The notes under the pieces: model-generated
What the model was told of the DNA's origin: nothing
Seen by the model: the letters and a program-made list of their open reading frames with translations, nothing else
Databases searched by the model: none
In this document: positions 1 through 53,092 of the stretch, one piece after another
How the letters are laid out: each line of letters starts with the position of its first letter
Numbering within the stretch: the first letter of the stretch is position 1
Made by a program: the position numbers and the translations under genes
Source of the DNA: Craspedostauros australis
Lineage: Eukaryota
Reading direction: 5' to 3'
Length of the DNA stretch: 53,092 nt
Assembly: GCA_030167865.1 (NCBI GenBank)
Contig: JALAGF010000198.1
Span: 1 to 53,092, forward strand

Positions 1-399
1 TGATGAAGGTGACGTATCGAAGAAGGCAAGCTGGAAGAAGAAGGCAGTATGGGGGATGCTGCGAATGATAAGCAAGGAGGTGCAAGGTTGATGATGGGAT
101 GAAATGAACCACAGCAGGCAAGGAGGTTGGAGAGGGAGGGTTGTTGCCAACTGGAGGAAAGCGAAGAAACAATGACGATGAAGAAAATCTTGGAGGAGAA
201 GATGTCAGAACGAAGAGCTGGCAGAGTTTCTTTTAGTCGAAGTATTCGACCGAAAAATCCTATCGTGGAGATTTATCACGTGGAACTGAAAATTGTCTCC
301 TCAGACCGGATTTTGGCGAACCTCCGGGTAACTTTGTCTCCTGAGCCCAAAATGGCCATTTTTGGTCTCCCCAGACAGAATCTCTCTTTATGGATATAG

Positions 400-1430
400 C
401 CACGTTTGGAACGGACACAGCCCAACATCCATGGAGAAAGGGTTCTGATGACCCAGTCATCGGAACCCTTTTCCACCGAAGTCTCGATGTCTGGCGAAGA
501 CAGCTGGACCCAGGGAACAGCAAGATGCAGGAACCTGCTCTGCAAACCTTCGCCTTGCTCCCACACCGAAAACGGAACCACCTGTGGTACTGGCACTATG
601 CAACCCTACAACCCCTTTTCGAGGGGACATCTGCACAAAGTACCACCCCAGCAAGAACCATGGCAATAACCATAGCAATAACACTCATATTCCACATGTT
701 TCATCACCTTTCATGAGTACTCTCAATTGATTACTTGTGAACAGAAGATCGCATGTTTGGACAGCTTGCCAATCAAGCCTCTGCCCAGAGCACAACAACT
801 ACTACCAAAACCACAACCATTACGTTTGAGCTCTACTAGATTAACAGTTGCAACAAATTGCAATGGAGCTAAACTAGCAGTTAGGCCAAGGAGGGATTTC
901 CTGGCACACATGACTCGTTTTCCCACAAATTGGCCTGAACCATGTTTCAGACATAACCATGTTTGGACCAGGCAGGAGTCTTCAAAGAAGATCTCTGGAA
1001 TCCAGGATCACAGAAAAAGGTTCCGATGACCCAGTCATCAGAACCCCTTCCTGCCAAGATCCTGATGCCTGGACAAGACTGCCGGATTGAAGGATTGGTG
1101 CCATGCAGGAACACACACCAAAAACCTTCGCCTTGCTCCAGACTCGACGAAGGGATCCCTCCCATGGTACTTGGGCTATGCAAACCCTATGACCCTTTTT
1201 GAGGGCAACCTGCATGAGATGCCAACCCAGCAAGGACTGTAGAAATAGCACTCATAATCCACATGTTTCTTCACCAACCAATAGTATTCTCAACTTGCTA
1301 CTTGTGGACAGAAGACTCACGTTTGGACTGCTTGTCAATCAAACCTTTACCAACACCAAACTTCAGCCATCAAGACAACAGCTACTACATTTGGGCTCTA
1401 TTTGATTAGCAGTTGCAAGAGACTGTCAAG
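400..1430. repeat. Diverged tandem direct duplication (two units, ~400-865 and ~960-1430), probably transposon-derived
   Basis: Seen: collinear shared blocks, including GGTTC(T/C)GATGACCCAGTCATC(G/A)GAACCC (441/1019), AAACCTTCGCCTTGCTCC (~544/~1122), CACTCATA..CCACATGTTTC, TACTTGTG.ACAGAAGA and GATTA.CAGTTGCAA (~839/~1404). Unit boundaries are approximate. Confidence 0.8.
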
Positions 1431-2185
1431 CTTCTAGACCCTGCATGAGGACTTTTACCAACTGCATCAAACCCTCCACCAGGGGACCCTCCAAGAGGAG
1501 CCCAGGTGATTTGACTGATACCTTTGAGACCAACCCCAAGGACCCAAAGGACCCCAGCCTCTCCGCCATCCTCAATGACATGACAGGCTCCCCAACGGAA
1601 GGACCCTCGTTGGTCTCCTTCATTGAGATCGGAAAGGACTTCATCAAGGTAACCAGACCATCAGATATTCGGTCTGTCCATCCATTCGACAGGAACAAGC
1701 GACATCGAGTCCAGATCGATGTACTGCACAAAGTAACCCCCATATGACGATACTTTTGCCTCCCATCTGCATCATCAACGGAAAATGGAATCTGAAGGAG
1801 CATGAAATGACAGCTGGCATTGACACAATGTCATCGTGTCACCACATGGACAGCTGACTCCTCATCGGAACAAGAAGCCGAAGATTCTATGACTGTGGTG
1901 TCATGGAGATCGTGGATATGCAAAGGAGGAGTTTGGACAAGACATTGACAACTACACATGAAGTAGTAGGTCAGTATAAGACAGGACAATCATGTACATG
2001 TCGAACATGGAGTCACGCACAGTGATAACACGGACGAGAGAGAGAGAAACATGAGAAACGACGAGAGAGGATCTCGCATGCTGACTCATAGTTGGGCCAT
2101 CGGAACAACAACGGAATGAATTAAGAATTGAATTTGTAACACCACCACCACCACCACCATCGTCTACAGTGCAAGAGTCATCTAT

Positions 2186-3332
2186 GTGTGGAACTTGCCA
2201 ACAATGAATGTCTCCGCTGATGCCTACACCGGCCAGCAGTGGGAACACACACACCAAACCGGGTGGAGTACTGCTATTCCCCCAGTGCCTACTGGCGGAT
2301 GGACCCTGCACACGGGCACCACCCGAATCACAGATCTGGACTACTGGACTGTGCACAGCACGCTCGACGGAACAGATATCTGACGCAAGTGGTGCCAACA
2401 ATGGGGGTCAGCCAGCCCAGCCGATGTGAACTGGACGCCAATGCGAGTCAACTCCTGACGCTGGATGGGGGGCAGACGGCGCACCCTCCTCAAACTAGTG
2501 ATGGGCGCGGGTGCCAGCAGCAAGAACATGCAACAATGACAGCAAGAAGCCTCCGATGCATGTCCCTGCTGCAGGCAGCCCAAGGACAACGCTCACATCA
2601 TCATGTGCCAAAGCGCATCCAGCCAGGCCATCTGGGCCAAGGTCATTCTCAAAGTGCAGTCAATCATGCAACTGCCTAGTACCCCTCCCCCCGTTGCCCA
2701 ACTATTGTTCACAGCTCTCCTCTGTATTTCCACCAGTGGCATCCCACCCTCCGGCATCCGGGACTCGCCCACCAAACATATCCATCTACAGCAAGCTGCT
2801 GTGGGGTGGGCTGCGATAGTGTGGGGCGGATGGGCCTCTCTCTGGCGGCAACAGGCTCCTCCCATGGCCCAAAGCATGCACCAAGGTATGTCCAGGCTGC
2901 TTCGGGACTGGCAGGTCAGTGTTGCCAACCTGCTCTGGCACACTGTGCTGGCGCAGTGGAAAGACTGCAATGACACCAAAGCAGCACAGACGTCCAATGA
3001 CATGATCGCAATCCTTCAGCAACACGCCTGCCAGGTACAGTCAGCGCCTGCCGCAACTGTCCCGTCCATGCTACGATCTCTCTGGGGGGCGACCACCTCC
3101 TCTACATCAGACCGCAGCACTGTCCGACTGGGTTCAAGCCATGCGGAAAGGCCTCGGTGATACTGCCCGAACAGTGCTCGTCAACTGGATGCTCAACCAG
3201 CGCAGGCACACAACCGCCAGACCGAACTCGCCATCGGATCGCACCCCTGTGACGCCCATGCCACGACAGCACCTCGACCACATTAGCCATCCTACGACTT
3301 CACTCCGTTCCGGCAGCGTGCCAGCACGTTGA
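2186..3332 (+). mobile_element. Degenerate 3' fragment of a non-LTR (LINE-type, Ambal-like) retrotransposon ORF
   Basis: Seen: CPCCRQPKDNAHIIMC (2561-2608, a CCHC zinc knuckle) in frame with QAAVGWAAIVWGGWASLW...LLWHTVLAQWKDCN. Upstream NVSADAY resembles the RNase H C-terminal N-x-x-A-D motif. The reading frame is broken. Knowledge: this Trp-rich Q..GW...W..RN tail follows the zinc knuckle in LINE ORF2 proteins. Family assignment is inference. Confidence 0.62.
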
Positions 3333-5593
3333 ATAAACGAGGCGAAATAAAAGCGCCGTCGGCGCATGACCTAACCGTTATAATCAATGAGGTATATATA
3401 AAACAGGCAAATCTAGAGAGCACACCAAAAAAGCAATCCAAACAACTGCTTCTCATGCTATATCTCAACATCCCATCGTTCACGATTTTAAACTAAATAG
3501 GACATGTACACGTTGAGATCGATGAAAAAGTGCCACTCAACATGACGAAAGGTTGGTCGACTCGCTGACCTGGGTGATATTGTGAGACACTTGCGCAACG
3601 AATGCATTCTACTCGTACAAGTATGCGTTGTGGTCATGGGAGCAGGACGCGCTATGCTTGTTCATGTTAAGTGTTCCTGCCTCTATTGTGGTTTGATCAT
3701 GGAAATGAAGGTTGGCAGAAGTGGTTGCGACGTGATTGACGGGCGAGTAATCGTGGGCTTGTGGTCGTGGATGAACGTGCCACAAGAGGTTACAAGACTG
3801 GAAGCACCCTTGATTGATCAGAAAGCGGTACTCGTCCGGAGCAACGATGTGATCGTGATTGGAGGGAGGATCCAACGGACGGTATCTCATTTCCAGTTCG
3901 TGCCGAACTGGCACACCAAAACGCTGACATCACGCACAAACGTTGCACCGAATCACTTGGCAAGAGATGGTTACCTGCGACCACATTCGGACCTTGCTGC
4001 TGAAGGAAAGTGCATCAAAGTCCGAAGCAGCAGCTCGGACCAGCATCCATTTGACAAAAATGAGAGAAGCGATGGTCGATGATGCGGTTGGGTGCTCCAC
4101 TCTCGTGCGATTCAAGAGGCAACGGCGACCCCTCTGACAGAAATGCTGAACATGAAAAGAGAAGCGGTGTCCGAGATGTTGGGCAGGACTGTGTAACACT
4201 TCCGAAGAATTCGGTTCCGATGGATCTTTTCGTGCGATTCCAAACCTGAGTGCAGTTTGGAATCCTCCGATCACAAGTTGTCGAATGCGGTGGTCTTTGT
4301 GTTGGGAACAGCCGGAAGCTCTGTTTCCACGCGCTTCTTTGTTTGTGTCCTCGACGATAACTACGTCGGAAAGTGACACGAGTTGTGACGGAGTTATGGG
4401 TAGAGCGGTGCACTTGTAACCGTACTGGAGGCGGCGGCCTTCGTGGGAACCAAATGCGTGGAGCAAAGAGGTTTTGCGTGGTGGTGTGCGTGGGAGGACA
4501 ATGCCCATGGGGGCTATGGGCAATTCGCGACCGGGATTGTTTCTCTCGGTGTTTTTGTGCTCGTGGGACATCCAGTGAGACGCAATGAAGAATCACTTAG
4601 ACTGGCTTGTGCACTACTGTTTCCGCAGGGACCATAAGTGAAAGGTAGTCACGAAGACGAAATATATATGCTCAACGGCAACCACGTGATTTACACGAAC
4701 AATTCCGGCTTTAAGTGTGTGTTCCTGTTCAAGCATCCTTTTGATGCACACCGGCGGGCGGCTTCGTCTCGTTTTGTACTTTTGAAACGCCGATGGTTTG
4801 GTGACCAGCCGTGTTGATTGGTGGTGATAACACGCAAGTATCGCGTGTGTATGCGTGTTGGCACAGAAGCATGAAAAAACGAACAAACGAGCGCAACATA
4901 CGCGCACTCTACGCGGGCTATGGCAACTGGGTGCCGAGCATCATCATCACACTTCGCTTCCCGAGATAACTTGGTTTGTCGTTGCAGATCGCCGTTGTGC
5001 CGCTTTCGTGGTACCGACGTTGCACGCCGTTGCTCCGGCATCTCCTGTCATCTTGCTGCGTCGCCTCTCATTGCGTTGAAGCAGAAGCAAAATAAAACGA
5101 CACAATCGGAGAGGCAAGACAACCCCATCGATCCATTGTGCTCAACCCAACTCAACTCAATCGGACACCACTCTGTCCATTAGATTACAATTGTTGAACA
5201 AGAGTAGTTGAAAGGTGACAGTCTGAAGCTGTGGCACTCTCCAACACCTTATAACAACGACAGGAATCTTCGCACAAACACAAATACACAATCGTTGCAC
5301 TGATTACGCTTCCATACTCGTACTCGTGCTATTGTCGTGCTATACTCCCACAGAGTACAACAGAAAGCACAGAAAGCATTGACGAGGTTGGAAGCCACGC
5401 ACCCTGATCTATTCATAATCCATATACTCCATAATCCATACTCCGTTGCATCTGCAGAGACTCCGCCAAGGACAATCGATTGCTTCGCACAACTGAATCT
5501 CCATCGGACTTGCATCCAACGACCATCCAACTGTCATCAGACTTCCATCTATTCCATAACACTACACAACATAACACAACATAACACTATAAC

Positions 5594-6889
5594 ATGCCTA
5601 TCACAGGAGAACAGGAGACGCCGATCTCCCCCACGCCATCATCGTACAGCATCGACAGCATGGCCAGCTTCGGAAGGAGCGTCTCCTCCGCTGTGAGAGA
5701 CGCCAAGCGGCCCAGCCTGACCATGAAGTCGCCCGCTTTGGCGCCAAAGACGGTGGTGCGCATGGCCAACCGCAGACAGGCACGGTCCAGCGTCACCAAA
5801 TCGCCCTCCGACATTGAGGACGACGAGATCACGGCCGCCACCGTCTCCACGGCCCACAGCAGCCTCGCCAGCGTCAAGCAGAGCTCCTTCAGCTCATCCA
5901 CGGACGCCTCCGACAGCGACTCGGGTCCACAGCGAGTGCGCCCCAAGGCCTCCTCGCTGGATCAGATCAAGTCCGTGCGCGGGGCCAGGAGCACAGTCGC
6001 CATGCCCGGCGGTTGCGGCAGACGCACCTACGTCCGTGGCGAATCAGACGATGACAGCAACAATAACGACAATGACAACGAAGAGGAGGACGACATGATC
6101 GAAGACGCCGCCATCAGCAACCACAGCACGCGCTCGCGCAGACGATCCATGCAGGACTCCTCCTCGCACCAGCGACAGCTGCGACGCATGTCCACGGACT
6201 CCTCCATGCCCAGCACGGCCAGGCGACGCACCATCCAGTTCCGCAACCAGGTGCGCGTGCGCAAGTGCCTGCACCATCTCAGCTACACCGATGAGGAGTG
6301 GGAGAACACGTGGTACACAGACTTCGAGATGGACCGCATCAAGCTCAAGACGCAGCGCATGCTGGACGGCATCGAGCGCGGTGAGTACCCCGTCCAGCGC
6401 GGTCTCGAGTGCCACACGCGTGAGGGCTCCGAGAAGCGCAACATACACAAGGAGGCCACCAGACAGGCCGTCCTCGACGAGCAGGACTACCAGCGCTGCA
6501 ACGGCATGTGCGTGCCGGAGGCCATCGCCCGAGCGTCCAACCAGACCTCCGTCTCCAGCCGCACGCAGGCCCTCATCATGGGCATGATGGACCATCAGTG
6601 CATCGCGAAGGAGCTCGAGGAGGAGCTGGCCAAGCACAAGAAGCGCTCCAAGTCGCGCAGCAACAGCTGCCACTCGCGGCGCACGCGCGGATCCTCGCAG
6701 CGCCGCAGTTCCAGCACGGGCCGTCGGCGTCGGCGATCCACTTCGAGGCGTCGGCGGCGATCGGAGAAGGACTCATCATCATCACAGCGTCGGTCGCGGA
6801 CGAGTGAGAAGCGCCGGTCATCCACGTCAACTGCACCCAAGGACATTCCCTTGGGAACCGTCATTACAGCTTTGGAGCGCCGACCCTGA
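5594..6889 (+). CDS. Diatom-type uncharacterised protein (431 aa) with RxIxF...WY...RGLE...VLDEQ domain and S/R-rich tails
   Basis: Single ORF with strong C/G-ending codon bias. Motifs RRTIQFRNQVRV, ENTWYTDFE, RGLECHT and AVLDEQ match a family I recognise as expanded in diatoms. Confidence 0.85.
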   Translation: MPITGEQETPISPTPSSYSIDSMASFGRSVSSAVRDAKRPSLTMKSPALAPKTVVRMANRRQARSSVTKSPSDIEDDEITAATVSTAHSSLASVKQSSFSSSTDASDSDSGPQRVRPKASSLDQIKSVRGARSTVAMPGGCGRRTYVRGESDDDSNNNDNDNEEEDDMIEDAAISNHSTRSRRRSMQDSSSHQRQLRRMSTDSSMPSTARRRTIQFRNQVRVRKCLHHLSYTDEEWENTWYTDFEMDRIKLKTQRMLDGIERGEYPVQRGLECHTREGSEKRNIHKEATRQAVLDEQDYQRCNGMCVPEAIARASNQTSVSSRTQALIMGMMDHQCIAKELEEELAKHKKRSKSRSNSCHSRRTRGSSQRRSSSTGRRRRRSTSRRRRRSEKDSSSSQRRSRTSEKRRSSTSTAPKDIPLGTVITALERRP

Positions 6890-7039
6890 TCTAATTCTAA
6901 CACCCACACACATTCTGTACACTGTGCTGTTCTATAGGGGCGTTGCTTTTGCTCAAGTTGTGTGTGTGTTACAAGCAGTCGCTATGCTATGCCGTGCACT
7001 ATGTGTTAGGATATAAAGTCTACTGGAGAGCACGCGTGA

Positions 7040-9847
7040 TCAATCGACCGCCAAGGTCTGCTTGATGAGCTGGGCATTCTTCGCGGCGTAATCGCAGTTT
7101 TCATCCTCCAACTCCTGAATGCGCTTTTCTTTCAAGTACATGTCCTCCTTGTAACCAGATTGGGCCTTGATCAGTTCGCTCTGCAACTTGGCGATCTGCG
7201 CTTGCAACGACGCCGTGTCGGTGCTGTCCTCGGCTTCGCCCCATCCAAAGCCCAGAAAGGACTTGCGCCGATCGCTCGAGACGGAAGTGCGGTCCATGGC
7301 GGCCTGCAAGAACAAGGCCTGCGGGGCATTGCTCGCCGTCGATTCGTCGTCGTCGTCCGAGATGGGATTGATGTTGGCCAGCTTCTGTTCGGCGGCCTCG
7401 GCGCGCTGCTTCCACGTGTACGTCTTTTCGGTCCAGCCCGTGAGCTTGTCCTGCAGGGCCGCGTTCTTATCTTGCCATTCCTGCGTCTTGGCCATCTGCG
7501 CGCGCACCTGATCCTCGAGGCCGTCGTTGTTGGATTGCAGGTCGTGGTTATGCTCCGTCAGCTGCTCGATCTTGGTCTGCGCGTGTTCGAGCTGTTCCTG
7601 CGTCGACGCGATCTGGGATTGTTTGTCGTGCAGCTGTTTGGTGAGGGAGACGAAGGAACCCTTCTCGCGGTCGTCGAGTTCCTTGACGAGGCGCGCGGCC
7701 TCCTTCTGCAGGATGGCGATGGCCTCGTCCTTCTTGTTGAGCTTGACGGTCCATTCGAGGTCGCGGCCTTTGAGCTGGCCCTGCAGCATCGTGTTCTCGA
7801 GCTGGACGGCCTTGAGGCGTTGGATTTCGGCGCGCTGGTCCTCGACCTCGCGTTCGAGGGACGCGATGCGTTGGTGCGCGGTGTCATGCGCGGTGGCATG
7901 CAGCTTGAGATCGACGAGCTCGTCCTCCAGCTTGCGCAGCTCGTCTTCCAGCTCCCTAATCTCCTCATCGGCCAGCTCGAGCTTGCGATCCGTGCGCTCT
8001 AGATTATCGAGCTGATCGTCGATGGTGAGGTTGAGCTCGGCGATCTTGGAATCGCGGTGGCGCAGGTTGGATTGGACGTCGTCGGCCTTCGTCTTCCATT
8101 CGTTGCGGTCGTTGGTGAGCTGCAGAATCTCCGTCTGCGCCTTGGTCAAGGACTGCGTCGTGGTGAGGAGGTTGTCCTTGACGGCCATGGTCTCCTCCGT
8201 CGATCGCACCACCTTCTCCAAGGCTTCCGACAATTGTTCTTGCAGTCGGTTATTGGTGATTGATTGTTCTGCTACTGTTGTTGGTGCTGTTGTGGTTGTG
8301 GCTGTGGCTGTGCTTGGTGCTGTGCTTGGTGCTGTTTGTGGTGCGATCGGTGGTGTTGGCGCTGGTATTCGTGTTGGCTCTGACACTGACACTGCATCCA
8401 CCTCGTGGATCGCCTCCGCCATCGATTGCGGTTGATCCATCGCATCTGGAGCATTCTCAATACGGACGACAACATGATCGTTGTTGCCATCATCATCATC
8501 GCATTCATCCTCATCTGCCGAGACGGTCTCCACTCTGCCGATGCTGCACACGGAGGATTCGCTGCTGCCAGGCTTCTTGCTGCGCCTTGGAATGTGCATC
8601 GCCTTGTCATGAGTCTCGTCTTCACGTTCGATGCTACGCGATCGACTGCGCGCCACGAAGGCCCCGTACTTGGAATGCAGAGTATCCGAGCGTCCGCGCG
8701 GTTCCACAGAATGGTTGTTCCTGCGCGACGTCTTGTCCCTCGATCGGCGGCGCCTGCGCGGTGATTCGTCGTCGCTGCTGTGGATGGCCAAGCTGATATC
8801 TTGCTCGCTCTTGGGCTTGCGAGGCGCGGTGCTGCGGCGTTTGGGTTTCGTGGCGGTTTGGAACTCGTGCATGGAGTTGGATTTGCTGACGGACTTGATG
8901 CGGCGCTTCGTCTTGCGGCGGTCCTCGTCGATGGCGCTGATGTCCGTTTCCGACTTCTTGAGCTGCTTCTTCTTCTTCTTTTTCTTCTTGACCGTGCTGC
9001 TCGTGGCATCGTCGTCGTCCAACGGCTCCACGCTTGTCGTGGACTTGGCTTTCTTCTTCTTCTTGCCTTTCTTCTTCGGTTTGGGTTTGTTGTTGTTGTT
9101 GGTGGTGGTGTTGTTGGTGGTGGCGGTAGTGTTGGTGGTGTGGTTGGAGGACGCTGCGATGGATTCCGTCTGCGTATCGGCTGCGTCCGACACAACAGAG
9201 CCTGCTGTTGGCGACGCTTGCATTGTCTGCGATGCCGCAGAGCTGACCACAACAGGATGCTCCTCAGGATGGGAGCTGCTGGGATCGTTGATGGCCGACG
9301 GATTGACGCCCAACGTCTGCTCCAACGTGGCTTGCGGTGGTGCGATGGTGATGGAGGCAGGCGTTGGGACGTCCTCCTTCTTGTTCGACGACCGGAACGA
9401 CAGCAGCTTCTTGAACATCTTGCCTCGTTTGCGGCTGGGACTTGAGATCGGCTGTGGCTGACCATCATCGTCATCTCCATCATCGTTCTCGTCCAACGAA
9501 CGCACCGGCTTGATCTTGTGGTGCTGATCGTCTTCGTTGCCTGTGCGCGCATGGATGGAGCTGTCGTCCTTCTTTGCATTGTGTCCATTGGATTGCAGAT
9601 TGCCGTCCTCATGATCGCTCCATTCCGTCCACTCCGCAGATTCCTGCATGGGAGAGGCAGAGTCGTTGTCGTCCACCGTCACTTTGCTGGTCTTGCTGGC
9701 CATGTTGCTAATACTGTTATTGCTGTTGCCATTGCCATTGCCATTGCTACTGCTACTGCTACTGCTGCTGTTGCGATGGCCAGGGTTGGAACTGGACAGC
9801 TTGCGCTTGGCCACGGCCTTCTTCAGCATCTTGCCAACGCCCTTCAT
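7040..9847 (-). CDS. Uncharacterised 935-aa protein with disordered basic N-half and long C-terminal coiled coil
   Basis: Long uninterrupted ORF with coding-like codon bias, heptad L/E/K/Q pattern over the last ~400 aa, and poly-Lys tracts. Confidence 0.85.
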   Translation of the reverse strand: MKGVGKMLKKAVAKRKLSSSNPGHRNSSSSSSSSNGNGNGNSNNSISNMASKTSKVTVDDNDSASPMQESAEWTEWSDHEDGNLQSNGHNAKKDDSSIHARTGNEDDQHHKIKPVRSLDENDDGDDDDGQPQPISSPSRKRGKMFKKLLSFRSSNKKEDVPTPASITIAPPQATLEQTLGVNPSAINDPSSSHPEEHPVVVSSAASQTMQASPTAGSVVSDAADTQTESIAASSNHTTNTTATTNNTTTNNNNKPKPKKKGKKKKKAKSTTSVEPLDDDDATSSTVKKKKKKKKQLKKSETDISAIDEDRRKTKRRIKSVSKSNSMHEFQTATKPKRRSTAPRKPKSEQDISLAIHSSDDESPRRRRRSRDKTSRRNNHSVEPRGRSDTLHSKYGAFVARSRSRSIEREDETHDKAMHIPRRSKKPGSSESSVCSIGRVETVSADEDECDDDDGNNDHVVVRIENAPDAMDQPQSMAEAIHEVDAVSVSEPTRIPAPTPPIAPQTAPSTAPSTATATTTTAPTTVAEQSITNNRLQEQLSEALEKVVRSTEETMAVKDNLLTTTQSLTKAQTEILQLTNDRNEWKTKADDVQSNLRHRDSKIAELNLTIDDQLDNLERTDRKLELADEEIRELEDELRKLEDELVDLKLHATAHDTAHQRIASLEREVEDQRAEIQRLKAVQLENTMLQGQLKGRDLEWTVKLNKKDEAIAILQKEAARLVKELDDREKGSFVSLTKQLHDKQSQIASTQEQLEHAQTKIEQLTEHNHDLQSNNDGLEDQVRAQMAKTQEWQDKNAALQDKLTGWTEKTYTWKQRAEAAEQKLANINPISDDDDESTASNAPQALFLQAAMDRTSVSSDRRKSFLGFGWGEAEDSTDTASLQAQIAKLQSELIKAQSGYKEDMYLKEKRIQELEDENCDYAAKNAQLIKQTLAVD

Positions 9848-9985
9848 GTTGTCGCTGTTGTCGCTCTGTTGGTGGTTGTGGTGGTGGTTGGAAGTATGGT
9901 GTTCTCCGAGTCAAGAACGGGCGACTTTTGCGCTTCCGAGATCAAATCGCACCTTCCAGCACTTGCCACCATGCACACCCAGCTA

Positions 9986-10042
9986 TTGCCCTGTCTCTTG
10001 CCCTGTCTCTTGCCCTGTCTCTTGCCCTGTCTCTTGCCCTGT
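9986..10042. repeat. 12-bp tandem repeat (TTGCCCTGTCTC) x~4.75
   Basis: Seen directly, ~140 bp upstream of the coiled-coil gene start. Confidence 0.95.
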
Positions 10043-12695
10043 GTTGTCCGCTGTCTTTGCTGGCGACGCTTGCGAGCAACCTGTTTGCGTCTGTATCTTT
10101 CTTTGGCGACTTCCTTGCTGATGGGATGTACCTATGAACTCCATGCACTGTGACTTGCGCAAGTGTGCATGGAATGTCGCAGTTGGGTGCTCGCTGGTCA
10201 GCACACTGCGAAACGCCCACGAGAACGCTTCTGTCCTGGGTGGATGCTGTTGATGCGGATCCCTCTGTCTTTGTGTTCCTGAGATGACCGCGCCTCGTTT
10301 TTGGGAGGAAACGTTGCCATCAATCGTGTTTGCGGTCCTTGTCGCTCTTTTGTTTCGGTTCCGATACTTTTTCTGTTCGTGTTCTGCTCGGTTGAGACCA
10401 TCAATGTCAATAGATGTCGCATTGGGACAATCTCGGTCTTTTTGTCCATTGTGCATCAACATTTAATTCATCAAATCATGAATACAATTTATGATCATCC
10501 ACAATGACTACCTCTTTGAAAATTGTCTTTTTTGTTGTGGGTGACTATGGTCACGATCTTTTGCCAAACCCTATCGAAGACCTACGTTGCAACCAACGGA
10601 AACAAAGCGCAAAACCAATTTTCCGCTGTTTTTCTCCGAGTTCGCTGAGTCAAAGCACACGAGACGAATCGCACACTTTGGTGGCGGCGCAGCGAAATGC
10701 AACGCAAGAGAGTTGAAATGCTGGTGGGTGAGGGATGTGTGTCCATCTTACCGTTGGAGGAATGGAGAGCACTGTGCAATTGTTGCGAATGCAAGTCATG
10801 AAGCAGCGTTGTGCGTATTCCGCACCTTGCACTGCCTGTTTCATTTCATACATGCGGACAACACCATGCCACCGCTATGAAATTGTACTGCTCGCCTCTT
10901 CTTCTTCCTTCTTCCCAAGTGTTGCGCAGTCTCCTTCCAACCACGTCAATCCATCGGAATGCGTCAAATGGAGCAGAGCATCGCGATGTCTGCCGAAATC
11001 GTTCTACCTTCAAGTTTGTGATGGAGCTGCTCGATCGCCATGCTCCTCAAGCACATGAAGACGGTGCGCGTTGACGTTTATTTAACGCTTAAGACGTTTG
11101 TGGAGGTTGCTACATCAAGCATTTAAAACTTAAGCATGACTGAACGCAACATCGAAACCACATTTAGTCGCATGAGTCAACTGCACCAAGAAAAATGGTG
11201 GATTGAATCGTCTTCGCGTTTCTGCCACGTCACAGGCGAACGCCATAGAATAGCCCAGTCTTGTGGACGGGTCTTGAAGAACCCCATTCCACGATCGCGG
11301 GAGTATTCCATCGTCTGTTTTTTGCTCACTTTATTCGCGCGCCCTTGGTACTCGCGCAAGCCTACCCTACAATCCACACACAGGCGGATCCGTGCGATTC
11401 TCACCTCTTGTTTCTTGGTGGAGGCCATGATGTCGTTGAGCAGTGCGAGGGCAGATAGCACGAAGTTTGAAGTTTGATTGCCAGCAGTTGTGTGTCCTTG
11501 CAGAACAGCCCGTGTCAGACAGACTATTCTCACCGGGGGGATAGATTGGAATGGTAGGGCGCGTTCCGATGGGAAGGATTTATACCGTCAACAAAGCAGT
11601 TTAGTTACCGCGCGCTCGAAAGAGCAGCAGGAGGAGCCACTGAGCGCAAGCCGCCTCCTTCGGAGGTTCTGTTGTCTTTGGGTCTTGGTTGGTCTCCGCG
11701 CTTCGTCAAGTCCATGGTGGTGCGTCACAGATTTCTGAGACGGGACACATGCGCAGGCAGTGCGTATCAATCCATCCAAATCCATCCGCGCAAGGCGAGA
11801 CAGACACGAAACAGAAGTTGAGGCAAGGAAGCAAATGCGACCGAATCATGTCACACACAGACACGCCACCCCTAGCACACGCGTCACACCAACGGTGGCA
11901 GAGACGCATCCGTATTCGTGGATGCACCAAGATCGTGTCTTGGTTGGTCATCGGCGTTCTTGGTCCACCTCGACGGATCTGTGCTGTACGAGGATTACGT
12001 GAGCGAACACAGAACATACACAAGGCAGAGAAATGTGCCACCACAAGCAACCAACCAAGAAAGACGCAGAGAACACATGGAAAGATACCAACAAGCGTCG
12101 GAAGCAAGAATACAAAGTGGCGGTACCCCCACTCTTGATGGCGACGACAACTCATCACAACACATCGCAACAACACATCATCGCAACGAAGGAGAACGGA
12201 TCGCAATCCGCCAGCGCCCTCAGGACAAATTGGAGACAGCTTCGTACGACATTGGACGGCATTGAGCGGCACTGAACGGCGTCAAGGGGCACTGTGAAGG
12301 GCGATCTCTCGATCATCGGATTAACCACAACAAGATTCATCCAATCAACCACCCAATCAATCAATCAATCAATCAAGCCAAGCCTCGATCCATTCACACA
12401 CTCACACACTCACATCAACCAAGCAAGCAAGAAAGACCGAGGGAGGAGCACCACGACAAGGACAAGATTGACAGCACAACAGGTAGAGTACTTCATTCGG
12501 CGGTGGTGCATGGTTGAGACGTTGAGACCCACCAAGAAGCGAAAACCAAGAAGCCCCAACGGTCCTTGGCGCAAACCAATCCATGCACACGCATACTCAC
12601 ACACAAAGTACCACCCATAAGAACGACGGCATCAGCGACAGCCTGTTCCATACCTCTGGGGGGAGACTGCGACTGACCCAAGACCAACAACAGCC

Positions 12696-12746
12696 TCAAG
12701 ACCAGCATCAAGACCAGCATCAAGACCAACGTCAAGACCAACGTCA
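12696..12746. repeat. 12-bp tandem repeat TCAAGACCA(GCA/ACG) x4
   Basis: Seen directly: two copies of each variant. Confidence 0.9.
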
Positions 12747-13180
12747 GTGACGGGAGCGAAGGTCAACGCATTGCTAGTGGAGCATTCGCACGTTGATGCA
12801 GCAGAACAAACCGAAGGGTGCCATTCCATTGCATCAAATGCCCACAATTCTGCGCTGCGGAACTCTTTTTCTGCCAACGGTCTCGCCATCAGCATCATCA
12901 TCATTGACAATAGCAGAAGCATAAGCATCACAGTGATACAAGATTCATTGGGGGAGACGAACGCCGCCGGTTCTGGTAAGTGTGGAAACGGCATGGGAAG
13001 AGGTGCGGTTGCTGAGAGCAACACCTGATGATTGGCATCCGACACTGCTGCCCCGTTCGCTTCGGTGTTTGCTGGACTTTGTGGAATGAATCTATACCAC
13101 CAATCAACTCTACGATGCTCACCCTCACTCCTCATCTTTCCAAACCATCTCGCTGCATCTGCTACACCAGCATCCACAAG

Positions 13181-15035
13181 ATGAACTCGAAGATGAACTC
13201 AAAGGCACCTCCCGCGGCCATCAGTCCGTGCCATGCGGCTGACAACTCATCCATGATGGATCGGAAACCAGCAGCGTTGAAATCGCCTCCACGTTCAGCA
13301 TCCTCCTCTTTCTCGGCAGCCAGAGACGTCTCCGTCTCACCCACGCAACCCAAACCGCCACTGCAGCGCACCTCCAGCGGATCTTCGTTGGTCCAGAAGC
13401 CTCCCGCGCATCACAAACGAGCGAAGAGCACCCAGGGCGTCCTGGAGGACCCGGTCGCGCCGCATCCTGCCGCATCGCAGAAGAATGAGACAAAGCAACG
13501 CAGACGGCACGTCGGCTTCCTTCCGCGGTGGCTGCTCAGCAAACGAGGCAACTGCTCGGAAACGACGACGGCTGGTTCATCCTTCGCGGTCTCCAAGCAA
13601 CCGCAGTGCGCAGCGCATGCCGCTGGAGAGACGGTGTATGATGGCAACTACAACATCTACGGGCAGCGGCATGGGCAGGGCGAGCTGGTGTGGAGCAACG
13701 GCGACATGTACAAGGGCAACTTCTTCAATGGGCTGCGGGATGGCCATGGGATCTTGCAATTTGCGGACGGTACGTGATCATCTGCTGTGTTCTGCTCTTC
13801 CTCGTGCTCGTTCTCGGATTGTGTCGGTGTCATTCATTACGTCATTGCGTATGTAACGCACTCTGCTACGTTGTTGAAGTTGACTTCATGCTCTGCCGCA
13901 CAGCGAGCACCAGTGATAAGCGATGCGACTGACCTCACCTCTCATCTCATGCCTTTTCGTCTCCATACTTCAACTCAATATAACTCAACTTCACTCAACA
14001 CCATTCCATCATGACCATCCAGGCTCCGAATTCAACGGTCAGTGGGACTGCAACGACATGCACGGCCATGGCCGCCGACGATTCCCAAACGGCAACGTCT
14101 ACGTCGGCTCGTACGTGCGCGGCAAACGCCATGGCTTCGGCAAGCTCTACTTCGCCAACGGAGATCTCTACGTCGGGCAGTGGGATCAGGATCAGATCCA
14201 CGATCTCACAGGCAACGCCAAGTACTTCCATCATGAGTCCAACTCGAAGCAGCCAACATCCAGCATCGCGCCGATCCCATTCACGTTCAAGCGCAACAAG
14301 GACCGCCACCAGGATGCGCCGTCGTCGCCATCCTCCGTCGATGCGGTGCCCGCCCTCACCCCGTCCGCGTGTTCGTACCCGGGACAAGAGACGGAGGAGG
14401 AGGAACCCTTCGACATCACGAGCGTCCCCACCATCGCGGTCTGCGCATTCCAGGGTTGCTACAAGAATGGCAAGCGTCACGGCAAGGCCAAGCTGCAGTA
14501 CCCCAACGGCGACCTGGAGTGCGTCGGGTACAGCCAGGGCAAGCTGGTCGGTCCCATCGTGCGGTGGTCGGCCAACCGCTGCAAGGCCTGGCTGTGCCAT
14601 GGTCCCAACGGCCGCATCAAGAAGAAGCTCACGATCATCGAGGCCGTCTCCTACGGCTACCAATGCGAGAAGGTCATGCAGGAGCTGGAGCCCAAGCAAT
14701 CGCAGGCGACACCCGCTGCTGTCGAGAGCAATGACCGCGTCCAGGAACGACGCAACGACGATGACCGCAAGCCCAGCGCATTGCCGCAGTACTCCGAATT
14801 CCATCGACAGGCCATCGTGGCATCCGCCATGGAGACCGAGGAACTGGATGTGCAGCTAATCATGGCATTGCATGATTCCATGCCGCACATCCCTCACGAT
14901 CCCGCTCCCACGGCCAGCGCGTATGCGGGATCCATGATGAGTCCGGTGCCTCGCAGCAACAACATCGCGGTCGGGATCGCCTTGGATGGGGAGGACTATC
15001 TCTTCAACAAGTGTTCAAACTCACGGATCGTGTAG
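13181..15035 (+). CDS. MORN-repeat protein, 2 exons (13181-13769, 14023-15035)
   Basis: MORN repeats YDGNYNIYGQRHGQGELVWSNGD, YKGNFFNGLRDGHGILQFADG, YVGSYVRGKRHGFGKLYFANGD. The GTACGT...CCAG intron (13770-14022) joins FADG|SEFNGQW in frame. Start codon inferred. Confidence 0.88.
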
Positions 15036-15413
15036 AGCAATGCGTTGGGGACTTTGGGGCATCGTGATGACATGGAAGAGCCTGCCTTGGGAGATGATGG
15101 CGTGCTGGTGCTCCTTCATAGAGTAGGGCATCGTTGCTGGTCTATCGTTCCTTTCTTCTTTCCTTGCCTTCGGAGTAAACGTATCATATAGAAAATAATA
15201 CAATACCACATGGCACCAGGCACTAGAGAGTAGAACAGTCACATCGTCATCACATCACCATCTTTTATTTTTCAATCCATCTTTTTCATCATGCCGGGCT
15301 GTGCCGTTTCTCTAGAGTCGCTGCACACCCACGGCTACTCCTGCACCACTGCACCATCGCATGAGCACGATTATGCGAGTGTACCAATACTGCGCTGCGT
15401 CACACCGCGCGCA

Positions 15414-16202
15414 CTATTGGGACCATAGCGTTTCTGCTTGATGTTTGACCTTGTGCTCCACCATCAACCGCCAGAAGGCAACGACCGCGGGACACGCCTT
15501 CTTGGCCAACTGATGACACCGCTGATACTGCTGCATCGTCAATCCGCGCCCGCCCACGACATGACTGCCGCAGCATGCATAGTGTCCCGTGCTGCGATGC
15601 ACCATGACGACGAGCGTCGTGTTGTCCTCGCACTCTTCCTCCGACGTCGGATCCAACCGCACCGACGTCGCAACGAGGCACGTCGTGGCGATGGGCATGT
15701 ACAACAGATCGATGCCGGCATCCATCAAGGCCGCGACGCCGGCATGCAGCAAGCATGAGACCGTCGAGCCGTTCGATTGGATGATGTGGAAGACGATCTG
15801 GATCTTGATGCGCGCGGCGCCCGCGACGCGTTTCGATAGCGACGGCACGTCCAAGGCCGACGAGAATACGTTCGTCAGCAGGTTCTGCCATTCGGCCTCG
15901 AGCATGACGGATGATGATGATGTAGTCGTATCGCTCGTCGTCGCCGTCATGAGCATGGACGATTCTTCGCCCGATTTGAGGATGACCGAGACGATGTTGG
16001 AGGGATCGTCGTTGGGCAGATTGGCGCTCATGGGAACGATGGGTCCTTGCACGGCCGCCAAGACATGCGTCGACCCGGACTTCCACAGTGCCGATCCATC
16101 CGCGTTGGCCAAGCAGGATAGTTCGCAGGACAGCGGACGCAACGTGCCGGCGTTGGGTCGGCCATCGAATCGGCGTTGCTGCTGCTTCTTGGATGATGGC
16201 AT
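15414..16202 (-). CDS. RRP46: Exosome complex RNase PH-like subunit, RRP46/EXOSC5-like
   Basis: RFDGR...LRPLSCELSCLANADGSALWKSGSTHVLAAVQGP, NGSTVSCLLHAGVAALMDAGIDL and LDPTSEEE are RNase PH-fold motifs. The N-terminal pattern fits RRP46 best; RRP41/MTR3 are not fully excluded. Confidence 0.8.
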   Translation of the reverse strand: MPSSKKQQQRRFDGRPNAGTLRPLSCELSCLANADGSALWKSGSTHVLAAVQGPIVPMSANLPNDDPSNIVSVILKSGEESSMLMTATTSDTTTSSSSVMLEAEWQNLLTNVFSSALDVPSLSKRVAGAARIKIQIVFHIIQSNGSTVSCLLHAGVAALMDAGIDLLYMPIATTCLVATSVRLDPTSEEECEDNTTLVVMVHRSTGHYACCGSHVVGGRGLTMQQYQRCHQLAKKACPAVVAFWRLMVEHKVKHQAETLWSQ

Positions 16203-17090
16203 TGCGGATGTGGCAATTCAAAGTCGCTGCGATGTTGTGGATGCAAGGATATGTGCGACTACGCTGGTTCGTCTGTCTACTCTACGTGTATTCTTCGAGT
16301 ATCCTCCTTCAGTGGATGATCTCTCTTTGTCTCACACAAAAATGATACGATGTGACGATCTTTGGGATGCGTTTGATGTGATGATGATGATGGCGCGGAT
16401 TCACATTTTCGTTGGTTGCATTCATTCGACGACCGTTGACGTACGACTTACAAACCGATTTGGATGGTTTTAGTCTGCGTAGTCAAACCACGATTGGATG
16501 AACTTCAAGGTGGCATGACGTCACGCACAGCGCGTCTCGACATCTGGCGCGAAGAACACGCTCAAATGGAAAACGCGAACTTGCGCGCAACAGACGGCCG
16601 GAAACAGCGTGTCGTGACCATGGCATGGTGTCAAGAAAGAACAAGTGACGGGACGGAAAGAATCCTCTGAGATTCGGCGTCTGTTGGAGGAAGAACAAGA
16701 AGAAGCCACAAGGTAGGAGAGCTCTGTTCTGTTCGGCATCGTTCTGATTGATGCTCTGCCACTCCACCAATACAATCAACTGCACGAGGACGAGTATCAC
16801 TCCGTATCCGTACAAGCTGCCTGTCCGTGTTTGTGTGGTGTTGATGGGTGCCAATCGAAGAAGTGGAAGAAGAAAGAAGCATCGGCAACGCTGCTCTGTG
16901 CTTCTTGTTCCCAAACATCCTGCGAAGTGAACAGTCCACTCGAAGATCTCCCAACGGCAGTGTTCCGCTGTAGCAGCCACCATCCTGCAACCACAACTGC
17001 ATGACATTACATTATATTATATTAGAATATAATACATCACACAGCCACGACAATTGGAACCAAAGGAAGAAGCAGAAGAGGAAGAAGACA

Positions 17091-18715
17091 ATGACGGGAG
17101 AGGCAAGGAGAACCGGCAGGATGGACAGCCCAGCGCGTCCTTGGTTGCACACCAATGCGAGGCTGCTGGTGTCAGCTCTGTCAGCTGTGGTGGCCATGCA
17201 GCATTCATGCCATGCCTTCCATGCCGATGGTCTTGTGGTGAAGCACAGACATGGCAGTGCTCACAGCGAGAACAACTGCAGACGCACGAGCGGCATTGCG
17301 GGTCTCCCAACGCAGCTGCGTGCGCATGGGCGCAATCGGCGTGACAGACAGCGACCCAGGAGGGACAAGCCGGTCATGACGGGGCCAACGTCGTCGCGTC
17401 CCAGCAAGGACCGATTCACGAAGAAGCTCATGATGCCCAAGCTCGCGAGCTGCGCGACGGTTTGGGAAGAATTTGGCTGCCAAACGTATGCGTATCACGA
17501 TGATACCAGTCGCAGACATCGCCTGGATGGTCGCATTCATGCCCTGGAGTGCGATCGTCAACCATCGACGGAGCACATTGAGATCGGCGATCTCTTCCTG
17601 CGTCCCTACACATCCTCGCCGCCAAAGAAGAAACCGGCGCGGCAACAGCAGCAGAGACGCCATGCCGACAACGGCCGCCCGATTCCGGTCACGTACACGA
17701 ATGAACCCAGGACGCTGGTGCGATGGTTGAGTGAGAACCTTCCGTCCGGTGACCACCATGCTCCAACCATCTTGGGATTCGACACAGAAGTGAGTTCAGT
17801 TATGCAAGGGTCTGTGGCATGTGCGGGTGTACTCGTGTTGTGTTGTGTTGCTCTCTGTCTCTCTCTCTGTACTCTTTGCTGCACATGATGCCTTTCTTTG
17901 ACCTTTGGCTGACCGTGCCCACCATTCCAACGATCGCCAACATCTTCCCTTTCCATCTTGACCACGCCATCCTCCACCATGCCATGCCATGCCATCTCGC
18001 ACGGCCTCATTGTGCAACTGTGCAATCATTGCAGTCCGTCAATCCCAACCAAGCGCATACACGCGCAGTATTTCGAGGGCCTGCAACCATCCAATTGGCA
18101 ACGACGACATCATCTCTGGTATTGCAGCTCGTGGATTCTGTCCAACCCAATTCCAACTACAACCCGTCCACGTCCTGCGCATCCATCATCCACACGCTCT
18201 TGGCGGATCCCACCATCGTCAAGGCAGGCGTCAAGCTTGATGAAGATATCATGGAGCTCTTCAAAGCATGGGGCATCGGAACGAACGCCATCGCGAGAAG
18301 TAGGCTCAACTTGGATGACTACATCCAGCTCCCGCAATGGCAGGCTCAATACATGTCGGGAAACAAGGTGGGATTGAAGACGCTCGCGAAGGAGATTGTC
18401 GGCGTCGACTTGCTGTCGGCCTACAAGAAGTCCAAGTACATTTCTTGGTCCAACTGGTCGCGCATCCCGCTCACACAATCTCAGCTCTACTATGCCGGAC
18501 GCGACGCGTGGGCCGGTGCTGCGATTTGCGATCGCTTGCAACGGCACCATCTGCAAAGGACCATGATGCAACGCAAGGCGCAATCTCCCTTTGTATCCAC
18601 GCACGGCGACGCCTCCATTGAGGAGTTCATTCGCAACCACGAACTGCCGTTGAACGAGATTCATCATAGTCGGCAACCACGCAGAGCGCATTCCAAATCG
18701 TCTGTAGCGCCGTGA
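17091..18715 (+). CDS. WRN/EXD2-type DEDDy 3'-5' exonuclease, 2 exons (17091-17789, 18035-18715)
   Basis: ExoI LGFDTE, ATIQLAT, ExoII IVKAGVKLDED, VGLKTLA, ExoIII SNWSRIPLTQSQLYYAGRDAW. Phase-0 intron GTGAGT...TTGCAG (17790-18034). Start may be 17091 or 17121. Confidence 0.88.
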
Positions 18716-19664
18716 GCGGCAGCAGCATGGTATGGACGTACGGGTCCATTTCATCGTCGAATGCGTTTGGGAATTCATGCAATGACAACAAAGGAAAACT
18801 CTTTTGGTCTTGTGACCCATCATGAGACAGCATTTGTGAGGAACGCTTGGACAGCGTCACCATGCCACAACAACACCTCCACAGAAGATTCCCAATCTTC
18901 TATCATGCCATACCAATAGACAATACGCACAAATAGACAGACGAATCACATGGATGTTCACCACGTTACGCGTACGTTGGGCCCCACACCGTTTTCAACT
19001 GCTCGTACATTCGTTGCTCAATGCGCCGACTGGGCATGAACTCTACACGCACACAAGCAGCAGCCTGCCAAATCATCCAAACAAGACCAAACCGATCGCG
19101 GAAAAGGGTTCTGATTCTGGGAGTTCGCGGAGTCGCTGCTGTCGGCACGTAATAACAATCAACGCATCAGCAAGCCAATGCTGCCATCTTGTGTCTTTGC
19201 GTGCGACGTCCGTTTTCATTTGAAGTTGTCGTTCCACGATTTCAAAAATGCAAAGACAGCACACAGCAAAACAACATAACATCACATAGGTGGAGTGGCA
19301 CAAGACAACACCTCAATCCATAAGCACACCAGACCGCGAGTGCTCATCATTGGGGAGCAACGGTACGTGCGAGTGCTGACACATGATGGATTGATCCACA
19401 CGATCATCGAGAGCACGGTGGCTTGCGGTCTTGCTCAACTAGTATCCATGGAATGGATTGTCATTGGTGTTGATGTCCCCCCGTCATATAGTATCATGCC
19501 ATATCATGCCATTGCATTGCTCCATCAACAACTCACAATCCCAATCGCATTCTCTCCATCACACAACACAACAGTACACCAAATCACGACAATCAAGACA
19601 ACAGCGCACGCCGCTCCAACCAACCAACCAACCAATCAGCAAGCTACCGATCGGCAAGCCGACA

Positions 19665-22600
19665 ATGCGCGCGTTTCACATGATGGTGCTGTTGGCGGCA
19701 TTGCTCGTCATGGCATTGCTCCATCCCACCGCCGAAGCTGTCGTCGCAACCTACCGTTGCCCAGACGCGGGCGACGACATCACCATCGACATCGCCCATC
19801 AGCACATCCAGCTGCCCAACTTCGATGGCGGCCTGTGCCTTCTCACGATCCACGACCACAACGCCATGCGGATCCCCGTCGCGCGCAGCTACGATGGATA
19901 CGATTGGGAGATCTCGGCCGGTCGCTTTGCCGACACCCTCACCGTCCACTGCCGCTTCGATGACTCATCTACTTGCGAGATGATCCTGCCAGCTCTCACC
20001 TCGATCGGCCAAACCTACGTCCTCTCATCCTACGAATCGTATCTTGCCACCAACTCGGAATCATCCGTTGTCCGCAACCAGCGCGCGACGGTCGCTCGAT
20101 TCTTGGAGCAGGCCTCGTTTGGAGTGCAGCGCGCGGACCTGGACGGGTGGGATTGGAACGGACATGGTGCAGATGATCGATCGAACGGCATCATCCCCTT
20201 CCGACGCTGGATCGTGCGCCAGATGGACGAATCCATCACGCCGACATCATCCCACCGTGGATTCTTTCGCCAAAGAACCAATCCACGACTGACCCAGTCG
20301 TTCATCGGTGGACTACCTGGACCCAAACCATGTGATGTCGGTGCACGATTCCGAAGATACGTTTGCGTGTCTGAGGATCGAGGCAAGGAACTCACCGTGT
20401 CATCGTCATCTGCGGGTGGCACATCGCTGTTCGCGGTGTCAGTGGATGGCATCGTCCGGACCTTCATGCAGACACAAATCCTCTTGGTGAAGTTCGACGA
20501 TTGGGATGCCAGCATCGATCCTTCGTCGGCCGTCCCAATACAGCTGGACACGGCGTACGTGATCTGCGGAGACGATGCCACGTTCTATCAGAACGGCGTG
20601 GGATCGCCCTTGCGCGTGAAGCCCTTTGTGGCCGATGCTGACAATGGCGATGGCGATCAGGATGCTTGTCTGCAGTTCCTGCGAGGCAATCCTGCTGTGT
20701 ACTTCCCACCATCTCACCTTGATGGCATTGCCGTGCTGGACTTTGGCACGTACGATTCCATCGAAGGCAGCAGTCAGCAGCATCTCAAACGATTGGATGA
20801 GGTGTCGTACGACAGCGAGTACTGGAAGCATTCCAATGACGGTGACGACTACATCGTCCTCAATGAACTAGAACGCCAGCTCTGCGATGCGTACGATCAT
20901 GCATTCATTCAAATGAGCGAACCGATCATTGCGAGATTCCAAGATGCGAACGATGCTGCTGACCCGTTCAAGTTCCTTCTCTACGATCCGAGGTTGGTGC
21001 TTCGCGAGAATACGGTGCAGAATCCATTGGAGGATGGTGGCGGTGCAATGGCGGCCGCATCTGGCGACGCCATGCAGTGCGCGAATGTCCCGCGATCCTT
21101 CCTCAACGAAGATCACTGCTTCCTGAGCACGGCGGCAACAGCGTGCAGCTCCGCAGCTCCGCCGGTGTTCTCTGTGCAGTTGACGCCCGAATTCCTCGCG
21201 GCGGCGCACGCCATCACGGGACGATTGGTACGTGTTGGTATCTGTCTCGTCGTTGCTTCCATGCCAGTGTATGGTAAAGTGTGCAATGCGCACAACATGC
21301 CAAATCCACAAACTCTCACGCTGCCATGTCCGCTTATTCTTTGCATTCAATGTTTCATGCATTCCTACTTGTATGCCAATGCTTTTGTGCCAATGCCATT
21401 ACTCTATTGCACTCCATCGCGTGCTTTAAACACCACACTACCGTGATCGCGCCATACTTGTGCAGTACTACAGCATTGCGGGATTGCCGCTCAGTGACGA
21501 AACCTACCGCGATCGCAGCAATAACCTGCAATACTTCCAGCCCTCTCCATGTGGTCTGCACAAGAACCGTTGGTCTCGCTGGATGCAAGTCGACCAAACC
21601 AACTGTCAAAACAACGACCGAGTCGTCACGGAAGAAACGGAGCATGTCTTCGCAATTCTCTTGCAACCATCCTTCGATGATATCCCGTCATCCTTGCCTG
21701 CCATCAAAGATGTCCAGCTGTACCAAACGCAGGAGTGCAGCAAAGCAGACCGCGATATTATTGATTTAGGATTCGTCACAGGGCTGGACGGTACGTGTTG
21801 GCAACACGTGCATTCGTTGCATTCCAATGTCTATGACTTCTCGCAATGGACCATCGACCACCCCGGCGGCGCTCAACAAATCGAACAGCCATCACGGGAC
21901 GGATCCACGGAGCTCGTCCTTCCGGCTTCGCACCAGGCTGACGGCAACCACCGTTTCTACGCGAACATTCACAGTCGTGCTGCCGAATACCCGTTGCTGG
22001 GGAAGCTTGGAGACTACGTTCCGTATTCAGATCTGCCGCAGCAGTTGCAAGTGCGAGAGATCCAACGCCAGTTCGGAGTTCTGCCAACAAACGAAGCACG
22101 CGGCGCTGTCGTCGTCTGTGGTTCGGATGGGGAGGTGGCCAATGATCCCTTCCTAGGGACAGGCTTTGAGATGGAGTACTTCGACGACGAGAGATTCCGG
22201 GATCACGCCACACCAAGCTCCTTCACCAAACGGCAGAAGAATACAATCTGGTCTCACATCGCCCTCTTCGGGAAGGATCAACTTCGTCAGCGCGTCGCGT
22301 TTGCTCTCAGTCAAATTTTGGTCGTCACTCCCGCGCTGCTCAACGACGAGCACGGCACCGAGACAACAATTGCCTTCTACGACATCTTTGTCAGGAATGC
22401 CTTTGGAAACTACCGCGATATCCTGAAACAGGTATCGTTCCATGACAAGATGGGCGAGATGCTGTCCTCCTTGAACTCCAAGAGCATGCAGTACTCCATC
22501 GATTACGGTGAGAAGGCTTATCCAGATGAAAACTTCGCGCGCGAGATCATGCAGCTCTTCTCCATCGGTCTGGTTCGACTGAATTTGGATGGCACGGCCA

Positions 22601-25600
22601 TGATGGATGTCCACGGCAATGCCATTGCAACGTACGACAACTCCGACGTACGGTCCTTCGCCAGAGCATGGACAGGATTCCAACGTCAGCAAGATCGTGG
22701 GAACTACGAGAATCGTTTTTCACGGGTGGATCCAATGCAAATCAGCGGGTAAGTCATGACTCTTTGAGGTCGCACGGACTGATCATGCGCGACACGTTGC
22801 CAACTCGAAATCCATGTACTCTATCCTCATCCTTATTGTGTTCTTCGCTTGCCTCTATGAACACACATGCACTCCACACATGAACACATGCACTCCACAC
22901 ATGAACACGTGTACTCCACACATGAACACGTGTACTCCATCTTCATTTGGATGTTTGCACCCCCACACGAGAGCAGGCGACGGCGCGATCCGTTCCCAAA
23001 ATCTGACTTGCATGGTGGATACATCGGTGACCGATACCCACTGTGTGCGGACATGCCGGACAAGCATTTCGTCAAGAAGGGTGCCACGTATCGCTTGCTT
23101 GGTTCGCGATCCCTCCCGGAGTTGCAAGAAGACAAGGCGGATTGGGAGAAGGATCCAGAAGTGCTTCGGCTGGTGTTGCAAATCGCATCTCCCTTGCGCG
23201 AAGCTCTGTGCTCATCTGCAGCGAACGATGGCGAATGCAGTTTTCCAGGCAAGGTTGTGCTCGATGCATCGCTGGACTATTCCAACCTCCACACCGGAGA
23301 CCATCCAGAAATGATGGTGGACACGATCCGAACTGTGCAGGTCCAATCATCACCGGTTCCGATCTACTATGAGTATGTCCAACCGGCGTGCGTCCACCAA
23401 GCCTTCTTTCCGAATGCGCGGCGTGTGATGGACTATGCCAACGATGACGGAGTCATCCGCAGCAACATGTGTGCTGACCCACGTACCGCGGTCGCAGTGG
23501 AAAGCTGCTGTGACGATCTGTGGTGGAACGACGGCGGATTCCCTTGGGGATACAAGAACTGCGCATACCAAGGTGAACGACTCTCATACGATTCGGCGGA
23601 GTCAAGGTGCCACAGCATCGGCAAGATCGCCTGCGACTACGCCCAGATGCGTCCCTGGAAGGTTGGCATTTGCGCCAAGGATGTCTGGTCCACCATCGAA
23701 CGGCTGCCGATCTACTACCACTGGACCACTGCATCATGCTCCATCCAAGTCAAGGTGAATAGCTATGGGGAGATCGCTATCGTCCACAACCCACCTGATG
23801 ACTTCGCAGGACGCCGCGAAGTCCCGTCAAGCGTTTCCAATCGGTCTGAGAACTATTTCAAAACGAGCTGGACCAATGGCAGGCATCCCAATCCATCGAA
23901 CGGCTGCGCCGCGGATGGCGCGGCGTGCATGGCATTCGACAATGCCTGCATTTGCGACACTGCCCTGATGGAAGAGCCCGTCTTTCACTCTGCGTCATCT
24001 CCAAGCGCCACCTACAACAGCATCCTCTCGCGTCTACACATTGGCGCCTTCGATCCATTTCTCGCAGCAAGTAGCGGCGAAGCGTACACCGACAGAGGCG
24101 ACTGCAACGGCAGCATCCCAAACGCAAAGGTCTTGACCAAGGATGGGGATTGCAATTCCTTGGACAAGAACACAGTGTTCATGGTGAAGGATGAAAATGG
24201 AGTGACGCGGTACTTGAAAAACATGCATTCGACCGTTCGTATCACTGGCAGCAACGGCGGCACAGCGGAGTATTCTTTCCGTAATCCTGTCCATTTCATT
24301 AGTCTCGTCGATCCTGAAGTCCGCGATGCGTACTACGAAACCGACGCCGTGCTGGACGAGTACTTCTTTCATCCGAATCATCCACCGTTCTTGGCAAGTC
24401 GAATGATCCAGCGGTTTGGCATTTCGAATCCATCACCACGGTACATCCACGCAGTGGCACAGGCGTACACATCCGGATCGTACAATGGGATTGGGACGGG
24501 CACATACGGCAATGTGGGTGCTTTGGTGGCTGCGATCCTTCTGGACCGAGAGGCTCGTTGCACTGTCCTCGATTCTGATCCCGGGCACGGCCAGCTGCGG
24601 GAACCCATCTTGAAGCTCATTGCTTTTCTTCGGAGCATGGAGTACCACCATGACAGTCCCATGCTGTGGCCGCTGTTGTCGGACCTGACGGAATCGATTG
24701 GGCAATGCGCCTACGAAGCGCAGAGCATCTTCTCGTTCTTCCTTCCCGAATTCGCGCCGGCTGGCTCAATGTCCCAGTCCTCGTTGCATTCGCCGGAAGC
24801 GCAAGTGTTGTCGCCGTATACTGCCATTGGGTTCCTGGATGGGGTGTTCACAACAGTCAAGCATGGTGAGTTTTCGCAACTTGAAATCGGACATGTATCA
24901 TGTTTGTTTGCATTTGCTTTGCATTCGTTTGCATTTGCTTGCATTTGTTTGCATGCGCCTGCTCTTGATCAAGCTACCGGAGTTGCTACGTTCTCGTACG
25001 AGCACTCGCATGGTTGCCAATTGCTGTTACTGTTACCGCTGCGATTATTGAAGACATCATTCTTGTATTCGCACGATTTGTATTTGTATTTACGTGCTCA
25101 CCTCTTTGCATCCGTGAGTGTGGACGTATTCACTGTTCCGTGTCGTTCTCCTACCTATGACGACACACAAACCAAAACCAAACTCAGGTATCGTGCCCAT
25201 GGATTGCCGCAGAGGGCTTGGCAAATTCAAGCCGAGGGGTCTGCGACAGTGCGTCTTGTCCACCTCGTTCGATGACACTTCCCGATCGTTCGGTGTTTTG
25301 CAGTATCGTGCGGACCCATTGAGTAGCGAGCACTTGGTGGACGAATTGGCGTTGCTGTTGACATCGTCTCGACTGCGCCAGATCAACCGAGACATGATTT
25401 TACAAGCGATCGAACCATTCATGTCGACCGATACGCCAAAGGCTACCCGACTTGCCCAGCAGCTCATGGCCGCCACGCCTGAATTCCATGCGACGAACCT
25501 CGTCCGCTCCAACGGCGAATCTGAAGCGTTACCGGACCCAGGCAGCGCGCTTGCGAGAAATCATCCATACAAAGCAGTGGTGTATTTGATGCTCGAGGGT

Positions 25601-27163
25601 GGCATGGACTCCTTCAACCTACTGGTTCCAAAGGAGGACTGCAATTCCAAGGACTTGTACGACGAATACAAGACAGTGCGCGGCAAGGTTGCGCTGAAGA
25701 AAAGCGAGCTGCTCAGCATCGATGCGGCTGGATCGAATCAGCCTTGCGATACGTTCGGAGTCAACGAGGCGATCCCCATTCTCAGGGATCTCTACGATGA
25801 CAAGGACGCAACCTTCTTTGCCAACACGGGTGTCCTCGGCAAGCCGGTTTCGAAATTGGACTGGGATGTAGGCACCAAATCTCAGCTCTTCTCCCACAAC
25901 AGTCAGCAAGATGAAGTGTACAGCATCGACGTGACCAACGAATTCATGAATACGGGAGTGGGTGGGCGCATCCTCGATGTGCTTCGCCAGCGCGGGTTTG
26001 TCGCATCGGCAGCGTCCGTGGGCACGAGCACCACGATGCTGTCTGCCCCGTACCATCCCGACAACGTCGTCCGAGAAATCCCACAGGATGAGCCAATCGA
26101 ACTGAATGGGCGACCGGAGGTAGAAGGGATGAATTCCTTGCTCCTCGAGATGAATACATTGTCGCAACCGGACAGCAGCGTATTCGGAGATCTGTGGTCA
26201 TCAGCCGTCTCCGACGCGGTCAGCAACAATGACGAGGAACTTCACATCTACAAGACGTTCACTGTCGGCAAGTTTCCATCGGGGGGTCTGGGCGAGAATT
26301 TCCGCTCGGTCGCTCAATGGATCAAGTCCAGGGATCACAGAGCTGTCGAACGGGAGGTCATCTTCGTTCGTCACAGCGGGTACGACCACCACGCGGTGAC
26401 CAGCAGCAGCAACCTCAAGAAGCAGCTGAAGGAAGTCAACAAGGCGCTGTCAGCGTTCGTCGCAGAGATGAAGGAGCAAGATATCTGGGACAGCATCGCT
26501 GTTGTGTCCGGATCCGAATTTGGTCGGACGTTGAGCCCAAACTCTGGTGATGGAACTGATCACGGGTGGGGAGGCCATGGCTTTCTGCTCGGTGGAGGCT
26601 TGAAGGGGGGCACCATCCTGGGAGAGTACCCCTCGGACCTCACGCAGGCCGGACCTAGCATCATTGATCGGGGCCGCGTCATCCCAAGCCTACCATTGGA
26701 AGCAGAGTGGCAGGCAATCGCACAATGGATGGGAGTCACGCACCAGAGTGACTTGGACACCGTGCTCCCCAACCGCGACAGCTTCGATCATTGCTCCTTG
26801 TTCTCTGACATGGATCTATTCCTGGACGGCAAAGTCCATCACTCGGCGTGCTCTGGTATCAACGACGACATGTCCATGGATACGCACAATACGACGTGTC
26901 GTGATCGGACCATTGCGATGCATCCAGCCACGATCGAGGAGATCAAAGTTGATGTCAGCGAGGCAAGCAGCAATGGCAGCGACACAGACAATGCCAACAT
27001 CGCCGTGTACAGTGACGGACGTGGGCCACAGTGCGAATGCCCATCGTCGAGCGCGGCATCAGCATCCAATGCGGGATTCTATTGGCGCTTTGTTCAACTC
27101 GCGATGCATGCATTCCTCTCTTCGCTTTTGTGCGCTGCCATCGTCTCTCCCTTGACGGGCTGA
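19665..27163 (+). CDS. Large secreted DUF1800 + DUF1501 fusion protein (~2236 aa), 4 exons (19665-21227, 21466-22748, 22977-24865, 25188-27163)
   Basis: Signal peptide MRAFHMMVLLAALLVMALLHPTAEA. DUF1800 motifs ARFLEQASFG, DQLRQRVAFALSQILVV, NAFGNYRDIL, PDENFAREIMQLFSIGL, SNPSPRYI, GQLREP. DUF1501 motifs LEGGMDSFNLLVP, LFSHNSQ, SEFGRTL, GTDHGWGG. Three GT-AG introns all join in frame (phases 0, 2, 1). Confidence 0.88.
22857..22939. repeat. 21-bp intronic minisatellite ATGAACAC(A/G)TG(C/T)ACTCCACAC x~4
   Basis: Seen directly inside intron 2 (22749-22976) of the DUF1800/DUF1501 gene. Confidence 0.92.
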
Positions 27164-28948
27164 TCGAGATAGCAGGGCATGGCCATTGTATGGCATGGTA
27201 TAGCTTCGACTGGGTTGGGCTACGTGGAGTCCAAGAAGGTCCTTCTTTCTTCCAACGCAACACAGCACAACAAAGCGCAACACTCGTAGTAACTGTACCA
27301 TTAGCCCTGATCGAAGTACTCTGCTTGCAAGTAGCGTGCCTTCGATCTTCCGGTACGGCTGCGTATCCAGAGCTTCGCTCCGAGCTTGGGCAATGTTTCG
27401 CACGCATCGCACAGCGTGGCCTCCGCGGAGTGCCCATTTTGTGAGCACTTTGGGCCTATCTCTCTCTGTTCTTTTGTTTCGTTAGTTGATGTCGAGTCTG
27501 CATACTGTCACATCAACCACGTTTTGTGTTCGATAGGCCAAACGATGACGTCATCCGATGTGTTCGAGGTCGAAGGAGGATGACCCAATCGACTACTATA
27601 GTGACGTCATCGTGTTCTTCGTGTCAATGTGGTTTGTTCCGAGAAATTCTTGCTGTTCTGTTCGGTCTGTGTTTGGGTGAGTGACCACAAGATCGTCACG
27701 AACGAGTGCCGATGCGTTCCACTCCTCACACTCCCTCAAGAAGAGGAACAGGGAGAGACCATTGAGATGGCGGCCAGGGAGAGAGAGAGAGAGAGGAACT
27801 GCATGCAGCGAATGGAGGTGCCTTATTCGGTGCCTTAATCAGAGGCGATTGTGATGTCCACGGAGTTCCGCGTCTCTGTTCGACGTCAGTGCCATGGCAT
27901 CAGAAACCAACTCGCTCGAGAGCAAAGCACTCAATCGTATCTTCAATCTGAGGAACGGATCGATCGCTGGCAGTTGCTTCACTTATGCTGTATTACATCA
28001 CGCCTATGGGGACAAGGCAGTGACGAGTACAAAAGAGACCGATCAGACTACGGTGCAACGATAGCGAGTTATAACGCAGCTGCGGAACCTCCAGTCCCAA
28101 CAGACCAGTCAACATGCCTTCGTCGGAAGATCAATGATAGCCTACTGGACAAAGAAAGGGGCAGAAACGAGAGTGACGAAAGTGATGTGTGGTCACAAAG
28201 TGCTGTGTCTTCATCTCTCGGAATGTCGCTTGAACTGATCTTGGACCTATTGTGGGTCACTTTCGTTCTCCAAGCAGAGCAGCAATGTTGAAGCGAGTCT
28301 TGGTCTTGGAGTACGAACACGGTGATTGCAACGGCGGCGTACTAATACGAGCAGAAAGGAAGCTATGGTGTGCAAGCAAAGCGTACTCCCGCAACGATTG
28401 GCATGATACCAATGCCGCACCATACATACTCGTGCCCGCGAGTGCCCGTAAATTGATGATGGATGGAAATTTGGGTGTTGTTGATGTTGTTGGCATCGTT
28501 GAGTCATCGCATCAATGTCCCGCCAGTCCTCACCCAACACGCCTCAGAGGAATGATGGGGGGTTACGACCTGCGTTTAGCGCCAGGGAAGCAACACTTTG
28601 GGACCTTCTCAGTGCGTGCCGCTTCTTGTGGGGAGAAGCAGGGGCAACAAGGCTTCGAGAAGTCTGCGATCAGGTCAGGACCCCCACATCTTCCATCACA
28701 AAAATTGAGGCTCTTGTGCGAACGGGGTTCCGCAACACAGCAACAGCACCAAGACATCACGGTCAGAATCTCCGACGCACCTTCACCATCCGCTTTCAAC
28801 AGCATCAGCATCAGCATCACCACCATCGTCGGCATCCAAACCTCATTCATCGCCGTCGTCACAATCGAAGCGACAGCAATAAAGCACTTCGTCACAGCCC
28901 ACTGCGCAACCAGCAGCACAACCAGCAGCACAACCAGCAGCAACCAAG

Positions 28949-31900
28949 ATGTCGCATGAAACCCTCTCAACGAGCAGCTCCTGCGAGGATGATCACTCTG
29001 GGGGAGGGGATGACCATTCCAAGGGAGGATCGACGTTCGATGTGGCATCGATGGGAACGAATCCATATCAACCATCAAAGGATGGAGGTGACGACGATGA
29101 CCTTGATCTGCACTCCACGATCGGAAGGAAGGAGGCCAATCGTGTGCGATGGTCCAAGATCCTCGTCTTCTGCGTCCTTTCCATCGCCACGGGGATCATG
29201 GCATACTTCACCAACGAGGTGATGTCTCGCGATGAGGAAAAGGCATTCGAGACCGAGGTGAGTTTCGTCCTGCGTGGGTCTTGGCTGGTCATCGCAGATG
29301 GATGATTTGGTTTCGTTGTGTCTCTGTATCTGCATCTTCATCTTCATCTGCATTTACATCTGCGTTTACATTTGTCGTTGCGGAAAGCTCTCAAAGCACC
29401 ATGACCTGATCTTCTGTGTCTAACACTTCATCCAACTCTAACTTATGTACGGCATGCGCATGGTGTACCATAGTTTTCCAACTTCGGCATGGAGATATTC
29501 GAAGCGTCGGTGATCACTGCACAGAACATCTTCGCGACCATCGAATCCATGAGCCACGGGATTACTTCCTTCACCCTCGCTACCAACGCAACTTGGCCAT
29601 TCGTCACAATACCTCACTACAGCTTCCGCGGGTTCCACCTGCTGGAACTGTCCGGTTCCAAGTACCTGGGGTTCTGTCCATTCGTACCCGTCGACGATCG
29701 ACAGGAGTGGGAAGAGTACTCCACGAACAACGCGGGTTGGATCAACGATCCGATCCCCGATAGCCTGTTCAACCCATCCTTCAAACCGGAGGTCACCATC
29801 ACCAAGGGACCAGTTGAGGGTGACGATAGCACAGCCAGCAATGAGACCGACACGCAGTCTGGACATTGGGGTGGCAATTCAACTCTCACCAGCACAAGCA
29901 TCCCGCCATTCATTCACCGGGTACCTGATGGCTCATCTTTGGTTGAATCAATGAGACTGCCCCCGGTCAAGGAGGATCAAGATTACGACGGCGATCACTA
30001 CGTCGTGGGATGGCAGACGACGCCGCCAACCGTGCCCATGATCAACCTCAACTTCTTGAGCATTGGCGATGACTTCACGAGAGTCTACGATCAACTGCGC
30101 AGGTCGCGTTCCCCAGTGCTTTCGGAAATGATCATCTATTCCAACGCACCGATCCCATACCCATCCGCATGGCCCAGCAGCTACCTCCTCCAGCCAATCT
30201 TCCCATCCTTCGATCAGAATGCGTCGATGGTAGGCATGTTTCTTGCCAGCGTCCCGTGGCACAAGTACTTCGAAAAGATCGTGCCGGCTGGAGCTGGGGC
30301 CATCGATCTGGTCATCAAGAGCACATGCGATCAAACCATCAGCTACCGCATAACTGGGCCAGACGTGGTGCACTCCGGGAATGGTGATCATCACGACAGT
30401 CAGTTTGACCACCTCGAGTTAATGACCCAATTTTCCGTCGTGCAAAAGGCAAGCGCGGCTGGGGTGTGTCACTACATGATACACCTGTACCCCACGAAAG
30501 ACTTTGAATCGGATTTCATCACGAGCACGCCATTGGCGTACACGGTTGGCGTCGTGCTCGTCTTTATGCTGACGTCTGCAGTCTTTCTCCTCTACGACTG
30601 CTTCGTGGAACAACGGCAGAAGAAGGTGATGCACTCAGCTGCCCGGACGAATGCGCTGCTCACATCTCTCTTCCCTGCCCAGTTCCGTGATCGCCTGATC
30701 GAAGACCATGATGCCGCATTGCAGGATGCGAGGGAAATCGACATGGAGGGCATGGAACCATCTGCGAGCATGTCCACACCGGCTCACGGTACAGGTCTCC
30801 TCGCACGAAGTCGGGCCGCCTTCCGTGGCAAGCCCAGAGGACGAGGAGGACTACTGCCGACCCTTGGTGCTACAACGTCATCTTCGAGAAACCTCAAGAA
30901 GCTAAACAGCTTCGCCGACTACGAGGCCGAAAAGGCGCGGCTGCTTCTATCGGAGCCCATCGCAGATCTGTTCCCCTCCGTCACGGTCCTGTTCGCGGAC
31001 ATCGCCGGCTTCACAGCATGGGCCAGCGTGAGGGAGCCATCCCAAGTCTTCACTCTCCTTGAGCAGATCTACAGCACGTTCGACGCCATCGCGAAGCGAA
31101 GAGGCATCTTCAAGGTCGAAACGATTGGAGATTGCTACGTCGCTGCATGCGGCCTTCCGAATCCTCGTGACGATCATGCCGTGGCCATGCTGCGGTTTGC
31201 GCGAGAGTGCCTGCATCAAATGACCCACTGCGCACAGTCGTTGGAAGTCCTTCTGGGGCCTGACACCGGCGACCTGACCATGAGGTTCGGTATCCATTCT
31301 GGTCCTGTCACTGCTGGCGTGCTACGCGGCGAGAAGACTCGCTTCCAGCTGTTCGGCGACACCGTCAACATGGCTGCAAGGATGGAGAGCACCGGCCTTG
31401 AAAATCGTATCCATCTGTCAGCCTCCACAGTCAAGCTACTCGCGGCCGCCGACAAGTCGCACTGGGCAGTCGCAAGAGACGACCTCGTCGAAATCAAGGG
31501 CAAGGGCAAGGTCCAGACGTACTGGGCATCCGGTCGTAGCCATGGACGTGGTCGTCGCGGTTCCCACGGCTCCGTTGAGTTGGCAATGTCCGCCATAAAT
31601 GTGGCAGATGCCGCCATTTCAGTCGACTCCAAGCATCCATTGAGCCAACAAACATCAACGCGATTCAAAGGCACCTCGCAAAGAAACTCAGGGTGCGCGG
31701 TGGCAACTACGACCTCCATTTCCATGGCTGGAACTATAACCACGCAGGCGAGGTCCATGTCGACGCTATCAACGATCACGGGAGCACCACCGCCGCCGCC
31801 TCTACTATCTACACCTTCATCTACATCACCGGTAATTCAACATAGGACCGTGGACAGCAAGCGCGCTCAGCAAGAGAAGAAGATGAAGCGCCTCGTGGAG

Positions 31901-33313
31901 TGGAATGCAGATGTACTGCAAGGCCTGCTGCAAAAGGTGGTCGCGATGCGAGATCCGCGCCCCACTTCAGCGAAAAGAAGCAGGCCGAACATGGCCAGCA
32001 ATGAATTCAGCCTATCAAGTTTCTCTGCCATCACACCTGAAGAAGGCAAGTTCAACCAGACCGTGTTAGATGAAGTGAAAGAAATCATCGAGCTTCCGGA
32101 CAGGGCCTCCAAGTACAAGTGCGACCCAGCGACTGTGAAGTTGGATCCCGCCGTCATATCCGAGCTGCGCGAATATGTCACCGCCATCTCGCAGATGTAC
32201 CGACACAACTCCTTCCATTGCTTCGAGCATGCCTCTCACGTCGTCCAATCTGTGACGAAGCTGCTGTCGCGTGTCGTGACGCCCGACAAACGAATCGACC
32301 GTGTCAACAGCGGCAAGGACAACGCCACCAGTAACAACGGCGAGAGCGAGGAATGGACGTACCAGCAGCAGGATATGAACAAAGGCAACAACAGAAACTC
32401 GGGCAGAACCAAGCAGCTGCACGAGTACACGTATGGGATTACATCGGATCCATTGACTCAGTTCGCTTGTGTGTTTTCCGCTTTGATCCACGATGTGGAT
32501 CACTGCGGCGTTCCAAACACGGTGCTCGTCAAGGAATGCATGGACGTAGCCCTCCACTACAAGAACAAGAGCGTCGCCGAACAAAACTCTGTCGATCTCG
32601 CATGGGAGCTCCTGGGCCACGACAACTTTGCGAACCTCCGACGATGCATCTGCGCGACGCAGTCCGAGCTCGAACGGTTCCGACAGCTCGTCGTGAACTC
32701 CGTCATGGCTACTGATATTGCCGACAAGGATCTCGGAGCCTTGCGCAAGGCACGATGGGAACGGGCCTTCGCAGAGCAAGATGACGGGGAGAGCGACTGC
32801 AACCGCCCGAAAAGCTTGGCGGATTCATCCGATGGGGTCAGCATTTCAGACGCCGCGCATAGCAGTGGCCCGAACGCCAAGCAGCAGTGCAGCAAGCACG
32901 AACGCCGATTGAGCCGTTTGATGGCACAGAACCGCAAGGCCACCATCGTCATCGAGCATCTCATCCAGGCGTCGGATGTGTCGCACACGATGCAGCACTG
33001 GCACGTGTACCTGAAGTGGAACGAACGGCTGTTCCATGAGATGTACGCAGCCTACCTGGCGGGCAGATTTGGAGAAGATGGTGCCAATCCGGCAGAGGGG
33101 TGGTACGCCGGCGAGCTGTCATTCTTCGACTTCTACCTCATCCCACTGGCCAAGAAGCTGTCCACCTGTGGAGTCTTCGGGGTTGCTTCGGACGAGTACC
33201 TGAACTACGCCACGGCCAATCGTCAGGAATGGGAGCGCAAGGGGAAGGATGTGGTACAGAGGTACATGTCGAAGTATCAGATGCAACAAGGATCTCAGCC
33301 AAGCAAGAAGTGA
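28949..33313 (+). CDS. Receptor-type class III (guanylate-like) cyclase fused to a class I cyclic-nucleotide phosphodiesterase, copy 1 (1382 aa; exons 28949-29257, 29474-33313)
   Basis: TM1 ILVFCVLSIATGIMAYFT, CHASE-like TWPFVT...WEEYS region, TM2, cyclase VLFADIAGFT/KVETIGDCY/GIHSGPV/LFGDTVNMAARMES, PDE FHCFEHASHV/IHDVDHCGVPN/MATDI/ASDVSH. Phase-0 intron GTGAGT...CATAG. Confidence 0.93.
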
Positions 33314-33339
33314 GTGAGTGAGTGAGTGAGTGGGTGGGT
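33311..33339 (+). repeat. (TGAG)n/(TGGG)n microsatellite starting at the stop codon of cyclase copy 1
   Basis: TGAGTGAGTGAGTGAGTGAGTGGGTGGGT. A shorter version follows the stop of copy 2 (40162). Confidence 0.85.
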
Positions 33340-35613
33340 AGCCATGGGAGCAAGAGCAGAAGCGGAGAGATTGTTTGGGAGGACGTCCTGTTACAATAAA
33401 TGAGTAGATTGAACAGTTACATCACGATTGCCTCCTATACTCGCTGTGTGGGTATGGTGACGGCGCCGTGGTGGAGGCCTCAGGATCGACAAGTTGAATG
33501 CACCATCGTTCCTCCGCAGCCTGGATGAACAACGCATGATCGGTTTCGCCAATGCGGTCATGCGCGAGATGCCCGTTTCGAAAACTGATTCACGGTCACT
33601 TTTTGATGCAGTGTTCTGACCGTTTAGCTTAACAGTCACGAGCGCAGTTTCTCTTTTGTTGCAATGCCAACGTCCCAACATCAAAACCAAATACTATGAG
33701 CATCTTCGTTTCTTTCACAACAGATCCACGATGACACAAGGGGAAGCCGTGATGCAGCCCAACAAGCTTACTCTCAACGATCCTCGGTCATGGACCTGCT
33801 CCAAGCGCACCCAAACGAGGTCAGCCTGCGCAAGCAAGAAGAAAAGTGAAACGGAATCAACGTCATCAAAGTCATGAGCAGCAACACCAGCATGCAGTTG
33901 AACAGTGCTCTATGTGACATTACTGACGACTGCCTACAAATAGAGCCTTGTCCCCATCACGTCTTCAAGCCATGAAATCTCGTCGATGCTGTTGCACGCA
34001 TGCACAAGTGCGAGTATTGCGGCGCTCTGCTCTGGCGATATTATCGTGTCCTGATACAGGAGCTATTCGGACTTGTGCGGATAGTGATGTCCCCACAAGG
34101 CTTGATCTCCCACGGCAAGACATCACGAAACTTCCTTCCAGCGCTGGACGTGCACGATACGGGTGCGAACTATGAGCACGAACTGTGAGTACTGAGCGAA
34201 CAGCACAAACCACCACAAAACGCGAGTTGCACACATGAAACAGTGAAGTGACACAAACCATAGTGCTGAATCGCTCGCGCTATCATGACGCCGGTTTTGC
34301 ACAGTCGTATTATTTTGGCCCGGAGACATACGAGTATTAATGCAAACCGCATAGCTCGCTTGGCGCGGTAGGCATGGGCTGTGTCAGCCTCTGGATGGCG
34401 CCAGAATGTATCATTGATCTCCGAAACGGCTGCAGTGTTGGCGCGGATCTTGTGGTTATCGCGGGAGAAGCGAGGAGGAACAGTCTCTGCCCGGTACTCT
34501 GTATCCTGCTTCCCCCTTGGCAAGGAGTCAGATTCGGCAACTAAGTGTGGGCTGGATGGCCCAGATTCTCTTGTGTGACATCATCCGCCCAAATGGCGCT
34601 TGTGGTTCATTCCTTCACAACTTGGCAGACTTCTGCAACAAGGAGATGCTGCACGGATTCGCTTTCGCCCATTCTTCGTCTGCGTGGTCATGGTCATCTT
34701 CTGCTGAGAGAGGAATCTGGATTTCCCAGTGAGACACAAGCCCCTCCAATGGAGTCTCTGACTCTGGCGGGAGCCTCATCATCAAGGTGTACATACTAAT
34801 ATGTATTCTACGAGCTCTGCACTTGCACGAGCGTCCGCAGCAAGGAAAGACAAACACGCAACACGAACGAAATCAACAAGATGGAAGACAACGCGGCGAG
34901 TGCCAACATAACTGCATTGCAGGACCAACTATTACCCTGAACGCTTTCTCGCTCGAACTGCGGCATGTCGTGGGTTGGACAAGACACGCAAGCAAAAGGG
35001 ATGATGCCTGATTGAACTCAAAGAGTGACAAACGCGGGGGCCAGAATGTCTCCCAGTTGCGATAGCTGGTTTCTGCCGAAGTTCTCTTTCATGATACAGC
35101 ATTCCGTAAGAGAGGAAGAACGCACAACCAGGAAGATGACAATGTCTGGAGCCACCCACACGATCACAGGAAATAAGCTGCGCGAACAGAGAGGCAACGG
35201 AGCCTTTCCCACCTAACAAACCGCGCTCCATGTACAATTATCAGCATAAGTGGGTTGGCACGAATAGCTTTTGTCCAGTGAGTAGTATTGGCGGAGGGTC
35301 CACCCACATAGCATCATACCCAACTTTGTCTCCCAAAATGTGGGCGACGACCTACTCGTACTTGTGGGTAGATACGCGCGTGGTGCCAACATCCCTTGCA
35401 CAATGCGAAGTACACACAAACACAAAGAGACCTGGGCACGAATAGTGGGGTGCAACGACCATCTCGACGACGCCACGCAACGTCTGCTAGCTTGTGCTCT
35501 GCACGCATTACTTCAGTCATAGTCATACTCGAACGAGGAAAGGACATTGAGCAACAATTGCCACAATATCGCAAGCAAGAGATAACATTGCCGACAACAT
35601 CAGCGATACAACA

Positions 35614-38600
35614 ATGGCGGAGCACAACCGCCATAGCCTCGACGAGAACATGTCAGACGGAACCAATTCATTGTCGAGCTTGGCTCACAATGGCAACTCG
35701 ATGATCGGATCTGAAATGGGCGCAGCGAGGATGAAAGAAAACGCGCAGCAGATGTCGCGTGACGAATTGAACGACGAGGAGGACCACTTCACAACAATTG
35801 GCGCGAAGGAGACCAACCGAGTTCGACTTTCCAAGTTCTTGGTGGTCTTCGTCCTGACTGTTGCCGCCGGGATCATGGCATACTTCACCTACAAGGTGAT
35901 GTCTCAAGAAGAGCAAGACTCTATGGAAACGGAGGTGAGTTTGGCAATATAATGGAAGCTCTGTTGATCTCTGTCTTTGTCTCTCTCTCTTTGAATCGCA
36001 TCGCATCGCCTCTCTGCTCATACGCACTTACACTTCAGTCCTCACCATCACCATTCCCCTGCCCTCTACTTCTGCCCCTGTGCATTGCACATATGCCATA
36101 CCATACCATGCATCATCATGTAACAGTTCACAAACTACGCCACGGAGATAGTTGAAGCATCAGTGCTATCTGCGCAGACCATCTTCGCCACGGTCGAGTC
36201 CATGAGCTTCGTCATCACATCATATGCTCTTTCCACCAACGCGACTTGGCCATTCGTCACGATCCCACACTACAGCTTCCGCGGTTTCCATCTGCTCGAG
36301 CTATCGGGTTCACGATACCTCAGCTTCTGTCCATTCGTTTCAAGTGAGAATCGAGAGAGGTGGGAAGAGTATTCCGTCGCCAATCAGGGTTGGATCAACG
36401 ATCCCGTTCCCGACAGCCTGTTCAACCCATCGTCTGGCTCGCCATCTGGCGCCTCCGGAGGTCCGTCCGGCACAAACAACCACGGCTCTAGTGGAGGTCG
36501 ACCCACTGGCGCTTCCGGTCCTGCCGATGACAGTGCTGGTGGCGGCCCACCTGCGTGGGTCACTGCTGGTTCCGACAGTACAGGAAGAGCAGGTGGAACA
36601 GCGGGCAGACCTCCGTCGGCTGGCGGACCTCCGTTGACCGACGAACAAGCCGGCAGCCAGGCTGTAAATGTAACACAACAAGGAGATAGGCCCACGGGGC
36701 CAAGTCGAGGTGGGGGTGGCATCCCTCCTTTCATCCACCGCCTACCTGAGGGCGCCTCATTCTCCGACTCGTTGAGATTACCGCCGGTTAGAGAAGAACG
36801 GGAGTTTGATGACTACGTGGTTTCATGGCAGACCACCCCACCTATTCAACCCGTGATCAACCTCAACTTCTTGAGCCTCAGCGATGGCTTCCTCACTGTC
36901 TACGATCAAGTGCGCAAATCAAATGTTCCAGCGCTCTCGGAAGTCGTTATATACTCCAACTCAACAAACATATCAAGAGGGGAATGGCCAACCAGCTACA
37001 TCGTGCAACCGATCTATTCATCCTTTGAGACGAACGCATCGATGGTAGCCATCTTCGTCGCCACCATTCCTTGGGACAAGTACTTCGAAAATATTGTCCC
37101 TGCGGGCGTCCAGCCCATCGATCTGGTGATCAAGAGCACATGCAAGCACACTATCAGCTACCGCATCTCTGGACACGAAGTCATGCATACTGGGGCTGGC
37201 GATTACCACGACAATCGATTCGACCATCTGGAGCTGTCCGTCAAGTTCTCAATCTTGGAAGATACCGAAGACCTGGACGTATGCCACTACTCGATGAGTC
37301 TATATCCAACAGAAGACTTTGAGTCTGAGTACATCACAAGCACTCCTTTGGTATACACGATCGTCGTCGTCCTGGTCTTCATGATGACTTCTGCAGTTTT
37401 CATTCTATATGATTATCTCGTTCAAGACCGGCAGAATACCGTGATGCATTCAGCTGTTCGAACGAATGCTATCGTCACATCTCTCTTTCCCGCACAGTTC
37501 CGCGATCGATTGATTGAGGATCATGACGCCGCAGTGAAGGACACAGAGAGGCACAAGGTTGAAGGCAGAGACCAGATCGCGCCATCTCGCGGCTCGAATC
37601 TTTTCACAAGAGGCAAAGCCATTCTCCGAGGAGCATCAAGACTGACAGGCAATGTGGCATCATCTGCCCGCAATCATGCGAGTGCCTCAAGGAAGATCAC
37701 CAGACGGATGGAAAGCTTCGTTGACTACGAGGCCGAAAAGGCGCGGCTGCTTCTATCGGAGCCCATCGCAGATCTGTTCCCCTCCGTCACGGTCCTGTTC
37801 GCGGACATCGCCGGCTTCACAGCATGGGCCAGCGTGAGGGAGCCATCCCAAGTCTTCACTCTCCTTGAGCAGATCTACAGCACGTTCGACGCCATCGCGA
37901 AGCGAAGAGGCATCTTCAAGGTCGAAACGATCGGAGATTGCTACGTCGCTGCATGCGGACTTCCGAATCCTCGTGACGATCATGCCGTGGCCATGCTGCG
38001 ATTTGCGCGAGAGTGCCTGCGTCAAATGGATGGCTGTGTGCAATCGTTGGAAGTCCTTCTGGGACCTGACACCGGCGACTTGACCATGAGGTTCGGTATC
38101 CATTCTGGTCCTGTCACTGCTGGCGTGCTGCGCGGCGAGAAGACTCGCTTCCAGCTGTTCGGCGACACCGTCAACATGGCTGCAAGGATGGAGAGCACCG
38201 GCCTTGAGAATCGCATCCATGTGTCCGCCGACACAGCCAAGCTGCTCGCGGCGAATGGCAAGTCACACTGGACTGTGGCAAGAGACGATCTCGTCGAAAT
38301 CAAGGGCAAGGGCAAGGTCCAGACGTACTGGGCATCCGGTCGTAGCCATGGGCGTGGTCGTCGCGGTTCCCACGGCTCCGTTGAGTTGGCAGTATCCGCC
38401 ATTCAAATCGAAAGCAATGGCATCGATCCGACTACAAGCGTGCAGACACCAGCCACTGCCAAACAAGACGCCGCTCACCCCGGCACATCATGTCCGATGA
38501 CAACTGCAACTTCCATCTCAATGGCAGGTAGCGGAACGCCACAGTCAGCCCTTGGATCAACCACGCCCATGACGGCAGGAGAAACACCTTCGCCGCCACT

Positions 38601-40164
38601 ACCGTCACTGACATCGCCAACGATGCATCGGAGTGACCACACGAATAGCAAGCAGGCCCAACAAGGAAGGAAAATGCAGCGACTTGTGGGATGGAATGCA
38701 GAGGTCCTTCAGGGATTGTTGCAGAAGGTGGTGGCGATGCGAGATCCACGATCCTCTTCTTCGTCGTCGTCGTCGTCGTTCACAAGGAGCCGACCGAACG
38801 CATCAGGTGATCATTCAGATCCGGCGAACTTCCTTGCAGTGACGCCTGGTGATGACAAGCCTGATCGCACCGTCCTAGATGAAGTGAAAGAGATCATCGA
38901 GCTTCCGGACAGGGCCTCCAAGTACAAGTGCGACCCAGCGACTGTGAAGTTGGATCCCGCCGTCATATCCGAGCTGCGCGAATATGTCACCGCCGTCTCG
39001 CAAATGTACCGACAGAACTCGTTCCATTGCTTCGAGCATGCCTCTCACGTCGTGCAATCGGTGACGAAGTTGCTGTCGCGTGTCGTGACGCCCGACAAAC
39101 GAATCGACTGCATCAGCAGCGCCGACACCAACGGCGACAATCGCACCGTGGAGTGGGCGTACCAGCAGCAGAGCATGAACAATGCGAACAACACTGGCGC
39201 GATGCCATTGGCATCGTTGTCACGCAAGGCATCGACCAGCACGGGAAGGGCCAAGAAGCTGCACGAGTACACGTACGGGATCACATCGGATCCATTGACT
39301 CAGTTCGCCTGTGCGTTCTCCGCCTTGATCCATGATGTGGATCACTGCGGCGTTCCAAACACGGTGCTCGTCAAGGAAGGCGTGGGCATCGCCATCCACT
39401 ACAAGAACAAGAGCGTCGCGGAGCAAAACTCTGTCGATCTCGCATGGGAACTCCTAAGTCATGACAACTTTGCGAATCTCCGACGATGCATCTGCGCGAC
39501 GCAGTCCGAGCTCGAACGGTTCCGACAGCTCGTCGTGAACTCCGTCATGGCTACTGATATCGCTGACAAGGATCTGGGAGCCTTGCGCAAGGCACGATGG
39601 GAACGGGCCTTCGCAGAGCAAGATGACGGGGAGAGCGACTACAACCGCACATGCAGCACAACTGACCATTCCGACACTGGTAGAACCAGCGACGGGGGAC
39701 AGGACAAGACCTCGCAAGGCGATCAGCAACAAGGCCGCACGAGCGCCAAGCAGCGCCGACTGAATCGCCTGATGGCACAGAACCGCAAGGCCACCATCGT
39801 CATCGAGCATCTCATCCAGGCGTCGGATGTGTCGCACACGATGCAGCACTGGCACGTGTACCTGAAGTGGAACGAACGGCTGTTCCATGAGATGTACGCA
39901 GCCTACCTGGCGGGCAGGTTCGGGGAGGACGGCGCCAATCCGGCAGAGGGGTGGTACGCCGGCGAGCTGTCATTCTTCGACTTCTACCTCATCCCACTGG
40001 CCAAGAAGCTGTCCACCTGCGGAGTCTTTGGGGTTGCTTCGGACGAGTACCTGAACTACGCCACGGCCAATCGTCAGGAATGGGAGCGCAAGGGGAAGGA
40101 CGTGGTACAGAGGTACATGTCGAAGTATCAGACGCAGCAAGGATCTCAGCCAAACAAGAAGTGA
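35614..40164 (+). CDS. Receptor-type cyclase/phosphodiesterase fusion, copy 2 (1452 aa; exons 35614-35934, 36127-40164)
   Basis: Same architecture and same intron position (…ETE|F…) as copy 1. Intron GTGAGT...AACAG (35935-36126). Confidence 0.93.
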
Positions 40165-40720
40165 GTGGGTGGGTGGATAGTAATGGGAGCAGGAGCTGAA
40201 GCAGACTTAGGAACTTAGATAAACACAGTACATTGATAACTGTTATCATAGATCAGATCAGATCAAAGCAATGCTATTTACAGTTGATGGAACGAGGGCG
40301 AGAGCGAGAGTAAGACACAACAAGATCACGAGTATAATACGAGCTATGCTCTTGTTCGTTTGCCTCTGCCGACACGGACACGACTCGTACGACTATCTCT
40401 TGCTTCGAGGGGATAGATACCATGCAACGAACGATTTGTTGCGAACTGTCGATTCCGGAGGGAAGTCTTGATCCACATCATCACTGCGGTGATCCACAGC
40501 GAAACTCTGTCACCATCTGCCCGAACTCATCCTCGCAACCATTCCCATCATCACAATCGAAGGCTCTGCACAAAGGTCGAAACAAGCAACCATACCAATA
40601 CATTACGCTGCGATATACTATTCTACAATACTTTCGTTGCATGCCATTGCACTGATCGACGGGGACGGTAACGAACAAACGAGAAGATCGAGACGCAAAC
40701 AACCTCAAAGACAGAGCGAG

Positions 40721-43606
40721 ATGGGATGTCCTGATTTCCTAGCGAAGGTACTGCCGTCCGCAGGCGAGGATGTGGAGCTTTGGCAGGTGCTGTTGGGGAT
40801 GATGGAGCAGGAGGTTTCCGTGCAAGCGGTGGGTGATAGAGGCACCGAGGACGACGGTGACGACAGCGATGATGGCATTGTGGCTATGGACGCCGCCGCA
40901 TCCAAAAGGGATGAACGCGAACGAAAGGACAGAAAGCGGAAACGATCGCAAGTCGGTACGAGTTGTCCGCGTAGATTGAGAGTTGGGGTGGATGTGTCGG
41001 CCTGGATTCACGCGGCCATGGGAGGCTACAAGTACAAAGGGCTTGCCGCTCACACCACCAACAGTAATGGAGGCCAGAAGAACCAAAATCGCAGCGCAAG
41101 ATACATCCAATTCAACAGCGAGAATGTAGTCGAGCGGTTTGTCCAATCCTGCGTGGCATACGTCATGAAGCGCATCTACCAGATCCAGAACGTGCATCCG
41201 CACAGAGTGCAGGTCCTCGTTGTCTTTGATGGTGCCACCCCGCCCAGCAAGTTGGAGGAAACGGAACGGCGCAAGGCTGCCGCAGCTGCAGCGAAGCGTC
41301 GGTCTGCTGCGGGCCGGCACTTCTGGCGCATTCACTATCATTTGCTGCAGGCACTTAGGCAGGCGCAGATCCCCTTCCTCGTCGCCCCGTACGAGGCAGA
41401 TCCCCAACTGGCCTTTCTCAGCCAGCAGGATCTCATCGATCTCATCATCACGGAGGACTCCGACCTCATCGCTCTCGGGGCCAGGAGCGTCTTGTACAAG
41501 TCCTCCGTCACTTCGGAGCTCACCGAAGCCGAGAATCGGTACGACGAAATCGTCAGGGGCAAGCTCCTACAGGGCATCTCCGACTTGGGTTGCTGCCAGT
41601 GGCTGCATCTCATGGACTTCACGCCCGTTATGATCGCGGCAGTCTTCGTGGCAGCCGGCTGCGACTACTGCGAGCGATTGCCGCGGAACGGCATCAAGAC
41701 GGCCGCCATCTTGGTGCGAGAAGCGTTCTTTTGCACGCCCAGCACTCGCACATCCGCCTTGGATCGTTTGATATCTGCCTTGTTGCAATCCACCTCGCAG
41801 GAGTTGACGGTAGCAGATCAACAGGCCTACCGTGACAAATTCGTGGCGGCCATGTTCTCGTATCGCCATCCCGTTGTCTTTGATCCCATCCGACGTTGCC
41901 AAACTGTCATGCGGCGAGATGGTGCACTGTCGGTTGGATCACCGAGGCCCCAAGAAACACTTCCAGTTGCGATATCGCACATCGACAGCCAGCAAGAGAG
42001 GCGTGGCGGTGCGGCCCCTGCACCCAGCACCGACCCAAGAATCCAAGGTGATCCGGAACTCACGGATTGCAACGACTATGCCTCGCTGTGCAACGATGGG
42101 GAACGGCGCAAGAACATCACGGGGAGGGTGGAAACCTCATCCCAGGAAGCCATCCGATTGGCGGAAGGCGGCTATTTTGAGGACAAGCCAGGCTGGAAGG
42201 AGGAGGCACGGCGTTTGGAAGAGCTGCGCAACGCCAGACAATCAACAACGCCGACTCGACAAGTGGAAGCAACTATTGCTGAAACGACAGCAACAGCAAC
42301 AACATTGGTACCGGGAGCCTCAGCACTACCCGTTGAATCTACCGAAGATCGTGCGATGGAGGTGGACGAAGACGGGATGGCGAGCGCGACCACAAATCAA
42401 GGAAAGGAACATCCCCAGCCCGAAGAGCAGGAAACGCAAGAACGGGCACAAACACAGGCACAGCAACAACAACAGCCGGCGCAAAAGGCATCACAGGAAA
42501 GCAGCCTCAGCAATCTCACCGCCAGCAGTGGTTGCGAAGAGATATCGTCACCTTCCGAGCCAAGCCAGCAAGAAGTGGATGCTCCAGCGCCAACCGCCAA
42601 AGCGACATCGCCACCATGCTCGCAGGACAGTCCCGACTTCATGGTGCTGGACGACTCGCAACCTAACACGCAAAGTGGTTTGGCGAATCCGTTGCGACGC
42701 GCCAGCGATGCTCATCTGCCGTGCGGGCAGCCGTCTGACGAGGAAGGGGCATTCAACGAATCGCAAGAGTCGGAAGCTGGCTCCGTTCTGGATGCCCAGC
42801 CTCATTCGCAGCCGAAGGGGCAGTTGGAAAACAGTGCGGATCCCAGCGGCAAATCCCAATCCTCCATTCTGGACATCGAACTGGAATCGGCAGAAGTGAC
42901 GGGCGAAGGCCTGTCGGCACTCCACGAAACGGCCGATACCGACAGCAGGGAGAAGAGTGGATTGGCAGAAGATGGCAAGACACATGATGGGGATGCGGAT
43001 GATGAAGACGATGATGAACCTGAAGACGGGAAAGGCGAGAAGACGGATGATGGGGATGATACCAATAAGGACGGCTTCTTCACCCAGATTCATGGAGACG
43101 GCACCAAGGAAGGTATCCCCAACGAGAATTCGACGGATACGTCGCCGCAGGATGAAACAACACAAACGCAATCGCAGACCCAACACGCGGAGGCACCGCC
43201 ACCGTCGCCTGATGGAGTTGGAAGCAACGATCAAGTTCCTGGTACCGGCCTTGCATTCGCATCGTCCGCAGCAAAGAAGAAATATACTGGCATTCCGCCA
43301 GAGGCAGAGATCATTGACTTGTGCAGTGACGACGACGATGATGATGGCGACAAGGACAACAGTGAACCTGATGACGACGACAACACAGTGGCTCCTGAAA
43401 CCAACCATCCACAACAAGATGAGAGTGCAGCACAAGGCAAATCCAATCCCAACGAGGCAACTGCCACCCCTGTTCGACGCGTTCGTCGTGATATCTTCCT
43501 CTCCGAGTCTTCGACATCAAGCTCCAATCGTTCCTGCACACAGGATGCCGCCGCACAGCAAATGGCCAGTCCCAATCTGCTCGCCTCGTTAACGCCTGAC
43601 GTCTAA
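40721..43606 (+). CDS. EXO1: XPG/Rad2-family 5' nuclease, exonuclease 1-like, with long disordered acidic C-terminus (961 aa)
   Basis: N-terminal MG..DFL, VGVDVSAWIH, VVFDG..PPSK, VAPYEADPQLAFL, IITEDSDL, GCDYCERL...GIKTA, F.H.VVFDP. Start set at the MG (40721) because family members begin this way. Confidence 0.85.
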   Translation: MGCPDFLAKVLPSAGEDVELWQVLLGMMEQEVSVQAVGDRGTEDDGDDSDDGIVAMDAAASKRDERERKDRKRKRSQVGTSCPRRLRVGVDVSAWIHAAMGGYKYKGLAAHTTNSNGGQKNQNRSARYIQFNSENVVERFVQSCVAYVMKRIYQIQNVHPHRVQVLVVFDGATPPSKLEETERRKAAAAAAKRRSAAGRHFWRIHYHLLQALRQAQIPFLVAPYEADPQLAFLSQQDLIDLIITEDSDLIALGARSVLYKSSVTSELTEAENRYDEIVRGKLLQGISDLGCCQWLHLMDFTPVMIAAVFVAAGCDYCERLPRNGIKTAAILVREAFFCTPSTRTSALDRLISALLQSTSQELTVADQQAYRDKFVAAMFSYRHPVVFDPIRRCQTVMRRDGALSVGSPRPQETLPVAISHIDSQQERRGGAAPAPSTDPRIQGDPELTDCNDYASLCNDGERRKNITGRVETSSQEAIRLAEGGYFEDKPGWKEEARRLEELRNARQSTTPTRQVEATIAETTATATTLVPGASALPVESTEDRAMEVDEDGMASATTNQGKEHPQPEEQETQERAQTQAQQQQQPAQKASQESSLSNLTASSGCEEISSPSEPSQQEVDAPAPTAKATSPPCSQDSPDFMVLDDSQPNTQSGLANPLRRASDAHLPCGQPSDEEGAFNESQESEAGSVLDAQPHSQPKGQLENSADPSGKSQSSILDIELESAEVTGEGLSALHETADTDSREKSGLAEDGKTHDGDADDEDDDEPEDGKGEKTDDGDDTNKDGFFTQIHGDGTKEGIPNENSTDTSPQDETTQTQSQTQHAEAPPPSPDGVGSNDQVPGTGLAFASSAAKKKYTGIPPEAEIIDLCSDDDDDDGDKDNSEPDDDDNTVAPETNHPQQDESAAQGKSNPNEATATPVRRVRRDIFLSESSTSSSNRSCTQDAAAQQMASPNLLASLTPDV

Positions 43607-43767
43607 GCTATGTTTGCACACATTAAACGAACATCGCCGTCTGCCTATTTTCGGACAACAGCAATGTGAACTCTATCGCACGCTATTGCATGTCCAGTTG
43701 TATCGATGTGATGTCATTTCATGGTTGTGGGGGGGGGGGGGTTTGGTTTGCTTGGATTTTATAGAAT

Positions 43768-44256
43768 TTACACCAAATCACTGAATGGAAGTGGCTGGAT
43801 GGTTGTGAGCACGCCATCGTCTCCAGCAGCCTTGAGGAAGTATCCCTCCTTTGGAAGCTTTGGTGTTCTCTTGAGGCTGACCTTCTCTCCGGTGGCACGG
43901 GCGTGCTCCTTGGCCTTCTGGTTGAAGGCCTTGCGTTCGAGGATCTCCTTCTGGCACTTGGACTGTCGGACGTGCTCGATGCGGACATGGATGCGCTTCT
44001 CGATGATTCTGCCATTGACGAGCTTGTTGACACGCACTCCGACGGCGGCCTTGGTGACGTTGAAGACGATTCCCGTGCGGCCGTGGTAACCCTTGTGTGG
44101 CATACCTCTGTGGATGCTTGGATCGGCGAAGATGTCGACGTAGTCACCGACCTTGATCTTCATCAGGTATTGGGAAAGGTGCACTGGTCCATGTTGCCGG
44201 AATTTCTTGGCAAACATGTGCCGGGTGCGGGCTCTCGTTCCGAATGAATGCGGCAT
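43768..44256 (-). CDS. RPL21: 60S ribosomal protein L21 (eL21)
   Basis: [15 protein letters not shown]...KVGDYVDI...[17 protein letters not shown]...[10 protein letters not shown]. Intronless, 162 aa. Confidence 0.98.
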
Positions 44257-45274
44257 CTTGCTTTGCTTTTACTTCGGTGGGGGGTTGCTGACGAATTGAA
44301 CTGCGGTTGGTTGGTTTGTGTATGTGTTGTCGATACAGTCGTTGTATCGTAATCATTGACGAATTGATCGATTGGCAGGCAATTGTGTGAGCGATACGAG
44401 ACTTTCCTGGGGACAGCCACACAGGTTGTCTTTGTTGTTGTTGTTGCTCATGACGGCTTGCGTCGGATCGCCATCATGGTGCGCGTTCAAGATGGCGCAG
44501 CGGTCTCATGCCTTCTGGTGACCCGGCCTCCATCTTCAGCACCAGCGTCAACCACACCACCAACATGACAACGGCGATTTTTGGTCTCATCGAAATCGAC
44601 GACGTTTCCTCGCGTCCAAGCTGCCGTTCCTTCACCAACATAACACTCTCCCACGACGCCATCCGCAACGCATCATCCCCATCTTGTTGCCAACATCATC
44701 TTCATCTTCAGAGCGTCGCATTCCAACGCCGCGTTACGGCACACACACCTCAAGAGAGCGATGATTTGTCCATTGCCGAGGTTCCTGAATTGCCTCCCGC
44801 TGGTGCTGCACAACACGGACACAACGAAACAAACCGCAACCTTGCCATCACGAAACCACCCCGTTCGACACGATCGAATAGAACTTCAAGCCTCTGCGTC
44901 AAAAATAGTAACTGGTAGGTTTGGGTGTGGAATCGGTCGACAGACGGACCGACGGACCAACACAAAAACATGGTTTGGTGGTTGTGCTTCAATGATGCAA
45001 AACAAATGACCACACAAAAATCGCAATGGTTGCGATGTCGTGTGGTCACAAATTCGCCTTGGCTGCGTTGTGGAGAAACACGCCAACACACAAGATACAA
45101 GAGTGCAGCCGTCGACACACGAGAGTATCTTGCGTCTCAAGCGCGGAGATAGCTGTGGGGAGAGGGAAGGCTCATGAAGTAGAATAGGCATTATTATATA
45201 TGATAGTATTCTACCAACCCTTCGTAATCATCCATACCATACAATAAGACCAAGTAGCGAGGAAGCAACGAAGA

Positions 45275-47782
45275 ATGGACATCAGCGAAGACAGCATTGA
45301 AAAGCTGGCATCCATTCGGGATTGCCGGTGGACGTCGACTTCGTTTGCGGCATTTGGAGACGATGATGGCAGCAGCGATGGTGGACAGGAGATTGTGATG
45401 AAGGGCGTGAGTGCAGAGGAGACCAAGTATCCATGCATCACGACCTCCAATCCCGCCACGGACGTCGTGGAGCTGAGACCGACGGGCGGCGCCTGGAGTC
45501 GGCAAAATTTACGGTACTGCTTCCATCCAGATCTCATCCTCAAGCAGACCCCAACTGCATCTTCGGATTCGACTTCCAGTGACTGTGTTTGGATGACGTT
45601 CCAGGCCAAGGCACGCGAGTCCATCTCCGTTGTCATTACGCCCTCCAAAATCAGCGTTGCTGCCCAACAGCAACAGCCAAGCACTGATGACAAAGATCCT
45701 TCAGCAGATGCCAACAACGACTCGACAACATCGACACCAATGCCAGATGGTTTACCACCATCGCAGCCTCCGCCCACGCAACCAGCAACAACAACAACAA
45801 CCAAGTCATTCCCATCCTTCCACAACCACATATCCTATCAAATACACATTGGGAACATGGGCAACACCAACACAACGTTGCAACGCAAGAACAATTCGGA
45901 ACGCATCGTGTCACGCCCTTGCTCCTCGCAAGACTGGGTGTCCTACTGGATCTGCCTCTCAATATCGCCATCATCAGATGTTGCCACCGTCAGACGACTG
46001 TACGTCGGAACAGGCACCAAGCTGGGATGGAATTGCATCGGTGTCTTGGACGATTCCTTTCATCCCAAAAGCAACGGCAAGTGCGATGCGACCAAAGATG
46101 CTCCCGCGGATGATGATGTCGGTGGTGAAAACAAAGCAGAGACACAAAATGATGAAATGACCGAACAACCGGAAGAAGAAACGAAGGAGGCAACTGCGGA
46201 CGATTCCACAAACAAGGACACTGAAAACAATGGCAACGACGATGGCAAGGCCAGGAGTCGGGATGATTCCCTTGCATGCTACTACGTTGGATTCAAGAAT
46301 ACGGCGCGCACAGGAGGCGAGAGATCAGGCGAATCGTTGATGCTGCGCAACATTGTCGTCTCCAACTCGCACCTTTCAGCTGCCGTCCAACAGCAACTGG
46401 ATTCCCTTCCGCTGAATGCAAACGAAGAAATGGACATTTGCTGCATGATCGATGACGAATCCACCAAGAAATTGCTGCGCGATTATCAGGCCGAGTGCCG
46501 AAAGCGACGTGCACGGGCCAAGAAGTTCGGCACGCCCTACGAGATACCCTCCTCCGCCAAGCTGCTTTCCTGGTCGGATGTCAAGCGCATGCGCACCACG
46601 CCGCAATTGCAGACCACAGACGGAATCATCACCGGCATCGATGTCTTGAGTCCGGAAGAATTGGCCAAGCAGGAGAAACGCAAGGCGCGATTCGCGGCCA
46701 TGAAAGCAGAGGGCGATGATGAGCAAGCCGGTGATGCCAATGCCGATGCAACCACGGGCGGCAGCACCATGATGGACGTGGATGACAATCGACTTCCTGT
46801 CAATCAGGCATGGGACAAAGAAATTCTCCTCTCGCCACATCGCATCCATCTGCCCCAGTCCTTGTGGAAGACTCCGCCACCCGCGCAACCGCAGTCACCA
46901 TTCCAAACGTCAGCCCCTGCCGCGCTTGTGGACACCAAAATCCACATTTCCGCCATTGATTGGTGCGCCTTCAAACAGATCCGTACCAACGACATCATGG
47001 CGCACTTCAACGACTACGGCCCCACCTACGTCGAATGGTTGGGTGATCTCAGCGCCAACGTCCATTTTGGCGACATGTTCGCCACGCGGCGTGCCTTGCA
47101 CAACGTCACGCAGGCCCTGCCGAGTCCACCACCGGATATCTCCGAACTCAACGTCTCCGTCAACAAGAGAACACCATCCAACTACACCGTGCCCGATCTG
47201 CACAACTACGGCTGGCGATTTTGTTTGCAGCCCATCCGGAAGGTAAGCATCGTGTTGCAAGTTTTGTGTGCCCTGGTTGAGGTTCGATTCGATTCGAGTG
47301 TCCTCATCGCGATACTTATCTTACATTTGCTTTGCACGTGCCCCATCACCTCTGCAATGCGCACTCGATCATTCCTGCCACAGATATCCAACGACCGCCA
47401 TGGATGTCGCAATACACGGGCGCGGTTTCTGGCACGTCCCGCAACCACATTGGATATTTTGGAAGAACGTCCATCGACCTGGCCAACACCGCCAGCCGGA
47501 TTTTCCACAGACCGAGTCATGGGTCCCAACAGCGATTACAATCATCTGACGAGCACTCAGAAATCCAACAAGAAGCGAGGACGCGGTGGTGGACAAAGCA
47601 GCAGCAACAACAGCAACGCAGTCGGGCAAAACAAACGAGAACGACGCGCGGAAACTGCGCCGAAGAAGCGCAAAACGCAGCAGCAACCAGCAGAAGTCAA
47701 GCGAGAAAGCATCACGGACCGTCTGTCACGCGGGTTATCTGCAAGCCGCGGCAGCAACTCGAAGGACGCCAAGAAAAAGTAG
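45275..47782 (+). CDS. NCBP3: NCBP3-like RRM protein with N-terminal farnesoic-acid O-methyltransferase-like domain; probable intron 47243-47383
   Basis: KIHISAIDW...TNDIMAHFNDYGPTYVEWLGDLSANVHF...RRAL matches the NCBP3 (DUF2414) RRM pattern. Also RRARAKKFG and KRKARF motifs, and YQIHIGNMGNT...YWI...LYVG in the N-half. AAG|GTAAGC...CCACAG|ATA splice signals. Confidence 0.75.
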   Translation: MDISEDSIEKLASIRDCRWTSTSFAAFGDDDGSSDGGQEIVMKGVSAEETKYPCITTSNPATDVVELRPTGGAWSRQNLRYCFHPDLILKQTPTASSDSTSSDCVWMTFQAKARESISVVITPSKISVAAQQQQPSTDDKDPSADANNDSTTSTPMPDGLPPSQPPPTQPATTTTTKSFPSFHNHISYQIHIGNMGNTNTTLQRKNNSERIVSRPCSSQDWVSYWICLSISPSSDVATVRRLYVGTGTKLGWNCIGVLDDSFHPKSNGKCDATKDAPADDDVGGENKAETQNDEMTEQPEEETKEATADDSTNKDTENNGNDDGKARSRDDSLACYYVGFKNTARTGGERSGESLMLRNIVVSNSHLSAAVQQQLDSLPLNANEEMDICCMIDDESTKKLLRDYQAECRKRRARAKKFGTPYEIPSSAKLLSWSDVKRMRTTPQLQTTDGIITGIDVLSPEELAKQEKRKARFAAMKAEGDDEQAGDANADATTGGSTMMDVDDNRLPVNQAWDKEILLSPHRIHLPQSLWKTPPPAQPQSPFQTSAPAALVDTKIHISAIDWCAFKQIRTNDIMAHFNDYGPTYVEWLGDLSANVHFGDMFATRRALHNVTQALPSPPPDISELNVSVNKRTPSNYTVPDLHNYGWRFCLQPIRKVSIVLQVLCALVEVRFDSSVLIAILILHLLCTCPITSAMRTRSFLPQISNDRHGCRNTRARFLARPATTLDILEERPSTWPTPPAGFSTDRVMGPNSDYNHLTSTQKSNKKRGRGGGQSSSNNSNAVGQNKRERRAETAPKKRKTQQQPAEVKRESITDRLSRGLSASRGSNSKDAKKK

Positions 47783-47813
47783 AAGTTTCTTTTGCATAGC
47801 TCCACTACGTTAT

Positions 47814-49175
47814 CTACAGATCCCATCCATTCAACGCCGAACACACCAACGAACCTTCCAGACAACTGTCGTGCACGTGGTACACCGGCGCCTTTTCGCC
47901 TCGGACACGGCACGTTCCTTCGCTCGGATCTACATGCGGGACGTACCGACACCCTCTTCTATTGCGAGTGCTGTTGCCATCGTTTGCATTGTTGCCACTG
48001 TTGCCGTTCAATGCGCTCTTCGCGTCATGATCGCCATCATCCAACAGATGACGAAACGCCCGAAATGCTGTCCTTTCATGATTCAGACGATTGCGTACCT
48101 TCCCCATCGTTTGGAATGCATCTCCCGACATGGATCGCAATCGCACAGCAAAGAAGTCAGTGTGCAGCTGCCTCGTTTTGGGACCGCACGAGACGAAGAT
48201 GCCATCGATTGTGGATTCCGTCATGGTACTTCGCAGCCATGCGCTGGATCGGATGAGCACATCTGGATTCAGCCGCACCAACCAATCGTTGCCGGTATCA
48301 ATCGTGCTGCTGCCATTGGATGAATGATGAGAACGAGGAATCCAACCTAGCTGGGTGCCAAGCTGCATGGCCTGATTTGCCATACATTGCTTGTAGTTGA
48401 CCGGCACCTTGAGCGGGTTCTTGCGTCGGTCGTTGATGCTGTCATCATCATGATTGTTGTTGTTGTTGTTGCTGCTGTTGTTGGCATTTGGTGCATTGGA
48501 ATGATGCTGTTGTTGTCTTCTGTTTGTGTATTGAACGCAGTTGCGCAAGTGTTCATCATGCGTGGGAAAGTGAAGGGCGTAGCTTGGATTACGTGCAAAG
48601 AGGTCATTCTGGAGATACTCCATCTCCACCAGAGGGATCGGCGTTATGTTGGTGGCAGCAACGATGATGTGTGCGGACTGCACCAGCGGAGACTGTTGGA
48701 CCAGCCTCGGCCAGCAGCAGTGAAAGTACCTCACGTGTTGCTGAGAGAAATGTGTTGTGATGTACAGATAGACCCTTGGCGTTGCTGGTGGTGGATGCAG
48801 TCGCATGATGTCTGCAACATGGCCATTGGGAACGGCGGCTTTGTGGCTGGGCTGTTGTTGCGAACCGTCAGGAAGGACGCCGCCCATCATTCTGTGATCC
48901 AACGGGGCTTCCGCTTGAGTGTGCGAAGTGGCCAAAGATGCCGACATCGACATGGACGTGGACGTATCTGCGAAGATCGTGATGGACTGATGAACAAGCT
49001 GGAACGAGCGAAAGGTGCGATAGACCACGGCAATGAATGCTACCGTAGCGATGACGATCACAGGGATTGGCTGTCCTCGGAGATATCGAGATCGAGACCG
49101 AGAACTGAAATGCGATGGCGGGTGTGCTCTTGATTGTCCCTGTCTGCGTGGTGCCATCCTCCCACCACTCATCAT
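47814..49175 (-). CDS. Type II membrane protein, putative glycosyltransferase-like (453 aa)
   Basis: Basic N-tail, single TM (PVIVIATVAFIAVVY), S/P stem, then globular part VYLYITTH...CCWP...DWLVRLNPDVLIR...LHTDFFAVR. The GT-A assignment is inferred from topology and the NPD motif after a hydrophobic strand. Confidence 0.7.
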   Translation of the reverse strand: MMSGGRMAPRRQGQSRAHPPSHFSSRSRSRYLRGQPIPVIVIATVAFIAVVYRTFRSFQLVHQSITIFADTSTSMSMSASLATSHTQAEAPLDHRMMGGVLPDGSQQQPSHKAAVPNGHVADIMRLHPPPATPRVYLYITTHFSQQHVRYFHCCWPRLVQQSPLVQSAHIIVAATNITPIPLVEMEYLQNDLFARNPSYALHFPTHDEHLRNCVQYTNRRQQQHHSNAPNANNSSNNNNNNHDDDSINDRRKNPLKVPVNYKQCMANQAMQLGTQLGWIPRSHHSSNGSSTIDTGNDWLVRLNPDVLIRSSAWLRSTMTESTIDGIFVSCGPKTRQLHTDFFAVRLRSMSGDAFQTMGKVRNRLNHERTAFRAFRHLLDDGDHDAKSALNGNSGNNANDGNSTRNRRGCRYVPHVDPSEGTCRVRGEKAPVYHVHDSCLEGSLVCSALNGWDL

Positions 49176-50712
49176 CGTCTCGTGCTGCTGCTGTTGTCGC
49201 TCCTGCGGTATTGGTAGCCTTCGCAGTCAATTCACTCACACCCAAGTCTTCATGATGAAATGGAAGGACAGCTGACGACGATGAGCGTTGATCAGACGAG
49301 ATTCGAAAAGATCAACACAGCGACCAGGAAAGACCGCGAAGTGGATGCTGACTGGAGGAGGTCTCTAGATGGTACGGGTATAATAACATTACACTCTGGA
49401 GTATTGCATTTGCCATCACATCCTTCCTCGCACTGTGGCATCCCCCTCCTCTTGATTTGGTTGGTTCTGTGTTGTTGTTGTTGTTTCGTTGCTGTTGTTG
49501 TGACTTCTGTTGTGCCTTTGCTGAAACCCCAATCCAAATAAACGAACAAACGCATCGAGGAGAGTGATTCTCCAGAATCTGGTCTGAAGAGAGAGATCCA
49601 ATGTCCTAAAATGGACGGACACGAACACGAACCAAACACGATTCGTTGTGACGAGACGCAATCGACATTTCGAAAATAACCTCCATTAACCGCCCATTCA
49701 CCAAACGCACATGTTCTATCTCGGTTCGCCACATTTTGGCAATCACCGTCCATCTCAATCGTGTCGCAGTTTTGGTGTTACTTTGTGTGGTGCCTTCCAG
49801 CGTTCTGCGTCGCCTTGCGCGCAGTCAGATGTTGATGGATGTTGATACATGGGAATGGGTGCTTTCCTCATCTCTCTCTGTGCTTCCCTCGCCGCTCCCC
49901 TCGCACGAGTACGAATACACCGTTGCGATGTTTCCCCATCGTGGCAACCTCTCAACTCCAACCTTGTTGAGGGAAGACATGATCGCTCGCGTTGCCACCT
50001 GTGCCGTCGCCGTTCCTGTGTGACCATGGAGACGGCGACTGCCGCACGACAACCCTCAACAATGGATGGGAAGATGAGCGTCGCATGACATCGTATCGCG
50101 CGACAGAATAGAAGAGAACACCAACAGCAGCATGGGCAGCATGGGCACCATGAGCAGCGGCATAGGTTGGGAGAACGGTGCAACGAGTACGCTGCCCCAC
50201 TGGCACACTCTCCTGCTCGCACACTGCCAACTCCGTCACTGACTGGTACCTACACCCGACCTTGCAGCCTCTTGAGGTTGGAGATGGTCACAAGTTATGT
50301 CAACCGCTTCCAAAGCAGCGTGAGCGTCGACCGGGATGACGATGAGGAAGAGGACGATATCATGACATGACATGACGACAGCATGCCGACGGCAACAGTA
50401 CTACGGCCATTACCAATGATCATTACCGCGCAGCTTCATTCGGATGCACTTGATGCGTGGCGCAGATCGCATCTGCAGGTTGGAGTGGATGGGTAGGCAA
50501 GAGCAAGGGTCTACTAGAGCAGTATCGTACTCGAAGAGTATCCGTACGAGTATTGCATTACATCATGTTGTATTGCATTGCGCCAAGTCTGTTCCTACGT
50601 ATGAGTAACGATGAGTCGACAATCCATGCTCATTCATTTTCTAATTGCTACCTAATGCTGCTCAGATCGATACTTCCTTGGAGTACTCTACTCTGTGCTT
50701 CCACATGTTTCC

Positions 50713-53091
50713 TCATGCTTCCTCATCTACTGATCCATCAGATATCGACACTGATACCTTCGTGTCTGATTCTTGCATGTCGCTGACCATCTTCCATGGG
50801 GCGTGCTCCACCAAGCCGGCGCCCTTCGTTGCTGATCCCTTCCTCATCAGTGCAAACGACATCTGGTGCATCAGACCATCGATGTAGGATGTTCCCACCG
50901 ACAACGTGGAAAACACACCGAAATGACCGCAGACGATGGAGTCATCAATCACTGTCCTGTCAGCAAATGTGAGCAGCGGAGCTTCATAGATGCGGAATCC
51001 AAAGAACAGCATCTTTCCCTGGATGGTCGCTCCTCGGAATCGCAACGCAGCGTTCATCATCGGTGTGCCCCAAACAACTGACTCGAAAGACCACGACTGA
51101 AAGAACTGGCTGTAGGTAAAGTAGACCATGTGCAATGAAATACACCATGGTCTTCCGCGTGCAACGCTTCCCAAGAGAGTGATGGTGACGATCACTCGAT
51201 AGAGAACGAGCCAGACGAAGGTCTGGATGATGGTGGATGCCGCAATGGCGATCGGAACCAGCGCCGTTGTCGTGTCTGGCTTGAGCGCGATTGCCAACAG
51301 CTCATATGATGGGATGAGGCTGGCCGCCACTGCCGCTAGCATGATGATATGCAGCAGGGTGTTGTTGATCATGAGCATCCAGAACTCGGATGTGGAGAGA
51401 GGCACGTTGCTTGGATGATGGTCGGTGTTGATGATATCGCTGGTGACGTGGGTGCCAGGAGTCACCATGGCTCTGCGGATGGTCACACCAGGGCCGCATG
51501 CCAGTGTCATGCCGATGGTGCTGTCTTCGATGGTGATCGCCTTGTATTGGCCATCTTCTTCGACATCGAGGTCACAAAAGGAGATGAAGGACCGCCTGAC
51601 CGTGACGAGGTCCAGCTTGGATGGGGGGAACAGCATTGTCATCGCTCTCGATCTCATATCGATGTCCATGCCGTGTGCCATGAGGACGAGGTTCCAAAGT
51701 TGGGAGAACATTGTCAAGTCGAGGACCAGTGTTGTTCCGACGAAGAAGTGGAAGTCGCAAGCCCAGTCAGAGAACTTGGAGAATGTCCCTGTCCGCGCTG
51801 GACCGGATCGCTTCTTGCCGATCAGCACCCACTTGAGGATGATGCTGGTGATCAAGAAGCAGGCGGACGTGAGGCCAAAGAGGACGATCCAGTAGACGAT
51901 GGGGGAGTACCTCCAATCTGGAAGCCCATCTCCGACCAACTGATCAGCAGCCACGAAGCATGCGAAGGCGAAGTACAGCTCGATGGCGAGCCAAACAAGC
52001 TTCATCGTTCCCAGCACGATCGATGGGCTGGTGGATTTGTCGGATGCCGTGTCCCCACTCGCTGTTCCAGTTGCGGATGCATCGTCATCGCCCTTGAGAG
52101 TCGACGAAGGAGCATCGACAAATGCTGGGTTGCCTCTGATTGAGGTGTTTGGTGGTGCTTGAGCACCTTCCACGAGCACGGATATGCACTGAACCTGGCA
52201 GCCAGAGCCGACGCTGGCTCCAGGAAGCAAGGCGCCATTGACCGTAGCGTTGGATCCAACCCGAGTCTTGCGAAACCTCACGCTGGGGCCTTCTTGCTCA
52301 TCCTTCCACGGGCCGAACACGCGGCATCGGATGTTTGTGTTGACCGTGGCGCCAGCATCAACCTTGACCAGGTCAAACTCCCGGACGGTCCCGTTCACGC
52401 TGGCCGAGCGATGGATGTCGGCACCCATCAGGTAGTAGAACAACGTCATCAAAGGTGTGTTGCCGATGATGCGGCCGACGAATCGTTCCCACATCTCGAC
52501 CAACCGATCGACGAACCACCACCTGATGAAATAGATGTTGGTCTGATTGGCGTACCCTTCTGTGTATCTGCCAATGACAATCCACTTCGAGAGGATAATC
52601 ACGAAGGTGAGCGTAATGGCCCAGACTGGGACGATCAAGGGTAGCAGCACCCATTCATGACCGGAGAGGACGTCGGAGTCGGCAATGGCTTTTCCAACTT
52701 CGTACGCTGGGACGATGGGGAGCGAGAAGATGAGGACCGCGACGAGCGCACCGATGGCCTGGATGATGGCGACGGTCGATTGGGACAGAAACTTCTCATT
52801 TGGGATGGAGAGGAGCCTCTTGAGGGTTGGGAGATTGGTTGGTAGGGGCTCTCCCTTTGATGCCTCGAGATAAGTCTTGAGATCCATCACTCTCGGAAAG
52901 AGCTGGATGATGTTTGCGGGAAGGGTCGTGTTGTATCGCTCAGAAAGGGACTGGCGGAGCTCCAGCTCCATCATGGAAGACAATCCAACATCCTTCCACT
53001 CATCATCGGGGCTGACTTCGGTTCCTGTACAGCTCTTCACAAGGTCATAGAAGTCCATCTCTTCGATGTTGACGTTCTCGATGATGGACAT
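50713..53091 (-). CDS. NRPS-like protein: phosphopantetheine carrier domain + Pls/PosA-type membrane-embedded triple terminal domain (probably 5'-truncated by the window)
   Basis: Carrier motif DEWKDVGLSSMMELELRQSL, then three units of paired TM helices followed by KWxxIG / TP....Y..MGA.I / beta-helix-like segments (LSKWIVIGRY..FIRWWFVDRL..NTPLMTLFYYLMGADI; ILKWVLIGKK; WGTPMMNAALRFRGATI). The frame is open to the window edge. Confidence 0.8.
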   Translation of the reverse strand: MSIIENVNIEEMDFYDLVKSCTGTEVSPDDEWKDVGLSSMMELELRQSLSERYNTTLPANIIQLFPRVMDLKTYLEASKGEPLPTNLPTLKRLLSIPNEKFLSQSTVAIIQAIGALVAVLIFSLPIVPAYEVGKAIADSDVLSGHEWVLLPLIVPVWAITLTFVIILSKWIVIGRYTEGYANQTNIYFIRWWFVDRLVEMWERFVGRIIGNTPLMTLFYYLMGADIHRSASVNGTVREFDLVKVDAGATVNTNIRCRVFGPWKDEQEGPSVRFRKTRVGSNATVNGALLPGASVGSGCQVQCISVLVEGAQAPPNTSIRGNPAFVDAPSSTLKGDDDASATGTASGDTASDKSTSPSIVLGTMKLVWLAIELYFAFACFVAADQLVGDGLPDWRYSPIVYWIVLFGLTSACFLITSIILKWVLIGKKRSGPARTGTFSKFSDWACDFHFFVGTTLVLDLTMFSQLWNLVLMAHGMDIDMRSRAMTMLFPPSKLDLVTVRRSFISFCDLDVEEDGQYKAITIEDSTIGMTLACGPGVTIRRAMVTPGTHVTSDIINTDHHPSNVPLSTSEFWMLMINNTLLHIIMLAAVAASLIPSYELLAIALKPDTTTALVPIAIAASTIIQTFVWLVLYRVIVTITLLGSVARGRPWCISLHMVYFTYSQFFQSWSFESVVWGTPMMNAALRFRGATIQGKMLFFGFRIYEAPLLTFADRTVIDDSIVCGHFGVFSTLSVGTSYIDGLMHQMSFALMRKGSATKGAGLVEHAPWKMVSDMQESDTKVSVSISDGSVDEEA

Positions 53092-53092
53092 T

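Follow-up and report, generated by a model that had tools for sequence, protein, structure and literature searches.

A cytochrome b5-like module with two conserved histidines inside the DUF1800 domain of an algal DUF1800-DUF1501 protein

Background

The window analysed here, a 53,092-nt stretch of the Craspedostauros australis genome (contig JALAGF010000198.1), raises the question of why a short segment resembling the heme-binding part of cytochrome b5 is encoded in the middle of a DUF1800-DUF1501 protein. To our knowledge, DUF1800 and DUF1501 are large families without known function, and the literature that we searched assigned no function to either. A preliminary description, made from the sequence alone, had proposed that a bis-His heme module is inserted into DUF1800 and that the protein is a surface redox or heme/iron-handling enzyme. 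Our reading is that the segment is a divergent b5 domain that keeps both predicted axial histidines, lies inside DUF1800 and would serve as a tethered electron-transfer module; we place the probability of this reading at roughly 0.6. Being conserved, built into the protein and mostly unannotated, the module offers a testable handle on DUF1800/DUF1501 chemistry.

Results

Gene and protein layout

The segment belongs to a four-exon gene on the forward strand, whose spliced frame runs for 6711 nt without a stop (Table 1). The three introns were placed from their GT..AG borders, from the frame that splicing keeps open and from alignments with homologues. With tblastn, alignments of intron-less homologues continue across introns 1 and 2; at intron 3 the homologue alignments end at 24867 and restart at 25292. 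DUF1800 (PF08811) exceeds its Pfam cut-off in both exon 2 and exon 3, as does DUF1501 further downstream. The DUF1501 region gives an additional weak Pfam Phosphodiest match (E 0.012), and the motifs G-G-x-D, S-E-F-G-R-T and G-T-D-H-G are present in the C. australis copy.

Kyte-Doolittle windows of 19 aa scoring above 1.6 occur at the N-terminus and the extreme C-terminus of the protein and nowhere else. A stretch rich in Ser, Ala, Asn and Gly precedes the hydrophobic C-terminal tail, which by eye reads as a putative membrane or GPI-type anchor signal, and the protein is probably secreted and anchored at the cell surface. The extracellular location proposed earlier is plausible in view of the signal-peptide-like N-terminus, the confinement of the only other hydrophobic stretch to the C-terminus, a conserved Cys pair in the module and the carbohydrate-binding domains carried by homologues.

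Table 1 Features of the DUF1800-DUF1501 gene (window coordinates)
Feature	Position	Strand	Basis and remarks
DUF1800-DUF1501 fusion gene	19665..27163	+	4 exons, 3 GT..AG introns, 2236 aa
Signal-peptide-like N-terminus, 25 aa	19665..19739	+	Hydrophobicity; signal-peptide reading by eye
N-terminal helix piece of DUF1800, F-L-E-Q-A-S-F-G motif	20034..20144	+	Bacterial DUF1800 HMM, weak; upstream of insertion
Conserved beta-rich, Cys-containing domain	20346..20984	+	AF2 model; same DUF1800 insertion as b5-like module
Intron 1, 238 nt, GT..AG	21228..21465	+	Homologue P0003: q1-263 to 21230, q264-692 from 21469
b5-like module, ~128 aa (core 21793-22011)	21697..22080	+	Family HMM, sub-threshold Pfam match, PDB b5 matches, hhalign, AF2
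Cys 1 of conserved pair, probable disulfide	21736..21738	+	Family alignment
Cys 2 of conserved pair (C-W, strand preceding V-Y-D)	21796..21798	+	Family alignment
Predicted axial His 1 (H of HPGG; HPGG = 21859-21870)	21859..21861	+	Aligns with canonical b5 HPGG His
Predicted axial His 2, +24 residues	21931..21933	+	Aligns with second axial His of b5
DUF1800 middle part	22069..22722	+	Pfam profile 56-206 of 419, E 1e-27; bacterial HMM 134-281
Intron 2, 228 nt, GT..AG, contains short direct repeats	22749..22976	+	Splice signals, homologue alignment
DUF1800 C-terminal part	24328..24801	+	Pfam profile 224-360, E 1.8e-12; bacterial HMM 311-438
Intron 3, 322 nt, GT..AG	24866..25187	+	Acceptor picked by frame; least certain junction
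DUF1501 (PF07394), alkaline-phosphatase/sulfatase-like	25571..26635	+	Pfam over cut-off: E 2e-33, 116.5 bits, profile 2-338 of 390
Hydrophobic C-terminal tail	27089..27160	+	Hydrophobic windows start at residues 2213-2216 of 2236

Sequence similarity to cytochrome b5

The core peptide of 73 aa is encoded exactly as it had been quoted. Its forward-strand translation is stop-free and in the same frame as ORF 21460-22752 (exon 2), and the opposite strand of the core contains a stop. Both candidate ligand codons specify His, the second lies exactly 24 residues past the HPGG His, and L-G-K-L-G follows, all in agreement with the preliminary description. The b5 motif that it invoked, VYD.T.F, is present in part: VYD is there, and the T and F positions are occupied by S and W (VYDFSQW).

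When Pfam was run on the 73-aa piece, Cyt-b5 (PF00173) was the sole family returned (E 1.1e-4), with an alignment limited to 24 positions (profile 18-41 of 74). Scores of 22.5 bits for the piece and 19.4 bits for the whole ORF fall below the Cyt-b5 gathering cut-off of 23.7 bits, a value that 12 of 143 family homologues reach. A 156-aa stretch compared with PDB sequences by phmmer gave weak matches (E<=10), 34 of 35 of them to cytochrome b5, and the alignment to the best match, 2ibj (E 0.0043), takes in both axial His. Alignment of the family profile with canonical b5 domains by hhalign yielded a probability of 97.1% (E 5.4e-11, 46 columns), again with both His aligned. The family HMM scores 129.5 bits over exon 2 residues 78-205. 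With the module segment as query, phmmer found 350 database proteins at E<=0.001 (37 at E<=1e-10) and also retrieved 7 true multi-b5 proteins. The resemblance to b5 is above chance level, and 21697-22080 is, judged from these comparisons, a divergent relative of cytochrome b5; the homology claimed earlier is thus upheld.

The module shares V-Y-D, an aromatic residue, H-P-G-G and the canonical 24-residue distance to the second His with cytochrome b5 (PF00173, including microsomal b5, sulfite oxidase, flavocytochrome b2 and Ncb5or). In contrast to these proteins, it has a Cys-bridged N-terminal extension instead of the first strand and helix, and an L-x-F-P-x-S-H type stretch replaces the helix before the second His; the family alignment likewise displays a Pro-containing stretch in that place. 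It adds a conserved tail, L-G-R/K-L-G-D ... D-L-P, and is predicted to be extracellular and nested inside another domain.

Conservation of the His and Cys pairs

Among 135 aligned family sequences, predicted axial His 1 is His in 129 and predicted axial His 2 in 130, so that the second His, whose conservation had been named earlier as a check on the heme proposal, proves to be widely kept. Both are retained in 126/134 representative homologues and 110/119 long homologues, in a family whose members are on average ~35% identical to one another, and together with the P-G of HPGG they are among the most conserved module positions. The Cys residues are similarly conserved (128/135 and 132/135), the pair being retained in 125 of 134 representatives. 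The 24-residue spacing holds for C. australis, but it is not a constant of the family, in which it varies from 22 to 40 and equals 24 in 35 of 126 homologues. One or both His are missing in 8/134 representatives and 9/119 long homologues, and His loss is seen in four of the eight best-scoring representatives (P0002, P0005, P0006 and P0009), which suggests that heme ligation is dispensable in those copies.

Predicted structure

The AF2 model of the module has a pLDDT of 79.1 overall and of 84-93 in most core blocks. A structural search of 48,161 PDB representatives returned 12 chains with Z>=2, 11 of which are b5 domains, and a second comparison gave b5 in 8/8. The b5 matches are weak, with Z 2.1-3.5 and rmsd 3.0-4.1 over 53-60 aligned residues, and they leave the first third of b5, at its N-terminus, uncovered. 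Foldseek found nothing in the PDB at E<=0.001 (best E 2.4), and a search of the ESM Atlas gave no usable match. All meaningful structural matches are b5, but they are weak, and the b5 fold anticipated earlier for such a model stays a tentative assignment.

As a kind of control, the neighbouring upstream region was modelled as well (AF2 model m0c2c0f753071), and it matched 271 unrelated chains at Z>=2. The beta-rich domain in this model (residues 118-330) reached block pLDDT values of up to 95 and had no structural match at Z>=4. For DUF1800 and DUF1501 themselves, a sequence search found no solved structure.

Position inside DUF1800 and distribution

A bacterial DUF1800 profile matches piecewise on both sides of the module. 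Two insertions break up the DUF1800 domain of the 2236-aa protein; the b5-like module is located in a large insertion within the domain, and the second insertion (~450 aa) precedes the C-terminal part. The same nesting is visible in homologue P0258, where a single Pfam DUF1800 alignment (611-1128, profile 1-217) surrounds a Cyt-b5 match at 818-840, which bears out the placement inside DUF1800 given in the preliminary description. The N-terminal part of DUF1800, encoded in exon 1, escaped Pfam even at E 10, and was picked up solely, and weakly, with a home-made bacterial HMM (residues 124-160, i-E 0.035). Among 14 long homologues, 10 matched this HMM region (39-94) with i-E values between 1e-5 and 1e-3. 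Of the 59 homologues exceeding 600 aa, 16 have the F-L-E-Q-A-S-F-G motif some 350-570 aa ahead of the module.

The module is nearly universal in eukaryotic DUF1800(-DUF1501) proteins: of the best 120 among 4739 long homologues, a set drawn from diatoms, other stramenopiles and dinoflagellates, 119 carry it. A precomputed PF00173 label is attached to four of these 120. Across 150 representative matches, DUF1800 was above cut-off in 61 and DUF1501 in 12. Further domains in homologues are CBM_1, CBM_35, CBM_4_9, WSC, PAN, fn2 and F5/8 type C, and in homologue P0074 a plastocyanin/azurin copper domain stands immediately ahead of the module.

Bacterial DUF1800 and DUF1501 are encoded by neighbouring genes, as at locus L084, and the DUF1501 gene begins with a twin-arginine-like signal. 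These pairs have the same families in the same order as the algal protein and share its DUF1501 motifs. They differ in consisting of two genes, whereas the algal protein is a fusion, and in having neither large insertions nor a b5-like module (0 of 18 sampled bacterial DUF1800 proteins), so the catalytic unit appears able to work without the module. The algal fusion, in turn, argues that the bacterial gene pair functions as one unit.

Discussion

Given the conserved ligand pair, the module probably binds one b-type heme; that electron transfer is its role we regard as an even bet. On our reading, the module would be tethered to a surface enzyme and would carry electrons from an external donor, or to an external acceptor, with the DUF1800/DUF1501 catalytic unit at the other end; this unit probably acts on an extracellular glycan. 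That DUF1501 belongs to a superfamily of hydrolases not known to require electrons counts against this reading; the conserved heme-type module hints at electron transfer in a widespread DUF1800-DUF1501 enzyme.

A b5 fold without heme, serving within the DUF1800 insertion to bind some ligand or purely as a structural spacer, in the manner of b5-like domains that lost the bis-His pair, would account for the sub-threshold Pfam score and remodelled second half, the weak structural match, the loss of one or both His in some close relatives and the existence of bacterial DUF1800 proteins that lack the module. MAPR/PGRMC-type domains are divergent b5 folds missed by standard b5 motifs, and they are not known to have the His pair. 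The algal module is similarly divergent, but its family keeps both His, in 94% of representative and 92% of long homologues, a degree of conservation at such low mean identity that is hard to account for without a common ligand. The copper electron-transfer domain adjoining the module in P0074 also speaks against a mere spacer, and we consider a heme-less module unlikely. Still harder to sustain is the view that no domain exists and that a linker resembles the motif by accident. The short, sub-threshold Pfam alignment is what such a coincidence would produce, but this view is ruled out by the many homologues, the conservation and the hhalign result, along with a confidently predicted core whose structural matches are almost all b5, and we leave it virtually no probability.

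Heme might instead be bound for capture, storage or sensing of heme or iron at the surface, as the preliminary description had also suggested, and not for electron transfer by the enzyme. The predicted extracellular or surface location would suit this use. Bis-His six-coordinate b5 sites, however, are typical of electron carriers and not of heme-transfer proteins. The fixed position of the module inside DUF1800 in all but one of the 120 homologues argues for a role tied to the DUF1800 enzyme, which makes heme or iron capture improbable in our estimate. Redox is also favoured by the parallel with the cytochrome c motifs on DUF1501 partners (PMC3542564).

These partners belong to the DUF1501/PSCyt1/PSCyt2/PSD1 systems of Planctomycetes and Verrucomicrobia, for which Kamneva et al. 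2012 (PMC3542564) proposed electron transport. In PVC bacteria the strongest association of DUF1501 is with partners that have cytochrome c motifs (PSCyt1/2 together with PSD1), some of which also carry F5/8 type C (PMC3542564). As in the algal protein, DUF1501 there stands beside a heme-type domain and often beside carbohydrate-binding modules (PMC3542564). The arrangement differs, in that the c-type heme motif is on a separately encoded PSD1 partner, whereas the algal b5-type module lies within DUF1800 in a single fused polypeptide. In the Pfam search, PSD1 and DUF1800 showed no relationship in sequence. The PVC motifs are an independent parallel to the algal module, and the heme-type clue from the latter agrees with them.

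Cellobiose dehydrogenase of fungi provides a working analogy only: this secreted enzyme has a b-heme domain tethered to it that shuttles electrons, some of its forms include CBM1, and CBM_1 is also carried by homologues L107 and P0258. Its cytochrome has a different fold with Met/His ligation, and its catalytic domain is an unrelated flavoprotein.

More speculatively, and doubtful as a whole, the eukaryotic DUF1800-DUF1501 proteins could form a new class of redox enzymes at the cell surface that are coupled to heme and have marine polysaccharides or other extracellular glycans as substrates. The same would apply, by analogy, to the very abundant bacterial DUF1501 systems whose partners have cytochrome c motifs. 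Algae would on this view have replaced a c-type heme by a b5 domain suited to loading in the secretory pathway. If this were true, a surface redox activity on glycans would have gone unrecognised; given how common these proteins are among diatoms, other stramenopiles and dinoflagellates, and that they are found with carbohydrate-binding modules, it would bear on marine carbon cycling.

Prokaryotic and metagenomic scans

The profile of the module family had no match in 401 Pseudomonadota genomes, in a search run without a positive control, so that the empty result carries no weight by itself. A degenerate-motif scan of metagenomes returned 7 contigs (62-70% G+C) and yielded no bacterial context; most of these contigs are nearly filled by one long ORF and resemble eukaryotic transcripts. 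A degenerate DNA motif scan of bacteria and archaea retrieved 83 loci that were set aside as ordinary b5 by sequence, none being linked to DUF1800. In these loci the b5 domain is mostly C-terminal in proteins of ~560 aa, and the one locus that was run in Pfam combined FAD_binding_3 with Cyt-b5 (E 3e-26).

Homology of the module to cytochrome b5

The peptide quoted in the preliminary description matches the translation of 21793-22011 (+) exactly and is free of stops in the frame of the ORF 21460-22752, and translation of the reverse strand of this segment contains a stop. We confirmed that 24 residues separate the H-P-G-G histidine, encoded at 21859-21861, from the following candidate (21931-21933), and that L-G-K-L-G lies downstream of the latter, where LGKL had been likened to the terminal b5 strand. 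The T and F of the b5 motif cited there, on the other hand, read S and W in the window. A Pfam search of the 73-aa piece, which had been suggested as a check, listed Cyt-b5 as the only family (E 1.1e-4, 22.5 bits), yet neither this piece nor the whole ORF (19.4 bits) reached the cut-off of 23.7, the alignment spanning profile positions 18-41 of 74. When a 156-aa stretch was compared with PDB sequences using phmmer, 34 of 35 hits at E<=10 were cytochrome b5 (top match 2ibj, E 0.0043), with alignments extending from upstream of V-Y-D past the second His. Among 1.84 billion representative proteins scanned, 350 were related at E<=0.001, of which 37 reached E<=1e-10; identity to the best was 42-44%. 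The 134 matches spanning the core were used for a family alignment, and its profile was compared by hhalign with a canonical b5 set (39 domains excised from seven multi-b5 proteins, together with 17 of the 66 bacterial b5 segments). Over 46 columns the probability was 97.1% (E 5.4e-11), and the columns of the two axial His were paired. Among the 150 matches listed, seven are true multi-b5 proteins, and 12 of the other 143, which are family members, individually reach the Pfam cut-off. On the Pfam, phmmer and hhalign results, homology of the module to b5 is well supported at the sequence level, though the module is "cryptic" to Pfam from the window's own sequence.

A DNA motif scan also yielded 83 bacterial or archaeal loci (L001-L083; e.g. 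L001:4471-6156), mainly from Actinomycetota and Gammaproteobacteria, encoding proteins whose C-terminal domain is an ordinary cytochrome b5 bearing V-Y-D-F-S/T-x-W; the one examined couples this domain to an N-terminal part of the FAD-binding monooxygenase type.

Conservation of the candidate heme ligands

Of 135 alignment rows, 129 carry the HPGG His and 130 the second His, whose conservation the preliminary description had set as a test. The 134 homologues share a mean pairwise identity of 35%, and 126 of them have both residues. Their spacing ranges from 22 to 40 residues and equals 24 in 35 of these 126. Conservation is also strong at a Cys pair (present in 128 and 132 rows of the 135; C/C in 125/134 homologues), the W after the second Cys (118/135), a further His within a C-W-x-H-V-H-P motif (126/135), W71 (127/135), I82 (127/135), P96 (130/135) and the terminal-strand G-x-x-G-D (132, 123 and 123 of 135). 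Among the best 120 long homologues, which measure 749-2135 aa, 119 contain the module, and 110 of these 119 carry both His. The first His is missing from four of the eight best-scoring representative fragments (P0002, P0005, P0006 and P0009), P0002 lacking both, and in other close relatives the motif reads H-D-G-G or H-I-G-G. These changes in the best-scoring fragments and close relatives count against the heme reading.

Predicted fold

An AF2 model of 142 residues, generated from 67 aligned sequences, had a mean pLDDT of 79.1 (84-93 in most core blocks) and a strand and helix order equal to that of b5 from the C-W strand on. Foldseek found no match to this model at E<=0.001, the top hit being a b5 domain at E 2.4. 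Of 48,161 chains searched exhaustively with VIA-align, 12 scored Z>=2; 11 of them were b5 domains, aligned over 53-60 residues (model residues ~47-114) at Z 2.1-3.5 and rmsd 3.0-4.1 Å. A second look aligned 50 chains, and all eight that reached Z>=2 were b5. By contrast, a model of the neighboring region drew 271 unrelated chains at Z>=2. The structural evidence for a b5 fold, as modelled, is specific yet weak.

Gene structure and insertion within DUF1800

The window is eukaryotic nuclear DNA. Each of the three introns in the predicted gene (238, 228 and 322 nt long) is bounded by GT..AG, and the spliced frame of 6711 nt is open, encoding 2236 aa. Homologues without introns align unbroken over introns 1 and 2 (P0003 q263/264 and P0015 q701/706). 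The reading frame decided the choice of the intron 3 acceptor, the junction of which we are least sure. Short direct repeats of a ~21-nt unit in intron 2 (22860-22940) produce a false ORF start whose peptide is repetitive.

Features of the window
Feature	Position	Strand	Basis or remark
MORN-repeat protein	13923-15035	+	neighboring eukaryotic gene
Exon 1	19665-21227	+	predicted gene model
Beta-rich, Cys-containing domain	20346-20984	+	conserved; upstream of module
Exon 2 (holds segment)	21466-22748	+	predicted gene model
DUF1800 match, exon 2		+	Pfam E 1e-27, profile 56-206
Exon 3	22977-24865	+	predicted gene model
Second insertion, ~450 aa	22977-24327	+	Cys-rich
DUF1800 match, exon 3		+	Pfam E 1.8e-12, profile 224-360
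Exon 4	25188-27163	+	predicted gene model
DUF1501 match, exon 4		+	Pfam E 2e-33
Cyclase-phosphodiesterase gene	29489-33313	+	Pfam E 2e-49 / 3e-23
Cyclase-phosphodiesterase gene	36163-40164	+	Pfam E 7e-49 / 2e-23
XPG-family nuclease	40637-43606	+	neighboring eukaryotic gene
NCBP3-like protein (weak)	45275-47782	+	neighboring eukaryotic gene

The two cyclase-phosphodiesterase genes lie in tandem, each fusing a guanylate/adenylate cyclase catalytic domain to a 3',5'-cyclic nucleotide phosphodiesterase domain.

Since DUF1800 and DUF1501 are adjacent genes in a Bradyrhizobium locus, where a twin-arginine-like signal opens the DUF1501 gene, the algal protein represents a fused bacterial-type gene pair. 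With an HMM trained on 18 bacterial DUF1800 proteins, the long homologues were hit in three collinear pieces split around the module: positions 39-94 far upstream, ~131-299 right behind it and ~307-499 past a second large insertion. For the first piece, 10 of 14 homologues gave matches at i-E 1e-5 to 1e-3, whereas exon 1 of the window gave only a weak one (i-E 0.035). Its mark, F-L-x-Q-A-S/T-F-G, also present in the window, sits ~350-570 residues ahead of the module in 16 of 59 homologues >600 aa. In the dinoflagellate homologue P0258, a Pfam DUF1800 alignment (611-1128; profile 1-217) encloses a Cyt-b5 match at 818-840. The three-piece match and this enclosure place the module inside DUF1800, as originally described. 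The beta-rich domain belongs to the same insertion; its AF2 block pLDDT is up to 95, and it had no Pfam match and no structural match at Z>=4. The second insertion separates the middle and C-terminal DUF1800 parts and matched no Pfam family; homologues hold F5/8 type C, DUF7402, fn2 or CBM_35 there.

Hydrophobic 19-residue windows are confined to the extreme termini of the protein, which contains 47 Cys. The N-terminal stretch resembles a signal peptide by eye and the C-terminal one is preceded by a small-residue-rich stretch; the natural reading is that the protein is probably secreted and surface-anchored.

Distribution and proposed function

The named sources of the long homologues include diatoms (an MMETSP entry 'Staur...', 56% identity; Thalassiosira, Nitzschia, Fragilaria and Skeletonema) as well as Bolidomonas, Triparma and Pteridomonas, the labyrinthulomycete Hondaea, and two dinoflagellates, Effrenium and Symbiodinium. 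The proteins are named 'hypothetical' or 'DUF1501/DUF1800', and four of the best 120 carry a precomputed PF00173 label. The module was absent from all 18 sampled Pseudomonadota DUF1800 proteins; a profile search of 401 Pseudomonadota genomes also found none, a null of little weight because the search had no positive control.

Additional domains in homologues (CBM_1, CBM_35, CBM_4_9, WSC, PAN, fn2 and F5/8 type C) point to an extracellular glycan as the probable target. In the 3153-aa homologue P0074, a plastocyanin/azurin-type copper domain (residues 500-571; 25.2 bits, cut-off 21.2) immediately precedes the b5-like module at 601-726, an arrangement that fits an electron-transfer chain. Passages of Kamneva et al. 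2012 (PMC3542564) report that in PVC bacteria the strongest associates of DUF1501 proteins are partners with cytochrome c motifs (PSCyt1/2, PSD1), some additionally bearing F5/8 type C domains, and propose electron transport. Whereas the cytochrome c motifs there lie on partners, the b5 module lies in the algal protein itself, and it is a second, independent instance of a predicted heme domain on the partner of DUF1501. On our favored reading, the module would be a tethered heme b electron-transfer unit serving DUF1800/DUF1501.

The proposal of a bis-His heme module in a surface redox or heme/iron-handling enzyme finds partial support. The module is homologous to b5, conserves its His, lies where described and is probably extracellular, while we infer heme binding, the redox role, the path electrons would take and the nature of the substrate. 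The main texts searched on DUF1800, DUF1501 and DUF1553/DUF1549 give no function for DUF1800/DUF1501 and do not mention a b5 domain in these proteins, the sole co-occurrence of 'cytochrome b5' with these terms there being a reference-list entry. The finding is of real interest because two large families, DUF1800 and DUF1501, gain a testable cofactor hypothesis.

In the 497-aa fragment P0087, a DUF1501 end (76-181) comes before the b5-like module (367-491), opposite to the usual order; units arranged in tandem, or another architecture, may account for this. The N-terminal region of the homologue P0123 (residues 193-268) weakly matches FGE-sulfatase (formylglycine-generating enzyme-like; 20.0 bits, below the 23.3 cut-off), which is perhaps of note, DUF1501 being sulfatase-like.

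Follow-up and report, generated by a model that had tools for sequence, protein, structure and literature searches.

Pls of Streptomyces albulus, which makes epsilon-poly-L-lysine, and PosA of Acinetobacter baumannii, which makes delta-poly-L-ornithine, are synthetases in which an amino-acid adenylation domain and a carrier domain are followed by a C-terminal region of ~700 residues, where three pairs of transmembrane (TM) helices accompany three homologous units (A-T-C1-C2-C3; NCBIfam profile TIGR02353). To our knowledge, no template-free membrane-bound peptide-bond polymerase of this kind is known apart from this terminal domain. The growing chain of Pls is described, in the accessible text of a review, as a free acceptor that is at no stage attached covalently to the enzyme (PMC9205021). 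The terminal domain is without a solved structure according to the available part of a report that presents an AlphaFold model of PosA (PMC10522769), and our PDB sequence, Foldseek and VIA searches found none.

Two further groups of described proteins bear on the locus analysed here. Fatty-acyl-AMP ligases (FAALs) adenylate a fatty acid and load it onto a carrier rather than onto CoA, and in FAAL-ACP pathways the acyl group passes to a ketosynthase or condensation domain. The hexapeptide acyltransferases, which include the maltose and galactoside O-acetyltransferases, serine acetyltransferase and LpxA/LpxD, are trimers with three packed beta-helices; LpxA and LpxD show that the left-handed beta-helix fold can accept an acyl-carrier thioester as donor. 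Left-handed beta-helix domains have also been described as atypical parts of synthases with N-terminal adenylation-like domains in Chrysophaeum taylorii, in a report whose available text gives no membrane topology, Pls/PosA link or function for these synthases (PMC10366177). Among eukaryotes, FAALs are most numerous in diatoms, with 16 in Seminavis robusta (FAALPred, PMC12820801); the main text of that study does not mention hexapeptide domains, and its five supplement files contain 0 occurrences of TIGR02353, NRPS_term_dom, IPR012728 or Seminavis. In the literature searched we found no description of a Pls-like architecture linked to a FAAL. Here, we describe a gene from Craspedostauros australis that appears to be part of such an architecture, and we compare it with each of these systems.

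The window, meaning the whole stretch of 53,092 nucleotides that was analysed (contig JALAGF010000198.1), ends with an open reading frame on the minus strand, P0001, which spans 50713..53091 and comprises 792 codons and a stop. The stop codon lies at 50713-50715, and the frame is uninterrupted from 53091 and open to the window edge, only one window base lying upstream of its first codon. That first in-frame codon is an ATG (53091-53089), which could conceivably be a stand-alone start. Comparison with its relatives nevertheless suggests that P0001 is the C-terminal half, approximately, of a larger gene cut at the window end. P0040 (1534 aa) is the nearest relative. BLASTP aligns residues 8-748 of P0001 with it, the first of these falling on P0040 residue 706; by this comparison ~700 further residues would be encoded upstream of base 53092. 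An exact search of metagenome contigs with the 40 bases at the window end returned 0 stretches. The GC content of the gene (0.548) is like that of the window (0.541) and the neighbouring genes look eukaryotic, so bacterial contamination is unlikely. The eukaryotic algal host proposed in an earlier note on this DNA is compatible with these neighbours and with the diatom and pelagophyte origin of the named relatives.

The N-terminal portion of P0001 is predicted to form an acyl/peptidyl carrier domain (residues ~10-80; 52852..53064, minus strand). Residues 24-75 match Pfam PP-binding (PF00550) at 22.1 bits, against a gathering score of 20.8, and modelled residues 10-80, with pLDDT of 85-96, adopt a carrier-protein fold (VIA Z 9-10.5). 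The predicted phosphopantetheine attachment site is Ser39 of the motif G36-L-S-S39 (codon at 52975..52977, minus strand), a residue present in 63/63 filled rows of alignment A3; in alignment A2 the attachment Ser is found in 14/14 classical Pls/PosA rows and in 86/88 counted FAAL-side rows. The surrounding motif reads VGLSSM in P0001 and GL(S/T)S..ELR in FAAL-side rows, whereas classical rows read GGHSLLA and all 14 of them conform to GG(H/N/Y)S(L/M/I). The motif GG(H/D)SL is typical of NRPS thiolation domains and is absent from P0001. By its motif, then, the carrier is of the polyketide-ACP kind (GLSS..ELR) and not of the Pls/PosA GGHSL kind. It resembles polyketide ACPs, and its best, if weak, PDB sequence matches are polyketide ACPs (E 0.03-0.2).

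Downstream of the carrier, Kyte-Doolittle hydropathy peaks at residues ~105-127, 148-170, 360-382, 397-420, 572-596 and 612-640 coincide with long helices of an AlphaFold2 model and delimit three predicted TM hairpins, all read from the minus strand. Hairpin 1 (helices ~104-123/126-138 and 146-172; 52576..52782) ends in KWIVIGR and hairpin 2 (helices 354-386 and 396-424; 51820..52032) in KWVLIGK, so that hydropathy, model and motif concur for both; hairpin 3 (helices 567-602 and 609-638; 51178..51393) is supported by hydropathy and model. Lys and Arg outnumber Asp and Glu after TM2, TM4 and TM6, and the three short loops show the reverse, a pattern which places the carrier and the beta-helices on the cytoplasmic side.

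Each hairpin is followed by a soluble unit. Unit C1 (residues 173-335; 52087..52575, minus strand) consists of two helices and a left-handed beta-helix and is supported by matches in VIA and to TIGR02353. Unit C2 (residues 425-560; 51412..51819, minus strand) is delimited by an hhalign match to U1 and by modelled beta strands at 496-539, and unit C3 (residues 639-772; 50776..51177, minus strand) by hhalign and by conservation; C3 contains a conserved Asp716 and Gly722-His723. The remaining tail (residues 773-792 and the stop; 50713..50775, minus strand) is unconserved and modelled with low confidence (pLDDT <50 for 774-792). Because BLASTP between units is weak (best E 0.008), the homology of the repeats is shown by profiles, with hhalign giving 97.6% for U1-U2 (E 2.9e-12), 97.5% for U1-U3 (E 7e-12) and 75.8% for U2-U3 (E 2.3e-5). 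The AlphaFold2 model (mean pLDDT 90.7, pTM 0.91) has an identical order of elements in all three units, and as modelled the C-terminal region is a pseudo-trimer of three homologous units, each made of a TM hairpin, two helices and a left-handed beta-helix.

The fold of these units is that of the hexapeptide acyltransferases, with three packed beta-helices. Model residues 173-333 match the hexapeptide acetyltransferase 3ect at VIA Z 12.2 (149 aligned residues, rmsd 3.2) and 3srt at Z 11.5. Foldseek returned 42 matches at E <= 0.001, those listed being mostly serine, galactoside and maltose acetyltransferases, with E 1.8e-5 to serine acetyltransferase 8i09. Neither Foldseek nor VIA gave a full-length structural match. 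At the sequence level, a PDB search with P0001 yielded only weak carrier and hexapeptide matches (E >= 0.03), and Pfam Hexapep (PF00132) did not match at E <= 1, the only related match being LbH_EIF2B at 14.1 bits (E 0.048). Unlike the hexapeptide acyltransferases, in which separate chains assemble, the 'subunits' of P0001 are fused in one chain, split by TM hairpins and diverged from one another, and the donor carrier is part of this chain, in cis.

The best candidate for a catalytic residue lies in C3. His723 (codon at 50923..50925, minus strand) is His in 64/68 filled rows of A3, and in A2 it is conserved in 13/14 classical Pls/PosA rows and in 88 FAAL-side rows; among C1-C3, such a His is kept by C3 alone. 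By analogy with other hexapeptide transferases, which share with P0001 a conserved His that is the likely general base, His723 would be the catalytic base, and a catalytic role may likewise be proposed for Asp716. A condensation or thioesterase domain is excluded in P0001 by profile and by motif: Pfam Condensation and Thioesterase gave no match at E <= 1, no HHxxxDG is present, and the sole GxSxG is GASVG at 291, within the beta-helix region. The analysis thus bears out several features that the earlier note had read from the sequence, namely a carrier domain with a GLSS serine, to which the PP-binding match now attests, TM helices in pairs, about six in number and seen here in both hydropathy and model, and the absence of canonical condensation or thioesterase motifs. 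The three units of a TM pair and an acetyltransferase- or beta-helix-like domain, which it had also described, are confirmed by profile, hydropathy, model and fold matches.

In P0001, as in Pls and PosA, the carrier precedes ~700 residues with three homologous units and three pairs of TM helices, six in all, and the P0001 model shows the same order of elements as the PosA AlphaFold model, as far as the available part of that report presents it (PMC10522769). The feature-based Atlas neighbours of P0001 are Pls/PosA clusters. Comparison by hhalign of a 30-row FAAL-side profile with a 14-row classical profile gave 100% at E 1.6e-53 over 697 columns, which indicates that the homology between P0001 and the C-terminal domain of Pls/PosA extends along the entire length. 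Residues conserved on both the classical and the FAAL side are K169, W170, W192, G223, D240, P322, K420, W443, G474, G527, P594, G675, G687 and H723. However, identity between the two sides is only ~17%, and TIGR02353 matches P0001 at 56.3 bits (E 1.8e-15; residues 135-434, profile positions 28-314 of 695), against a curated cutoff of 423.1 bits and scores of 486-656 bits for true members. Since 56 bits fall so far below 423, P0001 stands outside the Pls/PosA family and, by this measure, is not a Pls/PosA equivalog. P0001 agrees with the FAAL-side consensus at 10/10 clade positions (D195, R196, E202, G206, R237, K364, P490, S491, D716, G722), at which classical rows differ or vary; the first eight of these are clade-specific relative to the classical proteins. 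In the region of the candidate active site, where classical rows have the block QTHLFEDRVMK, only GH is left in P0001, and Asn716 of the classical rows is replaced by Asp.

A tree of the C-terminal domain separates the two groups. It contains 101 rows, all of them matches of the P0001 query, and because it is limited to these the classical Pls/PosA proteins are thinly sampled (14 rows); they form a separate clade (SH-aLRT 100). P0001 is sister to P0040, a FAAL-containing protein (SH-aLRT 100), within a clade of 59 rows (SH-aLRT 100) in which FAALs are assigned to 31 rows and probable FAALs to seven, 20 rows lack a typable adenylation domain and the amino-acid type occurs in no row, the typing being based on short motifs with independent profile or PDB checks on part of the rows. 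Most of the 20 untyped rows are short and may be fragments, and some could be real forms that lack an adenylation domain. The relatives carry a FAAL in place of the amino-acid adenylation domain of Pls/PosA, as seen in profiles as well as motifs. Of the 17 relatives of P0001 in alignment A1, 13 reach E <= 1e-45 with the FAAL model NF004509, a level that no relative reaches with TIGR01733. All seven FAAL-linked relatives scanned singly (P0020, P0021, P0003, P0025, P0028, P0029 and P0010) have FAAL-type or fatty-acid-ligase models as their best profiles, at ~170-315 bits, and score 62-156 bits with TIGR01733, short of the 317 that it requires. Solved FAALs (7r7e, 3kxw, FadD32, FadD23, FadD28) are the best matches of the P0040 N-terminus, and the FAAL-ACP loading didomains 7r7e, 3kxw, FadD32 (5ey9) and FadD23 (8hd4) are matched at E 1e-48 to 1e-65 by the N-terminal halves of relatives.

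The family comprises ~100 representatives at 50% identity (E < 1e-30), and its best members are 36-42% identical to P0001. The named relatives come solely from one diatom and two pelagophyte algae (Seminavis, Chrysophaeum and Aureococcus proteins), so that, among named records, such proteins are so far seen solely in ochrophyte algae; the hosts of Pls/PosA are bacterial or fungal. Seminavis robusta contributes eight named proteins, and the Chrysophaeum taylorii proteins P0186, P0151 and P0188 are also relatives of P0001. Database names given to the relatives include 'FadD21', 'D-alanine ligase' and 'NRPS', and none describes the architecture. A scan of genome contigs with alignment A5 (pelagophyte clade) matched 34 stretches, three of which held relatives; these are classical Pls/PosA proteins from bacterial MAGs (TIGR02353 486-656 bits, TIGR01733 388-437 bits). 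The scan found no FAAL-linked bacterial form, which is weak evidence for absence from bacteria because two peptide patterns were used.

Taken together, we think it probable that P0001 is the 3' portion of a gene encoding a membrane acyltransferase with one module, composed of a FAAL, a carrier and a Pls-like domain. Judging from the relatives, the ~700 residues upstream would be the FAAL, and the load of the P0001 carrier is probably a fatty acid and not an amino acid. The FAAL would adenylate a fatty or other non-alpha-amino carboxylic acid and load it as a thioester onto the phosphopantetheine of Ser39. The carrier would then bring the acyl group to a single active site on the cytoplasmic beta-helix trimer, formed by His723 of C3 with Asp716 nearby, where an acceptor, either free or embedded in the membrane, would receive it on an amine or hydroxyl; in FAAL-ACP pathways the next partner is a ketosynthase or condensation domain, whereas the only downstream partner in P0001 is the Pls-like membrane domain. 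The six helices would serve as the membrane anchor, with a possible further role in release or export of the product, which would be a lipid or metabolite acylated on N or O. One transfer per cycle is likelier than formation of a homopolyamide, because the donor probably has no second nucleophile. Plain fatty acids are, however, not necessarily what FAAL-like domains load.

In an alternative that we regard as unlikely, the FAAL loads a hydroxy- or amino-fatty acid and the Pls-like domain adds monomers iteratively to a free chain, so that a polyester or polyamide is extruded through the membrane. The homology to the Pls/PosA polymerising domain, which is full-length, is in keeping with such an enzyme, as is the retention of the C3 His, the KW..IG motifs and all six helices, and a free growing chain is the acceptor in Pls as the accessible text of the review describes it (PMC9205021). 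The HLFEDRVMK block that follows the classical His is nevertheless lost and Asn716 is replaced by Asp, so that the acceptor site differs from the classical one, and the literature searched ties no such polymer to these genes.

A quite improbable second alternative is that P0001 is complete as a carrier and transferase, has its true start at the ATG of 53091-53089 and receives its load in trans from a separate ligase. The ATG is the first codon in frame, a carrier fold of residues 10-80 would be complete, and some relatives, of 800-890 aa, lack an adenylation domain (e.g. P0008, P0047, P0063, P0069 and P0071). However, these short relatives begin 60-90 residues before the carrier match, as against ~10 in P0001, and some of them may be cut gene models. 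Moreover, a start at this ATG requires the window to end exactly one base before it, whereas a gene of 1500 codons has many internal Met codons at which a window end could fall in the same way. The sister, P0040, is a full-length protein and has a FAAL.

Very unlikely, in our view, is the leading idea of the earlier note, a true Pls/PosA-type synthetase making a cationic homopoly(amino acid) such as epsilon-polylysine. The domain order and the similarity to TIGR02353 do match, and eukaryotes can have such synthetases, since epsilon-polylysine synthetases exist in fungi according to the available part of PMC7179176. Yet P0001 reaches 56 bits where 423 are required and falls outside the classical clade (SH-aLRT 100), an amino-acid-type adenylation domain occurs in 0/38 typed members of its own clade, and its carrier motif and post-His block are unlike those of 14/14 classical rows. 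Thus, the layout and the homology to the terminal domain that the note had proposed, together with a TIGR02353 match, hold for P0001, but membership of the family does not. The same note had left the choice between a polymerising and an acyl-transferring system; a homopolyamide is unlikely because of the sub-cutoff TIGR02353 score, the separate FAAL-typed clade and the polyketide-ACP kind of carrier motif, and the acyl-transferring reading is the better one. Finally, a decaying or inactive copy, to which the 36-42% identity to the best relatives and the multiple copies in Seminavis robusta might point, is scarcely credible given 792 open codons, a confident model, the consensus residue at 40/40 columns that are >=85% conserved (from residue 36 onward) and a GC3 of 0.70 against a GC2 of 0.43, the retained columns and GC3 indicating that P0001 is under constraint.

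The locus extends the Pls-type machine to algae, where, judging from its relatives, it would be coupled to a fatty-acid-type loader. Were the polymerase reading true, ochrophyte algae would have re-tooled the Pls polymerase into a template-free lipid-polymer synthase, from which, as a matter of speculation, resistant aliphatic material that covers algal cells might derive. If instead the single-transfer mechanism that we favour is correct, diatoms and pelagophytes would make acylated lipids or polymers that have so far gone unrecognised, and their enzymes would offer a natural contrast for studying acceptor choice and polymerisation by the Pls domain.

The open reading frame at the far end of the window lies on the minus strand and runs uninterrupted for 792 codons, from 53091 to a stop at 50713-50715. 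Because GC3 contrasts with GC2 (0.70 vs 0.43) and the GC of the gene (0.548) is close to that of the window (0.541, with no N), the frame, whose product is designated P0001, is a genuine coding region native to its surroundings. Adjoining genes within the window look eukaryote-like and comprise two guanylate-cyclase/phosphodiesterase fusions, a MORN-repeat protein, an XPG-like nuclease, a protein with a weak NCBP3/Tho1-like match, and low-complexity ORFs rich in Ser, Asn and Lys. The fusions (29489-33313, +, 1274 aa; 36163-40164, +, 1333 aa) are paralogous tandem duplicates ~3 kb apart, each with a guanylate/adenylate cyclase catalytic domain (~167 bits) and a 3'5'-cyclic nucleotide phosphodiesterase domain (~83 bits). 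DUF1800 and DUF1501, a chiefly bacterial pair, stand amid these eukaryote-like genes: adjacent ORFs at 21460-22752 (+) and 22867-25275 (+) match DUF1800 profile positions 56-206 and then 224-360, this part (21460-25275) looking split by an intron or frameshift, and an ORF overlapping the second (25118-27163, +) matches DUF1501 at 116 bits. The ORF directly adjoining the P0001 gene (47814-49175, -, 453 aa) has no Pfam match and contains the Asn run NNSSNNNNNNH. A 935-residue ORF at 7040-9847 (-), likewise without a Pfam match, has a low-complexity N-terminal half (Ser/Asn/Thr/Lys runs, KKKKKKKK) and an E/K/Q/L-rich C-terminal half with the look of a long coiled coil; nowhere in the window is AT skew more extreme than at 8001-10000 (-0.39).

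An earlier note had described P0001 as a carrier domain followed by three units, each a transmembrane pair plus a beta-helix-like domain, and this layout is borne out by the PP-binding match, hydropathy, unit profiles and a structural model. Pfam PP-binding matches residues 24-75 at 22.1 bits, above the gathering score of 20.8, and the carrier motif is G36-L-S-S39, with Ser39 kept in all 63 filled rows of a 72-row alignment. By Kyte-Doolittle hydropathy there are six hydrophobic segments, the number expected, in three pairs (residues ~105-127 and 148-170, ~360-382 and 397-420, and ~572-596 and 612-640). When an 18-row family alignment was split into the three units (U1-U3) and these were compared profile against profile, U1 matched both U2 (97.6%, E 2.9e-12) and U3 (97.5%, E 7e-12), and U2 matched U3 (75.8%, E 2.3e-5); plain BLASTP between units was weak (best E 0.008). 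The AlphaFold2 model built from the 72-row alignment (mean pLDDT 90.7, pTM 0.91, low pLDDT confined to residues 1-10, 337-350 and 774-792) consists of a four-helix carrier at ~10-80 and then three repeats, each with a pair of long helices, a pair of shorter ones and a series of short beta strands. Against 48,161 PDB representatives, VIA-align placed hexapeptide acetyltransferases first (3ect, Z 12.2, 149 residues aligned, model residues 173-333; 3srt, Z 11.5) and matched carrier proteins to residues 10-80 at Z ~9-10.5; Foldseek returned 42 PDB chains at E <= 0.001, and among the matches listed most were serine, galactoside and maltose acetyltransferases. The statement that canonical condensation and thioesterase elements are absent also holds, in that no Condensation or Thioesterase profile of Pfam matches P0001 at E <= 1, no HHxxxDG motif was found in it, and its sole GxSxG (GASVG at 291) lies within the beta-helix region. 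Because basic residues are in excess after TM2, TM4 and TM6 (K+R : D+E of 2:1, 5:0 and 2:0) and acidic residues in all three short loops between helices (1:4, 1:3 and 1:2), a cytoplasmic location is expected for the carrier and each of the beta-helix domains. The positions matching His723 of the third soluble part, C3, are not His in C1 and C2, C1 having a conserved Arg257, so that the P0001 pseudo-trimer probably has a single catalytic site.

Several comparisons connect this architecture to the epsilon-polylysine and delta-polyornithine synthetases (Pls/PosA). A profile of the window clade (30 rows) matched one of classical Pls/PosA proteins (14 rows) at 100%, E 1.6e-53, over 697 columns at 17% identity, from the carrier through the end of unit C3; by this measure the homology to the classical C-terminal region is complete. 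The nearest neighbors in a language-model feature search were likewise Pls/PosA clusters (score 0.95-0.97). The match to TIGR02353 anticipated in the earlier note was obtained (E 1.8e-15, residues 135-434), at 56.3 bits against an NCBI cutoff of 423.1. According to excerpts of PMC10522769, the PosA terminal domain is without an experimental structure, and its AlphaFold/RoseTTAFold model combines six bent helices with three left-handed beta-helices, each of five turns, packed in approximate three-fold symmetry, every transmembrane pair being separated from its beta-helix by two helices; the order of elements in the P0001 model is the same. PDB searches with P0001 by sequence, Foldseek and VIA-align found no structure of a Pls/PosA-type terminal domain.

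The relatives closest to P0001, however, are linked to fatty-acyl-AMP ligases (FAALs) rather than to amino-acid adenylation domains. Searches of 5.8 billion clusters and 1.84 billion representatives yielded closest proteins of 36-42% identity, the latter giving 1005 matches at E <= 0.001, of which 446 reached <= 1e-10 and 102 reached <= 1e-30. Full-length relatives (1350-1750 aa) carry AMP-binding and DIP2-like AMP C-terminal domains before the carrier (Pfam). All seven FAAL-linked relatives scanned singly against NCBIfam (P0020, P0021, P0003, P0025, P0028, P0029 and P0010) had FAAL-type or fatty-acid-ligase profiles as best matches (PRK05850, FadD21, FadD32, the PRK05691 N-terminus and PRK07768; ~170-315 bits) and scored 62-156 bits with the amino-acid adenylation profile TIGR01733, whose cutoff is 317; in the control, the named Pls/PosA protein P0034, the scores were 423 bits with TIGR01733 and 589 with TIGR02353. 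At E <= 1e-45 the fatty-acid-AMP ligase profile NF004509 was matched by 13 of the 17 relatives in the 18-row alignment and TIGR01733 by none; one of the four lacking NF004509 is P0008, a protein without an adenylation domain. The nearest relative, P0040 (1534 aa), has solved FAALs as its best PDB matches (7r7e, 1.6e-65; 3kxw, 1.9e-61; then FadD32, FadD23, FadD28 and 3pbk). In a maximum-likelihood tree of the C-terminal domain (LG+G4, SH-aLRT; 654 columns; the 101 rows of a larger alignment with >= 520 residues covering the domain), in which classical proteins are under-sampled since all rows were matches to P0001, P0001 falls with P0040 as sister (support 100) in a 59-row clade with support 100 and a stem length of 0.65. 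Typed by short sequence motifs taken to separate FAAL from amino-acid adenylation domains, this clade holds 31 FAAL, 7 probable FAAL and no amino-acid-type rows, with 20, mostly short proteins, having no typable adenylation domain, and the classical clade (14 rows, support 100) holds 12 amino-acid-type, 1 probable and 1 untyped row. The profile and PDB checks are independent of this typing and cover fewer rows. Among proteins of Seminavis robusta and related sequences, P0028 has a long insert between AMP-binding and carrier (PF23024 end ~534, PP-binding start ~968) with no assigned domain, and P0008 (845 aa) may be a truncated gene model, because its N-terminus is similar, on visual inspection, to the middle of P0002.

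The two branches also differ at individual residues. The carrier motif of the 14 classical rows is GG(H/N/Y)S(L/M/I), then mostly LA, whereas that of FAAL-linked rows is GL(S/T)S(M/L), then ELR (VGLSSMMELELR in P0001), which is of polyketide-ACP style; the best PDB sequence matches of P0001 are polyketide ACPs, weakly (E 0.03-0.2). His723 is common to both branches (13 of 14 classical and 88 FAAL-side rows), yet of the classical block around it, QTHLFEDRVMK, the FAAL-linked rows and P0001 keep only (C/A/G)-G-H, and 13 of 14 classical rows have Asn at position 716, where 87 FAAL-linked rows have Asp. FAAL-side rows share D195, R196, E202, G206, R237, K364, P490 and S491, where classical rows differ or vary.

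Alongside the directly supported features of P0001, namely its carrier, its six-helix/three-beta-helix architecture, its homology to the Pls polymerizing domain and its placement in a FAAL-linked clade, we propose a mechanism. FAALs load carriers rather than CoA, and an upstream FAAL would adenylate a carboxylic acid and load it onto Ser39. Hexapeptide acyltransferases use a catalytic His or an Asp-His pair, and LpxA and LpxD illustrate that the beta-helix fold can take acyl-carrier donors; by analogy, the thioester would be offered to a site containing His723 and perhaps Asp716, and a free acceptor would, as in Pls, attack it. The Pls acceptor, as described in part of PMC9205021, is either a lysine that diffuses freely or the growing chain, which at no stage is attached covalently to the enzyme. 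The acidic FED block beside the unit-C3 His is kept in classical enzymes and lost in the FAAL-linked branch, which would fit an acceptor other than a cationic diamino acid. The simplest outcome would be a single acyl transfer, because a plain fatty acyl donor provides no new nucleophile after transfer; iterative polymerization, the boldest reading, for which the donor would be a hydroxy- or amino-fatty acid, is unlikely.

This mechanism places a FAAL beyond the window edge, where the P0001 gene very probably continues into one: the BLASTP match to P0040 starts at P0001 residue 8, equivalent to P0040 residue 706, and ends at P0001 residue 748, and ~700 residues of P0040 precede the point matching the start of P0001. 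The first codon of the ORF, preceded by one base of the window, is ATG and could be the genuine start of a stand-alone carrier-transferase. A start there would mean that the window stops precisely 1 base short of it, whereas in a 1500-codon gene the edge could by the same chance fall at any of dozens of internal Met codons, and short relatives (800-890 aa) have 60-90 residues ahead of the carrier match, against ~10 in P0001, making a stand-alone protein quite improbable. A true Pls-type homopoly(amino acid) synthetase, the interpretation favored in the earlier note, is more doubtful still: fold and superfamily agree with it, but four tests of membership, among them placement in the tree, went against it. 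The designation polyamino-acid synthetase should give way to that of a putative ochrophyte-algal membrane acyltransferase, Pls-like and loaded by a FAAL. That the gene is an inactive copy is hardly credible given its conservation, P0001 having the consensus residue at 40 of 40 columns at least 85% conserved in the 72-row alignment from residue 36 onward (three more, at residues 1, 6 and 10, were disregarded as pulled by MAFFT onto the N-termini of full-length proteins).

All organism-named FAAL-linked relatives come from three ochrophyte algae: the diatom Seminavis robusta, with at least nine, annotated 'FadD21', 'non-ribosomal peptide synthetase' or 'D-alanine ligase', and the pelagophytes Chrysophaeum taylorii and Aureococcus anophagefferens. 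Fungal and Chromera velia proteins among the matches are of amino-acid type by Pfam AMP-binding_C (PF13193), the Chromera protein also by the short motifs used in the tree. When 185,579 prokaryotic species, each represented by a single genome, were scanned with two peptide patterns seeded from a pelagophyte-clade alignment, 34 stretches matched, of which three were relatives, all classical Pls/PosA in bacterial MAGs, and the FAAL-linked form was not found; because just two patterns were used, this is weak evidence that bacteria lack it. The three classical genes (TIGR02353, 486-656 bits) lie in one Proteobacteria, one Myxococcales and one Fimbriimonadaceae MAG.

In the literature searched we found no description of the FAAL-linked Pls-like architecture and no characterized member of the family. 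As excerpted, PMC12820801 reports the highest FAAL counts among eukaryotes in diatoms (16 in Seminavis robusta) and lists eukaryotic FAAL-PKS and FAAL-NRPS fusions; hexapeptide domains are not mentioned in the excerpted main text, and TIGR02353, NRPS_term_dom, IPR012728 and Seminavis have 0 occurrences in five of its supplement files. Excerpts of PMC10366177 describe left-handed beta-helix domains as atypical parts, with no function assigned, of Chrysophaeum taylorii synthases with N-terminal adenylation domains. Sequence databases already contain relatives of P0001, under names that mislead, and the family would be of greater interest if its members were polymerases.
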